From a virus (Duplodnaviria > Caudoviricetes), in IMG/VR virus record IMGVR_UViG_3300005828_000112, positions 1 through 52,128 of that record: a stretch of 52,128 nucleotides of DNA. One strand, 5' to 3'. Positions 1 through 52,128 of the stretch are shown in pieces (position 1 is the stretch's first letter; each line of letters begins with the position of its first letter). A program made the translations under genes and the position numbers. The notes under the pieces are model-generated. The model was not told the origin of the DNA, made no database searches, and was given only the letters and a program-made list of their open reading frames with translations.

Positions 1-654
1 ATGACCGTCGCGCGCCAGCCGATGCCGCTACGCCTCGAGGCCGATCTTGACTGGTATTTCGGCGCTGGGCAGACGCTGAACGAACGATCGCCCTTTGGCG
101 CCATCCTGGACCGCCAGGCCCTGTATCACGTGCCCAGGCACATCGACCCCGAGCTGTTCCGCGCGCAGCTGGACCGCAAGCCCCACGAACCGCCCCCAGG
201 GGCGCTGACCGCCCGCCCGCGCGGCGGGTCGGAGCCCGCCAGCGGGAACAGTCCCGAAGAGGGGCTGATCCGCCGCTACGCGCACATTTCCCGGCTGCTG
301 AAGCGGCTGGGCCAGCAAGACGCCGATGCGGTGCTCATCCTGGCGGCGTACTACGGCGACCAGGGGGCCCGCTGGGGCCGCACGCCGCATGGGCGGCTGT
401 TCGCCTTGCTGCCGCTGACGCCCGCCGGGATGCAGCTGCTACGGCGGTCGCGCAAGCGTGCCAGGGCTGTGGATCTGGGCTTGAGCTCGGCCGAACAGCT
501 GGGCGTGGAGGTCGAAGTGCAAGCCGTGCAGCCGCACGCCTGGCGCACCTTGCTGATCGAGCAAGCAAAGCGGCAAGCGTGGACCGCCTACGCGGGCGCC
601 TGTAGGCTATTCGCGGAGGTCGCGCATGGGGGGACGGATCTTGACGACCGCTGA
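1..654 (+). CDS. Hypothetical protein (possible transcription regulator by position)
   Basis: 217-aa ORF with genome-typical codon use, overlapping the next gene; no recognised motif. Confidence 0.7.
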   Translation: MTVARQPMPLRLEADLDWYFGAGQTLNERSPFGAILDRQALYHVPRHIDPELFRAQLDRKPHEPPPGALTARPRGGSEPASGNSPEEGLIRRYAHISRLLKRLGQQDADAVLILAAYYGDQGARWGRTPHGRLFALLPLTPAGMQLLRRSRKRARAVDLGLSSAEQLGVEVEVQAVQPHAWRTLLIEQAKRQAWTAYAGACRLFAEVAHGGTDLDDR

Positions 655-829
655 GATCGCCACGGTCCTTCAATGGGACACGCAGAAGACCCGCCGCTGG
701 CTGCAGCGTGCAGGCGCGACGACGAAGGTGGGCTCGCGCTACGTCACGACACCGCGCCAGCTGGCCGCGAACTGGCCCGATCTGTGGGCCGAGATCATGT
801 GCGACGTCGGCGACGAGCGGCCGCTGTGA
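626..829 (+). CDS. Small excisionase/MerR-like HTH DNA-binding protein
   Basis: ILTTAEIATVLQWDTQKTRRWL helix-turn-helix followed by a KVGSRYV wing. Confidence 0.65.
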   Translation: MGGRILTTAEIATVLQWDTQKTRRWLQRAGATTKVGSRYVTTPRQLAANWPDLWAEIMCDVGDERPL

Positions 830-1122
830 CCTATCAGCTGTTCGTGTCGGGGCCGTCCGCAAGCGTGGACACGCTGCTGCAGCTGCTGGGCACTGATGAT
901 GGGGCTTGCGACTTCAAAGCCCTGGATCCATCTGCGGACGATCCGCTTGATCTGCAGTGCCTAGACCTGCATCAGAGCTCGGAAACGATCTCGGGCTTTC
1001 TGCTGTCCTTCACGATGTCCGCCGCGCCGATGGGCGTTTGCGACGCGATCGTCGCCAGGTTCGACGACCTGCAGGCCTGGGTCGGGCCGGAAGATCCTTG
1101 CAACGAAGGCCCGACACCGTGA
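826..1122 (+). CDS. Hypothetical protein, shortened paralog of the DUF1281/YubB-like gene at 1196-1720
   Basis: GTG start overlaps the upstream TGA (GTGA); LFVSG..V..L..L.G.D.G..DF.A pattern is shared with 1196-1720. Confidence 0.7.
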   Translation: MTYQLFVSGPSASVDTLLQLLGTDDGACDFKALDPSADDPLDLQCLDLHQSSETISGFLLSFTMSAAPMGVCDAIVARFDDLQAWVGPEDPCNEGPTP

Positions 1123-1158
1123 TAGCGTCGGGCCTTCGTTGCGCCGTGCTAGGGCCAT

Positions 1159-1197
1159 GGGCGGGCGGCTTTCTTCCGAGGCCGCCCGCCCGCTTTT
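1159..1197. terminator. Intrinsic terminator between convergent operons
   Basis: Perfect 11-bp stem GGGCGGGCGGC (1159-1169) / GCCGCCCGCCC (1181-1191) followed by GCTTTT. Confidence 0.75.
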
Positions 1198-1720
1198 ATC
1201 CGCCGCGCGTCCCGCAGTAGCCAGTCATCTGCCACTGGATGACTGGCTCTCCAGGCTCGAACGTCACGCCACCGGCGATCTGGTAGCCACGTTCGAAGTA
1301 TTCATGGCTGATCAGCAGGTCGGGGAACGCGATCGCCAGTGCTGCCGTGACCGGCAGCGATGGGCCCCACGCCGTCTGAAACGTCACGCAGAGCCCGCCG
1401 TAGTCGCGCCGCAGGACTTCATAGGCGCCCCATTTCGTGCCCCAGTGCTGGGTGCGCCATTCGAAGCCGCCGCTGTTGAAGCCGTTCTTGTCGTCGCCCC
1501 ATTTCGCGATGAAGGCCTGCTGGGCTGCGTCGTCCTTCAGCTGGTAGTCACGACCGAAGGCCCGAATGTGCTCGGCGTCGCGCACCTGGTAGATCGCGGG
1601 CTCGGGGATCACCGCATGGAAGTCGAAGACGCCGCGATCGATCCCGACGAGATCGATCAGCTGCTGCACGCGGTCTGCCGCGCCGCTGACGTACAGGTCA
1701 TTGTGGCAATGGTTCGGCAT
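1196..1720 (-). CDS. DUF1281/YubB-like ferredoxin-fold protein
   Basis: MPNHCHNDL N-terminus, FDF..IP.P, W...HWGTKW, FQTAWGP, FPDL...EYFE motifs. Confidence 0.8.
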   Translation of the reverse strand: MPNHCHNDLYVSGAADRVQQLIDLVGIDRGVFDFHAVIPEPAIYQVRDAEHIRAFGRDYQLKDDAAQQAFIAKWGDDKNGFNSGGFEWRTQHWGTKWGAYEVLRRDYGGLCVTFQTAWGPSLPVTAALAIAFPDLLISHEYFERGYQIAGGVTFEPGEPVIQWQMTGYCGTRGG

Positions 1721-1721
1721 G

Positions 1722-2072
1722 TCATCGCAGCTCCGGCAGAAGGGTCAGCAGCGCTTCGAGCATTTCGGCGGCGCGCGTCGTCGCGCCGTCCAGCGGCTGA
1801 TCGATGATCAGCATCGCGGTTCCGACCGCCATGCCGACGATCCGGTCATCCGCCCAGGCTTCGACGCCCGCCGCCTTGCTGCGCAGCCCCGATTCATCCG
1901 CCTTCCAATCGAAGCGATGCGCGTGCACCCTCACGATGATCGGCGAATCGTTCTGCAAGCGCGTTTGAAGCTTCTGCAGCTCCTTGATCGCGCGGCCCAG
2001 GATGATCCCGCGCCTGGCTTCTTCGGATAGCTCTTCGTGTTCCATGTTCTCGCCTTCTTCCTTGGTCATCAC
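1722..2072 (-). CDS. Hypothetical protein
   Basis: Coupled ORF in the leftward operon; start may be 2069 or 2045. Confidence 0.65.
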   Translation of the reverse strand: MMTKEEGENMEHEELSEEARRGIILGRAIKELQKLQTRLQNDSPIIVRVHAHRFDWKADESGLRSKAAGVEAWADDRIVGMAVGTAMLIIDQPLDGATTRAAEMLEALLTLLPELR

Positions 2073-2488
2073 AGCAGTGCGGTTTGACGCATGCCGACAA
2101 TCAGCCTGCGTTGTGCGGTTCGTAGCTCGCCTTCGGGCCCGCGCGCGAAATGGTACAGGGCGCCCCCAGGCTCGATGACGTGCAGCGGTGCCCGAAGACG
2201 CCGCCAGTCTTCCATGCGCGCCCAGACCATCGTCGGGGTGACGTCGGTCACGGTCGCGCCGTAGCGGTCAGGCCCCACGACGATCGTGGCAGCCATGCCC
2301 GCTTGTGGCTGTAGCTGGGCCATCGCCATCCCGACGGCCCAGCCATGGCTCGCGATTTCGTACAGGGGGATGTCGCGGTCGCGAAGGGCCGCTTCGGCGA
2401 TCCGTGCACACAGATTGATCCTGGCCTGCAGGGTCGACGCCATCGGCGCGCGCCAGCGCGGCCGCGCTTTGGGTGCGACGCTATTCAT
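2069..2488 (-). CDS. Hypothetical protein with SH3/KOW-like C-terminal part
   Basis: ATG at 2488 overlaps the upstream stop; GMAATIVVGPDRYGATVTDV beta-barrel-like segment. Confidence 0.65.
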   Translation of the reverse strand: MNSVAPKARPRWRAPMASTLQARINLCARIAEAALRDRDIPLYEIASHGWAVGMAMAQLQPQAGMAATIVVGPDRYGATVTDVTPTMVWARMEDWRRLRAPLHVIEPGGALYHFARGPEGELRTAQRRLIVGMRQTALL

Positions 2489-2783
2489 CGACCGACCCCG
2501 GGTAAGCGGGGGCATCGTCAGGCGTCAGATCGACGATCACGACGACATCGCCGAAGAGCTGCTGATGGGCCATGCGCGACGCAACGAAGTTGTAGGGCAG
2601 CCGCCGCGCGCGCCCGTCTTCGTTCGCGAACATCGTGAGATCGCCGGTCGCTGGGATCTGTTCGATCCAGCCGCCGACGGCATTCTGCAGGGTGGTCAGG
2701 TACTGGTCGGGCAGCGCTTCGCACGCACCCGTCAGGGCCCGGATGACGTACTGGGGCGCGATGTGATCGGCCTGCGCGGTCAT
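2481..2783 (-). CDS. DUF3846-like phage protein
   Basis: LTTLQNAVGGWIE, MFANEDG...LPYN..AS, LFGDVVVI motifs. Confidence 0.75.
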   Translation of the reverse strand: MTAQADHIAPQYVIRALTGACEALPDQYLTTLQNAVGGWIEQIPATGDLTMFANEDGRARRLPYNFVASRMAHQQLFGDVVVIVDLTPDDAPAYPGSVDE

Positions 2784-3079
2784 GGGTCACCCCGTTTGCT
2801 AGCGCGCGCGTTCTGGGCAAGCGCACCGCACAACGCAGCACCGAAGCCGTTCTGGCTTCGGCGGTCATCGACGCTAGCCGACCTGACGAACGTCAGCGCC
2901 GACAGTTCGCGCCACCCCTGGACCACTGACCAGGTGAAGCGCCCCGTGCGTTCGTATTCCACCAGCGCGCGCGTTCCCTTCAGATCGATGATCTGCCCAT
3001 CGCGCCGCGCGCCGTAGGCGATCAACGAAACGTGGTCGCCGATCTTCGGCATGGCCTTACGCCCGGTCTTAGTCGCCAT
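2780..3079 (-). CDS. Hypothetical KOW/SH3-like protein
   Basis: ATG 3079 with G-rich RBS; KIGDHVSL..YGA...GQIIDL. Confidence 0.65.
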   Translation of the reverse strand: MATKTGRKAMPKIGDHVSLIAYGARRDGQIIDLKGTRALVEYERTGRFTWSVVQGWRELSALTFVRSASVDDRRSQNGFGAALCGALAQNARASKRGDP

Positions 3080-3377
3080 CGCTGCCCCCCTGGTCGACGC
3101 CCAGCCCAGGCAGCTCACCCACGTCGGTCGCAGGCGCGTCGACGGGCAGCGTACCGATCCAGATCGACAGACGCGTCCCCGCTTCGAACCCTTCCGCGTA
3201 GGCGCTTGCCAGCGCGTCATCTGTGGGGCTGCCCGTGATCACCCGAAGGTGACCCTTCGCCCGCATCCAGTCCGGGCGTCCGCCCGCGATCGCGGTCGCC
3301 TTGCCCAGCGCGTAGGCCCCTGGGGCCAGCCTGACCGCCTGCGCGATCGCCTTCGAGCTCTTCGATGTCCTAGCCAT
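3069..3377 (-). CDS. Hypothetical protein
   Basis: Overlaps its neighbours at both ends in the leftward operon. Confidence 0.65.
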   Translation of the reverse strand: MARTSKSSKAIAQAVRLAPGAYALGKATAIAGGRPDWMRAKGHLRVITGSPTDDALASAYAEGFEAGTRLSIWIGTLPVDAPATDVGELPGLGVDQGGSDGD

Positions 3378-3564
3378 GTTCTTGCCTTCTTTCGGTTTCG
3401 ATGATCGCAGCGCGGATCGCCTGCGACCTGGTCAGCTTGTGCAGCGCCATCAGGCGCTCGAGTGCTGCCCGCACATCCGGGGTCAGCTTGACGGTGACGG
3501 TCTGCGATCGTTCTTCGGCGCCCAAGCGCGGGCGCCCAGCCTTCTTCCGCTTGCGCGTGATCAT
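3370..3564 (-). CDS. Ribbon-helix-helix (CopG/Arc-like) regulator
   Basis: Basic GRPR N-terminus, TVTVKL strand, then DVRAALERL and TRSQAIRAAI helices. Confidence 0.8.
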   Translation of the reverse strand: MITRKRKKAGRPRLGAEERSQTVTVKLTPDVRAALERLMALHKLTRSQAIRAAIIETERRQEHG

Positions 3565-3767
3565 GGCGCCGCCTTGCGCAGCGGCTGGGCCGTGATGCCG
3601 TTGTCGTCGCCCGCCAGGGTCAGCCCGCGGGACACCAGGACCTGCTGCAGCACCGCCAGCTCGTGGTCCGTGTAGCCGAAATTGAAGTCATCGCCGTGCA
3701 GCTGCAGGGCATCGCCCGCCTTCGCCGCACGCGCCCATTCGATCGCCTGCTTCAGCTTCGCCTTCAC
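3561..3767 (-). CDS. Hypothetical protein
   Basis: GTG 3767 overlaps the upstream TGA; AAGGAAGGGGG RBS. Confidence 0.6.
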   Translation of the reverse strand: MKAKLKQAIEWARAAKAGDALQLHGDDFNFGYTDHELAVLQQVLVSRGLTLAGDDNGITAQPLRKAAP

Positions 3768-4435
3768 GTGCTGCCCCCTTCCTTGACGATCGCGGTCATG
3801 CGATCGAACGCGCTGTTCGGCCTGATGTCGTCGTGCTGCCAGTCCTGGTGCGCCTTGAGCCATTCGGCAGCCGTCCGCACCAGGTAGGCGCGCACGTCAG
3901 CGGGATCCAGGATCGCGAAGTCGTTTTCGCGCGCGACTTCGAGCTCGGCGGCGACGATCTCGTCCAGCGACGCGCCCGGGGGCGCGGCCAGGTCGACATC
4001 GATCCGCCAGTGCCGAAACCAGACCGCTGCAGCGGGCCGGTACCGCACGCGATCCAGCGCTTCGGTGACGCGCTGCAGGGCCCCGTCTTGCTGCTCCGGG
4101 GCTGGGTGTCCCGTGTCGGTCGCCCAGCGCCCGATGTGCCGCTGACCGTCCCATTCGGCGCCCAGATAGCCGTCCAGCGCATCGGCGATCAGGTCTGCGT
4201 TTGCCTCGAGGGCCGTCTGCACATCGGCGCCGATGGCGCTGAGCGGGACGTGCCCCAGCAGCAGCCAGCGCCGATTGGCTGCCATTTCGGGGGCGGACAT
4301 GCGCAGGCACACCTGGTGCGATCCGTCGGTCGATTCCTGCGCCGGGATGCCGTACACGGCCACGCGGGTCGTGGGCAGCGGTCGCGGTAGCTTCATGTCG
4401 ATCGTCAGTCGTCGCATTGTCCATCGTCCTTCCAT
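3764..4435 (-). CDS. Hypothetical protein
   Basis: 223-aa ORF in operon, typical codon use; start may be 4417. Confidence 0.7.
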   Translation of the reverse strand: MEGRWTMRRLTIDMKLPRPLPTTRVAVYGIPAQESTDGSHQVCLRMSAPEMAANRRWLLLGHVPLSAIGADVQTALEANADLIADALDGYLGAEWDGQRHIGRWATDTGHPAPEQQDGALQRVTEALDRVRYRPAAAVWFRHWRIDVDLAAPPGASLDEIVAAELEVARENDFAILDPADVRAYLVRTAAEWLKAHQDWQHDDIRPNSAFDRMTAIVKEGGST

Positions 4436-4995
4436 GCCGCGCGCCGCTGTGCGGCCTGGCGTTCAGCCAATCGATTCGCCCGGGTGCGCAGCACGTCTTC
4501 GAGCTCGGCCATCGCATCGCCCAGCCTTCGCAGTCGCGCCAGGCGCCCATCATCGGGGGACACCTTGCGGATGCTGGCGCGGTCCATGATCGTCGCGAAC
4601 TGCCCCAGGTGCGGATGACACACGGTGCAGCTCCATCCGGTGACCGCGACGACGACGCCAGGGATGCCAGCGGCGCCATAGGCGTGCGTGCGGATGCAGT
4701 CGCCCGGGAGCAGGTCGGCAAAGCCCGCCTGCGTCGGGGGCATCGCGATCGGATCGCCGTGCACGGTCGCGCGCCCCAACGGGAACAGGTCGCGCAGCCT
4801 GGCCGGCGGACAATGCTTCACGTACCGCCAGAAGCGTTCGACGCGCCCAAGCCCCGGTTCGTTCCCAGGACATTCGGGGCGCGTGCAGCAGTAGAAGCCA
4901 GGGCCGTCGGTCAGGCCGCACAGCTCGGTGCGCGTGACGTGGTCGCCATCCAGCGGCAGCCCGCAGGCGTCGCACAGCGGTTCGAAGCCGGTCAT
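4405..4995 (-). CDS. Hypothetical protein with N-terminal Cys-rich Zn-finger-like region and KOW-like domain
   Basis: CDAC...CCTRPEC; PGDCIRTHAYGA...GVVVAV; C-terminal coiled coil. Confidence 0.7.
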   Translation of the reverse strand: MTGFEPLCDACGLPLDGDHVTRTELCGLTDGPGFYCCTRPECPGNEPGLGRVERFWRYVKHCPPARLRDLFPLGRATVHGDPIAMPPTQAGFADLLPGDCIRTHAYGAAGIPGVVVAVTGWSCTVCHPHLGQFATIMDRASIRKVSPDDGRLARLRRLGDAMAELEDVLRTRANRLAERQAAQRRAAWKDDGQCDD

Positions 4996-5264
4996 GGGGC
5001 CTCCACGGGGCGCCCGTCGGCGTCGATGTTGACGGGGCCGCAGAGGGCGCGCGCGACCGCATGGGCGTGCGCATTCGCAGCGCCCATCGCATCCGCGGCG
5101 CTGCTGAAGCCTCCATGGTGCACGAGCGTGTTTTTGAAGCAGCCGCTACCGTAGTTCGGGAAGACCGTGACAAACCACGTGCCGGTGCCGAAGTCTTCGA
5201 CGTGATAGAGCGCCTCGCCGACGCGCATCTGGTATCGCGATACCTTCCAGCCTTCGGGGATCAT
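4992..5264 (-). CDS. Hypothetical protein
   Basis: ATG 5264 overlaps the upstream TGA (ATGA). Confidence 0.65.
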   Translation of the reverse strand: MIPEGWKVSRYQMRVGEALYHVEDFGTGTWFVTVFPNYGSGCFKNTLVHHGGFSSAADAMGAANAHAHAVARALCGPVNIDADGRPVEAP

Positions 5265-5458
5265 GATGCCACCCGCCGAAGCGCCGACGTCAGTCCCCAC
5301 GCTGCCGCGTCTACCAGGACCTGCATCGCCTGGAAGTACGAAACGCGGCGCGTCTTGCTGATCCCGTTCGCCCGATGCACCCGGTAGAAGACCGTCGACG
5401 CCAGCGCGCACAAGTCGCGGATCCTCGGTGACCTGCTGCGGTTCTGCTTTCGTTCCAT
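5261..5458 (-). CDS. Small basic hypothetical protein, first gene of the leftward operon
   Basis: AAGGAG RBS upstream of ATG 5458, downstream of the promoter. Confidence 0.65.
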   Translation of the reverse strand: MERKQNRSRSPRIRDLCALASTVFYRVHRANGISKTRRVSYFQAMQVLVDAAAWGLTSALRRVAS

Positions 5459-5509
5459 GGTGACAACACTCCTTGCATCCCCCCGGGCGCCTTCCCGGTC
5501 GGGATCCCC

Positions 5510-5538
5510 ATTGTAATAAACGTAATACCGAAATACAA
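5510..5538 (-). promoter_or_regulatory. sigma70-type leftward promoter
   Basis: Minus strand TTGTAT-N17-TACAAT in an AT-rich patch of a GC-rich genome. Confidence 0.8.
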
Positions 5539-5794
5539 GGCGATACCATGTGGGCGGGCACCCGCCGAGGGGCCCCGCGCGACGTGCCCGCCCGACGATG
5601 CTGGGCTGCCCATTTTTGGGGCGCATCCGGGGGGATTTCGTGGACGCCCGGCCTATAAACGCCCGCGGCGGAACGTCAGGGGGCCTCAGGGGCGGCCGCG
5701 CATGCCTGATCCCCTATAAGGGGGCACGCGATGCAGCGCGGACCGGCTAGGCCCCCCTGTTATCCTGGCGGATGACCCGGGCGAAGGGGGCTCG

Positions 5795-7093
5795 ATGGCT
5801 AGGGCGGCAACGAAAAACAGTAGCAACGCGCGCGTCAGTAAGGCGGGCAAGGGGCCCGCAGCTACCGAAAAGCCGAAGGCCGAAGCGGCGGCAGAATGGG
5901 CAGCGCCAGCGAGCCTGATCCCCTGGCCGAAGAACCCGCGCAAGAACGATGACAACGTCGAGCGCGTGGCTGCGTCGATCAAGGCGTGGGGCTTCGGTTC
6001 GGCGCTGCTGGCGCGTCGACGCGACCGCATGATCATCGCGGGTCACACGCGATGGAAAGCAGCGACCGCACTGGGGCTCGAGCGCATCCCGGTGCGCTTC
6101 ATCGATTGCACCGATGCCGAGCTGCGCATGCTGGCGCTGGCCGACAACAAGCTGACCGAGCGGTCCGGCTGGGATGACGACCTGCTGACCCAGCTGCTGC
6201 GCGATGCCGATCCAGGGGACGCGCTGATCGCTGGATGGACGAACGACGAGCTCGACAAGCTGCTGACCGAATCCGACCGCACGACGCCCCTGGACGACGA
6301 CGACGTTCCCGACGTGCCAGCCGACCCGGTGACGAAGCTGGGCGACCGCTGGCGGCTGGGCGATCACCATCTGGTGTGCGGCGACTGCGAAGACGCACCG
6401 AGCCTGCTGGATGTCAGCGGCGCGGCGCTGATGGTGACCGATCCACCCTACGGCGTGAGCTACGGGTCGAAGAACGCCTACCTAAACGCGATGGATGGAG
6501 GCGACCGGATCGAAACGGAGATCGACAGCGACGACCTGACGCCGCAGGAAATGGTCGGCTTCTGGTTTCAGCGATTCAAGGCTGCCCGAAGCTTGCTTCG
6601 CCCAGGTGCAGCCTACTATTGCACCGGACCGCAAGGGCCCGAGCTGCGATCGCTGATGACCGCCCTGGACGATGCGGGTTTCCCGCTTCGCCACATGCTG
6701 ATCTGGGCGAAGCAGCAGTTCGTCTTAGGCCGATCGGACTACCACTATCAGCACGAGCCGATCCTGTACGGATGGCTTGATGGCGCTGCGCATCACGCGG
6801 TCAAGGATCGCGGTGAATCATCGCTATGGGAGATCGACAAGCCCCGATCCAGCGATGCACACCCAACGATGAAGCCCGTCGAGCTCTATGCGCGCGCCAT
6901 TCGAAACAGTTCGTCACGCGGCGAAGACGTGATCGACCCCTTCGCGGGGTCTGGAACGCTGGTGGCAGCGTGCGAACAAGTCGAACGCGTCGCGCACTGC
7001 ATCGAGCTCTCGCCCGCCTATTGCGACGTCATCATCCAGCGCTGGGAAGCGCTGTCTGGCGGCAAGGCGCAGCGGATCCGCCATGGCGGCTAA
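5795..7093 (+). CDS. ParB-like N-terminal domain fused to an N4C/N6A DNA methyltransferase
   Basis: NPRKN...IIAGHTR...LADNK ParB motifs; TDPPY catalytic motif; HPTMKPV; DPFAGSGT SAM-binding motif. Confidence 0.92.
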   Translation: MARAATKNSSNARVSKAGKGPAATEKPKAEAAAEWAAPASLIPWPKNPRKNDDNVERVAASIKAWGFGSALLARRRDRMIIAGHTRWKAATALGLERIPVRFIDCTDAELRMLALADNKLTERSGWDDDLLTQLLRDADPGDALIAGWTNDELDKLLTESDRTTPLDDDDVPDVPADPVTKLGDRWRLGDHHLVCGDCEDAPSLLDVSGAALMVTDPPYGVSYGSKNAYLNAMDGGDRIETEIDSDDLTPQEMVGFWFQRFKAARSLLRPGAAYYCTGPQGPELRSLMTALDDAGFPLRHMLIWAKQQFVLGRSDYHYQHEPILYGWLDGAAHHAVKDRGESSLWEIDKPRSSDAHPTMKPVELYARAIRNSSSRGEDVIDPFAGSGTLVAACEQVERVAHCIELSPAYCDVIIQRWEALSGGKAQRIRHGG

Positions 7094-7514
7094 GCGCGGG
7101 AAGAAGACACGACTGACGCCCGCTGTGCAGGAGGAGCTACGTCAGTTCGTTCTCAGTGGCGCACCGCTGCCGCTGGCTGCGGAAGCCGCAGGGCTGCCCT
7201 GGAAGACGGTTGCATCGTGGATGCACGAAGGGGGCAAGGAGGGCGCTCGCGAACCTTACGCGAGCTTCCGTCTGGAAATGAAACGCGCGAAGGCCCGATG
7301 GGCATCGTCGCAAGTCTTGTTGATCTCGAAGTCGACCCGCAAGGACTGGAAGGCTGGGGCCTACCTGCTCGAGCGGCGGCTGCCCGACATGTTCCGGCTG
7401 CCGAACCGCACCGAGATCAGCGGTCCAGAACAGGGGCCGATCGAAACCAGCAGCAACGTTCGTTACGTCATCCACACGCCGCAGGAAGAAGACGAACGCG
7501 ACGCCGACGGCTGA
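7083..7514 (+). CDS. terS: Terminase small subunit
   Basis: N-terminal HTH, DWKAGAYLLERR and EISGPEQGPI tail; directly upstream of TerL. Confidence 0.8.
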   Translation: MAAKRGKKTRLTPAVQEELRQFVLSGAPLPLAAEAAGLPWKTVASWMHEGGKEGAREPYASFRLEMKRAKARWASSQVLLISKSTRKDWKAGAYLLERRLPDMFRLPNRTEISGPEQGPIETSSNVRYVIHTPQEEDERDADG

Positions 7515-7517
7515 CGC

Positions 7518-8933
7518 ATGGCCGACGATGCAGAGATCCACGTCGGCCCGAATCCAGGCCCCCAGACGCAGGCGGTCGCATCCTGCGCCGACATCACGTT
7601 TTTCGGCGGCCGCGCTGGCCCTGGTAAGAGCTGGTCGACGCTGTTTCGGTTCGGCCTGCACGCGGCGCTTTACCCTGGCTACTTCGGGGTCATCTTTCGC
7701 CGCGAAATGCCCATGGTGACCGTGGGCGGAGGGCTGTGGGAAGAAAGCTTCAAGCTGTATCCGATCTGGGGCGCGCGCCCTAACAGCTCGTCGCATCACT
7801 GGCGCTTCCCAAACGGGTCACTGATCCAGTTCAGGTCGCTGCAGTACGAAAAGGACATGATCAACTACCAGGGGTCGCAGCTGGCTGAATACGCCTTCGA
7901 AGAGCTGACGCATTTCCTGGATTCGCAATGGTGGTACCTGTACTCGCGTTTGCGCACGACCGCGCGTCACTTCCGGACGCACAAGCCGTTCAAGGCGCGC
8001 GCATTCGGCACGATGAACCCCGACCCCGACCACTGGGTGCGCGCATTCATCGACTGGTGGATCGACAAGGAAACCGGGCTCGCGATCCCAGAACGCGCGG
8101 GCAAGCTTCGTTGGTTTCTTCGCGAGCCCAGCGGCGATCAGATCATCTGGGGCGATTCGGCCGAAGAAGTCGCAGAAGCCGCGCCGCACGTCACGGACGA
8201 TCCCTCGTCGGTCCGGTTCATCCCGGCGCTGCTGGCCGACAACCCCAAGGGCGACCCTGACTACCAGCGCAAGCTGATGGCATTGCCCTACGTCGAGCGC
8301 GAACGGCTGCTGGGCGGAAACTGGAACGCGCGCCCGACGACCGGAACCTACTTCAAGCGGCGCACGATCCCGATCGTCGACAAGGTACCCATGATCCTGG
8401 GGCGCATCGCGCGCGGCTGGGACCTTGCGGCGACCGAGCCCACGGTCGATAACCCGAACCCAGACTGGACCGTCGGCGTCAAAGCCGCGTTGCTCGAAGA
8501 CCTGCGGATCCTGATCCTGCACGTCGAAATGGTCCGGCTGGGCCCTGGCGGCGTCGACGAAGTCCTGCGAATCACTGCGGCCCAGGATGGCATCGCGTGC
8601 ACGCAGTGTTTCTGGCAAGACCCTGGCCAGGCGGGCAAGGCGCAGATCAACTACCTGGCGACCGTGCTGCGCAGCTTCCCGATCGCATCCTTGCCCGAAC
8701 GAGAGAACAAGCTTGTTTACGCGGGGCCGCCATCCAGCGCCGCGGAGAACGGTCGCATCCTGCTGCTTCGCGGCGACTGGAATGAACCGTTTCTGAACGC
8801 GCTCGAGGCCTTCCCGAAGGGGAAGAAGGATCATGTGGATGCGCTGTCGCGCGTCTACATGGAGCTCTGTGGATCGATCGGGGACGAAATGGATCAGCGT
8901 TACGATAGCTACCTACCCGGCGTGAGAATGTGA
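7518..8933 (+). CDS. terL: Terminase large subunit
   Basis: Walker A GGRAGPGKS, Walker B-like FEELTHF, TMNP, nuclease GWDLAA...DWT...DHVDALS. Confidence 0.95.
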   Translation: MADDAEIHVGPNPGPQTQAVASCADITFFGGRAGPGKSWSTLFRFGLHAALYPGYFGVIFRREMPMVTVGGGLWEESFKLYPIWGARPNSSSHHWRFPNGSLIQFRSLQYEKDMINYQGSQLAEYAFEELTHFLDSQWWYLYSRLRTTARHFRTHKPFKARAFGTMNPDPDHWVRAFIDWWIDKETGLAIPERAGKLRWFLREPSGDQIIWGDSAEEVAEAAPHVTDDPSSVRFIPALLADNPKGDPDYQRKLMALPYVERERLLGGNWNARPTTGTYFKRRTIPIVDKVPMILGRIARGWDLAATEPTVDNPNPDWTVGVKAALLEDLRILILHVEMVRLGPGGVDEVLRITAAQDGIACTQCFWQDPGQAGKAQINYLATVLRSFPIASLPERENKLVYAGPPSSAAENGRILLLRGDWNEPFLNALEAFPKGKKDHVDALSRVYMELCGSIGDEMDQRYDSYLPGVRM

Positions 8934-10567
8934 CCCCGATGGACGAACGATCGAACAAGCGCCGACGTCGGCGCGGCGCACGTCAGCAGCACCGCGACCA
9001 GATGGCCGACCGCCCCAGCGTCGGGGCCTCGGTGCGTCAGCTGACCGTGGATGATCCTACGACCTGGACATCATCAAGCGCGCTGGCGGCCATCCGTGAG
9101 CACGAGCTCGGCATGTTCCAGTCTAGCGGTGCGCTGATCGACGCGATGGGCCGCGACGACCGGATCCGCGGCTGCGTGCAGACCCGCGTCAATGCGCTTG
9201 TGGCGAAGTCCGGGCTCGACTTCGCGATCGTGCCCCCGAAGGGCGGTTCCCAGCAGCTGGCCGACCGCGTTTCTTCCTGGTGGTCACACGTGCTCGAAGA
9301 TGACGTTCTGCGCGACATGACGCGCGATGTCGTGATGGCTGGCGTCTACATCGGGCGCGTGTCCTGGTCGCGGCTGGCGCGCGAGTGGGTCCCGACGGCG
9401 ATCGAACGCTGGCACACCCAGAACATCCGCTGGGACGAAGACGGGCGGCAATGGATCGTTGATTCGACCGAGGGCCAGATCCCGATCGACCGCGAAGATC
9501 CGAACTGGCTGATCATCGAAGCCAGCAAGGGGCGCGCGTGGATGTCGGGCGCAGTCCGAGCCCTGGGGCTGGCCTACATCATGCGGTCGTTCAACTGGCG
9601 CGACTGGGCGCGGTTCAACGAACGCCACGGGCTGCCCGTCATCACGATCACCGAGCCCTACGGCTTCGACCAGGTCACAAAGGATCGCTTCTACCGGTCG
9701 ATCCGTTCGATGGGCTCCACGGGCGTCGTCAGGCTGCCGAAGAACAACGCTGGGCAAGGCTTCGAGATCGGCTTCCAGGAAGCCAAGGATCGCGCCTTCG
9801 ACACCTTCGGGCAGTTCAGGCGCGACCTGGACATCGCGATCGCCGTTTGCTTGCTGGGGCAGAACCTGACCAGCGAAGCGACCGGCGGATCGCTGGCGCT
9901 GGGACGGGTGCACGACCGCATCCGCCAGGACTACCTCGAGGGCGACAGCGAACTTCTATCCGACGCGCTGCGCCGAGAGCTGATCGTGCGCTGGGCGTCG
10001 TTCAACATCCCAGGCTTCCGCCCTGACGATGCGCCGATCCCGACCTGGAAGACCGAAGTCCCCGAAGATCGAAAGCTGGAAGCGGAAACGCTCAGCAGCG
10101 TCGCTGATGCGATTCGGACGCTGCAGGACACTGGGCAGCCCGTCGACTTCGCGGAGATCTTTCGGCGCACGGGGATCCCGTTGCTGCCCGGGGCGCAGCC
10201 GGTCGCGAATGCGCCAGCGAATGGCCCAGCGGCGGCTGCACAGCGGGCCAGCCTGGCCCACCAGCCAGCGCGGCCGCGCCTGGCATCGGGCGATGATCCG
10301 ACCGCCGCCAGCGGCTTCGTGGAGGGGCAGACCTACGTGGACGACGTCGTCGACGCCGCGCGCGATCGCGTCGGATCGGCCCATGCGCCGTTCGTTCAGA
10401 AGCTGCTGTCGATCGTCGATGCGGCGAGCAGCTATGAAGACGTCCGCCAGATGGTCATCGACGCATACGGCAGCTCCGAACCGCCCGAGCAGGTTCGCGA
10501 CCTGATCCATAAGGCTCTCGTGCTGGCCGACCTGGCTGGGCGCACAGCAGTCGATCAGGACGCATGA
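8930..10567 (+). CDS. Portal protein, Mu gp29/DUF935-like
   Basis: DWARFNERHGLP, LLGQNLTSE..GGSLALGRVH motifs; follows TerL. Confidence 0.93.
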   Translation: MTPMDERSNKRRRRRGARQQHRDQMADRPSVGASVRQLTVDDPTTWTSSSALAAIREHELGMFQSSGALIDAMGRDDRIRGCVQTRVNALVAKSGLDFAIVPPKGGSQQLADRVSSWWSHVLEDDVLRDMTRDVVMAGVYIGRVSWSRLAREWVPTAIERWHTQNIRWDEDGRQWIVDSTEGQIPIDREDPNWLIIEASKGRAWMSGAVRALGLAYIMRSFNWRDWARFNERHGLPVITITEPYGFDQVTKDRFYRSIRSMGSTGVVRLPKNNAGQGFEIGFQEAKDRAFDTFGQFRRDLDIAIAVCLLGQNLTSEATGGSLALGRVHDRIRQDYLEGDSELLSDALRRELIVRWASFNIPGFRPDDAPIPTWKTEVPEDRKLEAETLSSVADAIRTLQDTGQPVDFAEIFRRTGIPLLPGAQPVANAPANGPAAAAQRASLAHQPARPRLASGDDPTAASGFVEGQTYVDDVVDAARDRVGSAHAPFVQKLLSIVDAASSYEDVRQMVIDAYGSSEPPEQVRDLIHKALVLADLAGRTAVDQDA

Positions 10568-12216
10568 CCTGGGGCGCTACCGCCGACCCCGCGCGCTTCG
10601 ACGAAGCGGCAGACTGGTTTGCTGCCCGCAATGTCGCGACGCGCGCCCAGGTCGACCTGATGACCGCCCAGCAGCGATCGCGCGCGTTCTGGGTTTCCGC
10701 GGGGCTCGATCTCAAGTCCGTTCAGATCGTGTTCGACGAACTGCAGCGGGCCATCGACGAAGGCAAACCGCTTCAAGACTTCCAGCGGCGGGTGCGCGAG
10801 AAGCTAGGCGCAGTGTCGCCGTCTGGCGCGCACCTTGAAACGGTCATGCGCACGAACGTGCAGACCGCCTACAACACCGGGCGCTGGCAGCAGATGAACG
10901 ATCCCAGCGTGATCCAGCTGCGCCCGTTCTGGATGTTCGACGCGGTCCTAGACAGCCGCACGACGCCCATCTGCACCGAGCTCGATGCCACGGTGCGCGC
11001 AGCCGACGACCCGGTCTGGCTGCAATACTGGCCGCCCCTTCATCACCGCTGCCGCAGCTCGGTTCGGTCGCTGACGCGCGGCCAGGCCGAACGGCGCGGC
11101 ATCACCGAAGGAGCCCCGGGCCTGCAGCCCCCAGGCGATTTCGGCCAGGCGCCCCCGGTCAGGGGCGAAACCCCGCCCGACCGATCGAAGTTTGCGCCCG
11201 AAGTCTGGGACGTCTACCAGAAGCGGGTGACGCAAGCCGCGAACGCTGCGGCGGAGATCAACGCAGCCGAAGCGGCCGCGCGAACCCTGGGCGACCCCGC
11301 CCACTGGCTGCAGCAGGCCCAGAACGACTACGGCGCCGACGCTGCGCCAGCTGTCGCATGGGGCCGCGCGATGGAGCACCGCGGCCGCGCGATCACGTAC
11401 GGCGAAGCCGAAAAGCGCTGGGCCGCGCTGACGAAGGGCATGCGCAACGGGGCCGATCCGACCCTGTTCCGAGAGAACCTGTTCGGGCTGTTCGACGACG
11501 CGCTGGGCGACGTCGACAAGCCTGCGACGCTGGGCGGTCTGATCGACAAGCTGGCCGAGCTGGTGCCCCACGACGAAGACAAGGCACATCAGCGCATCGC
11601 GCTGGGCCGGTATGGCCGCGCCTGCGCCAGCGTGCTGGGGCACGTCGACAGCATTCAGCAGGCGGGCAGCATCGCGCTTCAAAGCGTGACCCGCGTAGCC
11701 AACGGGGCCGCGACGCTGGCCGACGCCCGCAAGGGCCAGGCGGTCGCGCGCCGCTTCTTCGAGCGGCTCTCCGATGCGTCGATCGTCCAGCCCACGTCGA
11801 TGCAATGGCGGGTGACGAAGAACCGGCGGGCGGGTTTCCACGTCTTCTGGATCGAAATGGGCAAGGGCAGCGCCGAATCCCAGATCCACGAATGGGGCCA
11901 TGCGCTCGAGCACCTAAACCCGCGGCTTCATCGCCAGGCGGTCGGATTTCTGCGCACGCGCACGGCTGGCGAAACACCGCAGCAGCTGAGCGCACTGCTG
12001 AACGCGTCCTACGGGCCGTCCGAAGTCGCGACGCCCGATCGGCTCTTCGACGCCTACATGGGCAAGCGATACCAGGGGGACGTGTTCACCGAGATCACCA
12101 GCATGGGCGCGCAGTTCATGTATGCAAGCCCCGCAACGGTCCTGCAGATGGGCGATGACGATTCCCTAGCGTTTCTGCTGGGTCAGCTGGCGGGCGATGC
12201 GCTGGACAAGCCGTGA
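10564..12216 (+). CDS. MuF/SPP1 gp7-like head morphogenesis protein with C-terminal HExxH metallopeptidase-like extension
   Basis: LETVMRTNVQTAYNTGR, DSRTT..C, PPLHHRCRS MuF motifs; HEWGH at 11887-11901. Confidence 0.9.
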   Translation: MTWGATADPARFDEAADWFAARNVATRAQVDLMTAQQRSRAFWVSAGLDLKSVQIVFDELQRAIDEGKPLQDFQRRVREKLGAVSPSGAHLETVMRTNVQTAYNTGRWQQMNDPSVIQLRPFWMFDAVLDSRTTPICTELDATVRAADDPVWLQYWPPLHHRCRSSVRSLTRGQAERRGITEGAPGLQPPGDFGQAPPVRGETPPDRSKFAPEVWDVYQKRVTQAANAAAEINAAEAAARTLGDPAHWLQQAQNDYGADAAPAVAWGRAMEHRGRAITYGEAEKRWAALTKGMRNGADPTLFRENLFGLFDDALGDVDKPATLGGLIDKLAELVPHDEDKAHQRIALGRYGRACASVLGHVDSIQQAGSIALQSVTRVANGAATLADARKGQAVARRFFERLSDASIVQPTSMQWRVTKNRRAGFHVFWIEMGKGSAESQIHEWGHALEHLNPRLHRQAVGFLRTRTAGETPQQLSALLNASYGPSEVATPDRLFDAYMGKRYQGDVFTEITSMGAQFMYASPATVLQMGDDDSLAFLLGQLAGDALDKP

Positions 12217-12231
12217 AGGTAGGCTGAAGCC

Positions 12232-12531
12232 ATGAACTGGGTATTCGGTGACGGGACGGTCCTTCAGCAGGCTGGTGCAGCCGCGCAGGTCATCGGTGCG
12301 ACCGTGCTGGCGGGTCGCCTGCGCCACGATCTTGAGCTGCTGGGCACGGACATGCGCCCCTACGTATGGCTGCACCCGCGGCCATCTACGGGCCTACCGC
12401 TGGACCCGTCAAACCCGCAGCACATCGACACCTGGTGTCGCGACCATGCGGCAAGCCTGCAGGTCGTCGTCGTCAACGCGCCCGAGATCGACTATCCGCA
12501 GGCCGATTCGGAGCCTGGCGCGGTCTACTGA
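12232..12531 (+). CDS. Hypothetical protein, candidate immunity partner of the MuF extension
   Basis: 99-aa ORF 15 nt after the MuF stop with an AGGTAGG RBS; function inferred from position only. Confidence 0.6.
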   Translation: MNWVFGDGTVLQQAGAAAQVIGATVLAGRLRHDLELLGTDMRPYVWLHPRPSTGLPLDPSNPQHIDTWCRDHAASLQVVVVNAPEIDYPQADSEPGAVY

Positions 12532-12538
12532 TTTCAAG

Positions 12539-12731
12539 GAACGGGGCGCAGGCCGAGCTCGCGCGCACGCGCCTGGGTTTACCCCTTCTGTCCGGCCTCG
12601 GGCAGGATCCCAGGAAGCAGCGTAGCTGGCGCCTGAAGGCCGACCCGTTCAAGTGCCGGATCCCGACGTCCGGTGCGGGCGCGTCGCGCATGATCGGTTC
12701 CGGGATTCCCCTCGGCCGATCACGCGCGGCG
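12539..12731. ncRNA. Candidate structured intergenic RNA or 5' leader
   Basis: Nested stems 12539-12650 and a near-perfect long stem 12682-12731 in a ~240-bp non-coding gap. Confidence 0.3.
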
Positions 12732-12772
12732 AACTTCTAACTACGCGGCCGCGCGCCGTGAGAAACGGATCG

Positions 12773-13528
12773 ATGATGGATGTCGCCGAACTACTGATCT
12801 ACGAAGACATCGGCGGATGGTGGGGCATCACAGCCGCCGAGCTCGAGCGCGAACTGCGGCGCGTCGAAGTCCAGGAGATCACCGTCAGGATCAACAGCTA
12901 CGGTGGCGAAGCGTTCGAAGGGATCGCGATCCACAATCTGCTGACGCGCCACGATGCGCGCGTCGTCGTCCATGTCGACGGGATCGCCGCCAGCGCGGCC
13001 AGCATCATCTCGATGGCGGGCGACGAGATCCACATGGCGGCGAACGCCATGATGATGATCCACGAAGCCTGGGGCATGACGCAGGGACCAGCGGAAGACC
13101 ACGAGAAGCACGCCGCCATGCTGCGCAAGCTGAACCGCGCCAGCGGGGAAACCTACGCCGGCCGCACGCAGCGCGAGATCGAAGACGTTCTGAAGCTGAT
13201 GGCCGACGAAACCTGGATGACCGCCCAGGATGCGCTCGCGATGGGCTTCGCGACGCATGTGACGCCCGCGAAATCCGGGGACGATTCGGAATCGGCACTC
13301 GAGGCCATGGTCGCGGCTGCATCGATGTCGCACGTCGCAAACGGCTTCCGCCATGCCCCAGCACCGCTTCAGCGCATGCTCACGCGCGCACATCACCCGA
13401 AGCAAACGCGCGCGGGTGCATCGCTGATCCACAAAGCAAGTCAGCCGCCGAAGACCGCGCGCGAACTACAGCGCACGGCCCTGGGTGGATTGGCTTGCGG
13501 GTTTGCCGCACGGATCGGCGACCCGTAG
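12773..13528 (+). CDS. ClpP-type head maturation protease
   Basis: INSYGG, DGIAASAASII (catalytic Ser), MMIHEAW (His), ETWMTA..A...GFA. Confidence 0.93.
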   Translation: MMDVAELLIYEDIGGWWGITAAELERELRRVEVQEITVRINSYGGEAFEGIAIHNLLTRHDARVVVHVDGIAASAASIISMAGDEIHMAANAMMMIHEAWGMTQGPAEDHEKHAAMLRKLNRASGETYAGRTQREIEDVLKLMADETWMTAQDALAMGFATHVTPAKSGDDSESALEAMVAAASMSHVANGFRHAPAPLQRMLTRAHHPKQTRAGASLIHKASQPPKTARELQRTALGGLACGFAARIGDP

Positions 13529-13561
13529 ATCCGTAAATCGACAAACCAAGGGGACCACGAA

Positions 13562-14230
13562 ATGAAACTCGAGGAATTGCTGGCCATGATGGGCGTGTCA
13601 TCTGCCGCTGACGCAGCAGCAGCGATCACGCGCATGAATCTGTTTCTGGAAGAGCTGAAGACGAAATCGGGCACAGCCAGCGTCGGCGAAGCACTCGATG
13701 TGATGCGCGACCGGATGCGCGCGCTGGATGCCATCGAAGCGGCCGCAGGCGCCCAGGGAACCGCAGCGCTGGCCCGGGTCGAAGCATGGCGCCAGTCTGC
13801 CGACCGCGTGACGGAGCTCGAAGCCCGCGCGACCGCGACCGAACAGCAGCTCAAGGATCGCGACGCGCAGACGCTGCTCGATGCAGCGGGCGAAGAGGGC
13901 CGCCTTCTTCCGGCGCATCGCGAACGCGCGCAGCAGTTCTACCAGAGCCACGGGATCGACGCGCTGCGCGAATACCTGGCCGCCTTGCCCGTGATGGCGC
14001 ACGCACCTGGGACCCGCGACGTCCGCCAGCCGCAGTCGCCGAACCCCGAACAGCGCACGGCGACATCGTTGTCTGCCGAAGAGCGCAAGATCGCGAAGCT
14101 GATGGGCATCAGCGAGGCCGAAATGGCCGCGGGGCTTTCGACATGGGAGCAACACAAGGGCGTGATCGACGAACAGCACACAAACGCGCTGAACAAAACG
14201 ATCACCAAGGTGGGCACGCAGGCCGCCTGA
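13562..14230 (+). CDS. Scaffolding protein (Mu gpI/gpZ C-terminal-like)
   Basis: Coiled coil, LLDAA..EGRLLPA and LSAEERKIAKLMGIS motifs; lies between protease and capsid genes. Confidence 0.75.
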   Translation: MKLEELLAMMGVSSAADAAAAITRMNLFLEELKTKSGTASVGEALDVMRDRMRALDAIEAAAGAQGTAALARVEAWRQSADRVTELEARATATEQQLKDRDAQTLLDAAGEEGRLLPAHRERAQQFYQSHGIDALREYLAALPVMAHAPGTRDVRQPQSPNPEQRTATSLSAEERKIAKLMGISEAEMAAGLSTWEQHKGVIDEQHTNALNKTITKVGTQAA

Positions 14231-14320
14231 TCGGCCATTGCCAGCAAAGCAAATCACGCAGCAGCGGGACCCTAGCCCCCGCGACGCCCCCACAAAACGT
14301 TTACCCGAATAGGTGAGATC

Positions 14321-14743
14321 ATGGCTGCATTGACGACTGAGCGCGACACGAAGAAGCGCGACGATTCCCCGTTCTACGATCTGCCCGTCGCTGCATCGAC
14401 GGTCATCTGGCAAGGTTCGCTCGTGTGCATGAATGCATCGGGCTACCTGGTGCCAGGTGCGATCGCCACGACCCTGAAGGCGGTCGGGCGCGCAGAGCAG
14501 ACCGTCGACAACAGCGCCGGTGCAAACGGCGATGTGACCTGCAAGGTTCAGCACGGCATCTTCAAATGGGAGAATGCCGGCGGCGATGCGGTCGTTCAGG
14601 CCGACATCTACGCGGCTTGCTACGTCACGGACGATCAGACCGTGAGCAAGACCGATGGCACGGGCACGAAGAGCTCGGCTGGTCGCGTCGTGCAGGTCGA
14701 TTCCGACGGCGTCTGTGTCCAGACGGATCCGCGACTGGTCTGA
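14321..14743 (+). CDS. Capsid decoration/cement protein (DUF2190-like)
   Basis: PVAA...WQGSLV, VGRAEQTVDNS.GA.G, CYVTDDQTV pattern typical upstream of a Mu-like MCP. Confidence 0.8.
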   Translation: MAALTTERDTKKRDDSPFYDLPVAASTVIWQGSLVCMNASGYLVPGAIATTLKAVGRAEQTVDNSAGANGDVTCKVQHGIFKWENAGGDAVVQADIYAACYVTDDQTVSKTDGTGTKSSAGRVVQVDSDGVCVQTDPRLV

Positions 14744-14808
14744 TCGGGCAAACCTGATCAGCGACTGATCACAACCCCACAAGCGGATTCAACAGGAGCA
14801 CATCGACA

Positions 14809-15708
14809 ATGGACATCACACCTTCGGCGATCCGGGCGCTGCGCGCCACGTTCGACGCATCGTTTCGCAGCGCCTACGACATGGCGCCGATCTTCTATCC
14901 GAACCTCACGACGACGGTTCCTTCCAGCGGGCCGCAGAACAACTACGGCTGGATGGCCCAGCTTCCCAAGATGCGCGAATGGCTCGGGCCGCGCGTGTTC
15001 AACAACCTGATCACGCACAACTACGTGCTCGAAAACAAGGAATGGGAGCTCTCCTTCGAAGTGCCGCGGAAGGACATCGAAGATGACAACCTGGGGATCT
15101 ACCGGGAGCTGTCGGCTGCGCATGGCGAAGCGGCGCGAAAGCATCCCGACGACCTGCTGACGCTGCTTCTGCAGAACGGCAACAGCGAGCTGTGTTTCGA
15201 TGGCCAGTTCTTCTTCGACACCGATCACCCAGTGGCGCCGAAGGACGCATCGCAGGGCACCTACAGCAACTACCGGACGGGCAAGGCGCTGAGCGATTCG
15301 AACTACGAAGAGCTGCGCGCCGCGATGCTCGGCTTCAAGGGTGACGGCGGGCACGTGCTGGGCGTGTTGCCGAACCTGCTGGTGGTCCCGCCAGCTCTCG
15401 AGAGCACCGCGAAGAAGATCGTGATGCTGTCGAAGAACGCCGCGGGCGCCGACAACCCAAACTACGGGACCGCCACGGTCATGATGATCCCCGAGCTCGC
15501 GGGTCAAGACACGACCTGGTACCTGCTGAGCACGCAGCGCCGGATCAAGCCCTTCGTCTGGCAGACCCGCCGCGCGCTGAACTTCGTCATGAAGAACGCG
15601 CTGACTGACGAGTCCGTGGTCTACGATCGCGTGTTCCATTTCATGGCGGATGCCCGCTACAACATGGGCTACACGCTGCCCTTCCTGGCCCTGAAAGCGG
15701 TCGCCTGA
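14809..15708 (+). CDS. Major capsid protein, Mu gpT-like
   Basis: YGWMAQLPKMREWLG, CFDGQFFFDTDHPV, LVVPPALE, WYLL...IKPFVWQ; CAGGAG RBS. Confidence 0.95.
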   Translation: MDITPSAIRALRATFDASFRSAYDMAPIFYPNLTTTVPSSGPQNNYGWMAQLPKMREWLGPRVFNNLITHNYVLENKEWELSFEVPRKDIEDDNLGIYRELSAAHGEAARKHPDDLLTLLLQNGNSELCFDGQFFFDTDHPVAPKDASQGTYSNYRTGKALSDSNYEELRAAMLGFKGDGGHVLGVLPNLLVVPPALESTAKKIVMLSKNAAGADNPNYGTATVMMIPELAGQDTTWYLLSTQRRIKPFVWQTRRALNFVMKNALTDESVVYDRVFHFMADARYNMGYTLPFLALKAVA

Positions 15709-15719
15709 AGGTGGCACCG

Positions 15720-16076
15720 ATGCAGACGAAGGAGGCAAAGCAGTGGGTCCGCGTTCGCGCGCGGGCGAAGCGCGGCTTCTGGCGCGCGGGGATGTTCTGG
15801 CCCTGTTCGTACGTGTATCGGGAGCTGTCCGCTGCCGATGCGGCGATCGTGCTGGCGGAAACGCAGCTCGATGCGCACACGTGCGATGGGCCGCCGGTCG
15901 GCGACCCTTCAGCGCCAGAACCGGCCCCGCAGGCCACGACGTACCAGACCCTGGGCGATCCGCCGAAGGGCGATGCCGACGACGAAGAACCGGACGGCGT
16001 ACCGCTTCCGATGATCGATTCCCCCAGCGGGGAAACGCCGGAAGGGGCGAAGGCTCGGCGGCCCAAGGGCCGGTGA
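15720..16076 (+). CDS. HI1506-like Mu-type prophage protein
   Basis: VRVRA...GFWRAG motif after the MCP; acidic, Pro-rich tail. Confidence 0.65.
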   Translation: MQTKEAKQWVRVRARAKRGFWRAGMFWPCSYVYRELSAADAAIVLAETQLDAHTCDGPPVGDPSAPEPAPQATTYQTLGDPPKGDADDEEPDGVPLPMIDSPSGETPEGAKARRPKGR

Positions 16077-16110
16077 GGGGGTCGGCGGTCTGCATCGCCG
16101 CTGGCTTCAG

Positions 16111-16171
16111 GATCGCGGCCGCCCGTCGATGTCGCGCCTTCTTCATCGTAGGGTGGCCGCGGTTCGTTTTT
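16111..16171 (+). terminator. Probable intrinsic terminator or attenuator after the head genes
   Basis: Stem 16111-16124 / 16151-16164 with inner CGATG/CATCG, then CGTTTTT. Confidence 0.5.
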
Positions 16172-16193
16172 CCAACGCAGCAGGAGTCAGCGC

Positions 16194-16595
16194 ATGGCCT
16201 ACATCACGATCGCCGAACTGGATCGGCTGGGCATCACACCCGACGCGCTGTGCGACGTCAGCAACACCGCGAAGCTGGAAGCGATCGAAGCGGCCAGCAG
16301 CGAAGCGGACTCCTACATTTCTTCGCGGTATGTGACACCCCTGGCGACCGTCCCGCTTGTCGTGAAGTTTCACGTCGCGCGTCTGGCTAGCGCGATGCTG
16401 ATCGACGGTCGCGGGCGCCAGGTCGATGGCGACGATCGCACGATCGACATGATGCGCGCAGCGGCGATCAAGTTTTTCGAGCGCGTATCGTCTGGCGTAG
16501 CGACGCTGGGACCCACCGAAGTCGCGCCAGCGGTGATCGAATCACCGGACGTCGACAGCGACGACGATCGCGGCTGGTCGCGGGGATCGGTGTGA
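16194..16595 (+). CDS. Head-tail adaptor, Mu gp36/DUF1320-like
   Basis: MAYIT..EL, AIEAASSEADSYI..RY..PL..VP, AIKFFERVSSG..L. Confidence 0.88.
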   Translation: MAYITIAELDRLGITPDALCDVSNTAKLEAIEAASSEADSYISSRYVTPLATVPLVVKFHVARLASAMLIDGRGRQVDGDDRTIDMMRAAAIKFFERVSSGVATLGPTEVAPAVIESPDVDSDDDRGWSRGSV

Positions 16596-17086
16596 GTGCT
16601 GGCGGGCGCAAGGTTCGGGCCTGGGCCAAAGCGTTCGGCGACCTGGACGGCGCGCTAAGCGCTATCAGCGGGTCGCTGGCCGAAGAAACCGTGAACCTGA
16701 TCAAGGATGGATTCCGCCACGAAACCGACCCCTATGGCGACCGCTGGACGCCGAAGCAGGCTGCCGATGGCCGCAAGACGCTGTCGGGCCCCACATCGCG
16801 CTTGAAGACCGGCTGGCACGTGCGCGTGCAAGGTGCGTCCGGCTTCATCGTGTCGCCGTCCGTGGAATACGCCGCGCCGCACCAGAACCCGAAGCCTGGA
16901 CCTGGCGGCAAGCTCAAGCGCCCGCGCCGCATGATGGTGCCGACCGCCGAAAAGGGCATCCCGCCGACCTGGTCGCGGGCCTATGCCGAGATCGTGAATG
17001 AACATCTGGGCGCCCTGGGTGTGCCCGAATCAGCGCGCGCGATCGCCGTGCGACGGATCAAGCTGACGGTAGGTGGGGGATCATGA
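16592..17086 (+). CDS. Virion morphogenesis protein, Mu gpG-like
   Basis: F..ETDPYG.RW.P, L..TSRL, VEYAAPHQ, PRR motifs. Confidence 0.8.
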   Translation: MSAGGRKVRAWAKAFGDLDGALSAISGSLAEETVNLIKDGFRHETDPYGDRWTPKQAADGRKTLSGPTSRLKTGWHVRVQGASGFIVSPSVEYAAPHQNPKPGPGGKLKRPRRMMVPTAEKGIPPTWSRAYAEIVNEHLGALGVPESARAIAVRRIKLTVGGGS

Positions 17087-17628
17087 CGCAGAAGGCCCCA
17101 CTGGGCGCGCTCGAGACAATCTGCGACGCGATCACGACAGCCATGGACGTCGAAGGGCTGCTGACCGCATTCGGCGAACGTGAACGAAGCGTGCACGGGC
17201 GACCGCCGCGGATCGTCTGGGTGCCGACCGGAGGCACACTTGCCAAGCCCGACCGAACGGGTCCTATCAGCTACGCGGGCGGGATCCTCGAGCCCCTGTA
17301 TTCGGGGCTGGTCACGATGGAAGCGCATGTTTGGGCTGCATCGTTCGCGGAGCTCGAAGCGCTTTGGGTGCTGCTGCTGGACACCGCGCGCGATTGTCTG
17401 GGCACTGCATCGGATCCAGGTGCCTTCAGGTTCGACACGCAGATCGAACGCGCGGGCCGGTCGCATGGCGACTGGGAAAAGCTCACGCAGCTGTTCACCT
17501 GGGATCTGAACCTGACGCAGATCAATGAGAACACCGTTCCCGACGGCACGATCACGAACAAGCGCGCGCTGACGATCGCGACCTTCACGCACACGTGTTC
17601 GCTGGATCTGAACCTTCCGATCCCATGA
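17083..17628 (+). CDS. Putative tail terminator/completion protein
   Basis: Position after the gpG-like gene; PPRIVWVP; ATGA coupling. Confidence 0.55.
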   Translation: MTQKAPLGALETICDAITTAMDVEGLLTAFGERERSVHGRPPRIVWVPTGGTLAKPDRTGPISYAGGILEPLYSGLVTMEAHVWAASFAELEALWVLLLDTARDCLGTASDPGAFRFDTQIERAGRSHGDWEKLTQLFTWDLNLTQINENTVPDGTITNKRALTIATFTHTCSLDLNLPIP

Positions 17629-17637
17629 TGCAATCGA

Positions 17638-18048
17638 ATGCGCCTGATCAACCCACCAGTAAGGCCGCTTGTTCGGTCTGCCGATTGTCCCCCATCGCTT
17701 GTTGTCGGCGAAGCTGTCTCGATCTCGGCGGCGAAGGTGGGCCGGCGTCTGGTCGTCGAGCGGTTCGACCCGTTTCATTCTGACGTGACGACCTTCCGGC
17801 CCGCGATCGGGGTCTGCACCGCGAAGCTCACCAGCACGACATGCCGCGTGCAGCTCTGGGGCATCCTGCGCGGCATCTACACCGGGCTGATCCCTGGCCG
17901 GCGGTACGTTCTGGACGCTTCGGCGCTGCCCGCGATCTACGTCCCCGCGCCCGTCGGCGGGATCGCGTGGTCGATGCCGATCGGGATCGCGACCAGCACG
18001 GATGAGATCATGATTTCCCCGCAGGCGCCCAGCGCACGGCGGGTCTGA
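17638..18048 (+). CDS. Cement/decoration-like structural protein
   Basis: GEAV...AIGV...V...G....GLIPGRRYVL...IGIA pattern resembles the C-terminus of 18620-19828. Confidence 0.6.
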   Translation: MRLINPPVRPLVRSADCPPSLVVGEAVSISAAKVGRRLVVERFDPFHSDVTTFRPAIGVCTAKLTSTTCRVQLWGILRGIYTGLIPGRRYVLDASALPAIYVPAPVGGIAWSMPIGIATSTDEIMISPQAPSARRV

Positions 18049-18569
18049 TGGACGCGGAGCGATGCATGGTCACGAAGGCGAAGAAGGCGACAAGAACGCC
18101 CGCGAAGCGGGCACCGAAGAAGACTTCGACCGGGGGCAAGCGCAAGCCAGCACCAAACGGTGTGGATCCATCTGGGATCCTGCAGCTTGTCGAAGCGGGC
18201 AATGACTACGACATCGCGGGGCCCGACGTGCGCGACGGGATGGTCTACCTCAGCAGCCAGGACCTGGCCGCGCTTGAACTGGCGCGCATGCGTCGCCAGA
18301 CGGAGCACGACCGCGCGGAGCTGATCGAACTTCGGGAAGCCCAGGCGAAGGCCAGCTACGAAGCCGCGCAGCGGGCCTATGCAGCGACGCGCGGCGCGCT
18401 CGAGAATGACCGCAAGCGAAGCCGCCTGGATCTGGCTGCGCAGGTGCGCGCCTATGACGAACTGAAGGAGGCCATGGCGAAGCGCTACGCGATCGACTTC
18501 GACCAGGTCACCTATGACGACAAGACCGGCAAGCTGTTCCTCGGTGATGCGCCCATCGCCGCGGGCTGA
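18048..18569 (+). CDS. Hypothetical coiled-coil protein
   Basis: TGATG coupling; Lys-rich N-terminus and long heptad region. Confidence 0.65.
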   Translation: MDAERCMVTKAKKATRTPAKRAPKKTSTGGKRKPAPNGVDPSGILQLVEAGNDYDIAGPDVRDGMVYLSSQDLAALELARMRRQTEHDRAELIELREAQAKASYEAAQRAYAATRGALENDRKRSRLDLAAQVRAYDELKEAMAKRYAIDFDQVTYDDKTGKLFLGDAPIAAG

Positions 18570-18619
18570 ACGTAACCAAGTGCCCGCCAGACGGGCCCAG
18601 ATCAGGGGGATGAGTCCAG

Positions 18620-19828
18620 ATGGCACTACGTAGACCATTGTTCCAGCACGCGACCGGCTACTTCGAAGAGCTCGGGTCCGACGGCATCGACATGAACAGC
18701 CAGGCGATCTCGAATCTCCTGGATCCTGTTCTGGCGCAGGATGCCGCGACCAAGGCCTACGTCGATGCAGTCGCGACTGGGCTCGATCTGAAGGCTTCAG
18801 TGCGCGTGCTGCTGGGCGACACCAGCGGCTACACGGCAGCAGGCTCTGGCGTGGGCGCCACGCTGACCAGCGCCGACGACAACACCGCGAACAACACACA
18901 TGACGGCGTGCTGCTGGTCGTGGGAAACCGCGTGCTCGTCGCCCAGACCGGCGGCAACCTGACGACGCCAGACGCCGACAATGGCATCTACGTCGTGACC
19001 ACGCTGGCGGACGGCGCGGGTCAGGAGCTGGTTCTCACCCGCGCCAGCGACTTCGACGTCAACGCGGAAGTGACCGCGGGGGCCTTCACGTTCGTCACCG
19101 AGGGCACGACGTACGCCGATACCGGCTGGGTGCTGGTCACGAACGATCCGATCACCGTCGACACGACCGCGCTTCAGTTCAGTCAGTTCTCGTCGGCGAC
19201 CGCGAAGAGTTACGGCGCTGGTCTGTCCGACACCGCGAACGTGATCGATGTCGAGCTCGACACCGCAGCGGATGCCCAAAGCGCCGGTTCCGGAGGCGGC
19301 AGCTCCGGTCTGGAGTTTGATGCAGCTGGCGCGGCTGGTCAGCTGCGCGCAGCGGTCAACGCGACCGCGGGCCTCCAGCGCACGGGTACCGGCCTCGGGG
19401 TCAAGCTGAACGGGACCACGCTGGCAAGCGCTGCGGGCGGCCTATCGGTCGATCATTCGCCGCGCGTGCAGGATGGCTACGTGTCAGCCGAAGCGCTGAC
19501 GCAGTATCACCCGGTCGCGATGTCCACGACCGTGGATCGCGTGCAGCAGGCGCGCGGGAATGATGATGCTCGAGCCAAGTGCATCGGACTCGGCATCACG
19601 ACTGCAGGCGCCGCAGCCGTTGCTGTCGAAGTCGTAAAGGATGGCGTGGTCGCTGGCGCCATCGCTGGCGCGACCGCTGGCGATATCTTCTACATCGCAG
19701 CAGCGGGCGGACTGAGCGCCGCGAACACGCCACCAGCTGGCGGAAACCGCGTGATCCAGGTCGGCATCGCGAAGAACGCGACCGACCTGATCGTGCAGAT
19801 CATCGACTATGGCAAAAAGGCCGCCTAG
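18620..19828 (+). CDS. Fibre-like virion protein (head or tail fibre) with C-terminal cement-like domain
   Basis: QDAATKAYVD fibre motif, KASVRV..GNRVLV..Q..NGIY..RA.DFD domain, Gly/Ala-rich. Confidence 0.8.
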   Translation: MALRRPLFQHATGYFEELGSDGIDMNSQAISNLLDPVLAQDAATKAYVDAVATGLDLKASVRVLLGDTSGYTAAGSGVGATLTSADDNTANNTHDGVLLVVGNRVLVAQTGGNLTTPDADNGIYVVTTLADGAGQELVLTRASDFDVNAEVTAGAFTFVTEGTTYADTGWVLVTNDPITVDTTALQFSQFSSATAKSYGAGLSDTANVIDVELDTAADAQSAGSGGGSSGLEFDAAGAAGQLRAAVNATAGLQRTGTGLGVKLNGTTLASAAGGLSVDHSPRVQDGYVSAEALTQYHPVAMSTTVDRVQQARGNDDARAKCIGLGITTAGAAAVAVEVVKDGVVAGAIAGATAGDIFYIAAAGGLSAANTPPAGGNRVIQVGIAKNATDLIVQIIDYGKKAA

Positions 19829-19881
19829 TTAGTCGGCCCGGCTTGCACAGTCACCTTTGGTGACACGCAAAAAGGGCGCGA

Positions 19882-19957
19882 TGCAGGGTAGGCAAGCGGT
19901 CAAGCCTCCGCGCTAAACACGCGGTGATCGCCGGTTCGATTCCGGCCCCTGCAGCCA
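19882..19957 (+). tRNA. tRNA with anticodon AAA (nominally Phe) on an atypical Gln-like body
   Basis: Acceptor TGCAGGG/CCCTGCA, G73, encoded CCA; D arm GGCA-AGCGGTCA-AGCC; anticodon arm CCGCG-CTAAACA-CGCGG; T arm GCCGG-TTCGATT-CCGGC; 76 nt. Confidence 0.9.
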
Positions 19958-19973
19958 TTGAACGGAGCAGCCC

Positions 19974-20267
19974 ATGTCCATCGGTCCAGATCGCGTTCGC
20001 CCGCTGAAGCTCGAAGACACGGGGACGGGCACGCAGACCGATCTTTTCCCGACGTCGCTGAACAAGAACGAAGACGCGATCGAATGTCGCGGCGTCGTGA
20101 TGCAGGACGCCTCGAGCAATGACGCGCTGGTGTACGTGGCGCGCGAAGGCAACGATCTGATCTTCCGCGATATCACGACTGGGATCTCCTACACGCTGAC
20201 CGACCTAGTCGGCGGCGCAGCCATCGATCCGGGCTTCCGAAGGCATTTTCTCCTGATGGGCGCATGA
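19974..20267 (+). CDS. Small virion-associated protein
   Basis: GGAG RBS; ends in FLLMGA, a C-terminal motif seen in phage structural gene blocks. Confidence 0.7.
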   Translation: MSIGPDRVRPLKLEDTGTGTQTDLFPTSLNKNEDAIECRGVVMQDASSNDALVYVAREGNDLIFRDITTGISYTLTDLVGGAAIDPGFRRHFLLMGA

Positions 20268-20485
20268 ACATGACCGCTGACGAAAAGCAGGCCGCACTGG
20301 CGACGAAGGCGCAGACGATGCTGGCATCGCTGCGCGAGACGATCGGCGAAGTCGCGGGCGACCTGAAGGGCGCGCCGCAGGTGCGCGTGGTCGTGCCGAA
20401 GTCACTCTGGCCCTGGGATGACGTGGACGAAATGGAATTTGCCGACGGCAGCGGCGGCGCGTTCAAGTACGTCAGGAGCCGCTGA
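20264..20485 (+). CDS. Hypothetical protein
   Basis: ATGA and TGATG coupling at its two ends. Confidence 0.65.
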   Translation: MNMTADEKQAALATKAQTMLASLRETIGEVAGDLKGAPQVRVVVPKSLWPWDDVDEMEFADGSGGAFKYVRSR

Positions 20486-20814
20486 TGGCCGAAGCCCTGA
20501 AGGTGCTCGGTCAGCTGGACATCCCAGCGACCACGCTGAGCACGCTTTACACCGTGCCCGCTGCGACCAGCGCGACGGTGTCATCGCTGGTCATCGCGAA
20601 CCGAACGAGCTCAAGTAAGACCTTCCGCGCGTCCGTGGCTGTCGCGGGCGCTGCCGACGATCCGAAGCAATACCTGTTTTACGATGTGCAGCTCGGCAAG
20701 AACGAAAGCTTCAGCGCGACGCTGGGCCTCACGCTGGGCGCGGCTGACGTCGTGCGCGTCTATGCCAGCGGCGCTGGCCTCAGCGCAAACCTGTTCGGCG
20801 TCCAGGTGACCTGA
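20485..20814 (+). CDS. Small beta-sandwich virion protein
   Basis: KVLGQ...TLYTVPAA...SSLVIAN...LGLTL...VRVYAS...LFG. Confidence 0.75.
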   Translation: MAEALKVLGQLDIPATTLSTLYTVPAATSATVSSLVIANRTSSSKTFRASVAVAGAADDPKQYLFYDVQLGKNESFSATLGLTLGAADVVRVYASGAGLSANLFGVQVT

Positions 20815-22043
20815 TGGCTGCTGGATCGACGACGACCCCGGTGCGGGTCAAGGATGACAACGGCGACACCCAGGGGTCGGCGGCGAACCCGCTTCGCACT
20901 GATCCGACCGGGTCGACGACGCAGCCCATCAGCGCTGCTTCGCTGCCCCTTCCGGCTGGGGCGGCGACCGAAGCGACGCTGGCTGCCATCAGCACGAACA
21001 CGCCCGCCGTCGGTCAAACGACCATGGCGGCGAGCTCACCCGTCACCATCGCCAGCGACCAAACGGCGGTCGCGTCGAAGAATGCCGCGGCCAGCCAGGT
21101 CGACGGGCACAGCTCGAGCATCGGCGCGACCACGGACGCCGACACCGCGAACACCGTCATCGGACGGCTGAAGCAGGTGATCACCCGTCTGGCCGGCGGC
21201 TTGCCCGCTGCCCTGGTGGGGGGGCGCCTAGATTCGAACATCGGCGCATGGCTCGGAAGCACAGCGCCCACGGTCGCGCAGAAGGCGATGGCTGCATCCG
21301 TGCCAGTCGTGGTCGCCAGCGACCAGACTGCGGTCGCGTCGAAGAACGCCGCGGCCAGCCAGGTCGACGGGCACAGCTCGAGCATCGGTGCGACCACGGA
21401 CGCCGACACAGCGAACACCGTCATCGGGCGGCTGAAGCAGCAGGTGACGAAGCTGGCGGGCGGCCTTCCCGCCGCGCTGGTCGGCGGACGGCTCGATATC
21501 AACCTGGGATCGTGGCTGGGCGCGACAACGCCGACCGTCGGTCAAAAGGCAATGGCGGCGTCGATCCCCGTGGCGATGGCGTCGAACCAAACGGCGACAC
21601 CCACGAAAATCGAAGACGGTCAGGGCTCGGGCCGCCTTGCTGCTGTCGATTCGTCCTATCGTCTGCTGGTCAGCGCGAACGCGACCGTGATCCCGCCCGC
21701 TTCGGTCGCTGTCGAAGTCGAAGCGATCAGCAGTCTCACCGGAACAGCGGACAGCGTTTACGTCGTGCCTTCGGCGAAGCAGCTCACGATCACGCGCTTC
21801 GCTGGTGGATCCGAAGGTAACTCGGGCAAGGTGTCGAAGGTTTCGCTGTTCTATGACCCTGCAGGCACCGGCACCGGGATGACGTTGATCCGTGCGATGT
21901 ATCTCGGGACGACGAACTGGGAATTTGGGCTCGACTACAAAGTGCTAGGCGACGGGACGAAGGCGATCCGCATGCGGCGCGAACGCCTGGACGGCGCAGC
22001 TGATGAAGTCGCGGGCTTCTGGTCTGGCTTCCGGGATGTGTGA
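20814..22043 (+). CDS. Virion fibre-like protein with 88-aa tandem repeats
   Basis: LPLPAGAATEATL motif, internal repeats, C-terminal YVVP beta domain. Confidence 0.8.
   Translation: MAAGSTTTPVRVKDDNGDTQGSAANPLRTDPTGSTTQPISAASLPLPAGAATEATLAAISTNTPAVGQTTMAASSPVTIASDQTAVASKNAAASQVDGHSSSIGATTDADTANTVIGRLKQVITRLAGGLPAALVGGRLDSNIGAWLGSTAPTVAQKAMAASVPVVVASDQTAVASKNAAASQVDGHSSSIGATTDADTANTVIGRLKQQVTKLAGGLPAALVGGRLDINLGSWLGATTPTVGQKAMAASIPVAMASNQTATPTKIEDGQGSGRLAAVDSSYRLLVSANATVIPPASVAVEVEAISSLTGTADSVYVVPSAKQLTITRFAGGSEGNSGKVSKVSLFYDPAGTGTGMTLIRAMYLGTTNWEFGLDYKVLGDGTKAIRMRRERLDGAADEVAGFWSGFRDV
21001..21595 (+). repeat. 264-bp (88-codon) tandem repeat, about 2.25 copies
   Basis: Units start near 21001, 21265 and 21529; GCCAGCGACC at 21051 and 21315. 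Confidence 0.92.
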
Positions 22044-22396
22044 CGACCATGGCTAGGGAATCGATCAAGGTGATGGCCGCGGGCGACGTCGCGAAGAAGA
22101 CGGGCAGCAGTGCCACGAAGGTCGAAACGACCTACGAAGTGCCAGCCGGTCGCACGCTGCGCCTATCGCGCATCACCGTCGGCTATGAGCACTCGGTCAA
22201 CGAAGTGCGCGTCGAAGTGCTCTCGCGCGATGGTGCGACCGACACGATGATCGCCGTAGGCTACGCGTCGGGCACCGTTTCGCAGTTCGCGGTCGAAGGG
22301 GACATCCCCGAAGGAGAGCTCGTCGTCATTCGCCGGGTGAACGGTGATCCAACGGATCTGCACATGACCTGCACCGTCGAAGGGATTCTTCTATGA
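22040..22396 (+). CDS. Small beta-sandwich protein, paralog of the C-terminus of 20814-22043
   Basis: TYEVPAGRTLRLSRI versus VYVVPSAKQLTITRF; IRRVNGD versus MRRERLD. Confidence 0.7.
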   Translation: MTTMARESIKVMAAGDVAKKTGSSATKVETTYEVPAGRTLRLSRITVGYEHSVNEVRVEVLSRDGATDTMIAVGYASGTVSQFAVEGDIPEGELVVIRRVNGDPTDLHMTCTVEGILL

Positions 22397-23109
22397 GTCG
22401 CGCGCCGCACACAGAAGACGGGCGCGTGATGGTGCAGCCCGTCACGCTGGATCGCCAGCTATGGCACTGGTACCACTCGGCGGGTGACGTGCTGGGCGGC
22501 GCGCGCGGCGGCGATACGTCGTTTGAGCTGCAGGTCACAGCGGGCAGCCCCGACGCGTCCCTGCAGTGGGCTTACAATGACTGGGTCGAAATGGCCGGCG
22601 GCGTCGCGTTCTACCGTGGCGCAGACCTGGGCGATCACGTGTCCTTCAAGCTGCTTTTCCCCGCATCGGTCGGCTCGAGCACGCCCGGAACGGGTAACGC
22701 GAACAAGGTAGCGATCGGGGGCGGAGCCAACATGTTCGTCCCCGCTGCTGGCGATGGCGACTGGACGCTGACGCTGGATGATCGCGACAGCGTCGTCCCG
22801 GTGCCCGCGACAAACGAAACCGGGTACTGGGAATGGGACTGGCCCGACGAAGGCGTCGGGACGGTCAGCGCTGGGGCGGCTGGGGCCAGCTTCTATAACC
22901 TGTTCGACTTCGCGATCGATCCCGCGACGCGATTCATACCGCGCGTGAACCTGCTGGGCGCAGGCGAAGCGCGCTTCCTTCCCGAGAACGTGCATCCGAC
23001 CGACGTTCTTCCGCACTGGCGGCTGCGATGCGATCTGCACCATGCGGGCGGGGGCCAGACGCTGGATCTGGTCTGGCATGTGGTCGCCGCGCGCAAGGCT
23101 GCCACGTGA
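22393..23109 (+). CDS. Hypothetical virion-associated protein
   Basis: 238-aa coupled ORF, Trp/Gly-rich. Confidence 0.7.
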   Translation: MSRAPHTEDGRVMVQPVTLDRQLWHWYHSAGDVLGGARGGDTSFELQVTAGSPDASLQWAYNDWVEMAGGVAFYRGADLGDHVSFKLLFPASVGSSTPGTGNANKVAIGGGANMFVPAAGDGDWTLTLDDRDSVVPVPATNETGYWEWDWPDEGVGTVSAGAAGASFYNLFDFAIDPATRFIPRVNLLGAGEARFLPENVHPTDVLPHWRLRCDLHHAGGGQTLDLVWHVVAARKAAT

Positions 23110-23474
23110 ACACCCGCGGCATGACGAAGGCGACCCTCGCGACGGTCGTGGCTGGATTGATCGCGTATGACGTTTGGGCCTACCTCGAGCCCCAGGAAGG
23201 CGACACGATCAGCGAAGTCGCACTGGCTGCAGCCCGACGCTGGCCCGTGCTTCCCTGGGCCTTCGGCGCGTTCGCGGCGCATCTGTTCTGGCCCAGCGCG
23301 GCCCCGCGCAGCACCGGGGCGAAGTTTGCTGGGCTCGGGGGGCTGCTGGCCATCGCTGGCGCCGCATCCTGGGCCGATCTGGGCGGCGTTCATCCAGGGC
23401 TGGCCATCGTGGTCGGCCTGGCGTCTGGGCGCCTGCTGTGGCCCCAGACGAAGGCGCAGGAGCCGAAGTCATGA
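23106..23474 (+). CDS. Small multi-pass membrane protein
   Basis: GTGA coupling; about four hydrophobic segments. Confidence 0.7.
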   Translation: MNTRGMTKATLATVVAGLIAYDVWAYLEPQEGDTISEVALAAARRWPVLPWAFGAFAAHLFWPSAAPRSTGAKFAGLGGLLAIAGAASWADLGGVHPGLAIVVGLASGRLLWPQTKAQEPKS

Positions 23475-24046
23475 GCGCACGCGCATCGATCGGCGAACTA
23501 TCCGAGCTCGCCTTCACGCTTCTGGATGATGACGGCGTGACCCCGATCGTGGGGGCTGTCGGCGGCGACTTCACCGCGGTCGCGCTGGTGGGCAGCGTGC
23601 TATCCGCGCAGCCCGTGACGGTCAGCGAAAGCGCGCAGGCGGGCGTCTACGTCGCGGAGCTGACGCCCGACGTTCCGGGGCGCTGGCTGGCGCGCGTCAT
23701 CCACGACGAAACGGGCCAGGTGCACGAATGCCAGATCGACGTGGGCGGCGATGCGATCGCCCATTCGATGGCTGTCATCGAAGGGTCGACGGTCTACATC
23801 GAGTCCTGGCTGCAGCGCGACGGTGAGGGGGTCATCGCGACGACGTCCTGCACGGTGGTCATCTACGATCGCGATGGTGCAGTCGTGGCAAGTACGTCGA
23901 GCATGTCACCGGACGCGCGCGGTCACTTCACGATGTCCAGCGCGATCGCATTGACGGCAAACCGCCCTTACAACGTGATCACGACGATCGCCGACGCACG
24001 CGGCAGCGTGCGCAGCTACGAAGGGCTCGCAACGGTTCAGGGATGA
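23471..24046 (+). CDS. Hypothetical Ig-like virion protein
   Basis: ATGA coupling; GVYVAELTPDVPGRW beta-rich pattern. Confidence 0.65.
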   Translation: MSARASIGELSELAFTLLDDDGVTPIVGAVGGDFTAVALVGSVLSAQPVTVSESAQAGVYVAELTPDVPGRWLARVIHDETGQVHECQIDVGGDAIAHSMAVIEGSTVYIESWLQRDGEGVIATTSCTVVIYDRDGAVVASTSSMSPDARGHFTMSSAIALTANRPYNVITTIADARGSVRSYEGLATVQG

Positions 24047-24279
24047 TCGGGATCTGCAAAACGGGCGTGCTGTTCTACCAGCCGCTGCTCGAGCCCGCGG
24101 TCGTGACCGCTGTCGACTTCGCGATCGAAGTCGTGGAGCAGCCGGTCGTCGACGTCGTCGCGGTCGCTGATGATGTCGTCGTCGACGTGCTGGCCGCTGC
24201 GCCCATCGAGCTCGAAGTGAACGACCCCGAAGCCATCGTGATCGCCGATGGCGATATCGACCTGGAAGGTGAGTGCTGA
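24043..24279 (+). CDS. Small acidic hypothetical protein
   Basis: Coupled ORF rich in Val/Asp/Glu. Confidence 0.55.
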   Translation: MIGICKTGVLFYQPLLEPAVVTAVDFAIEVVEQPVVDVVAVADDVVVDVLAAAPIELEVNDPEAIVIADGDIDLEGEC

Positions 24280-24621
24280 ATGTCCGCGACGTTCCAGATC
24301 AAGCGTCACGATCTCGAGCCATCGATCCGGGTGACGGTCAAAAGCAAGTCGACCGGGCTGGCGATCGACCTGACCGGGTACACCAGCGCGAACTTCATCA
24401 TGCGCCAGGCGGACGCTGTCGCGCCGAAGGTCGATGCGGCCGCTGTGATCGAAGACGCAGCGGGCGGGATCCTTCGCTACGACTGGGCATCGGGCGATAC
24501 GGATACCGCCGGCATCTACGATGCGGAGTTTTCGATCCTGACACCAGGGGCGAAGCAGCGAACATTCCCGGGATCGGGATTCATCCGGATCGCGATCGAT
24601 CCCGATCTGGACGACGCATGA
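24280..24621 (+). CDS. BppU N-terminal-like Ig-fold virion protein
   Basis: IKRHDL.P, DLTG, G.LRYDW..GDT..AGIY.AEF, TFP..G.I.I.I. Confidence 0.75.
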   Translation: MSATFQIKRHDLEPSIRVTVKSKSTGLAIDLTGYTSANFIMRQADAVAPKVDAAAVIEDAAGGILRYDWASGDTDTAGIYDAEFSILTPGAKQRTFPGSGFIRIAIDPDLDDA

Positions 24622-24633
24622 AGGGGACAAGCA

Positions 24634-24951
24634 ATGGCTGATGATGAAGAAGCGACTTTCGAACCCGCCGATCCGCCCCCGCGCATGGAAAGCGACGGGT
24701 CAGCGCGAACCGTCGACCAGTGGCGCGATGAGCTGTTCCCCGCGCAGGGCAAACGCCAGCACCGCGCCTTGTGGCAGCACAATGCGGCATCGTCGCTGCA
24801 TGGCTGGTCAGATCACGCCTTCCATGCAAACGCGCCGATGCAGCTTTCGCGCGCGGACTACGATGCAGCGCTGAAGGCCGCATCGACGCCAGACGCAGCG
24901 GGGCGCTACAGCGCCCACCTACCGGCGCTGAGCCGATTCAAGGGGAAGTGA
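24634..24951 (+). CDS. Hypothetical protein
   Basis: AAGGGG RBS; directly upstream of the sheath gene. Confidence 0.65.
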   Translation: MADDEEATFEPADPPPRMESDGSARTVDQWRDELFPAQGKRQHRALWQHNAASSLHGWSDHAFHANAPMQLSRADYDAALKAASTPDAAGRYSAHLPALSRFKGK

Positions 24952-24954
24952 ACG

Positions 24955-26391
24955 ATGAGCATCCCGAAGCAAACACTGACGATCCAGGATCCGGGGCTCG
25001 GACTGGTCGAAGCAGCGACCACGATCCCGCTGTTCATGGGCCCCAGTGAAAAGGGCACGGTCAACGCGATCGCGACCGTCAGCAACAAGCGCCAGGTCGT
25101 GGACACCTGGGGCCAGGGGCCATTGTCCGAGCACATGTGCCGCGCGCTGGACGAAGCGGGCGGCCCGATCCTGGGCATGCGGATCACGGGCGACGTCGCA
25201 GGCGCAGCTGGCGCGGTGACGAAGGTCGCGGCGGGCTCGAGCACGGGCACCGTCACGGTCGCGCAGGCGCCCTATGACGCTTACGAAGTCATCGCGACGA
25301 TCGTGACCACTGGCGGCCTGGGGGCCGCGACGTTCACGTATTCACTGGACGATGGCCGCACGGTTTCCCCCGTGCTGACGGTGCCCGCTGGCGGCGTCTA
25401 TTCCATCCCAGGCACGAACCTTCAGATCACGTTCGTTCCCGGCGCTGGCCCTACGCTGTTCGAAGCGGGCGACACCCACTCCTTCGACTGCACGGCCCCG
25501 TATTTCAGCACGACCGAGCTCGGGAACGCCTTCGACGTCGTCGACGTCTACACATCGCAGATCGACTTCTTCGTGCTCTGCGGGCGTCCGGCGGATTCGA
25601 CCGCGGGCGCGACGATGCTGGCATCGCTGCAGACCCGGCTGGCCGGCCTCGAGTCCGCGCAGCGCTACATGGGCGCGATCATGGACGTCGGGATCGACAC
25701 TACGGCGAACGTCATCACGAATGTCGTTCCGACCACGGGCGTTCGGGTGTGCCCGACCTACGGGACCGCGGACATGGCGAGCTCGAAGCCGATCACTGGC
25801 TGGGGGACGCCGAAGCTTCCAGCCACGGTGCTGATCGCCGCGCGCGCGCACAGCGAGCTGATCAGCACCGATCTGGCACGCACTGCATCGGGCGCGCTGG
25901 ATGGCGTCGTCGAGATCAGCCACGACGAGTTTCTGACGGAGGAGCTGGATCAGCACAAGATCAGCACGCTGCGCACCTGGCCGAACGTCGCGGGCTTCTA
26001 CATCACGAACGCCCGGATGAAGTCGTCGCTGGGATCGGATTTCCTGTACTGGCAGCATCGCCGGGTGATGGACGTGGCCTGCAGGCGGACGGTCCAGTCG
26101 CAGTTCGTGTTCAGCTCGTCCGGGCTGCGCACGAACGCAGACGGGACCATCGACACGCGCGACGCCGTCCGTATCGAAAACACGGTGAAGGATGGCTTGC
26201 GCGCGGAGCTGGTCGATCCCCAGAACGCAGAAGGCACGCAGGGCCATGTGTCGGCTCTGAACTTCACGGTGACCCGGACGAACAACGTGCAGGTCACAAA
26301 CGAAGTGCTGACCGCGGTCGCTGTTCGACCGCTGGGCTACGCGAAGACTCTGACGACCGAGATCGGTTTCACGACCGACGTGGGGGGCTGA
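24955..26391 (+). CDS. Tail sheath protein (DUF2586-like)
   Basis: I.DPGLG N-terminus, GFYITNARM...GSDF.Y..RRVMD.A, C-terminal VRPLGYAK.L..EIGF. Confidence 0.88.
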   Translation: MSIPKQTLTIQDPGLGLVEAATTIPLFMGPSEKGTVNAIATVSNKRQVVDTWGQGPLSEHMCRALDEAGGPILGMRITGDVAGAAGAVTKVAAGSSTGTVTVAQAPYDAYEVIATIVTTGGLGAATFTYSLDDGRTVSPVLTVPAGGVYSIPGTNLQITFVPGAGPTLFEAGDTHSFDCTAPYFSTTELGNAFDVVDVYTSQIDFFVLCGRPADSTAGATMLASLQTRLAGLESAQRYMGAIMDVGIDTTANVITNVVPTTGVRVCPTYGTADMASSKPITGWGTPKLPATVLIAARAHSELISTDLARTASGALDGVVEISHDEFLTEELDQHKISTLRTWPNVAGFYITNARMKSSLGSDFLYWQHRRVMDVACRRTVQSQFVFSSSGLRTNADGTIDTRDAVRIENTVKDGLRAELVDPQNAEGTQGHVSALNFTVTRTNNVQVTNEVLTAVAVRPLGYAKTLTTEIGFTTDVGG

Positions 26392-26394
26392 TCA

Positions 26395-26874
26395 ATGCCG
26401 AATCCGATCGCACAACTAATCAACGGGAACAGGTTCGATTTCAGCTCCATCGAGATCGTGATCAATGGGATCACCTACGCGGCGGTTCAGGAGATCACCT
26501 ACAGCCATTCGCTCGAGCCTGGCCAGCTGCGCGGCACCCGCGCCGACAAGCTGGGCCGCACGCGTGGCCAGTACGATTCCGAGGGATCGATCACGATGTA
26601 CAAAGGCGACTACCAGCAGATGATCTCCGCGCTGGCGCTCGTGCCGCCGCTGCTGGGCGGCTACATGGAAAAGTCATTCCTGGTGAACGTCACCTATTCC
26701 GAGATCCAAAGCGGAGAGCTCGTGGTCGACGTGCTGCAGGGCTGCCGCATCGTGTCGGACGAAGACAGCCACACGCAGGGCAGCGACGCGCTTCAGGTGA
26801 CAGCGAACCTGGACATCATGAAGCTTCTGCGCAACGGGATCCCGCCGGTCGCGCCGACGGCGCTGATCCCCTGA
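26395..26874 (+). CDS. Tail tube protein
   Basis: INGNRFDFSSI, EITYS, GRTRGQY..EGSITM; follows the sheath. Confidence 0.85.
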   Translation: MPNPIAQLINGNRFDFSSIEIVINGITYAAVQEITYSHSLEPGQLRGTRADKLGRTRGQYDSEGSITMYKGDYQQMISALALVPPLLGGYMEKSFLVNVTYSEIQSGELVVDVLQGCRIVSDEDSHTQGSDALQVTANLDIMKLLRNGIPPVAPTALIP

Positions 26875-26914
26875 TCGATGACGCGCCCGCCATCGGGCGA
26901 TGAAAGGAACGAAG

Positions 26915-27289
26915 ATGCAGATCGTTGAACGGACAAAAGAAGGCGGTTTGACCCCGGACAAGATCCTCGAGCTGAAGGGAAAGCACGGCGCCGATCTGGT
27001 GCGCCTGGTGCACGCTGGCCATGTGCTGGTGTTCCGAAAGGCCTCGATGCCTGAATGGTCCAGGTTCGTGCAGCAGATCGGAACCGACGACAAGCGCCAC
27101 AATCGGCTCTCGGTGATGAAGCGGCTTTGCCAGGACTGCTTCGTGTATCCCGAAGGCGCCGATGGGCGGCCCGACATCGCGACGCTGAACAGCTTCTTCG
27201 ATCAGTACCCTGGGGCGATCTCGATCGCGATGGGCGAAATATCGGAGATCTCCGGCGGGGGCGAAACGATCGAAACGGGAAAACTCTAG
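26915..27289 (+). CDS. Tail assembly chaperone (G-like)
   Basis: AAAGGA RBS before ATG 26915; between tube and tape measure; ends in a slippery sequence. Confidence 0.85.
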   Translation: MQIVERTKEGGLTPDKILELKGKHGADLVRLVHAGHVLVFRKASMPEWSRFVQQIGTDDKRHNRLSVMKRLCQDCFVYPEGADGRPDIATLNSFFDQYPGAISIAMGEISEISGGGETIETGKL

Positions 27290-27444
27290 AGCGGCTGCTT
27301 CGTAACCCGTTGTTGGGGGCAGCCGCGATCATGAGCCTGGCTGATCGCGATGCAGATGAAGAATCCCGCCTGCATGGCGCGATGCTCGTCTGGTCGCTGA
27401 TCGTCGATGTTCATGTGCTTCGCACCGTCTACGTCCAAGGGTGA
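27277..27444 (+). other. Programmed -1 frameshift site G GGA AAA and GT-like extension
   Basis: X XXY YYZ heptamer at 27277-27283 just before the TAG; -1 frame is open to TGA 27444, 1 nt before the tape measure start. Confidence 0.85.
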
Positions 27445-27445
27445 T

Positions 27446-29365
27446 GTGCCGAAGAACAGCAACAAAGCGGATTTCATCGTTCGACTGCTCGATCGCTTGT
27501 CGCGACCGGGGAAGGCGATTTCGCGCGCGCTGGGCAAGATCGCCATGGTCGAAGACCGCGTTCAGACCGAATCGCGCGCGACCGAACGAGCCCTGAACAA
27601 GGTCGGTCTGCGCGCTGCAGCGATGGGCGCGAACGCGACGCGCGGCGCGGCTGGCCTGAACAAGGTGAGCGCCGCCATGCTGGCGGCAAGACGCGCCGCG
27701 GTCGTCAGCGATGCTGGTGGTCGCCAGCGCGTGCGCGGCCGCTTCGTGACGCCTCGAGGCGTCGAACGTCGCAACATTCGCAACGCGCGCGTTGCTGGTG
27801 CGCCGGTCGCCGCGGCCGCCCCTGGTATCGCTGGCCAGGTCGGCGGCTTTCGCGCAGCCATCCAGGCTGTGCGGCGCTGGAACGATGCCACGGGCGAAGC
27901 GCGCCGAAAGCAGCTTGCGCTCAAGCGCGCGTTCGAAGACACACATTTCGGCCGCCTGATCGGCGGCTTCAAAACGGGCGGCAAAGCTGTCGCGCGGCTG
28001 TCGCTGTCGCTGGCGAAGATGGCTGCGCAGGCTGTCGCGACCGCTGGCGCGCTGTTCGGGGTCGGCGCGGCCGCGCTGGCCTTCAAAACGGTTCAGGCGG
28101 GCGCGTTCGGCGAACGGTCGCGCAAGGCACTGGCGCTGCTGACCGGGTCAGCAGATGAAGGTAACCGCGCCTTCGAGCTCGCCCGCAATACGGCGAAGGA
28201 CCTGGGCCTCGATGTTCAGGACGTCGTGAAGCAGTTCATCAAACTACGCGCGGCGCAATTCACGATCGGCGAAACCGAAAACCTGGTGAAGCTCGGCGCC
28301 GACCTGCAGGCCATCGGCGCCAGCGCCGAACAAGTCGACCGGGCTATCCTGGCGATCACGCAGGTGAAGGCGAAGGGCCGGCTTCAAAGCGAAGAGCTGC
28401 TTCAGCTCAGCGAAGCGGGCGTTTCCATGGCGCTGGTCTTCCGCGAGCTGGAAAAGCAGACGGGCAAGAGCACATCAGGCGTCCGCAAGCTGCTGCAGGC
28501 GGGCAAGGTGTCGGGCGATCAAGGCGTGCTCGCGATTCAGAACGCGATCCTTCACAAGGTCGGGATCGAACGCGCTGGCGATGCTGGGCGGCAGTTCGCC
28601 GATGAAACGCTCACCGGCATGGTGAATCGATTGAAGACACTTCCCGGGCGCCTTCTGCTGGACCTGGGGGAGCTGATCGACACGAAGCAGGTGCGCAAGA
28701 TCGTGAATCAGCTCGAGGGCGCCCTGCGCAACATCGACACCAAGACGCTGACCCGCGGGATCAACGCGGTGATCAAGGCGTTCGGTCGCGCCATCGACTT
28801 CGGGATCTCGTTTGCCGAGGGCTTCGGATCCAAGATCCCGGACATCGTGACCGCGATGGAAGACTTCGGGCGCGCGGTCGATCCCACGCAGACGCGCGAC
28901 TGGGGCCGCGTGCTGGGCGAAGAGCTCGGCATCGCGCTTGAAAAGGGCTTGCGGCTGACCGAAAAGATCCTCGAGCTGGTCGACGCGTTGCGCGATGCGG
29001 CGAAGGAAGCGGGGCGTCTGCATCGTTTGCTGTTCGGGGATGCATCCAGCAGGCCCCCCCCGCTGCCGACCGAAATGGCGGCGATCCAGCAAGGTCTGCC
29101 AGCGGCTGGTGCGATGGGCGGCGACATCGCGGGCGCTTCGATGCTGTTCACTGACCCCGAGCGGTTCTTCTCAACGATCTTTTCGACCCCGACCCCAACC
29201 CCGCGCCCGCAGCAGCCGCAGGCCAGAACCGTCACGGTCGCGCCGTCCATACAGGTCAACGTCACGGGCGGTCAGGATGCGCAGCGCACGGCGGAAGCGG
29301 TGCGCGAAGGCGCACGCAAGGCACTGGAAGACTTCGCAGATGGACCCATGCGGGAGGCATTCTGA
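27446..29365 (+). CDS. Tape measure protein
   Basis: AITQVKAKGRLQSEELLQLSEAGV tape-measure motif; Ala/Gly-rich helical; GTG 27446 with AAGGG RBS. Confidence 0.9.
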   Translation: MPKNSNKADFIVRLLDRLSRPGKAISRALGKIAMVEDRVQTESRATERALNKVGLRAAAMGANATRGAAGLNKVSAAMLAARRAAVVSDAGGRQRVRGRFVTPRGVERRNIRNARVAGAPVAAAAPGIAGQVGGFRAAIQAVRRWNDATGEARRKQLALKRAFEDTHFGRLIGGFKTGGKAVARLSLSLAKMAAQAVATAGALFGVGAAALAFKTVQAGAFGERSRKALALLTGSADEGNRAFELARNTAKDLGLDVQDVVKQFIKLRAAQFTIGETENLVKLGADLQAIGASAEQVDRAILAITQVKAKGRLQSEELLQLSEAGVSMALVFRELEKQTGKSTSGVRKLLQAGKVSGDQGVLAIQNAILHKVGIERAGDAGRQFADETLTGMVNRLKTLPGRLLLDLGELIDTKQVRKIVNQLEGALRNIDTKTLTRGINAVIKAFGRAIDFGISFAEGFGSKIPDIVTAMEDFGRAVDPTQTRDWGRVLGEELGIALEKGLRLTEKILELVDALRDAAKEAGRLHRLLFGDASSRPPPLPTEMAAIQQGLPAAGAMGGDIAGASMLFTDPERFFSTIFSTPTPTPRPQQPQARTVTVAPSIQVNVTGGQDAQRTAEAVREGARKALEDFADGPMREAF

Positions 29366-29892
29366 TGGGACTTGTCGGCATCGGCGTCGCGTACTGGGAA
29401 ACGGATCCGGACGAATGGGATCGACTGGGGCTCGGCACGTCATCGCTACCGGGCGTCTGGAAGGTGACCGGATCGGTTTCGCGCGACGTCGAAGTGAAGA
29501 AGTCCAAGGGCAAGGATGGCGCGCGCACGACCGATCACGGCTACGTGCCCGCGAAGGTGACGATGGTCGGGCGCTTCGTCTCGCTTGAAGCCTGGGCGCT
29601 GATGCAGTTGCTGATCGCCGAACTGCACCCGCCGCGCATGGGCCTCCCACGTCAGCCGCTGCAGATCAGGCACCCAGCCACCCAGTTTCTGGGCATCGAT
29701 ACCGTCTACATCGAATCGATCGCGCTGCCCGAGCTCGACGATGGGATCCTGCAGCTGACGATCGAAGCGGTCGAATGGCGACCGCTGCCGAAGCCGAAGG
29801 TCGAAACGCCCGCGGTCCCGCTGCAGAAGATCGTGGGCGAGCCTTCAGGCAACCCACCGAACGCGCTTTCAAACTTCGCTGGGCTGGTATGA
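29365..29892 (+). CDS. Baseplate/tube-initiator-like protein
   Basis: Position after the tape measure; TGATG coupling. Confidence 0.6.
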   Translation: MGLVGIGVAYWETDPDEWDRLGLGTSSLPGVWKVTGSVSRDVEVKKSKGKDGARTTDHGYVPAKVTMVGRFVSLEAWALMQLLIAELHPPRMGLPRQPLQIRHPATQFLGIDTVYIESIALPELDDGILQLTIEAVEWRPLPKPKVETPAVPLQKIVGEPSGNPPNALSNFAGLV

Positions 29893-31088
29893 CCGCCATC
29901 GCCGCGAATGGTTTTCCGATCATCAGCGGGACCATCCACGAACCGCAGCGCGGGCCCTGGACGGCCCGCATTGAAGTCGATGACGACCTGGGCGCGGTCT
30001 TCGCGTCGGGATCGGTCGCGATCACGGTCGGCGCATCGACCTGGATCGGCGTCGTCACATCGGGCGCTGTCGACAATGGCAAGTACGTCGCCCGCGTGAT
30101 CGGCGGCGCTGGCGGCCTGCGCAAGTCGCTGGATCCCCGATACTACTATCAGGCGCCCCTGGGCCTGGTCTTCACCGACATCTGCGCCGATGCGCTCGAG
30201 GCCCCTGATCCGGTGACCGTCGCCCTGCTGGCTGGGCGCCTGCAGGCCCGCTATTCGCGGCCGCAAGGCGAAGCGCGCCTGGGGATAAAGCAGCTGGCCG
30301 ACCAGGTCGGCGGCTTCTGGCGCGTATCGCGCGAAGGGCTGATCCAGATCCTGACGTCGGAGGTCTTCGTCCCGATCGTGACCGACGCTGACGAAGTCAG
30401 CAGGGACGAATCGACGGGGACCATCACGATCGCGACCGAAGAGCCCCTGGTGCGTCCAGGGATGACCTACGCAAGCCTCGAAGGCGCGGTGAACGTCGTC
30501 GACGTCGTCACGAACTTCTCGGCCCGCGGCATCGAACAGATCCTGACGTCGGAGCACCCCGAAGGCGATCCGCGTGGACCTGCGGCGATCTTCGCTGCGC
30601 AGGCGAAGGCGGCGTCGGCCCGCGCGATGGACCTGACCACGGTGTTCTCAGCGCGCGCCGTTCTGCAGCACGCAGACGGGACGATCGACCTGATCCCCGA
30701 CGACGCGCGAATCCGCGGATCGGGAATGACGCACGTACCGCTGCAGACGGGCGCCCCAGGCCTGAAGGTGACGGTGACGCCAGGCGATCGGCTCTGCGTG
30801 TGGTTTCAGAACGGCGACGCTTCTAAGCCCGTCGCTGGGCTGTGGGATCAGCCCCTGATCGCGCTCGAACCGTTGCTGCGCGGCCAGACCTTCACCAGCG
30901 CGCTATCGATCTGGCTGGGCGCGCTGGCGACCTGGCAGACCGAGTTAGACTTCTACGTGAAGATCCCGACGCCGACCGGGCCCGAGACAGCGGCTTACAC
31001 TGCAGCCAGCCTGGCCTTCACGACCGCGACGACCGCCTTCACTACGGCGATCGCTGCATCCCTGAGCACCCTTCACAAGATCGTGTGA
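29889..31088 (+). CDS. Baseplate hub protein with fused spike OB-fold-like region
   Basis: Hub position; C-terminal DGTIDLIP...VPL..G.PG..V...PGD...V.F.NGD..KP. Confidence 0.7.
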   Translation: MTAIAANGFPIISGTIHEPQRGPWTARIEVDDDLGAVFASGSVAITVGASTWIGVVTSGAVDNGKYVARVIGGAGGLRKSLDPRYYYQAPLGLVFTDICADALEAPDPVTVALLAGRLQARYSRPQGEARLGIKQLADQVGGFWRVSREGLIQILTSEVFVPIVTDADEVSRDESTGTITIATEEPLVRPGMTYASLEGAVNVVDVVTNFSARGIEQILTSEHPEGDPRGPAAIFAAQAKAASARAMDLTTVFSARAVLQHADGTIDLIPDDARIRGSGMTHVPLQTGAPGLKVTVTPGDRLCVWFQNGDASKPVAGLWDQPLIALEPLLRGQTFTSALSIWLGALATWQTELDFYVKIPTPTGPETAAYTAASLAFTTATTAFTTAIAASLSTLHKIV

Positions 31089-31091
31089 ACC

Positions 31092-31475
31092 ATGGCCGAC
31101 CCGCTGCATGGCACTGACTTCTGGTGCGAGTTTGACATCGATCCGAACCTGACCGTGGTCAGCGGGCGCAAGGGGCTGGCGCAAGCGGTCGCCCGTCGCG
31201 TTCTCGCCCAGCCAGGCACCCTGATCTATGACGACGACTACGGCGCGGGCGCGGGCGCGTACCTGAACGGCCCGGTACCTTCGGCGGAAGAAGTCGCGCG
31301 CATCTGCGTCAAGGAAGCGCTGAAGGACGAGCGGATCATCGACGCCGCGGCGGACGTCACGCTGTCGGGCGAAGACCTGGTGATCAAGCTGCTGTTGCAG
31401 GATCAGTATGGGCCCTTCGCTTTGACGCTGACCGCGGATGCACTGACGACAGAAATCCTGACGGAGAACACGTAG
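31092..31475 (+). CDS. Baseplate wedge protein, gp25/gpW/Mu gp46-like
   Basis: LAQAVARR....GTLIYDDDYG.G, EALKDERI. Confidence 0.8.
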   Translation: MADPLHGTDFWCEFDIDPNLTVVSGRKGLAQAVARRVLAQPGTLIYDDDYGAGAGAYLNGPVPSAEEVARICVKEALKDERIIDAAADVTLSGEDLVIKLLLQDQYGPFALTLTADALTTEILTENT

Positions 31476-31478
31476 GCC

Positions 31479-32642
31479 ATGGCATCGCTGACCGTCCGAC
31501 AACTACGAACGCCCGTCACGAAGGACGAAGCGCTTCAGATCCTGATCGACCAGCTGGCCGCGCTGGGCTTCTCGTCGACCAGCTGGCAAGCGGGCAGCGT
31601 CCAACGGTCCATGCTGGAAACGTTCGCCCAGGTCTTCGCCGACGAAACCGAAGGGGTCGCGGACATCACCGAAGCTGGCTTCAATGAGACATCGTCGGGC
31701 GGCTACCTGACGCTGCTGTCCGCAAGCCACTACGACAACGATCGCGAAGAAGCCGGCTACACCGAAGGGCTGATCGAGCTCGTGGCAGCCCCGGGCTCCG
31801 GGCCCTATTCGGTCATCGCCAGCCAGCTGGTGGCTGTCGATTCGGTCAACGGATTCACGTACCGAAACACGGGCGCTTTCACGATTCCCGCCGGCGGTAC
31901 CGTCAGCGCGACCTTCAAGGCGGAGACTGCGGGCGCCGATCGTGACGTCGCGCCGAACACGATCCTCGAGCTGCAGACGCCACTGGCGGGCGTGACGATC
32001 AATAACCCGATCCCGTCGGGCGCGACGTCATGGATCACGGTCAACGGGTCGGACGAAGAAACCGACGACGAGCTGCGCGAACGAAACCGGGCCAAATGGG
32101 CCCTGCTGTCGCCTGCGCGCCCGTCGCTGGCCTATGCGTCGCTGGCCCGCGAAGCGGCTGCATCGGTCACCCGCGCCTTCGTGGACGACCAGAACCCGCG
32201 CGGGCCTGGGACCGTCGACGTGTACATCGCGGGCGCGTCTGGCGAGCTATCCAGCGCGGTCGTTTCGACCGTTCAGGACTATCTCGACGGGGTCCCCGAT
32301 GGCGTGGGCCGGGTCGCCGTTGGCGCCGATGTGCAGGTGTTCAGCGCGCTGCGGCGCGACGTCACGATCCAGGCGAAGGCCTACATCCTGGCGGCGAACA
32401 ACGATGCGACCACGCAAGCGCTGATCGTCGCGGCGCTGAACGACTACTTCCGAGCTCTGGACGTCGGCGGATACAAGCGCGACGTCGACGCGAAGGGTGT
32501 GATCGTCTTCGGTGAGCTGTATCGGGCGTTTCTGCAGGTCGGGGTCCGTAACGTCGCGTTCACGACGCCCCTGGCTGACATCACGATGGAACGCAACGAA
32601 GTCGCGATCCCGGTGTTTTCGCTGTCGTGGGAGTCGGTCTGA
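31479..32642 (+). CDS. Baseplate J/Mu gp47-like protein
   Basis: AETAG, GSDEETDDELRER, RGPGTVDVYI. Confidence 0.92.
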   Translation: MASLTVRQLRTPVTKDEALQILIDQLAALGFSSTSWQAGSVQRSMLETFAQVFADETEGVADITEAGFNETSSGGYLTLLSASHYDNDREEAGYTEGLIELVAAPGSGPYSVIASQLVAVDSVNGFTYRNTGAFTIPAGGTVSATFKAETAGADRDVAPNTILELQTPLAGVTINNPIPSGATSWITVNGSDEETDDELRERNRAKWALLSPARPSLAYASLAREAAASVTRAFVDDQNPRGPGTVDVYIAGASGELSSAVVSTVQDYLDGVPDGVGRVAVGADVQVFSALRRDVTIQAKAYILAANNDATTQALIVAALNDYFRALDVGGYKRDVDAKGVIVFGELYRAFLQVGVRNVAFTTPLADITMERNEVAIPVFSLSWESV

Positions 32643-34225
32643 TGTCGAGCCTGAACCACGTGATCCTGGCGAACGTTCAGCCCGACACGGCGACGTCCGT
32701 GCGGAAGCAGCTCTGGTCATTGTCACGGGCCATGAAGGCGGCTGGATGGTCCGTTGTTGCCAGCAGCGACGCAACGACGAAGACCATCAGCACGGACCCG
32801 GAAGAAGATCGCTGGGCATCGAGCTACGGCGTGATCGGGCCGATCACGAATGCCGGCGGGTCTGGCGCGGTCTTCGCTGCGGCCGCTGCAGGGCAAAGCA
32901 TCGTGACCGGGCTCTCGGGGCTCGTGTCGGACGCTTACGCGACCGACAAAGGACGCTTCATCGTGGCGAATGGAAACGCCTACCAGATCGAAAGCGTGAT
33001 CAGCGCGACCAGCTGCGCAGTGAATGCGCGCGAAGTCGCCGTTCCCGGCGGGACCGTTTCGTGGGAGATCCGCGACGCGTCGCAGGACACCTATGGATCG
33101 CTGGCAACAAATGCGTGGATCCTGCTGGAAGCGCGCGCTTCGATCGTGCTGGTGGGCACGGTGCCCGATGGCTTGCTGGGCGGCGAAGCCATCACGCAGG
33201 CTGCGACGGGCGCATCAGGCCAGATCCATTCGGTCGGGGGCGGTCGCGTCGTGCTGCATCCGCGCAAGCGTGGATCGGGCGCTGGCCCCCATGGCTTCGA
33301 TGCGTCCGAGATCATCGGATCCGCTAGCGGGGTCGCGTTCACGCCGTCCAGCTATCGCGGCTACACACATCAGATGCTGCTTCGGATCGCGTCGGACGTC
33401 GGCGGAGGGATCTCCTGGTACTACGCCGAAGACACCATCGATGCGGCGACAAGCTTCAAGGCGAAGGCCTCGAGCGCTGGCTGCACTGCGACGACCGCGC
33501 CTGGCGGGGGCGGAACGGGAAACGCTACGCCGACTAGCCACTATGCGACGCTGGCCGGCGCACCATCTGGCAGCCAGAGCTTCTTCAACCTTGCGCCCGA
33601 TCAAATGAAGACCGCGCAGATCGGCGTCTGCGATGCCATCGGCGAAGACGGGCAGAGCTCGGACTGTTCATGGTTCTTCATGATGAAATGGCACACGACA
33701 CGGAAGTGGAAATACGTAGGCCTGCAAGCGCTAGACAATGGCCCCCCTGGGGATGAGTGCCCGTGGGTCGGCGCTTCGTCGTCATTCGTAGCCGGATCAG
33801 CAGACAGCACGATCGAGACTTCGCCGCATTATCACAACTACGTGACGTTTCTGGACATCAACCAAGCGAGCGAGAAGTTTGGGCGGATCCCTAATCAGCT
33901 GTTGGCTCAGCAGCTTCCGCTGGGGCAGCAGACGAACCGATCGCAGAGCGTTCTGGTCAACGGTGCTGTGGTCGGCACCGCGCTGGGCAAGCGGTCGATC
34001 TTCGTGAACGAAGAGGGCCAGAGCACGGTATCGACACCCTACTTCCATAAGGGCGCGTCCCGCTGGTCTTACGGGCTGGGGCCGGGATCAGGAAGCCCGA
34101 TCGTCGAAGTCCAGACGGGCCCCGAGCCCATGAAGATCACCGAATCAAACCAGCTGCTTTACAACTGGGATCGGTATGGGCTGGAAGCCGTCGGCCCCTG
34201 GGATGGTACCGAGGTCACGCCATGA
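32642..34225 (+). CDS. Tail/baseplate-associated structural protein
   Basis: TGATG coupling to J; Gly/Ser/Thr-rich; MKAAGW N-terminal motif. Confidence 0.7.
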   Translation: MSSLNHVILANVQPDTATSVRKQLWSLSRAMKAAGWSVVASSDATTKTISTDPEEDRWASSYGVIGPITNAGGSGAVFAAAAAGQSIVTGLSGLVSDAYATDKGRFIVANGNAYQIESVISATSCAVNAREVAVPGGTVSWEIRDASQDTYGSLATNAWILLEARASIVLVGTVPDGLLGGEAITQAATGASGQIHSVGGGRVVLHPRKRGSGAGPHGFDASEIIGSASGVAFTPSSYRGYTHQMLLRIASDVGGGISWYYAEDTIDAATSFKAKASSAGCTATTAPGGGGTGNATPTSHYATLAGAPSGSQSFFNLAPDQMKTAQIGVCDAIGEDGQSSDCSWFFMMKWHTTRKWKYVGLQALDNGPPGDECPWVGASSSFVAGSADSTIETSPHYHNYVTFLDINQASEKFGRIPNQLLAQQLPLGQQTNRSQSVLVNGAVVGTALGKRSIFVNEEGQSTVSTPYFHKGASRWSYGLGPGSGSPIVEVQTGPEPMKITESNQLLYNWDRYGLEAVGPWDGTEVTP

Positions 34226-35286
34226 CCACGCGGTTCTACTATTCGCCGCAGCTCGGGATGGCCGCATCGGCGGATACGATCCTGAACGTTGAAACGTCGG
34301 AATGGGATGGCACAGGGCGATCGCAGGTTCCGCAGCGCGTCGGATCGTTGCTGAAGGCGCCCGCTGTTTTTCTGTGGAGCGGTTTCGATGGCTTCGGCGC
34401 GACCTTCACATCCGCAGGGCGCTACCGCTACTGCTCGTTTTTCAGCCGCCCCTTGCGCGTCGACGTCGAGATCAGCGGGACCGTCAAGGGCCAGCTGATC
34501 TGCGGCGAAACGAACAGCACCGATAACGCCTTCGCGCAGATCGCGATCTACGTGATCAAGCCGGACGGTTCGATACGGGGCAAGCTATTGGGCCCCCAGA
34601 CGTCTGGCGGAACCGAGTTTGTGCAGGCAAGCGGAACGCCACCAGCCACGCAGCGCAACACGCGATTTCCGCCCGCAGGCTTCGGGACGCTGTCGAACGT
34701 CAGTGCGATCGCTGGAGATCGGCTGCTGGTCGAGATCGGCGTTCGGTCGACTGCTGCGCCAGCCCAGGGCCCAGGCCCTTACATCACGTTCACACGCGGC
34801 GGAGCCGATGCCGACCTTCCAGAGAACGAATCGACGACCTACGCTAGCGGTGCGCTGAACACCGCGCCGCGCGGCTGGCTGGAGTTTTCGCAGGACCTGG
34901 ACATGGGGCCCGAGCCCGCGACGCATGTTTACACGGGCGGTCTGTCGGAGCCCATTGCTGGTGGCGCTGGTGAAGACGTCACGCCCCCGACTGTCACGAA
35001 CTTCTCACCATCGCCAGGCTCGAGCATCGCCCCAGGCGATTCGATCAGCTTCGACGTCGAAGACGAAACGGCCCTGGTCGCGTATTTCGTTTACGTGGCC
35101 TACGCCTCGGGCGATACCGAAGTCGTTTGGGACGGGTCGGCCTTCACGCCCCGTTTCGCCGCCGGGAGCTCGCGCGTGGATTCGATGAACCTGCAGCAGT
35201 TCAGCATCGCGCGCACCGGCGGCTGGACGGCATCACCCGAGGTCAAGGTCGTCGCGATCGATAGTGCAGGGAACGCCGCATCATGA
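34222..35286 (+). CDS. Virion protein with C-terminal Ig-like domain
   Basis: DVTPPTVTNFSP.PG...ISFDV.D...V.A.D.AGN. Confidence 0.7.
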   Translation: MTTRFYYSPQLGMAASADTILNVETSEWDGTGRSQVPQRVGSLLKAPAVFLWSGFDGFGATFTSAGRYRYCSFFSRPLRVDVEISGTVKGQLICGETNSTDNAFAQIAIYVIKPDGSIRGKLLGPQTSGGTEFVQASGTPPATQRNTRFPPAGFGTLSNVSAIAGDRLLVEIGVRSTAAPAQGPGPYITFTRGGADADLPENESTTYASGALNTAPRGWLEFSQDLDMGPEPATHVYTGGLSEPIAGGAGEDVTPPTVTNFSPSPGSSIAPGDSISFDVEDETALVAYFVYVAYASGDTEVVWDGSAFTPRFAAGSSRVDSMNLQQFSIARTGGWTASPEVKVVAIDSAGNAAS

Positions 35287-36026
35287 CCGCTTCAGCCAGC
35301 TACAGCCTGACGACGCCGCCATCCACTGCGCCCGTGCCTGCGCAGGCTGGAACGCCCCCAGTGACGCGTCAGGCGCGCGACTGGCGGGAATGGATGTACC
35401 GCCAGAGCCCAGGCTTCCTACGAAACACGTGGGGGCAGCGCTTCATGGGCGTATTGGGGCTGATGCTCGATGCCCTATCGGAAGGCACGCAGCAGGCGGT
35501 CACGGCGCGCTTCTTCAAGTCCAAGACGTTCCCCGATGACGCTTACCCGTTGCTGGGCGCTGAGCGGTCGATGCCGCGCTTTCCAGCCGAATCGCTGGCC
35601 GCCTATCGCGCGCGCGTGCTCGACGCCTGGAACGCCTGGCAGCAGGCGGGCACCGCGATCGGGATCATCGACCAGCTGGGCAAGCTCGGCTTCACCGCGA
35701 CGATCTACCAGAACCATGAATGGGACTGGGATTCAGACCCGGCGAACTGGTCGCGGATCTGGGTCGTGATCACAGCGCACCCGTGGACGAATGATGGCGA
35801 CTGGGGCGACCCTGGGATCTGGGGCGACGGGGGCACCTGGGGCAGCAATGCCAGCCGCGAAGAAGTCCGATCGGTGCAGAACCTGGTCAGGCAATGGAAG
35901 CCCGCCCATGTGGTCGTCGAACACGTGATCGTCGTGCTCGATGGCGGTTCGTGGTCGCCGACGCCGACCGGGGACTGGGACCGCTGGGAAAACAGAAGCG
36001 CCGCGGCCATCTACTGGCCAGGCTGA
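35283..36026 (+). CDS. Baseplate wedge/tail formation protein (P2 gpI/Mu gp48-like)
   Basis: LGAER...R...E..AAYRAR, GT..GI, VRQWKPAH. Confidence 0.75.
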   Translation: MTASASYSLTTPPSTAPVPAQAGTPPVTRQARDWREWMYRQSPGFLRNTWGQRFMGVLGLMLDALSEGTQQAVTARFFKSKTFPDDAYPLLGAERSMPRFPAESLAAYRARVLDAWNAWQQAGTAIGIIDQLGKLGFTATIYQNHEWDWDSDPANWSRIWVVITAHPWTNDGDWGDPGIWGDGGTWGSNASREEVRSVQNLVRQWKPAHVVVEHVIVVLDGGSWSPTPTGDWDRWENRSAAAIYWPG

Positions 36027-36039
36027 AGGATGCAAGAAC

Positions 36040-37140
36040 ATGCCAAGCGCCTACGCTGGGACAGCGAAGACCAGCGAAGAACTTTCGCTTCCAAACGATG
36101 GCGAGCTGCGCGCTGTCGCGTCCGTGAACCCCGTCTTCCAGGCTCTGCGGGATGAGATCGTCTACGCCCGCAGAATGCCGGCTGCGGGCATGGAACCGAT
36201 TTCGACGCCCGTCACCGAAGACCTGAACGGGATCGCTGCTGGCTACATCGACGAAGGCGGATCTCTGTTCGCCCCTGCGTTCGTGGCTGTCGGCGACGAC
36301 GATGGCGGCGACGCAGCGCTTCTGGTTTCGCGCGATGGGGCCGCATGGGTCGAAGTCGCAAACCCGAAGGCCTTCCCGCTTCGCGGCGTCGCGTATGACC
36401 CGGTGCTCGAGCTGTGGGCCGCTGTCGGCGATTCCGACGGCGCCGACGCGTACATCATCACCGCGGCTGACCCGCGCAGCACCTGGACCGAACGGGCGAA
36501 CGCGCAGGCACAGGATCTCGAGGCCATCGCCAGCGATGGCGCGGGCGTCTTCGTCGCCGTAGGCAAGGCGGTCGCGGGCGATTCGTACATCCTTCGATCG
36601 ACTGACGGGATCACATGGGCCGAGCAGGTGTCGCCGATCAACTACGACATGCTCGATGTGATCTTCGCGAATGGGCTCTTCGTCGCTGTCGGCGGCGACG
36701 GGTCCAGCGCGCGTGTGATCACCAGCGCCGACGGCATCACCTGGACCGAGCGGTCGACGGTCGGCACGAAGCAGCTTCGATCGGTCGCCTGGAACGGAAA
36801 CGTGTTCGTAGCGGTCAGCGCGGCCGCGCCTGCAGAAGTCACCTATTCCCCGTCGGGGACGTCGTGGTCGCTGCGCGCATCGGCGGGCGTCGACGGTGCG
36901 AGCTCGGCGGCGCGCAGCCGCATCGCTGCCGACCTTGCGGGGCCCATCGTCGTGCAGTCATCCGTGGAGCAGGGCTACATGGCGTCCTTCGACGACGGGC
37001 AGACCTTCGAAGCGGTCGCGTCAGTCGGGCGGCTGGACGCGCCCGGATCGCTGGCGCATGGCCACATGATCCGCTGGGGGCACGGTCGGTTCATCGCAGC
37101 CGCTGAAGCTGGGCACATCATCCGCGGCCCGCGCCGCTGA
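36040..37140 (+). CDS. Beta-propeller protein with Asp-box (BNR-like) repeats, putative receptor-binding protein
   Basis: Repeated FVAVG and S.DG..W (SRDGAAW, STDGITW, SADGITW, SPSGTSW, SFDDGQTF). Confidence 0.8.
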   Translation: MPSAYAGTAKTSEELSLPNDGELRAVASVNPVFQALRDEIVYARRMPAAGMEPISTPVTEDLNGIAAGYIDEGGSLFAPAFVAVGDDDGGDAALLVSRDGAAWVEVANPKAFPLRGVAYDPVLELWAAVGDSDGADAYIITAADPRSTWTERANAQAQDLEAIASDGAGVFVAVGKAVAGDSYILRSTDGITWAEQVSPINYDMLDVIFANGLFVAVGGDGSSARVITSADGITWTERSTVGTKQLRSVAWNGNVFVAVSAAAPAEVTYSPSGTSWSLRASAGVDGASSAARSRIAADLAGPIVVQSSVEQGYMASFDDGQTFEAVASVGRLDAPGSLAHGHMIRWGHGRFIAAAEAGHIIRGPRR

Positions 37141-37153
37141 ACGGGGGCAAGAC

Positions 37154-39175
37154 GTGTCAGGCGAAGTCTGGATCAAGGATCTTCTGGGTTACAAGGATCT
37201 GTCGGAGAACGGCGGATCGACCTATCCGCGGCGCAACGCGATCGACTTCACCGGTGATGTCGTCATCACGGATGACCCGGTGAACGATAAGACGATCATC
37301 GACATCACCGCGACGCCGATCGGATCAAGCGTTGTCGAATACAAGTCGACGTGCCGGGTCGCGACGATCGCAAACATCGCGCTCTCGGGGCTGCTGACCA
37401 TCGATGGCGTGTCGCTGGCCGACGGCGACCGCGTTCTGGTGAAGGCGCAAGGCACCGCATCGGAAAATGGCATCTACGTCGCCGCGACCATCGGCTGGAC
37501 CCGCGCCGCGGACTTCGACGCCGATGCGGAGATCAAAGCCGGATGCCTGATCCCCGTCGCCGAAGGCTCGGTGAATGCCGATTCGCTGTTTCAGCTGACG
37601 ACTGACAATCCCATCACGCTGGGCGTCAGCGCGCTTGCGTTCGCGGAGATCGGCAGCACCGATGCCGCATCGCTGCGCGGCAAGAACCTGGACGCTGCGA
37701 CGATCGGGACGCCCGGAACAGACGCGGTCATCGCCTACGATGGCGCCAGCTACATCGCGCAGAAGATCCTGAACGCCAACATCGACGCCGCGGCCGCGAT
37801 CGGGGTGTCGAAGCTCGCTGTCGGGACGAACGGTCAGTTCTTGCGCACGACAGCGGGCATTGCCACGTGGGCCACGCTGACGCCTGGGGACCTGGGCGAC
37901 AACGTGATCACGCCGTCGGCGATCACCGCATCGACGCACAACTACGCGCCCGCCGGCTGGAGTGACGCGACGATCGTGCGGCTGTCGTCCACGACGACGC
38001 TGGGGATCAGCGGCTTTGACGCAACGGCGCTTCTCAAGCGCAAGCTGCTGATCAACGTCGGCACGTTCCCGATCTTCATCCAGCACGACAACGTCGGCAG
38101 CTCGGCCAGCAATCGCACGTTCACCCCGAACGGTCTGGGCCAGTGGATCGCGCCAGGCGGTTCGGTCGCGATCTCCTACGATGCCACGAGCGCCCGCTGG
38201 CGGCTGCTCGAGCAGATCAACGTCGACCAGGCATCGTTCGGCACCGCTGTTGCTGCGACCGAGAACAACTTTGCGCCGACCGGCTGGGGATACGCCGACG
38301 TGTTCCGGCTGGTGCCATCTGGCAACGCGGTGATCACTGGCTTTGACGGGACGCAGACCTATCAAAACTCTCGGATCATCCGGCACCTGATCAACGAAAG
38401 CGCGTTCACGATCACGCTGAAGCACAACGATGCGGGCAGCTCGGCCGGCAACAAGCTGTTCTGCCCGGGCAGCGCCGACATGGTTCTGCAGCCAGCCGAA
38501 GCGGTCGCGATCGCGTACACGAACGGGATCTGGAAGGTTCTGGCGTCTAACTCGAAGCAGGTACCTTCGACGTGGCAAGGCGTGCAGACCTTCGCCACCA
38601 GCCCGCTGCTGTCGGGGTCGGCGGAGATCGACTATTCGCCAGCGCGGCAGCGCTTCACCATGATCGCGATGGAGCGGGCCCGACCGCTTTACCTGGGCTT
38701 GCCCGATACCGCTGTCTGGACCTTCACCGTGGCGTCCGACAGCTGGTCTACGCTGCAGAGCAACGCATCCAAGGAGCTGCGGCCGCGCTTGCTGTGGGCG
38801 GTCGATCTGCCGAAGGGCGCATTCCTGCAGGCTGTGCAGTGCGTCGTGAACAACACCGCAGCCCCCGCCAACAGCTCGGTCCCGACGGTGCGCGTGGTCG
38901 AAGTCACGCCCGACGTGACGCCCGCCTATTCCACGTCGACGCTGGCTGTTGTCGGCGAACAGAGCGGCACGTCGACCAGCGGCGCGCAGCTGATCCAGCT
39001 GAACGACAGCTCGAGCCCCAACGCGCTGGGCACCAGCGAGGCCGAAATGGATCCCGCGAACAAGCGATACCGGATCGAGATCATCGCGAACGAGCTCACC
39101 AGCACCGAAGCCTTCGAAGTCTGGTGGGTGCAGATCCGATGGTCGGACGTCGGGCTGCGCAGTAACAGGCAATGA
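37154..39175 (+). CDS. Tail fibre protein
   Basis: CRVATIANIALSG..TIDGV....GDRVLVK.Q...ENGIY domain; internal duplicated domain; follows the baseplate. Confidence 0.85.
   Translation: MSGEVWIKDLLGYKDLSENGGSTYPRRNAIDFTGDVVITDDPVNDKTIIDITATPIGSSVVEYKSTCRVATIANIALSGLLTIDGVSLADGDRVLVKAQGTASENGIYVAATIGWTRAADFDADAEIKAGCLIPVAEGSVNADSLFQLTTDNPITLGVSALAFAEIGSTDAASLRGKNLDAATIGTPGTDAVIAYDGASYIAQKILNANIDAAAAIGVSKLAVGTNGQFLRTTAGIATWATLTPGDLGDNVITPSAITASTHNYAPAGWSDATIVRLSSTTTLGISGFDATALLKRKLLINVGTFPIFIQHDNVGSSASNRTFTPNGLGQWIAPGGSVAISYDATSARWRLLEQINVDQASFGTAVAATENNFAPTGWGYADVFRLVPSGNAVITGFDGTQTYQNSRIIRHLINESAFTITLKHNDAGSSAGNKLFCPGSADMVLQPAEAVAIAYTNGIWKVLASNSKQVPSTWQGVQTFATSPLLSGSAEIDYSPARQRFTMIAMERARPLYLGLPDTAVWTFTVASDSWSTLQSNASKELRPRLLWAVDLPKGAFLQAVQCVVNNTAAPANSSVPTVRVVEVTPDVTPAYSTSTLAVVGEQSGTSTSGAQLIQLNDSSSPNALGTSEAEMDPANKRYRIEIIANELTSTEAFEVWWVQIRWSDVGLRSNRQ
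37903..38545 (+). repeat. Diverged ~110-aa domain duplication within the tail fibre
   Basis: HNYAPAGW..GISGFD..LIN..IQHD..GSSASN..P..VAISY..WRLL versus NNFAPTGW..VITGFD..LIN..LKHN..GSSAGN..P..VAIAY..WKVL. Confidence 0.8.
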
Positions 39176-39753
39176 GGCTTGATTGGCTGGTTTCGCTGTT
39201 CTACCGCCGCGGCCACTGGCTTATGCGCTGGTGGTACCGGTTCACGATCTGGATCGGCGGTCTGCTTCCGGGCGATCAGCTGATGCCAGCGCTGAACCAA
39301 CATGCGATCTCGGCTGCGATGGCCTGGGGCGCGCAGTGGCGATCTGATCCGCTGCGCGGTCTGTTCGACTACCCGACGCACCCGCGCCGCGTGCAGCGCC
39401 GGATCAAGCGCGGGCTGATGGTCGGCGACTGCGACGACCATGCGGCCTACAGGGCAGCCGTCACGCGCCTTGCGCCGGGTCACTGGGTCGACATCTGGCT
39501 TCTGTTCATCTGGTACCGCCGCGACGATGGCAAAGCAGGCGGGCACGCGGTCTGCGTGTTTCGCGACCTGCGCGACGGTCAACGCTGGTGGGCGGACTAC
39601 GTCGCGCCGCAGGTCTTCACCAGCCCCGCGAGCTGCGCGCAGTCGCGCGGGCGGCTGATCTGCTGGGCCGCGCTGCAGGTCGTCGACCTGGACAAGCGCC
39701 AGGGGCTCGTCTTCGGTCATTCGGTCGGCGGAGGGCCGCGAAGCACGTTCTGA
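39172..39753 (+). CDS. Transglutaminase-like cysteine hydrolase
   Basis: GDCDDHA, GHAVCVF and downstream WADY form a candidate Cys-His-Asp triad. Confidence 0.7.
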   Translation: MRLDWLVSLFYRRGHWLMRWWYRFTIWIGGLLPGDQLMPALNQHAISAAMAWGAQWRSDPLRGLFDYPTHPRRVQRRIKRGLMVGDCDDHAAYRAAVTRLAPGHWVDIWLLFIWYRRDDGKAGGHAVCVFRDLRDGQRWWADYVAPQVFTSPASCAQSRGRLICWAALQVVDLDKRQGLVFGHSVGGGPRSTF

Positions 39754-39778
39754 ACCCAAACAACGCGAAGGAGTCACG

Positions 39779-40033
39779 ATGGATCCGACCTGCATAGACG
39801 TAACGGGTGAAGGCGGCCTTCTGGCCCTGGGCGTGGTCCTGGGTGTGCGGGTCCTGATCGGAACGTTCGACGCGCTGCGCGACCGATTCAAATGGGCGCG
39901 CACCGCAGGGGATGCGATGGGCTATGCGCTGGGCGGCAAGCCCGAGCGGTTCGCCCCGAAGCCGCAGCCCGCACCGCTCAGCAGCATCCCGCCGACCAGG
40001 TCGCAGACCGATTCGCAGGACGGTTCGCGATGA
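39779..40033 (+). CDS. Putative holin or small membrane protein
   Basis: AAGGAG RBS; one hydrophobic segment; in the lysis cassette. Confidence 0.5.
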   Translation: MDPTCIDVTGEGGLLALGVVLGVRVLIGTFDALRDRFKWARTAGDAMGYALGGKPERFAPKPQPAPLSSIPPTRSQTDSQDGSR

Positions 40034-40767
40034 TGGCCGCATGGGCATGGATCAAGCGCTGGGGCGGCTGGACGCTGGCCGGGATCCTGATGGTGGTCAC
40101 CTTCGGGCTGGTGCGCCTGGGCCGCTGGCGACCGGCGGCGCTGACGCCTTCGGACCCGCCCCCGCCTGCAGCTGGCGCGATTCGGGCCGGTCTGGGCAAG
40201 CTGGCGGCCGCTGAGGCGACCGAAACGCGCAGGCTGACCGAAGCTGCGGATGACGCGCGCGTGGCCGCAGAAGGCGCCCAGGCGGGCGTGATGGACGAAA
40301 CCGACGAAGAGCTGCTCGACACGTCCCGCGACTGGGCCGAACGCAAGCGGCGCGAACGCGGATCGCTGCTGATCGTGCTGGGGCTGCTGCTGACCGCCAG
40401 CAGCGTCAGGGCCGAAGACGTCGAGCCCGCAGCTGGATCGGATGGACGCAGGGGTTACTGGGTCGAAGCCCAGCTCTGGCGCGAAACGCTGGCCGACGCG
40501 AAGGGGCTCGAGCCGATGCGCAAGGCGGATGACGCGCGCGCGGCCGCGCTGGCCGCGGCGCTGCGGACGTCCGAAGTGCTGCGGCTGCAGGTCATCGCCG
40601 ACCAGGATGAGATCGCCGCGCAGCGGGCCAAACTGAAGGCGCAAGGCGAAGCCCTGGCAGAAACACGAGCCAAACTAGGCCACTGGTCGCGGTCCTACAC
40701 CTTCACAGCCGCTGCTTCCCTGCTGTCTGCACTGGGTGCGACGATGCTGATCATCTACGGGACTTAG
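40030..40767 (+). CDS. Spanin-like membrane-anchored coiled-coil protein
   Basis: N-terminal TM, internal hydrophobic segment, coiled coils, C-terminal TM; next to the endolysin. Confidence 0.55.
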   Translation: MMAAWAWIKRWGGWTLAGILMVVTFGLVRLGRWRPAALTPSDPPPPAAGAIRAGLGKLAAAEATETRRLTEAADDARVAAEGAQAGVMDETDEELLDTSRDWAERKRRERGSLLIVLGLLLTASSVRAEDVEPAAGSDGRRGYWVEAQLWRETLADAKGLEPMRKADDARAAALAAALRTSEVLRLQVIADQDEIAAQRAKLKAQGEALAETRAKLGHWSRSYTFTAAASLLSALGATMLIIYGT

Positions 40768-40778
40768 GAGGCCAGCTG

Positions 40779-41618
40779 ATGATCGTGATCGAAGGCGAGC
40801 GGTACCCGGTCGATGGGATCGACAGCGCGGACTTCATCGAGCTGCCAGGCGTCGCGCTTTCGTCGCGCCGCGACTGGCGGCCGCGCAGCGATGGCGCATG
40901 GGTCCGCAGCGTTTGCCTTCACACGCGCATGGGTCTGCCCGTGCGGCTGCGCGATGGCATCGGCCCGAACCTGGGCTGGGACAAGGTGCTCGGGGGGCGG
41001 TTCACGTCAGATCAGCGCCAGGCGGGCGCGCACATCGCGATCGATTCAGATGGATCGTTCTGCTGTCTGGCGGATCTGCAGCGCGTCGTCGCGTACCACG
41101 CAGGGCACGTCAACGAAGTCAGCGTCGGGATCGAAATGTATCAGGCCGCCGATGGCGGCGTCTGGGAGTCGACGCTGCGCACAGCGGTGCTGATCTGCGA
41201 CGTCATCACGCGCGTGATGGGCATTCAGCGCCAGTATGTCCGCGAACGGACGATCACCCGGCGCATGGCTTCGCCTTCGCTCGGCGTCGGCACATACGGG
41301 CATCTGGCGCACATGCCTGGCGGCGCGCGCGGCCGCGACTTCGTCGGGGTGTTCGGCCATCGGAACGTCACGCGAAACCGCGGGCCAGGTGATCCCGGTG
41401 ATGAAGTCTTCGAGCTGCTTCGGGATGCCGGTTACGAAGGCTTCATGATCGACGCTGGCGACGATCTGGATGTGTGGGCGCGTCGTCAGCATTCGCTCGG
41501 GATGCATCACGAAGACTGCGACGGGATCCCCGGGCCAAACACGGTCGCACTGCTGGCCGCATCCGGTCGCCCGCACGGCATGTGGGCCGATCGACCAGGC
41601 GACGATCCGGCATGCTGA
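40779..41618 (+). CDS. Endolysin, N-acetylmuramoyl-L-alanine amidase (Amidase_2-like) with PG-binding tail
   Basis: CLHT, AHIAIDSDG, AYHAG..N..SVGIE, GHR......DPG, DGIPGPNT. Confidence 0.88.
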   Translation: MIVIEGERYPVDGIDSADFIELPGVALSSRRDWRPRSDGAWVRSVCLHTRMGLPVRLRDGIGPNLGWDKVLGGRFTSDQRQAGAHIAIDSDGSFCCLADLQRVVAYHAGHVNEVSVGIEMYQAADGGVWESTLRTAVLICDVITRVMGIQRQYVRERTITRRMASPSLGVGTYGHLAHMPGGARGRDFVGVFGHRNVTRNRGPGDPGDEVFELLRDAGYEGFMIDAGDDLDVWARRQHSLGMHHEDCDGIPGPNTVALLAASGRPHGMWADRPGDDPAC

Positions 41619-41650
41619 TGATCGTCGCCGCAGCTGGAAGGGGTCGCGAC

Positions 41651-42103
41651 ATGGACATCGGGGGCGGATTCACGCAGTTCGCCGCCTGGGTGGGCAGCGC
41701 GATCATGGCGCTGTTCGGTCTGTTCCGGATGCGCGAACGGCGACAAGCAAAGCAGCTCGAGCTGACCGAACAGTGGCAAGCGACGGTCCTGGCGCGCGTG
41801 CGTGAGCTCGAAACCACGGGCAAGGCGCGGGATGAAGAAATCGACGCCATCGAAAAGCAGCTGCAGCTGGCGCAGAACGAAAACCTTCGGCTCCGCTGGC
41901 GCTATGACGACCTGCAGGAGCAGTTCATGGTGCAGGCGCGACAGCTGGACCGCGCATCACGGCAGATCGCCGATCTGGAAAGCGACCGCAAACGGCTGGA
42001 AGCAAGCAACCTGGTGCTGAAGGCCGAGCTCGATCGCTTCTACCGGGAGATCCAGGCTGGCTATCATTCGATCAAGCCCCCGGGCATGCCGCAAGGCAAG
42101 TAG
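41651..42103 (+). CDS. Membrane-anchored coiled-coil protein (lysis accessory)
   Basis: N-terminal TM then a long heptad repeat; last late gene. Confidence 0.65.
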   Translation: MDIGGGFTQFAAWVGSAIMALFGLFRMRERRQAKQLELTEQWQATVLARVRELETTGKARDEEIDAIEKQLQLAQNENLRLRWRYDDLQEQFMVQARQLDRASRQIADLESDRKRLEASNLVLKAELDRFYREIQAGYHSIKPPGMPQGK

Positions 42104-42150
42104 CGCGCGCACGTAGGCGCAAAACCAGTGACGGGCTTCGGCCCCCGAAC

Positions 42151-42192
42151 CGACGAACCCCCCAGGCTTGACCGGCCTGGGGGGTTTCGTCG
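42151..42192. terminator. Bidirectional terminator between the late and leftward early operons
   Basis: 17-bp stem CGACGAACCCCCCAGGC / GCCTGGGGGGTTTCGTCG with one bulge; a cUUCGg hairpin at 42133-42144 precedes it. Confidence 0.8.
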
Positions 42193-42193
42193 T

Positions 42194-42367
42194 TCATCCG
42201 CCCTTCGGCGTTTGCGCCTTCAGGCGCGCGGCGCGCGCAGCAGCCCGCGCCGCGCGGCGCAGCTGGCGCTTGCGCAGCGCTTGCTCAGCGCGGCGCATTT
42301 TTCGCCCCGTGGGGGGCGGCGCTTCGCTGCGATGGACGACACCGGATGTGATCGTGTTTGCCTTCAT
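42194..42367 (-). CDS. Small Arg-rich hypothetical protein
   Basis: GGGAGG RBS, ATGA coupling. Confidence 0.55.
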   Translation of the reverse strand: MKANTITSGVVHRSEAPPPTGRKMRRAEQALRKRQLRRAARAAARAARLKAQTPKGG

Positions 42368-42621
42368 AGATCCTCCCATTTATTTGGGTCGCGCTCGCGC
42401 ACGTTGCATGCTGACAAGTCGCTGCCGCGATTGGATGGCTCGACGTGCAGCGGATCAACAGCTTCGACTGCATGGGCGCGCATCCCCCACGTGCGTTCAC
42501 CGTAGATGACCTTCACGCCCGCTACAGCAGCGAATCGATCGGGGGCCGCGATCCGGTGATGATGGACCGCATCGCAGCGCGGATCGAAGACGTAGACCAC
42601 GAAGACCTTACGCGTCGACAT
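42364..42621 (-). CDS. Hypothetical protein
   Basis: Coupled ORF with AAAGGG RBS. Confidence 0.6.
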   Translation of the reverse strand: MSTRKVFVVYVFDPRCDAVHHHRIAAPDRFAAVAGVKVIYGERTWGMRAHAVEAVDPLHVEPSNRGSDLSACNVRERDPNKWEDL

Positions 42622-42802
42622 AGCGCCCTTTCAGATCGCGACGCAGGTGCACGTCCATCGGCTCGGCGGCCATCATGAGCTCGACGGCCAGGCTGCGGGA
42701 TCCATCCGCGGTCATGCGGACCGCCGCGCGTCGCGGCCCGCTACTGATCGTCAGCGTGACGATCCCGTCAGCGCTGCGCGTCACCATGATCTTCGTTTCC
42801 AT
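42608..42802 (-). CDS. Hypothetical protein
   Basis: Overlapping ORF in operon. Confidence 0.55.
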   Translation of the reverse strand: METKIMVTRSADGIVTLTISSGPRRAAVRMTADGSRSLAVELMMAAEPMDVHLRRDLKGRYVDA

Positions 42803-42980
42803 CCTTCGATCCTATCTGCTCGGTGGACTGCAGGAAGGTCGCCACATGCACGATGATGCGGCGCCCGACGCGATACGCCCCGGGCAATGCGCCCGCCTTG
42901 CATTCGGCGTAAAGCGTGGACGGGTGAACGCCCATCGCTTCGGCCAGCTGCTGGATCGAAGCGAAGTCACCTAGCGCCAT
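42768..42980 (-). CDS. Excisionase-like (HTH_17) DNA-binding protein
   Basis: SIQQLAEAMGVHPSTLY...GALPGAYRVGRRIIV. Confidence 0.8.
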   Translation of the reverse strand: MALGDFASIQQLAEAMGVHPSTLYAECKAGALPGAYRVGRRIIVHVATFLQSTEQIGSKDGNEDHGDAQR

Positions 42981-43162
42981 CGGCTATCCAGCAGCACGCA
43001 CTGGCCGCGCGCGCCTGGGCCATCGTGCAGGCATGCGCATGGCATCGGGCAGCGCCGATAACACGTGCGCGTCGTGCACCATGCGCAGCGTTCGCTGGTC
43101 GTCGCATGCGTTTGGGCGGTCAGCGACAGCAGCAGGGCCGCGGCCAGCATCGCGCGCTTCAT
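42971..43162 (-). CDS. Secreted cysteine-rich mini-protein (63 aa)
   Basis: ATGA overlap with the recT stop; signal peptide MKRAMLAAALLLSLTAQTHA; 7 Cys in the ~43-aa mature part. Confidence 0.7.
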   Translation of the reverse strand: MKRAMLAAALLLSLTAQTHATTSERCAWCTTRTCYRRCPMPCACLHDGPGARGQCVLLDSRWR

Positions 43163-43995
43163 GATGTCACCTGGTCTTCGTCTGCATCCTGCAGCCCCAT
43201 CGCGAGCAGCCGTTCCTGGATGCCTTCGTCGATGGCGCTGATCTGGCTGCGCCCGCTTTCGACAGCTGCTTCCAGCGTTTCCGCGCGCGCCATTTCGGAC
43301 GACTTCGGCAAGAACTTCCAGAGCGCCCGAAGCGCCGTCTTCGTGGCCATCGCTTCGTAGTCGGTCACCCAGGGGCCGCTGCCGCTGGCGGCGCTGCGCG
43401 ACCTTCGCGCTTCGATCTGCGCCAGCGACAGCACGACGAACGGCTGTCCCCCGCCCTTGATCTCGCCACATGCCCAAGCGTGCGTGATCGGTCTGTCTTC
43501 GCGGTCGGGGTCGGGCGACATGCGATGGCGCAGCTTCGGCGTCAGCCCGTATTCGTGCTCGAAGTAGTCGCCTTCCTTGACGACCATCGCGCTGATCCCC
43601 GCGACGCGTCCCGACCGCAGCGACAGCTCGAGCTGCCCCTGGTAGCCAATGATCAGGGTGCATTCGTAGCGGTTATTCGCGTGTTTGTTCCGCCGCGGGA
43701 TCAGGAACGCATGCTGTAGGGGCGTGTTCACTTCCAGCCCGAGCTGCGATGCCTGCAGGACGCAGCCCAGAAACGATGGCGGCGAACATTCGGCCAGGTG
43801 TTCGACGGTGCGCAGCGACGTCGTCAGGATCCGAAGCATGCGGTCGGCGGTCAGGTGATTCGGAAGCGCGCGTTCGATCTCGCCCTTCAGCTCGGGGCTT
43901 CGCAGCAGGCGCAGGAGGCTTTGCTGCTGTGGCGCTTCGCCTTGTCCATCTGGCTTCTGAATGCGCCCGCTTCTGTCCGTGGTCGGTCCGCTCAT
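43159..43995 (-). CDS. recT: RecT-family single-strand annealing recombinase
   Basis: ALPNHLTADRMLR, SFLGCVLQASQLGLE, IIGYQG..EL..RSG, PWVTDYEAMA.KT.LR.L.K.LPKS. Confidence 0.95.
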   Translation of the reverse strand: MSGPTTDRSGRIQKPDGQGEAPQQQSLLRLLRSPELKGEIERALPNHLTADRMLRILTTSLRTVEHLAECSPPSFLGCVLQASQLGLEVNTPLQHAFLIPRRNKHANNRYECTLIIGYQGQLELSLRSGRVAGISAMVVKEGDYFEHEYGLTPKLRHRMSPDPDREDRPITHAWACGEIKGGGQPFVVLSLAQIEARRSRSAASGSGPWVTDYEAMATKTALRALWKFLPKSSEMARAETLEAAVESGRSQISAIDEGIQERLLAMGLQDADEDQVTS

Positions 43996-45089
43996 GACTG
44001 CTGCCCCTTCTTCGCCTTCGTCCGACGCAGCACGCGCGACTCCGACGCCGCGACCACGAAGGACTTCTTCTGCTGCACCTTGTATGACCAGCCCGACCCA
44101 TCGGGCAGAACCCCGAGCTCGTTCTTGCCGATCTGCTGACGGATCAGGTTTTCAAGCTCATCTGCGCGACCCTTGGCTTCGCGGATCGTGTTTTTCAGCT
44201 CGTCCAGTTCGTCCGCCCAGCGCATCGCTTCCATGGGCAAGCGGATGATCGTGTTCGGATCCTGACGCGGAAACCATTTCTCCAGCAGCTTGCGCGCATC
44301 GGCGCTACCGTCCGCTGGCGGCTGGACCTTGTCGGCGACGTTGACGTACCAGAACAGCCGTGTGCGATTGATCAGTCGCTGACCGGTCGCGGTCGCTGGC
44401 CCGATGTCGGTCAGGTCGTCCCAGACCAGCTGTTGACCGCCGATCAGCGCTGCGCCCGTCCCGCGCCCGCAGCCCATCACCAGCGCTTCATGTTCGACCT
44501 GCGATAGGTAGTGCTCGGGGATCCCGTCTTCCCATGCAGGCGCCATGCGGAGCCCCACGTTCTTCGTCTGCAGCGGCCACCAGCCGTCAAGCGCGGCCCA
44601 TAGGTCGGCGGTCCGTAGCTGGCGCTCTTCGGGATCGGTTTCGTGGTCGCACGCGCGACAAGCGTCGATCGCATGCGCCAGCCAATCGGCGTCTGCTTCG
44701 TCGTCATCGGTGGCCATCGCGTCAGGGGTCGCGCTGAGCCATGGCCAGCGCGTCGAACGCAGAAGCAGCCCGAAGCCCACGACCTGGCGACCCGTTCGGG
44801 CGCCATAGCCAGCGATGATCGATGCTTCGAGCTGCCGCCCCCAGAACACCGCTTCCTTGTCGCTGAGATCAAGCGGCGGTTCGATGCCGACCTTGCGCGC
44901 CCAAAGCGACAGCGTCGATCCAAACGGATCGAGCCCCAGCACCGTCGGGCTTTCGCTGGCGCCGATCGTCGCGTTGCGCGCTTCGAGCCAGCGTGGGTCG
45001 TCAGGGTCGGACCCGTCGCACACGACGGTGAACGGGGGCCCGTCGGCAGTGCCCGACAAGGTGACTTGCTGCTGTTGTTGTTCTTCCAT
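43992..45089 (-). CDS. YqaJ/lambda-exonuclease-like viral recombinase nuclease
   Basis: WLEAR..TIGASE...LG, WGRQLE, SATPD, GIPEHY..QV; adjacent to recT. Confidence 0.9.
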   Translation of the reverse strand: MEEQQQQQVTLSGTADGPPFTVVCDGSDPDDPRWLEARNATIGASESPTVLGLDPFGSTLSLWARKVGIEPPLDLSDKEAVFWGRQLEASIIAGYGARTGRQVVGFGLLLRSTRWPWLSATPDAMATDDDEADADWLAHAIDACRACDHETDPEERQLRTADLWAALDGWWPLQTKNVGLRMAPAWEDGIPEHYLSQVEHEALVMGCGRGTGAALIGGQQLVWDDLTDIGPATATGQRLINRTRLFWYVNVADKVQPPADGSADARKLLEKWFPRQDPNTIIRLPMEAMRWADELDELKNTIREAKGRADELENLIRQQIGKNELGVLPDGSGWSYKVQQKKSFVVAASESRVLRRTKAKKGQQS

Positions 45090-45128
45090 GCGCCTTCCTT
45101 CTTCCGGGCCTGCATGCCCGTGGTCATT

Positions 45129-45512
45129 TCACCCAGCCATCAGCCCCAGGCACCAGCCGCAGCCGAAGCCGCCGCACCCGCATTCGGCCAGGTCTTCCGG
45201 TTCGATGGCGCCATCAGCATCGAACCATTCGGGCCGACGCACCAGTGCGCCCCAGACCCATGCGCGCGTGCCAGCGCGGTCGACTTCGATCACGCAGCCC
45301 CCGCCCTGCACCTGGTGTGCGTTCGTGATGGTCGCCGGCAGCCACGCACGGCGCCCATTGCGGCTGACGCGTTCGGAGACGAGCACCGGTTCACCCGCGC
45401 GCGCCGCGGGCCCTACGGCGCCGCCGCAGCGGGCGCAGGCGGGCGCCAGGTCATGCACTGCGCCCCAGGCTGCGCAGCGGTCGCACCAAACGATTTCACT
45501 AGGTCGTCCCAT
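45129..45512 (-). CDS. Hypothetical protein with Cys clusters and a Tudor/SH3-like core
   Basis: CDRC...CARC N-terminus, WLPATI core, CGCGGFGCGWC C-terminus. Confidence 0.6.
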   Translation of the reverse strand: MGRPSEIVWCDRCAAWGAVHDLAPACARCGGAVGPAARAGEPVLVSERVSRNGRRAWLPATITNAHQVQGGGCVIEVDRAGTRAWVWGALVRRPEWFDADGAIEPEDLAECGCGGFGCGWCLGLMAG

Positions 45513-45523
45513 AATACCGAAAT

Positions 45524-45552
45524 CCTGTAGGGAACCTTGCTCGCGCTGTCAA
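45524..45552 (-). promoter_or_regulatory. Leftward sigma70-type promoter
   Basis: Minus strand TTGACA-N17-TACAGG: perfect -35, weak -10. Confidence 0.55.
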
Positions 45553-45599
45553 GACAAAGCCAGACCGCACGACGAGTGCACATCGTGAAATCTAGCAGC

Positions 45600-45630
45600 T
45601 TGCGTGTGCATCCGCATCGGTCTAAGACCG
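45600..45630 (+). promoter_or_regulatory. Rightward promoter with palindromic operator candidate
   Basis: TTGCGT-N17-TAAGAC; CGGTC-TAA-GACCG palindrome (45618-45630) over the -10. Confidence 0.5.
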
Positions 45631-45636
45631 CCGGTC

Positions 45637-45894
45637 ATGGGGGCACTAGCTGACTTGCTTCGGGACAAGCGCGGGGCTCGAGCGCGCGTCGCGCGTCAGG
45701 CCGAATGCAGCTTCAGGTCGATCCGCCTGGCCGAACGTGGCGAGCTGCGGTCGCTGCAGGCCGCCGAACGCATCGCAGCGGTGACCGGCTGCCCGATAGC
45801 CGAAATGATGCCGTTCGCCGATGCAGGCGCGGCCAGAGAGGGCGACAACGATGGCGACGAAGAAGACGAAGGCGAAGACGCGCGACATCCGTGA
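45637..45894 (+). CDS. Cro/XRE-like HTH regulator
   Basis: RARVARQAECSFRSIRLAERG...AERIAAVTG; first gene of the rightward operon. Confidence 0.75.
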   Translation: MGALADLLRDKRGARARVARQAECSFRSIRLAERGELRSLQAAERIAAVTGCPIAEMMPFADAGAAREGDNDGDEEDEGEDARHP

Positions 45895-46489
45895 TGAGCT
45901 CGTGCCGCGCCTGTTTTCTATCCGCGCGGGGATGCCGATCGAACGCTTCACGCCGCCCGCCTACGTCGGGCCTGACGTGCTCGTGGTCGATGCGCCCTGG
46001 AAGCCCAGCGACAAGCTACCGGGCCCAGGTCGCGGTGCGTCGAAGCACTACCAGACGCTGACCGTCGAAGACATCGCGCGCTTCCCGCTGCCGCCGACCG
46101 TGCACGATTCGGTGCTCTTCTTCTGGCGACTGGCTTCGATGGTCGACGAAGCGCTGCATGTGGTGCGCTGCTGGGGATATCAGCCGAAGTCAGAGCTCAT
46201 CTGGGAAAAGCTCACCAAACACGGCAAGCGGCACATGGGCATGGGTCGATACGTCCGCAACGAACACGAAGTGTGCATCATCGCGGTGCGCGGCAAAGCC
46301 AAGCCGCTGGTGCACGACCAGCGTTCGATCTTCGCTGCGCCCATCGGGCAGCATTCGGAAAAGCCCGATGCGTTCTATGAGATCGTCGAGCGGATGTATC
46401 CGCAGTCGCGGCGCTTCGAGCTGTTCAGCCGCCGCCATCGTGCCGGCTGGATCCAATACGGCAACGAACTAGGAAAGCTGAATCAATGA
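45851..46489 (+). CDS. MT-A70-family adenine methyltransferase
   Basis: DAPW (DPPW position), HYQTL, LFFW, WG......WEK, GMG.Y.R..HE, HSEKP, ELFSR...GW..YGNE. Confidence 0.92.
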   Translation: MATKKTKAKTRDIRDELVPRLFSIRAGMPIERFTPPAYVGPDVLVVDAPWKPSDKLPGPGRGASKHYQTLTVEDIARFPLPPTVHDSVLFFWRLASMVDEALHVVRCWGYQPKSELIWEKLTKHGKRHMGMGRYVRNEHEVCIIAVRGKAKPLVHDQRSIFAAPIGQHSEKPDAFYEIVERMYPQSRRFELFSRRHRAGWIQYGNELGKLNQ

Positions 46490-47157
46490 GCAAGGCGATA
46501 GTCCTTTTCTCAGGAGGCATGGATTCGACGATCGCGCTTTTTTGGGCGCGTGCGCGTCACGACGATGTCGTCGCACTGACGATCGAATATGGCCAGAAGC
46601 ACTGGATCGAGATCAGTCAGGCATCGAAGATCGCGCGACGAGCCAAAGTGCGACACGAGATCGACCACATGGGCGCGAAGGGGATCGGTCCACGTTGCGC
46701 ACTGCGATCGATCGGAACGCGCATCGACAGCGAAGAAGCTGCGATCGTGCCGGGTCGGAACCTGATGTTCCTTGCGATTGCTTCTGGCTGGGCGGAATCG
46801 ACCGGATCCGACGCGATCGTCGCGGGGTTTTCGTTGGAAGATGCCAAAGCATTTCCAGACTGCAGACCCGCGTTTGTTCGCGCCGCGCAGGATGCTGTAT
46901 CGACGTCCATGGATCGCAGGATTCGGATCGACGTTCCGCTGATTACGCTATCGAAATCCGATGCGCTCCATCTGGGGGCATCGTTGCCAGGGTGCTGGGA
47001 ATCGATCCTATTGTCCTGGACCTGTTACGAACCGCGACCCGTCGGGCTAACTTCGGGATCGTTTACGCAATGCGGGCTTTGTCCATCCTGCACAAGACGC
47101 GCTGCTGCGTTCGCGGCTGCTGGTCTCACTGATGCGGCTTTGGAGGCTAGGGGTTGA
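46486..47157 (+). CDS. queC: 7-cyano-7-deazaguanine (preQ0) synthase
   Basis: SGGMDS PP-loop, YGQKH, VPGRN, FPDCR, TCY...CGLCPSC Zn motif. Confidence 0.95.
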   Translation: MSKAIVLFSGGMDSTIALFWARARHDDVVALTIEYGQKHWIEISQASKIARRAKVRHEIDHMGAKGIGPRCALRSIGTRIDSEEAAIVPGRNLMFLAIASGWAESTGSDAIVAGFSLEDAKAFPDCRPAFVRAAQDAVSTSMDRRIRIDVPLITLSKSDALHLGASLPGCWESILLSWTCYEPRPVGLTSGSFTQCGLCPSCTRRAAAFAAAGLTDAALEARG

Positions 47158-47507
47158 TGACGATTACGATCAGTCGCGTTTACAGTTTCCAGTCGGCGCA
47201 CTGGCTGCCGATGGTCGACAGAAGCCACAAGTGTGCAGCCATGCATGGCCACAGTTATGAGCTTACTGTCGAAGTCAGCGGAGATGTCGACCCGTCTGGG
47301 TGGATCCGAGACTTCGCTGATGTTGATCGATTCGTGGATCCACTGGTCGCTCGACTGGATCATCATTGTTTGAACGACATCATCGGGAACCCAACATGTG
47401 AAAACGTCGCGGTCTGGTTCGCCACGAATCTCCTGGGTGATCTTCCTGATCTTGCGTCTGTCCGGGTGGCTGAAACAGGGAGATCAAGCGCGAAATGGTT
47501 ACGTTGA
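47154..47507 (+). CDS. queD: 6-carboxy-5,6,7,8-tetrahydropterin synthase
   Basis: F.SAH.L, CAAMHGHSY, DF, LDH..LN, PT.EN, ET motifs. Confidence 0.95.
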   Translation: MMTITISRVYSFQSAHWLPMVDRSHKCAAMHGHSYELTVEVSGDVDPSGWIRDFADVDRFVDPLVARLDHHCLNDIIGNPTCENVAVWFATNLLGDLPDLASVRVAETGRSSAKWLR

Positions 47508-48121
47508 TCCTGTATGCGTCCAGGACCGGAACAAAGCGGAACCTCGCTGAGATGAGGCGTTTCGGCTGGCGTGTACTGATCAGCGCTGCGGGTGTCTGGA
47601 GATCGGAAGGTTTTCCCTATGCGATCGACAACGGCGCATGGACGTCGCATCAGCGCATGGAACCGTTCGACCATGGTCGATACCAGACACTGCTATCGAT
47701 GATGGGCGTAGGCGCTGACTGGATTGTCATTCCCGATGTCGTCGGGGATGCCCATGCGACAGCTATCATGACCGATCGGTGGGTCCCGAAGGTCGCTTCA
47801 CTGCGGGCGCTTGCGGTGATTCAAGACGGTGCGGATGCGCGGGACCTAGATCGCCTGTTGGGTCATGTTCATGGCTTCTTCCTGGGCGGATCCACTGAAT
47901 ACAAGCTTGCGAATCTCGACTCCTGGGCGCGGTACGCGCTCGAGCGAAATCTATATTTCCATGTCGGTCGCGTGAATAGCGCCCGCCGCATTCAGAAGTG
48001 CAAGGCTGCGGGTGCTCATTCAATCGATGGGACGTCGGCCAGCCGGTTTTCAGCAAACACAGCGGGCTTGACCAGGGCAGCCATTGCCCCAGCTCAGCTG
48101 TCGATAAGGTGGGCGAAATGA
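47495..48121 (+). CDS. Minimal TGT/DpdA-like deazaguanine transglycosylase
   Basis: IDNGAW (compare DSG of TGT/DpdA), PDVVGD, V.QDG, FLGG, HVGRVN, SIDGT; coupled to queCD. Confidence 0.7.
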   Translation: MVTLILYASRTGTKRNLAEMRRFGWRVLISAAGVWRSEGFPYAIDNGAWTSHQRMEPFDHGRYQTLLSMMGVGADWIVIPDVVGDAHATAIMTDRWVPKVASLRALAVIQDGADARDLDRLLGHVHGFFLGGSTEYKLANLDSWARYALERNLYFHVGRVNSARRIQKCKAAGAHSIDGTSASRFSANTAGLTRAAIAPAQLSIRWAK

Positions 48122-48189
48122 CCGCGATTCAGGTGATCCTTGGAGTCGGTCTGATGACCGCACTGTGGCTGGCTTGGCTTGAACGATGA
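48118..48189 (+). CDS. 23-aa hydrophobic micropeptide
   Basis: MTAIQVILGVGLMTALWLAWLER; ATGA overlaps at both ends; TAAGGTGG RBS. Confidence 0.55.
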   Translation: MTAIQVILGVGLMTALWLAWLER

Positions 48190-48755
48190 CCGCGCTTGCG
48201 CTTGCGATATCGACCCTGCTGACGATCTGGGTCACGCCCGCTGGGGAAGCCATCTACGTCGCACACGCGCGTCGAGCTGGCGGCGTCGACCGCGTCAACG
48301 AGCTGGCGGCCGCGATCGATGCAGGGGCGCGGCTGACCGGTCAGGATCCCTGGCTGCTGGCGGCGCTGGCCTACCACGAATCCGGGCTGAACCCTGAAGC
48401 GGTGCAGCCACGCACGCGCGCCTGGGGGCTGCTGCAGCTTCATCCCAAGGGGCGCGCGTCGCGCCGCGCGATGCGCTACTGCCGCCGGCGGTCTGATGCC
48501 GACTGCATTGCCGCCCAGGTGCTTTTCGGCGCACTGCTGTTCCGCCGTGGCCTCGAGGCATGCGCGCGCGGACTGGTGGGTGCGCTGTCGTTTCACCGGT
48601 TCGGGCGCTGCGACCGCGACCGCGACCGGGAGCGCGCTGTGCTGGCGCTGCGTGACCAGATGATCGCCCGTGGCGCTGGTGCCATCGGCATCGCCGCCAG
48701 CCGATCGGCTGCGGGTCGGCTGGCGGTTTCCTACAACGTGCGGGTGAGACAATGA
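48186..48755 (+). CDS. Lytic transglycosylase (SLT-like) with N-terminal signal/anchor
   Basis: DPWLLAALAYHESGLNP.A...AWGLLQL. Confidence 0.82.
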   Translation: MTALALAISTLLTIWVTPAGEAIYVAHARRAGGVDRVNELAAAIDAGARLTGQDPWLLAALAYHESGLNPEAVQPRTRAWGLLQLHPKGRASRRAMRYCRRRSDADCIAAQVLFGALLFRRGLEACARGLVGALSFHRFGRCDRDRDRERAVLALRDQMIARGAGAIGIAASRSAAGRLAVSYNVRVRQ

Positions 48756-49144
48756 CGACGAACAAGGATCACGGGCGAAGCTTCTCGGTCTTCCTGGCGA
48801 AGCTGGCGGAAGGCGACGCAAACGCGGAGCTGACCGACAAGCTGCAGCGGCTGACGAAGCTCTGCCACATGGAAGCGCGGGCGCGTAACGCGAAGGTCGG
48901 CGGCGAAATCACGCTGAAGCTCAAGCTGTCGTGCGACCCGCGCGGGATCGCCGCCTTCGACTGGGATGCAGCCCTGAAGGAGCCGAAGCCCAAGCGCAAC
49001 GGCGCGGTGATGTTCACGACGAAGGAGGGCCATCTGTTGGAGGAGAACCCACGCCAGATCGTGATGAACCTGCAGGACGTCGCGACGATGCAAAGCCGGG
49101 TCGACATCGATGCGGCCGCGAAAATGGAAGGCAACGATCAATGA
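48752..49144 (+). CDS. Conserved phage protein that precedes DUF2303
   Basis: GEITLKL, P....MFTT.EG.L..ENPRQ pattern. Confidence 0.7.
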   Translation: MTTNKDHGRSFSVFLAKLAEGDANAELTDKLQRLTKLCHMEARARNAKVGGEITLKLKLSCDPRGIAAFDWDAALKEPKPKRNGAVMFTTKEGHLLEENPRQIVMNLQDVATMQSRVDIDAAAKMEGNDQ

Positions 49145-50085
49145 GAGAACACAGCGAAAACAAGGATCTGATCGACTTCGCGAAGGAGCAGCTTCGCGCC
49201 GAGATCGTGCGCCCCTATGAAGGGGGGCCGCCGATCGTCATGGCACCAAACGGGGTCTCGCTGCGATCGGTGAAGAAGCTGATCGATGAATACGCGCAGC
49301 GCCCAGAACGCAAGATCGGCGAAACGACGCTGACGACCGTTCTGAGCTTCGTCGACTTCGTCCTGCGCCACAAGACGCCTGACTCGGTGGTCTTCGTCGA
49401 CGATCGACACCAGGAACGCCCGTGCATGACCGCCGTGATCGACGCCGACAATGCTGGCGTGCAGACGCCCGAAGGTCGGACCGATGGCGCGAACTGGGAA
49501 TCGTACCGCGGCGTGTATCGCTTCCCGGTCAGCCCCGAATGGGAGGCATGGTCGAAGGTATCGAAGACCGAGCTCGATCAGGCCGCATTCGCTGAATACC
49601 TGGAAGAACACATCGCCGACGTCATCCCGCCCGACACGAAGAGCGAAATGCTGTCGGCCTTCGTGGCGCGGGTCGGGGTGAAGATGGCATCGGGCGCCGA
49701 GCTGATGACGCTGTCGCGCGGGCTATCGGTGCGCGTCGATCAGCGCGTGTCGACGGTGGTCAACCTATCGACCGGCGAAGGCGCGGTGAACTTCGAAGAA
49801 GCGCACAAGGATGACGCAGGCGGTTCGCTCAAGGTGCCTGGCGGCTTCGGCATCGGGATCCCCGTGTTCAAGCTGGGCGTGATGTACGTGATCCCGGTGC
49901 GGCTGCGGTACCGCGCCAGCAGCGGGCGCGTGCTGTGGCGCATTCAGCCTTACCGCATGTCCGAAGTCTTCGAGCATGCGATCAAGGGTGTCGCGGAGCA
50001 GGTTCGCGAAATGGCGGATGTGCCCGTGTTCCGCGGCGCGCCTTGCATACCGCTGTTCGAACGACACAGCCGCGACGACGACTGA
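49141..50085 (+). CDS. DUF2303/YfdQ-family protein
   Basis: SPEW..W, Q..FAEYLEE, VP..F.IGIPVF, VRLRYR. Confidence 0.85.
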   Translation: MREHSENKDLIDFAKEQLRAEIVRPYEGGPPIVMAPNGVSLRSVKKLIDEYAQRPERKIGETTLTTVLSFVDFVLRHKTPDSVVFVDDRHQERPCMTAVIDADNAGVQTPEGRTDGANWESYRGVYRFPVSPEWEAWSKVSKTELDQAAFAEYLEEHIADVIPPDTKSEMLSAFVARVGVKMASGAELMTLSRGLSVRVDQRVSTVVNLSTGEGAVNFEEAHKDDAGGSLKVPGGFGIGIPVFKLGVMYVIPVRLRYRASSGRVLWRIQPYRMSEVFEHAIKGVAEQVREMADVPVFRGAPCIPLFERHSRDDD

Positions 50086-50891
50086 TGGCGCAGATCGATC
50101 TCGCTGCGCCCTGGTCATCGCTGCCGATCGTCGTGTTCGACTGCGAAACTACGGGCCTACCGCCAGGCGCCGAAATCTGCGAACTGGCCGCGGTCCGCTT
50201 CGAAGCGGGCGAGGTCATGTGCTCCTTCCGGTCGCTGGTGAACCCCGGGATCCCGATCCCCGCTGAAGCGACCGCGGTGCACGGGATCACGGACGCGCAG
50301 GTCGCCGACGCGCCCCCGCTGGCTGCGGTCGTCGCGCGGCTGCTGGACGTCGCGGTGGATGCGGTGCCATGCGCGTTCAATGCCGATTTCGATCGGCGGC
50401 TGCTGCATGCGCGCGTGACGGGCATCGATGCGCCCCTGATCGATCCTGACTTCCCCGGATGGCTCGATCCGCTGGTCATCGCGCGACGCATCGACGGGAC
50501 GCGCTACGGGCGCGGCAAGTACACGCTGGGCGCGCTGTGCGCGCGCTGGGGCGTGATCTTCGACGCGCAGGCGGCACACACCGCGCTGGGCGATTGCATC
50601 GCCACGGGGCGCCTGCTGTGGGCCATGCGGAACAAGATCAAGCCCGTGCCGCTGGGCCGCATGCTCGAGCACACCGAACAGCTGCGCGCCGAAGACCAGC
50701 GCCGCTATGAAGAATGGGCCCTGCGCACCTTCCGCGGCCCCAACGTGCTGCGCGGGCTGGTGCTGGCTGCCGCCTTCGCACTGGGCAAAGCCAGCGCGTC
50801 CGCAGACGATCAGCCCGACGAAGGCACACTCCCAAGTGTGCCCGACCAGTCCGACGCACTAGGGCTGGTGTCGTCCACGAATGCCACCTAA
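50085..50891 (+). CDS. DnaQ-like DEDDh 3'-5' exonuclease
   Basis: VFDCETTG, VHGIT, FNADFD, AHTALGD. Confidence 0.92.
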   Translation: MAQIDLAAPWSSLPIVVFDCETTGLPPGAEICELAAVRFEAGEVMCSFRSLVNPGIPIPAEATAVHGITDAQVADAPPLAAVVARLLDVAVDAVPCAFNADFDRRLLHARVTGIDAPLIDPDFPGWLDPLVIARRIDGTRYGRGKYTLGALCARWGVIFDAQAAHTALGDCIATGRLLWAMRNKIKPVPLGRMLEHTEQLRAEDQRRYEEWALRTFRGPNVLRGLVLAAAFALGKASASADDQPDEGTLPSVPDQSDALGLVSSTNAT

Positions 50892-50896
50892 GTGCC

Positions 50897-50925
50897 TTGA
50901 TCCTCCGATGCGTCGTCGCTACACG
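50897..50925 (+). promoter_or_regulatory. Promoter for the replication operon, probably leaderless
   Basis: TTGATC-N17-TACACG, then 7 nt to ATG 50933 with no SD. Confidence 0.5.
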
Positions 50926-50932
50926 CTGACGC

Positions 50933-51136
50933 ATGGAAAAGAAGAATGCTGGTAGGAGGCAAACGACGATGCCCGTGCGCGTCGATCGTGGTCTGATGCG
51001 CCGGGTGCGCATCGTCGCGGCGCACCTGGGCACATCGATCTCGGGCGTGATCGAAGAAGCGATCACCGCGGATCTGGTCACCAAGGAACGCAAGATCCGG
51101 GGGGCGTATGTCGCAGAGTCCCAGCAGGGCAAGTAA
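50933..51136 (+). CDS. Ribbon-helix-helix regulator
   Basis: MPVRVD strand, LMRRVRIVAAHLG, SISGVIEEAI. Confidence 0.75.
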   Translation: MEKKNAGRRQTTMPVRVDRGLMRRVRIVAAHLGTSISGVIEEAITADLVTKERKIRGAYVAESQQGK

Positions 51137-51386
51137 GCGCGGCGCTGTCGCCGAAGCGATCTGGGATGCGCTGGAAGTCGTCGACGCACTGCACGACCTG
51201 ATCGAGGGGATCGGGCCGGACGATGGGACCGTCGAGCTCGTGCATTCGTTGGGGCGCCACTACGTGGCGTTAGGGGAGCTGGGGAAGGACGACCTATGCC
51301 GGATTCGGCGCGTGCGCGCGCTGCTGCTGGCCCTGGGATCGGAACGGCTGGCGGAGCTGGGGGGGCTTGCGCTGGAAGGGGAATGA
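51108..51386 (+). CDS. Hypothetical protein
   Basis: G-rich RBS; overlaps the RHH gene. Confidence 0.55.
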   Translation: MSQSPSRASKRGAVAEAIWDALEVVDALHDLIEGIGPDDGTVELVHSLGRHYVALGELGKDDLCRIRRVRALLLALGSERLAELGGLALEGE

Positions 51387-51389
51387 CCG

Positions 51390-52128
51390 ATGAAGCTAGG
51401 CTACGCGTTCGCGCCTGCGCCGTTGAATCTGGCCATGCGCTGGTACCAGGTATCGTTCTACGATCGCGCCGTCGGGGGCGAACTGTACCGCGTCACGGCG
51501 GGCGAAAGCGTCGCGGTAGGCGATGACTGGGTCGAGACGATCTGCTGTCGCATGGGCGTGTCTGGGCCCCAGCGGCCGAACCTGATCCGGTCGCTGCGAC
51601 GCCTCGAGTCCAAGGGGCTGATCCGCATCCGCGAAGGAATGCTGACGGTGCTTTTCTACGCTGAAGGCGTATCCGTTGACGATGCGGAAAAGACAGCCCC
51701 AGCGGACGAAAAGCGACGTCCAGGTCGATCCCAGGTCGCACCCAGGTCGCACCCAGGTCGATCCCAGGTCGATCCCAGGTCGCACCCAGGTCGCACCCAG
51801 GTCGATCCCACGTTTGACCTAAGTGTCGGGGATCCTTCACTTCACAAAACACAGATCAGATCAGATCAGATCAGAAGAGAGAGAGATCAGAGCGCGCGCG
51901 CGGAATCCGGGCCCGAAATCCAGCCCGAAGAAGCGCCCGAAACCGGGCCCGAAGAAACCCCGATCCAGCCCCCCAGCGCACCGCCGCCGCAGGGCCCCCC
52001 AGAAGCCCCGTCACGGCCCGACGTGCCGCAGGCGAACGACCGACCGGACGAAGCGAGAACGGCCCGCGCTGCCCACTGCCTACTGCTCACTGGAAAGTTC
52101 CCCATGCACCGGCCCGATGCGGAAACCC
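51390..52128 (+). CDS. Replication initiator-like protein, truncated by the window end (absent from the ORF track)
   Basis: Frame open from ATG 51390 (MKLGYAFAP...) to the end; wHTH-like NLIRSLRRLESKGLIRI; iterons inside the gene. Confidence 0.75.
   Translation, partial: MKLGYAFAPAPLNLAMRWYQVSFYDRAVGGELYRVTAGESVAVGDDWVETICCRMGVSGPQRPNLIRSLRRLESKGLIRIREGMLTVLFYAEGVSVDDAEKTAPADEKRRPGRSQVAPRSHPGRSQVDPRSHPGRTQVDPTFDLSVGDPSLHKTQIRSDQIRRERDQSARAESGPEIQPEEAPETGPEETPIQPPSAPPPQGPPEAPSRPDVPQANDRPDEARTARAAHCLLLTGKFPMHRPDAET
51719..51817 (+). repeat. Iteron-like array: 8 tandem 11-mers CCCAGGTCG(AT/CA) plus one degenerate copy
   Basis: Units at 51719 (begins TCC), 51730, 51741, 51752, 51763, 51774, 51785, 51796; degenerate copy at 51807. 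Confidence 0.92.
51852..51890 (+). repeat. (CAGAT)4 followed by a GA tract, purine-skewed origin element
   Basis: CAGATCAGATCAGATCAGATCAGAAGAGAGAGAGATCAG. Confidence 0.85.

What the first reader, a model, noticed from the sequence alone, without database searches (positions are those of the whole stretch)
19882..19957. Intact phage tRNA with an AAA anticodon, C37 and a Gln-like body, inside the virion gene block
Seen: a 76-nt cloverleaf with paired acceptor, anticodon and T stems and the tertiary contacts kept (U8-A14, G15-C48, G18G19, C32-A38, U33, TTCGA, encoded CCA), so it does not look decayed. The loop is CU-AAA-CA. Established: A34 anticodons are very rare in bacteria apart from tRNA-Arg(ACG), position 37 is almost always a purine, and bacterial tRNA-Phe has G34 and A73. 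This tRNA has U1-A72, G2-C71, G73 and an A13.A22 D-stem mismatch, as in tRNA-Gln; U1-A72 is also the GatCAB determinant. Inference: it may insert a non-Phe residue at UUU codons, act as an anticodon-nuclease-resistant or uncharged decoy against host defence, or serve as an RNase P processing signal in the 36-kb late transcript. UUU is rare in the late genes (1 of 15 Phe codons in the MCP, hand count), so simple codon supply for virion genes is an unlikely explanation.
Basis: partly seen in the sequence, partly recalled or inferred. Interest (0 to 1): 0.85.

Follow-up and report, generated by a model that had tools for sequence, protein, structure and literature searches.

The report
Phage initiator-type tRNA with AAA anticodon
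A phage carries an intact transfer RNA gene that descends from phage copies of the start-codon (initiator methionine) tRNA, but its anticodon and neighbouring identity bases have changed, so it can no longer work as a methionine tRNA and its present job is unknown.

Summary
Window 19882-19957(+) is a well-formed 76-nt tRNA (ARAGORN; Rfam 55.9 bits) with loop CU-AAA-CA, U1-A72, G73 and an encoded CCA. It is not an assembly error: an independently assembled contig of a 97.6%-identical strain carries the same tRNA.

The "Gln-like body" reading is superseded. Its T arm plus 3' acceptor strand occurs in 34 IMG/VR stretches. Thirty of these are tRNA(CAU) with A72 and mostly a 1x72 mismatch, which is the initiator hallmark. 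Related copies occur in Erythrobacter and Mesorhizobium phages. U1-A72, the A13.A22 mismatch and a pyrimidine at 37 all occur within this family. The states found only in the window tRNA are AAA (34, 36), C37 and G73, and every helix is kept.

Five relatives with the same flanking genes lack a tRNA at this spot; one has an HNH endonuclease there. It is therefore a lineage-specific insertion.

It matches no alphaproteobacterial Phe, Gln, Asn, Cys or CAU profile. UUU is rare (56 of 408 Phe codons), and no gene needs a UUU start.

Best reading (about 0.35): a remoulded tRNA still under structural selection, perhaps weakly Phe-charged and reading UUU. A dead copy (0.33) and an uncharged decoy or processing element (0.2) remain open.

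The parts
19882..19957 (+). 76-nt tRNA gene with anticodon AAA, C37, U1-A72, G73 and an encoded CCA. It is a remoulded member of a phage initiator-like tRNA(CAU) family.
   Evidence: ARAGORN. Rfam 55.9 bits. Its own covariance model scores it 111.4 bits and finds no second copy. The family is shown.
19829..19881 (+). 53-nt spacer between the stop codon of the upstream gene and the tRNA 5' end. It holds a 6-bp hairpin with a 3-nt loop at 19850-19864. No promoter-like or terminator-like site was found on this strand.
   Evidence: Sequence read. The promoter scan of 18500-21000 found no promoter-like site, and its only two terminator-like sites lie on the minus strand, outside this spacer.
18620..19828 (+). 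Upstream virion gene, 402 aa. It matches PHROG tail-fibre, head-decoration and unknown-function families, and no Pfam family.
   Evidence: PHROG matches phrog_30390 at 2e-35, phrog_8745 and phrog_2647. No Pfam match. Used as the synteny anchor.
19974..20267 (+). Downstream 97-aa gene of unknown function. Its ATG lies 16 nt after the tRNA 3' end and is preceded by GGAG.
   Evidence: Homologues follow the 402-aa homologue in L224, L225, L226, L228 and L229.

Best explanation
What it is (high confidence, about 0.8): an intact tRNA gene that descends from a family of initiator-type tRNA(CAU) genes carried by phages of Alphaproteobacteria. It sits as a lineage-specific accessory insertion in a variable intergenic slot of the late virion operon, on the same strand as the virion genes.

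Compared with that family, the states seen only in this copy lie at 34 and 36 (CAU to AAA), 37 (to C) and 73 (A to G). These are the decoding positions and the discriminator base. All four helices and the conserved tertiary nucleotides are kept. It therefore can no longer be a Met or fMet tRNA.

How it most likely works (inferred, about 0.35 for the whole chain):
1. It is co-transcribed with the virion genes.
2. It is cut out by RNase P and 3' trimming, with the CCA already encoded.
3. It is kept by selection as a folded tRNA.
4. If it is charged at all, PheRS is the only synthetase whose anticodon determinants (A35, A36, plus U20 and U59) are present, and charging should be weak because G34 and A73 are missing.
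5. It then reads UUU. With C37 it should escape TadA and MiaA, so A34 stays unmodified and reads mainly U-ending codons.
6. Because its acceptor end (U1-A72, G2-C71, C3-G70) is initiator-type, it may be formylated and act in the P site rather than as an efficient elongator.

Shown: the gene, its integrity, its descent, its lineage-specific position, and its identity in a second strain. Inferred: transcription, processing, charging, decoding and any benefit to the phage.
For: Integrity: 20 of 21 stem pairs are standard, and Rfam scores it 55.9 bits.

Descent:
- The 24-letter T arm plus 3' acceptor pattern finds 34 IMG/VR stretches. Thirty are ARAGORN tRNA(CAU), one more is a CAU tRNA cut by a contig end, and 3 are structurally degenerate.
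- In the 30 tRNAs, A72 is 30 of 30, N1 is C 14, A 10, U 6, and N73 is A 28, U 1, C 1 with no G. The anticodon is CAU in 30 of 30. N37 is A 24, G 3, U 3 with no C.
- The D and anticodon stems of the family covary. Nine of 9 pairs show changes on both sides, and 93.9% of cells pair, against 32-44% when partners are slid. The window tRNA conforms.
- L447 shares the window tRNA's D loop and its A13.A22 mismatch (aligned).
- Related copies are found in Erythrobacter phages vB_EliS_R6L and ZS04 and in Mesorhizobium phage vB_MseS-P1.

Lineage-specific insertion: five loci with both flanking genes have no tRNA. At this spot L224 carries an HNH endonuclease gene, and L225 has a different sequence in which no tRNA is found.

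Same sequence in a second strain.

Literature, passages seen:
- Phe identity rests on G34, A35, A36 and A73, plus U20 and U59 in E. coli (PMC9976931).
- The E. coli U1 initiator mutant is still formylated well and is a poor elongator, and natural initiators with U1:A72 exist (PMC6265465).
- Initiator anticodon mutants start at their cognate non-AUG codons (PMC11744186).
- TadA is blocked by every tested change at 32, 37 or 38, and unmodified A34 reads mostly U-ending codons (abstract; both PMC11066159).
- E. coli pheV-AAA is functional (preprint 10.64898/2026.05.15.725136).
Against: - No homologue carrying AAA, C37 and G73 together was found, so there is no independent evidence of selection on the new loop.
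- The A73-to-G change moves away from Phe identity. G34, called the strongest PheRS determinant in T. thermophilus, is also missing. Charging may be negligible.
- No phage gene in the window needs a UUU start. All 6 TTT codons with a Shine-Dalgarno-like motif are either internal to genes with canonical starts or lie antisense to a gene.
- UUU is rare and evenly spread: 56 codons among 61 called genes.
- Three structurally degenerate family members exist, so copies of this family do die.
- Zero changes in 76 nt at 2.4% divergence is not significant. About 1.8 changes would be expected, and the adjoining roughly 360 nt are also identical.
- The argument that the unique states sit at identity positions is post hoc.
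- The central part of the tRNA (positions 8-31 and 39-48) is as similar to alphaproteobacterial tRNA-Gln (best 26 of 34) as to the family (best 26 of 34). Descent therefore rests mainly on the acceptor stem and T arm.
- The host is unknown.
Confidence: 0.35

Rival explanations
1. Recently inactivated copy. A phage initiator-like tRNA(CAU) gene lost its function through a few substitutions and has not yet decayed. It has no role beyond being passively cut out of the transcript.
For: - It is a singleton. No other AAA/C37/G73 member turned up in IMG/VR. The loop pattern gave only L181 and L197, which are unrelated bodies, and L197 falls below the Rfam threshold. The 3'-half pattern gave only CAU members.
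- The changes erase Met identity without building a coherent new one. G73 is not a Phe determinant.
- Three of 34 family stretches are degenerate.
- There is no codon demand.
- ANN tRNAs for split codon boxes (such as AAA) are mostly low-scoring predictions in bacteria. Only 5 of 132 ANN genes at 70 bits or more are of this kind (section read, preprint 10.64898/2026.05.15.725136).
Against: - All helices and all conserved tertiary nucleotides are intact, while two otherwise invariant anticodon positions have changed.
- Under uniform neutral decay, hits in the 42 stem positions would be expected alongside three hits in a 7-nt loop.
- The degenerate family members that were found are broken in structure, unlike this one.
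- The gene occupies a compact operon, and a second strain carries it unchanged.
Confidence: 0.33
2. Non-decoding RNA. It would be an uncharged tRNA-shaped molecule serving one of two roles. One is a decoy or sponge for host factors that target initiator tRNA, such as VapC-type anticodon-loop nucleases or acetyltransferase toxins. The other is an RNase P punctuation or stability element that separates the messages of the upstream and downstream virion genes.
For: - The derived states remove the determinants for MetRS while keeping the initiator-type acceptor end and the L-shape.
- Loop positions 32, 33, 37 and 38 vary within the family while CAU is fixed. This fits pressure from loop-specific nucleases as proposed for phage tRNAs (first of three parts of the text read, PMC10264068). 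That paper names tRNA-fMet as the VapC-LT2 target.
- Distant capsid relatives L077, L102 and L106 also carry initiator-like tRNA(CAU) next to the capsid gene, so tRNAs inside the virion operon recur.
- A hairpin lies 17 nt before the expected RNase P site.
Against: - No nuclease, toxin or host is identified.
- RNase P needs only the acceptor and T arms, so a pure processing role does not explain the intact D and anticodon arms.
- A decoy for an initiator-specific enzyme would be expected to keep the CAU loop.
- Five relatives manage without any element at this spot.
Confidence: 0.2
3. A Gln-type tRNA is charged through the Gln pathway (GlnRS, or GluRS followed by GatCAB) and inserts Gln or Glu at UUU codons.
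For: U1-A72, G73 and A13.A22 are the alphaproteobacterial tRNA-Gln pattern: 31 of 31, 30 of 31 and 31 of 31. The D loop equals that of the L136 tRNA-Gln. Amidotransferases use U1-A72 (passage seen, PMC9976931).
Against: - The Gln profile scores it 15.2 bits against 69.5 or more for members.
- The 11-24 pair is G-C, not the C-G seen in 31 of 31 Gln tRNAs.
- The same features occur in the phage initiator-like family, from which the acceptor stem and T arm derive.
- Gln and Glu enzymes depend on anticodon bases that AAA lacks.
Confidence: 0.03
4. Sequencing or assembly error that produced an apparent AAA/C37 loop in an ordinary tRNA.
For: None found.
Against: An independent contig from another run and strain has the identical tRNA. 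At least three loop positions plus position 73 differ from every family member.
Confidence: 0.01

Closest known systems
Bacterial initiator tRNA-fMet
   Same: The acceptor end is of the initiator type: A72 with a weak 1-72 pair, G2-C71 and C3-G70. These are the formyltransferase determinants named in PMC6265465 (passages seen). Pairs 29-41 and 31-39 are G-C. The 11-24 pair is purine-pyrimidine; that this is an initiator feature is recalled, not from a call.
   Different: The anticodon is AAA, not CAU. Position 73 is G, not A. Position 37 is C. Pair 30-40 is C-G, so the run of three G-C pairs is broken. Position 1-72 is a U-A pair rather than a mismatch.
Phage-encoded initiator-like tRNA(CAU) genes: the IMG/VR family, with copies in Erythrobacter phages vB_EliS_R6L and ZS04 and Mesorhizobium phage vB_MseS-P1
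   Same: Identical T arm and 3' acceptor strand, with the matching 5' strand. The D loop and the A13.A22 mismatch are shared with L447 and L449. The hosts are alphaproteobacterial, and copies sit inside phage genomes.
   Different: All 30 family tRNAs keep CAU. None has G73 or C37.
Rare bacterial Phe-tRNA(AAA) genes and the E. coli pheV G34A strain (preprint 10.64898/2026.05.15.725136; passages and section 14 read)
   Same: The same anticodon. That work shows a tRNA with an AAA anticodon can be expressed and can rescue loss of a tRNA-Phe gene.
   Different: Those are tRNA-Phe bodies with A37 and A73, and the authors infer that A34 is converted to inosine. Here the body is not Phe-like, and C37 should block TadA (PMC11066159, section 4.1 read). 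Phage tRNA(AAA) calls with a purine at 37 also exist.
Engineered initiator tRNA anticodon mutants (tRNAini with GAA and 30 other anticodons, PMC11744186, passages seen; i-tRNA AAC preprints, abstracts only)
   Same: An initiator-type body carrying a non-CAU anticodon. Such tRNAs start translation at the cognate non-AUG codon.
   Different: Those are laboratory constructs. No natural use of a UUU start is seen in this phage.
Phage tRNAs with anticodon-loop changes proposed to evade host anticodon nucleases (PMC10264068, first of three parts of the text read)
   Same: A phage tRNA with a non-canonical loop. Loop positions 33, 37 and 38 vary within its family.
   Different: In that model the anticodon is retained so the tRNA still replaces the host one. 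Here the anticodon itself has changed. The host tRNAs and nucleases are unknown.
Bacterial tRNA-Gln
   Same: U1-A72, G73, the A13.A22 mismatch and the D-loop sequence.
   Different: The anticodon, the 11-24 pair, the acceptor stem, the T arm and the overall profile score of 15.2 bits.

Membership tests
tRNA (Rfam RF00005) | Cloverleaf with conserved tertiary nucleotides, scoring above the gathering threshold | tested here: met
   55.9 bits against a threshold of 29, over the full model 1-71. ARAGORN also calls it.
Bacterial tRNA-Phe | Anticodon G34 A35 A36 | tested here: not met
   A34 replaces G34, while A35 and A36 are present. The determinants come from PMC9976931. The loop is CTGAAAA or TTGAAAA in 28 of 28 reference tRNAs.
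Bacterial tRNA-Phe | Discriminator A73 and a Phe-type body | tested here: not met
   It has G73 and U1-A72. The reference set has A73 in 27 of 28 and G1-C72 in 28 of 28. The anticodon-masked Phe profile scores it 6.4 bits against 69.5 or more for members.
Bacterial tRNA-Gln | U1-A72, G73 and an A13.A22 D stem | tested here: met
   All three are present. In the reference Gln tRNAs they occur in 31 of 31, 30 of 31 and 31 of 31.
Bacterial tRNA-Gln | YUG anticodon and a Gln-type body overall | tested here: not met
   The anticodon is AAA. The Gln profile scores 15.2 bits against 69.5 or more for members. The D stem is GGCA/AGCC, against GCCA/AGGC in 31 of 31.
Bacterial initiator tRNA-fMet | Anticodon CAU (Met identity) with A73 | tested here: not met
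   It has AAA and G73. The family has CAU in 30 of 30 and A73 in 28 of 30.
Bacterial initiator tRNA-fMet | No strong Watson-Crick pair at 1-72, with G2-C71 and C3-G70 (formyltransferase determinants) | tested here: inconclusive
   It has a U1-A72 pair, G2-C71 and C3-G70. The E. coli U1 mutant is reported as still well formylated, and natural initiators with U1:A72 are reported (PMC6265465). Six of 30 family members have U1.
Bacterial initiator tRNA-fMet | Three consecutive G-C pairs at 29-41, 30-40 and 31-39 | tested here: not met
   The window tRNA has GC/CG/GC. In the family, 6 of 30 have GC/GC/GC and 24 of 30 have G-C at both 30-40 and 31-39.
Phage initiator-like tRNA(CAU) family (defined here) | Shared acceptor stem (N1-GCAGGG with CCCTGCA, A72) and T arm | tested here: met
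   The pattern was taken from the window tRNA, so its own match is by construction. The informative result is that 30 of the 34 other stretches carrying it are tRNA(CAU) with the complementary 5' strand.
Phage initiator-like tRNA(CAU) family (defined here) | CAU anticodon | tested here: not met
   The window tRNA has AAA; the family has CAU in 30 of 30. It is a member by descent, not by function.
Nuclease-evading phage tRNAs (van den Berg et al. 2023) | A loop change at the cleavage or recognition site of a host anticodon nuclease, compared with the host isoacceptor | not testable with these tools
   The host, its tRNAs and its nucleases are unknown. The supplementary tables of that paper could not be opened.

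The most novel reading that the evidence does not exclude
A natural initiator-type tRNA that a phage has re-aimed from AUG to UUU. It would be charged with Phe and formylated through its initiator-type acceptor end, then used in the ribosomal P site. This would give the phage a private start codon, or a way to start translation when the host initiator tRNA is under attack. The initiator ancestry, the retained formyltransferase determinants, and the fact that a P-site tRNA depends less on position 37 make this conceivable. No UUU-started gene was found in the 76%-complete record.
Probability: 0.05. Interest if true: 0.9.

Novelty: new variant of a known kind. Interest (0 to 1): 0.45.

Why it matters
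No non-CAU member was found among the tRNAs of this initiator-like family. All 30 intact phage relatives found here keep CAU.

An intact copy whose anticodon, position 37 and discriminator base have all changed is a natural example of tRNA remoulding starting from an initiator. If it is active, it would show that phages can re-purpose initiator tRNAs. The new role could be an odd-codon reader, a non-AUG starter, or a decoy in the conflict over host tRNAs. It would also give a natural counterpart to engineered orthogonal initiators.

If it is dead, it is a clean snapshot of how a phage tRNA gene dies. It is also a warning that isotype calls made from the anticodon alone ("tRNA-Phe") can mislead.

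The side result is useful for annotation. There is a family of initiator-like tRNA(CAU) genes in alphaproteobacterial phages, with variable loop positions 33, 37 and 38, and its copies in three cultured phage records carry no tRNA annotation.

Tried and rejected
- BLAST of window 19000-21000 against cultured phages found no match.
- A tRNA-only BLAST gave only short partial hits. One of them led to the Mesorhizobium phage tRNA(CAU).
- I looked for a homologous tRNA in capsid relatives and found none with AAA. In IMG/VR, 80 loci of 113 relatives were returned, and 4 hold a tRNA. In GTDB genomes, 5 of 31 loci hold a tRNA call.
- BLAST of the tRNA against 5 alphaproteobacterial genomes gave nothing better than E 0.014.
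- A single-sequence covariance model was run against 151 alphaproteobacterial genomes. The top 30 loci are 14 CAU, 7 Gln, 4 Asn, 2 Phe and 1 each of Cys, Val and Arg, at 56-66 bits against a self score of 111. No cellular donor emerged.
- UUU start codons: every TTT with a Shine-Dalgarno-like motif in coding-like frames was listed. None sits at a gene start.
- A shifty tRNA for programmed frameshifting: the tail-chaperone slippery site is G GGA AAA at 27277-27283, not UUU-based, and the window holds a single T6 run.
- Own promoter: none was found in 18500-21000.
- RNA contig coverage: in runs X2 and X3 the contigs stop at 19860 and 19887 and resume at 20016 and 19971. This would fit excision of the tRNA.
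- tRNA-related enzymes in the phage: the Pfam scans of 69 ORFs found only QueC and a QueD-like protein, with no link to A34.
- The whole records behind L224 and L226-L228 could not be searched because they are not held.
- My last IMG/VR scan used a pattern mis-specified by one base. It found one non-tRNA chance match.
- A literature search for "Phe AAA" with tRNA, phage and anticodon found 0 papers.
- Supplementary tables that may list phage loop variants (PMC10264068) and natural Phe-tRNA(AAA) genes (preprint 10.64898/2026.05.15.725136) could not be seen.
Full report
**1. The observation**

The window is one IMG/VR virus record of 52,128 bases. It is classed as linear, with a CheckV completeness of 76%.

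ARAGORN finds a single tRNA, at 19882-19957 on the + strand, with anticodon AAA. Rfam RF00005 matches 19882-19954 at 55.9 bits against a gathering score of 29, and flags no non-standard pair.

- U1-A72, G2-C71, G73 and an encoded CCA
- D stem GGCA/AGCC with A13.A22
- U8, A14, G15, GG in the D loop, C48
- anticodon stem CCGCG/CGCGG with loop C32-U33-AAA-C37-A38
- T loop TTCGATT

The hand count of 1 TTT among 15 Phe codons in the capsid gene is correct.

**2. Not an artefact**

Four estuary metatranscriptome runs hold parts of 19300-20500. In run X1 a 588-nt contig covers 19674-20257 with 14 differing letters, which is 97.6% identity. The 9 differences listed away from its ends lie at 19705-19732 and 20168-20222. 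The tRNA and about 360 flanking bases are identical.

So a second strain, assembled independently, has the same AAA/C37 tRNA. Zero changes in 76 nt is not significant evidence of constraint, because about 1.8 would be expected.

**3. Context**

Gene content:
- Large terminase 7518-8933, portal 8930-10567, protease 12653-13528, major capsid 14809-15708, adaptor 16194-16595.
- A 402-aa gene at 18620-19828 matching PHROG tail-fibre, head-decoration and unknown-function families.
- The tRNA, then a 97-aa gene at 19974-20267.
- Tail genes: sheath-like DUF2586 24955-26391, tape measure 27407-29365, baseplate J 31479-32642.

All of these lie on the + strand. No promoter-like site lies near the tRNA. 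The phage is about 65% G+C.

Distant capsid relatives (46% identity or less) occur mainly in Alphaproteobacteria.

**4. A lineage-specific insertion**

Relatives of the upstream 402-aa protein were found in 7 metagenome loci, at 41-70% identity. Five of them also encode the downstream 97-aa homologue.

None of the 7 has a tRNA by ARAGORN or by a covariance model built from the window tRNA.

The gap between the two genes varies:
- about 60-80 nt in L226, L228 and L229
- about 220 nt in L225, the closest relative with data. Its gap sequence differs from the window's, and I read it by eye as a hairpin followed by a small ORF
- about 865 nt in L224, holding an HNH_3 endonuclease gene

The site is therefore a variable slot for accessory or mobile inserts. 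In this lineage the insert is the tRNA.

**5. Codon demand**

In 61 called genes (14,327 codons), TTT occurs 56 times, TTC 352 times and TTA 4 times. UUU is rare and spread over many genes. Plain codon supply is an unlikely role.

**6. What the body resembles among cellular tRNAs**

A single-sequence covariance model was searched over 151 alphaproteobacterial genomes. The top 30 hits score 56-66 bits against a self score of 111.4. They comprise 14 CAU tRNAs, 7 Gln, 4 Asn, 2 Phe and 1 each of Cys, Val and Arg. By a MAFFT alignment of these 30, identities are 42-50 of 76.

I then built anticodon-masked profile HMMs from alphaproteobacterial tRNAs:

| Profile | Number of tRNAs | Score of the window tRNA (bits) |
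|---|---|---|
| Asn | 31 | 13.9 |
| Gln | 31 | 15.2 |
| Phe | 28 | 6.4 |
| Cys | 18 | 14.4 |
| CAU | 13 | 21.2 |

True members score 47-78 bits, and cross-isotype means are 4-45 bits. Loci of the unpublished genome G045 were left out.

The tRNA therefore belongs to none of these five cellular isotype families, and least of all to Phe.

U1-A72 occurs in 31 of 31 Gln and 31 of 31 Asn tRNAs, and in 0 of 28 Phe. G73 occurs in 30 of 31 Gln. A13.A22 occurs in 31 of 31 Gln. But they do not make the whole body Gln-like.

**7. The decisive result: its family**

The T arm plus 3' acceptor strand of the window tRNA, with one free loop position, occurs in 34 IMG/VR stretches.
- Thirty are ARAGORN tRNA(CAU), of which 20 are distinct sequences.
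- One more is a CAU tRNA cut by a contig end.
- Three are structurally degenerate.

Features of the 30:

| Feature | Distribution in the 30 family tRNAs | Window tRNA |
|---|---|---|
| Anticodon | CAU 30 | AAA |
| N72 | A 30 | A |
| N1 | C 14, A 10, U 6 | U |
| N73 | A 28, U 1, C 1 | G |
| N37 | A 24, G 3, U 3 | C |
| N33 | U 25, C 5 | U |
| N38 | C 18, A 10, U 2 | A |
| G-C at both 30-40 and 31-39 | 24 of 30 | no (GC/CG/GC) |

So 24 of 30 have a 1x72 mismatch.

A mismatch at 1-72, together with 2:71 and 3:70, and G-C pairs low in the anticodon stem, are the hallmarks of bacterial initiator tRNA (passages seen in PMC6265465). This is a family of initiator-like phage tRNAs.

In an alignment of 21 members with the window tRNA, all 4 D-stem pairs and all 5 anticodon-stem pairs show changes on both sides. 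93.9% of cells pair, against 32-44% when partners are slid. It is a real family under structural selection, and the window tRNA conforms to it.

Named relatives are the Erythrobacter phages vB_EliS_R6L and ZS04 and the Mesorhizobium phage vB_MseS-P1 (82-86% identity to a family member). The window tRNA shares its last 30 bases at 93% with the Mesorhizobium copy, which ARAGORN calls tRNA(CAU) with A1xA72.

Other links to the family:
- L447, L452 and L460 are identical in three metagenomes. They share the window tRNA's D loop and A13.A22, and have a loop with C33 and U37.
- L449 also has the A13.A22 D arm.
- L003 has the same anticodon stem as the window tRNA, with a CAU loop.
- Capsid relatives L077, L102 and L106 carry initiator-like tRNA(CAU) beside the capsid gene.

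So U1-A72, A13.A22 and even a pyrimidine at 37 are family traits.

Caveats:
- The family was fished with a pattern taken from the window tRNA.
- In the unforced central part (positions 8-31 and 39-48), the tRNA is as similar to alphaproteobacterial tRNA-Gln (best 26 of 34) as to the family (best 26 of 34).
- An unrelated phage tRNA, called Glu by ARAGORN, has the same D arm.

Descent therefore rests mainly on the acceptor stem and T arm.

**8. What is derived in the window tRNA**

Against all family members, its private states are A34 and A36 (CAU to AAA), C37 and G73.

These are the anticodon, its 3' neighbour and the discriminator base. They are the positions that set aminoacylation identity and decoding. 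Meanwhile U8, G10, A14, GG, A21, C32, U33 and all helices are kept.

The three degenerate relatives are broken in structure instead. This looks more like a change of identity with the fold kept than like random decay. The argument is post hoc, and the nearest relatives are only about 78% identical.

**9. How unusual each oddity is**

Among 672 distinct phage tRNA calls that came as by-catch in IMG/VR loci:
- 22 have a pyrimidine at 37. Ten of these are a recurring tRNA-Asp(GUC) with U37.
- 10 have a non-ACG A34.

A loop-anchored pattern found tRNA(AAA) with a purine at 37 in 12 of the 80 loci returned, of 111 matched.

The exact loop CUAAACA was found in only 2 ARAGORN tRNA(AAA) calls among 58 stretches:
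- L181 scores 47.1 bits.
- L197 sits inside a 26-tRNA array and falls below the Rfam threshold.

L251 is a well-scoring tRNA (55.4 bits) with loop CUAAGCA on a short-variable-arm body.

In bacteria, a 2026 preprint (section 14 read) counts 695 non-ACG ANN tRNA genes in GtRNAdb. Nineteen percent serve split codon boxes, and half of those are Phe-AAA or His-AUG. Only 5 split-box genes remain at 70 bits or more.

So each oddity alone is rare but known. The combination, on an initiator-type body, is what is new.

**10. Mechanism**

Met identity is lost.

Of all synthetases, only PheRS finds part of its set. The review names G34, A35, A36 and A73, plus U20 and U59 in E. coli (passages seen in PMC9976931). 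The window tRNA has A35, A36, U20 and U59. It lacks G34, called the strongest determinant in T. thermophilus, and A73.

Gln and Glu enzymes need anticodon bases that are absent.

Further points from the literature:
- TadA was blocked by every tested change at 32, 37 or 38 (section 4.1 read). Unmodified A34 reads mostly U-ending codons (abstract). Both are from PMC11066159. So A34 should stay unmodified and read UUU.
- That MiaA needs A36-A37-A38 is recalled, not from a call.
- The E. coli initiator U1 mutant remains well formylated and is a poor elongator (PMC6265465).
- Initiator anticodon mutants start at their cognate codons (PMC11744186).

The tRNA might therefore act in the P site. But no gene in the window needs a UUU start, and the tail-chaperone frameshift site is G GGA AAA, not UUU-based.

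**11. Verdict**

The gene is real, intact, recently inserted, and a remoulded descendant of phage initiator-like tRNA(CAU). I hold this at about 0.8.

Whether it is active cannot be settled from sequence. My odds are:
- weakly Phe-charged UUU reader or starter, still under selection: 0.35
- dead copy: 0.33
- uncharged decoy or processing element: 0.2
- Gln-type recoding: 0.03
- sequencing or assembly error: 0.01

It is a new variant of a known kind (a phage-encoded tRNA). Interest is moderate, at 0.45.

Noticed in passing
window 46486-47507 (and possibly 47495-48121): QueC (E 2.2e-52) and a QueD-like 6-pyruvoyl-tetrahydropterin synthase (E 6e-25) sit in a lower-G+C stretch (0.585 over 46001-48000). 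This looks like part of a 7-deazaguanine pathway, of the kind phages use for DNA modification (recalled). No transglycosylase was seen in the window.
   Followed up: partly
window 27277-27283, within ORF 26900-27289 and overlapping ORF 27055-27444: A classical -1 frameshift heptamer, G GGA AAA, lies just before the stop codon of the putative tail assembly chaperone. The -1 frame stays open to 27444, just ahead of the tape measure gene.
   Followed up: partly
PP232116.1 6210-6284 (L165 1456-1530); KY006853.1 61555-61631; PV416405.1 8406-8482: Sequences related to the initiator-like tRNA(CAU) family carry no tRNA annotation in three cultured phage records. ARAGORN calls the Mesorhizobium phage vB_MseS-P1 copy tRNA(CAU); it lies inside a CDS annotated as a transcriptional repressor. 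The matches in the two Erythrobacter phages have no feature annotated.
   Followed up: partly
IMG/VR loci L178, L201, L206, L241, L248, L288, L291, L294 and others: A recurring class of phage tRNA-Asp(GUC) has U37 (loop YUGUCUA). It accounts for 10 of the 22 pyrimidine-37 calls among 672 by-catch phage tRNAs. tRNA-Glu(UUC) with U37 also occurs, in L216 and L257.
   Followed up: no
L251 4566-4640: A well-formed phage tRNA (Rfam 55.4 bits) has loop CUAAGCA (A34, C37, anticodon AAG) on a short-variable-arm body that is not Leu-like. It parallels the window tRNA's CUAAACA loop.
   Followed up: partly
L447 7901-7973, L452 1427-1499, L460 1302-1374: An identical initiator-like tRNA(CAU) with C33 and U37 (loop CCCAUUC) and three G-C pairs in the anticodon stem occurs in three different metagenomes. 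Non-canonical loop bases therefore seem to be kept in this family.
   Followed up: partly
L224 5398-6204: An HNH_3 homing-endonuclease-like ORF (268 aa) occupies the same intergenic slot that holds the tRNA in the window.
   Followed up: yes
window 19674-20257 (run X1 contig): Differences from the variant strain cluster in the two outer parts (19705-19732 and 20168-20222), while the central 435 nt including the tRNA are identical. This could reflect a recombination mosaic or a chimeric contig.
   Followed up: no
L102 9904-9978, L106 9902-9976, L077 9367-9444: Prophages or phages with a distantly related capsid protein (in Chelatococcus, Bosea and one IMG/VR contig) carry initiator-like tRNA(CAU) genes directly beside the capsid gene. 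Their 1-72 positions are G1xA72 or C1xA72.
   Followed up: partly
window 5795-7093 and 45821-46489: Two DNA methyltransferase genes are present: a ParB-N/N6_N4_Mtase fusion and an MT-A70 family enzyme.
   Followed up: no
L436 13004-13027, L439 4529-4552, L461 5348-5371: Three stretches keep the family's T arm and acceptor 3' strand but have disrupted or expanded 5' parts, and ARAGORN makes no call. They look like decayed or interrupted family members.
   Followed up: no
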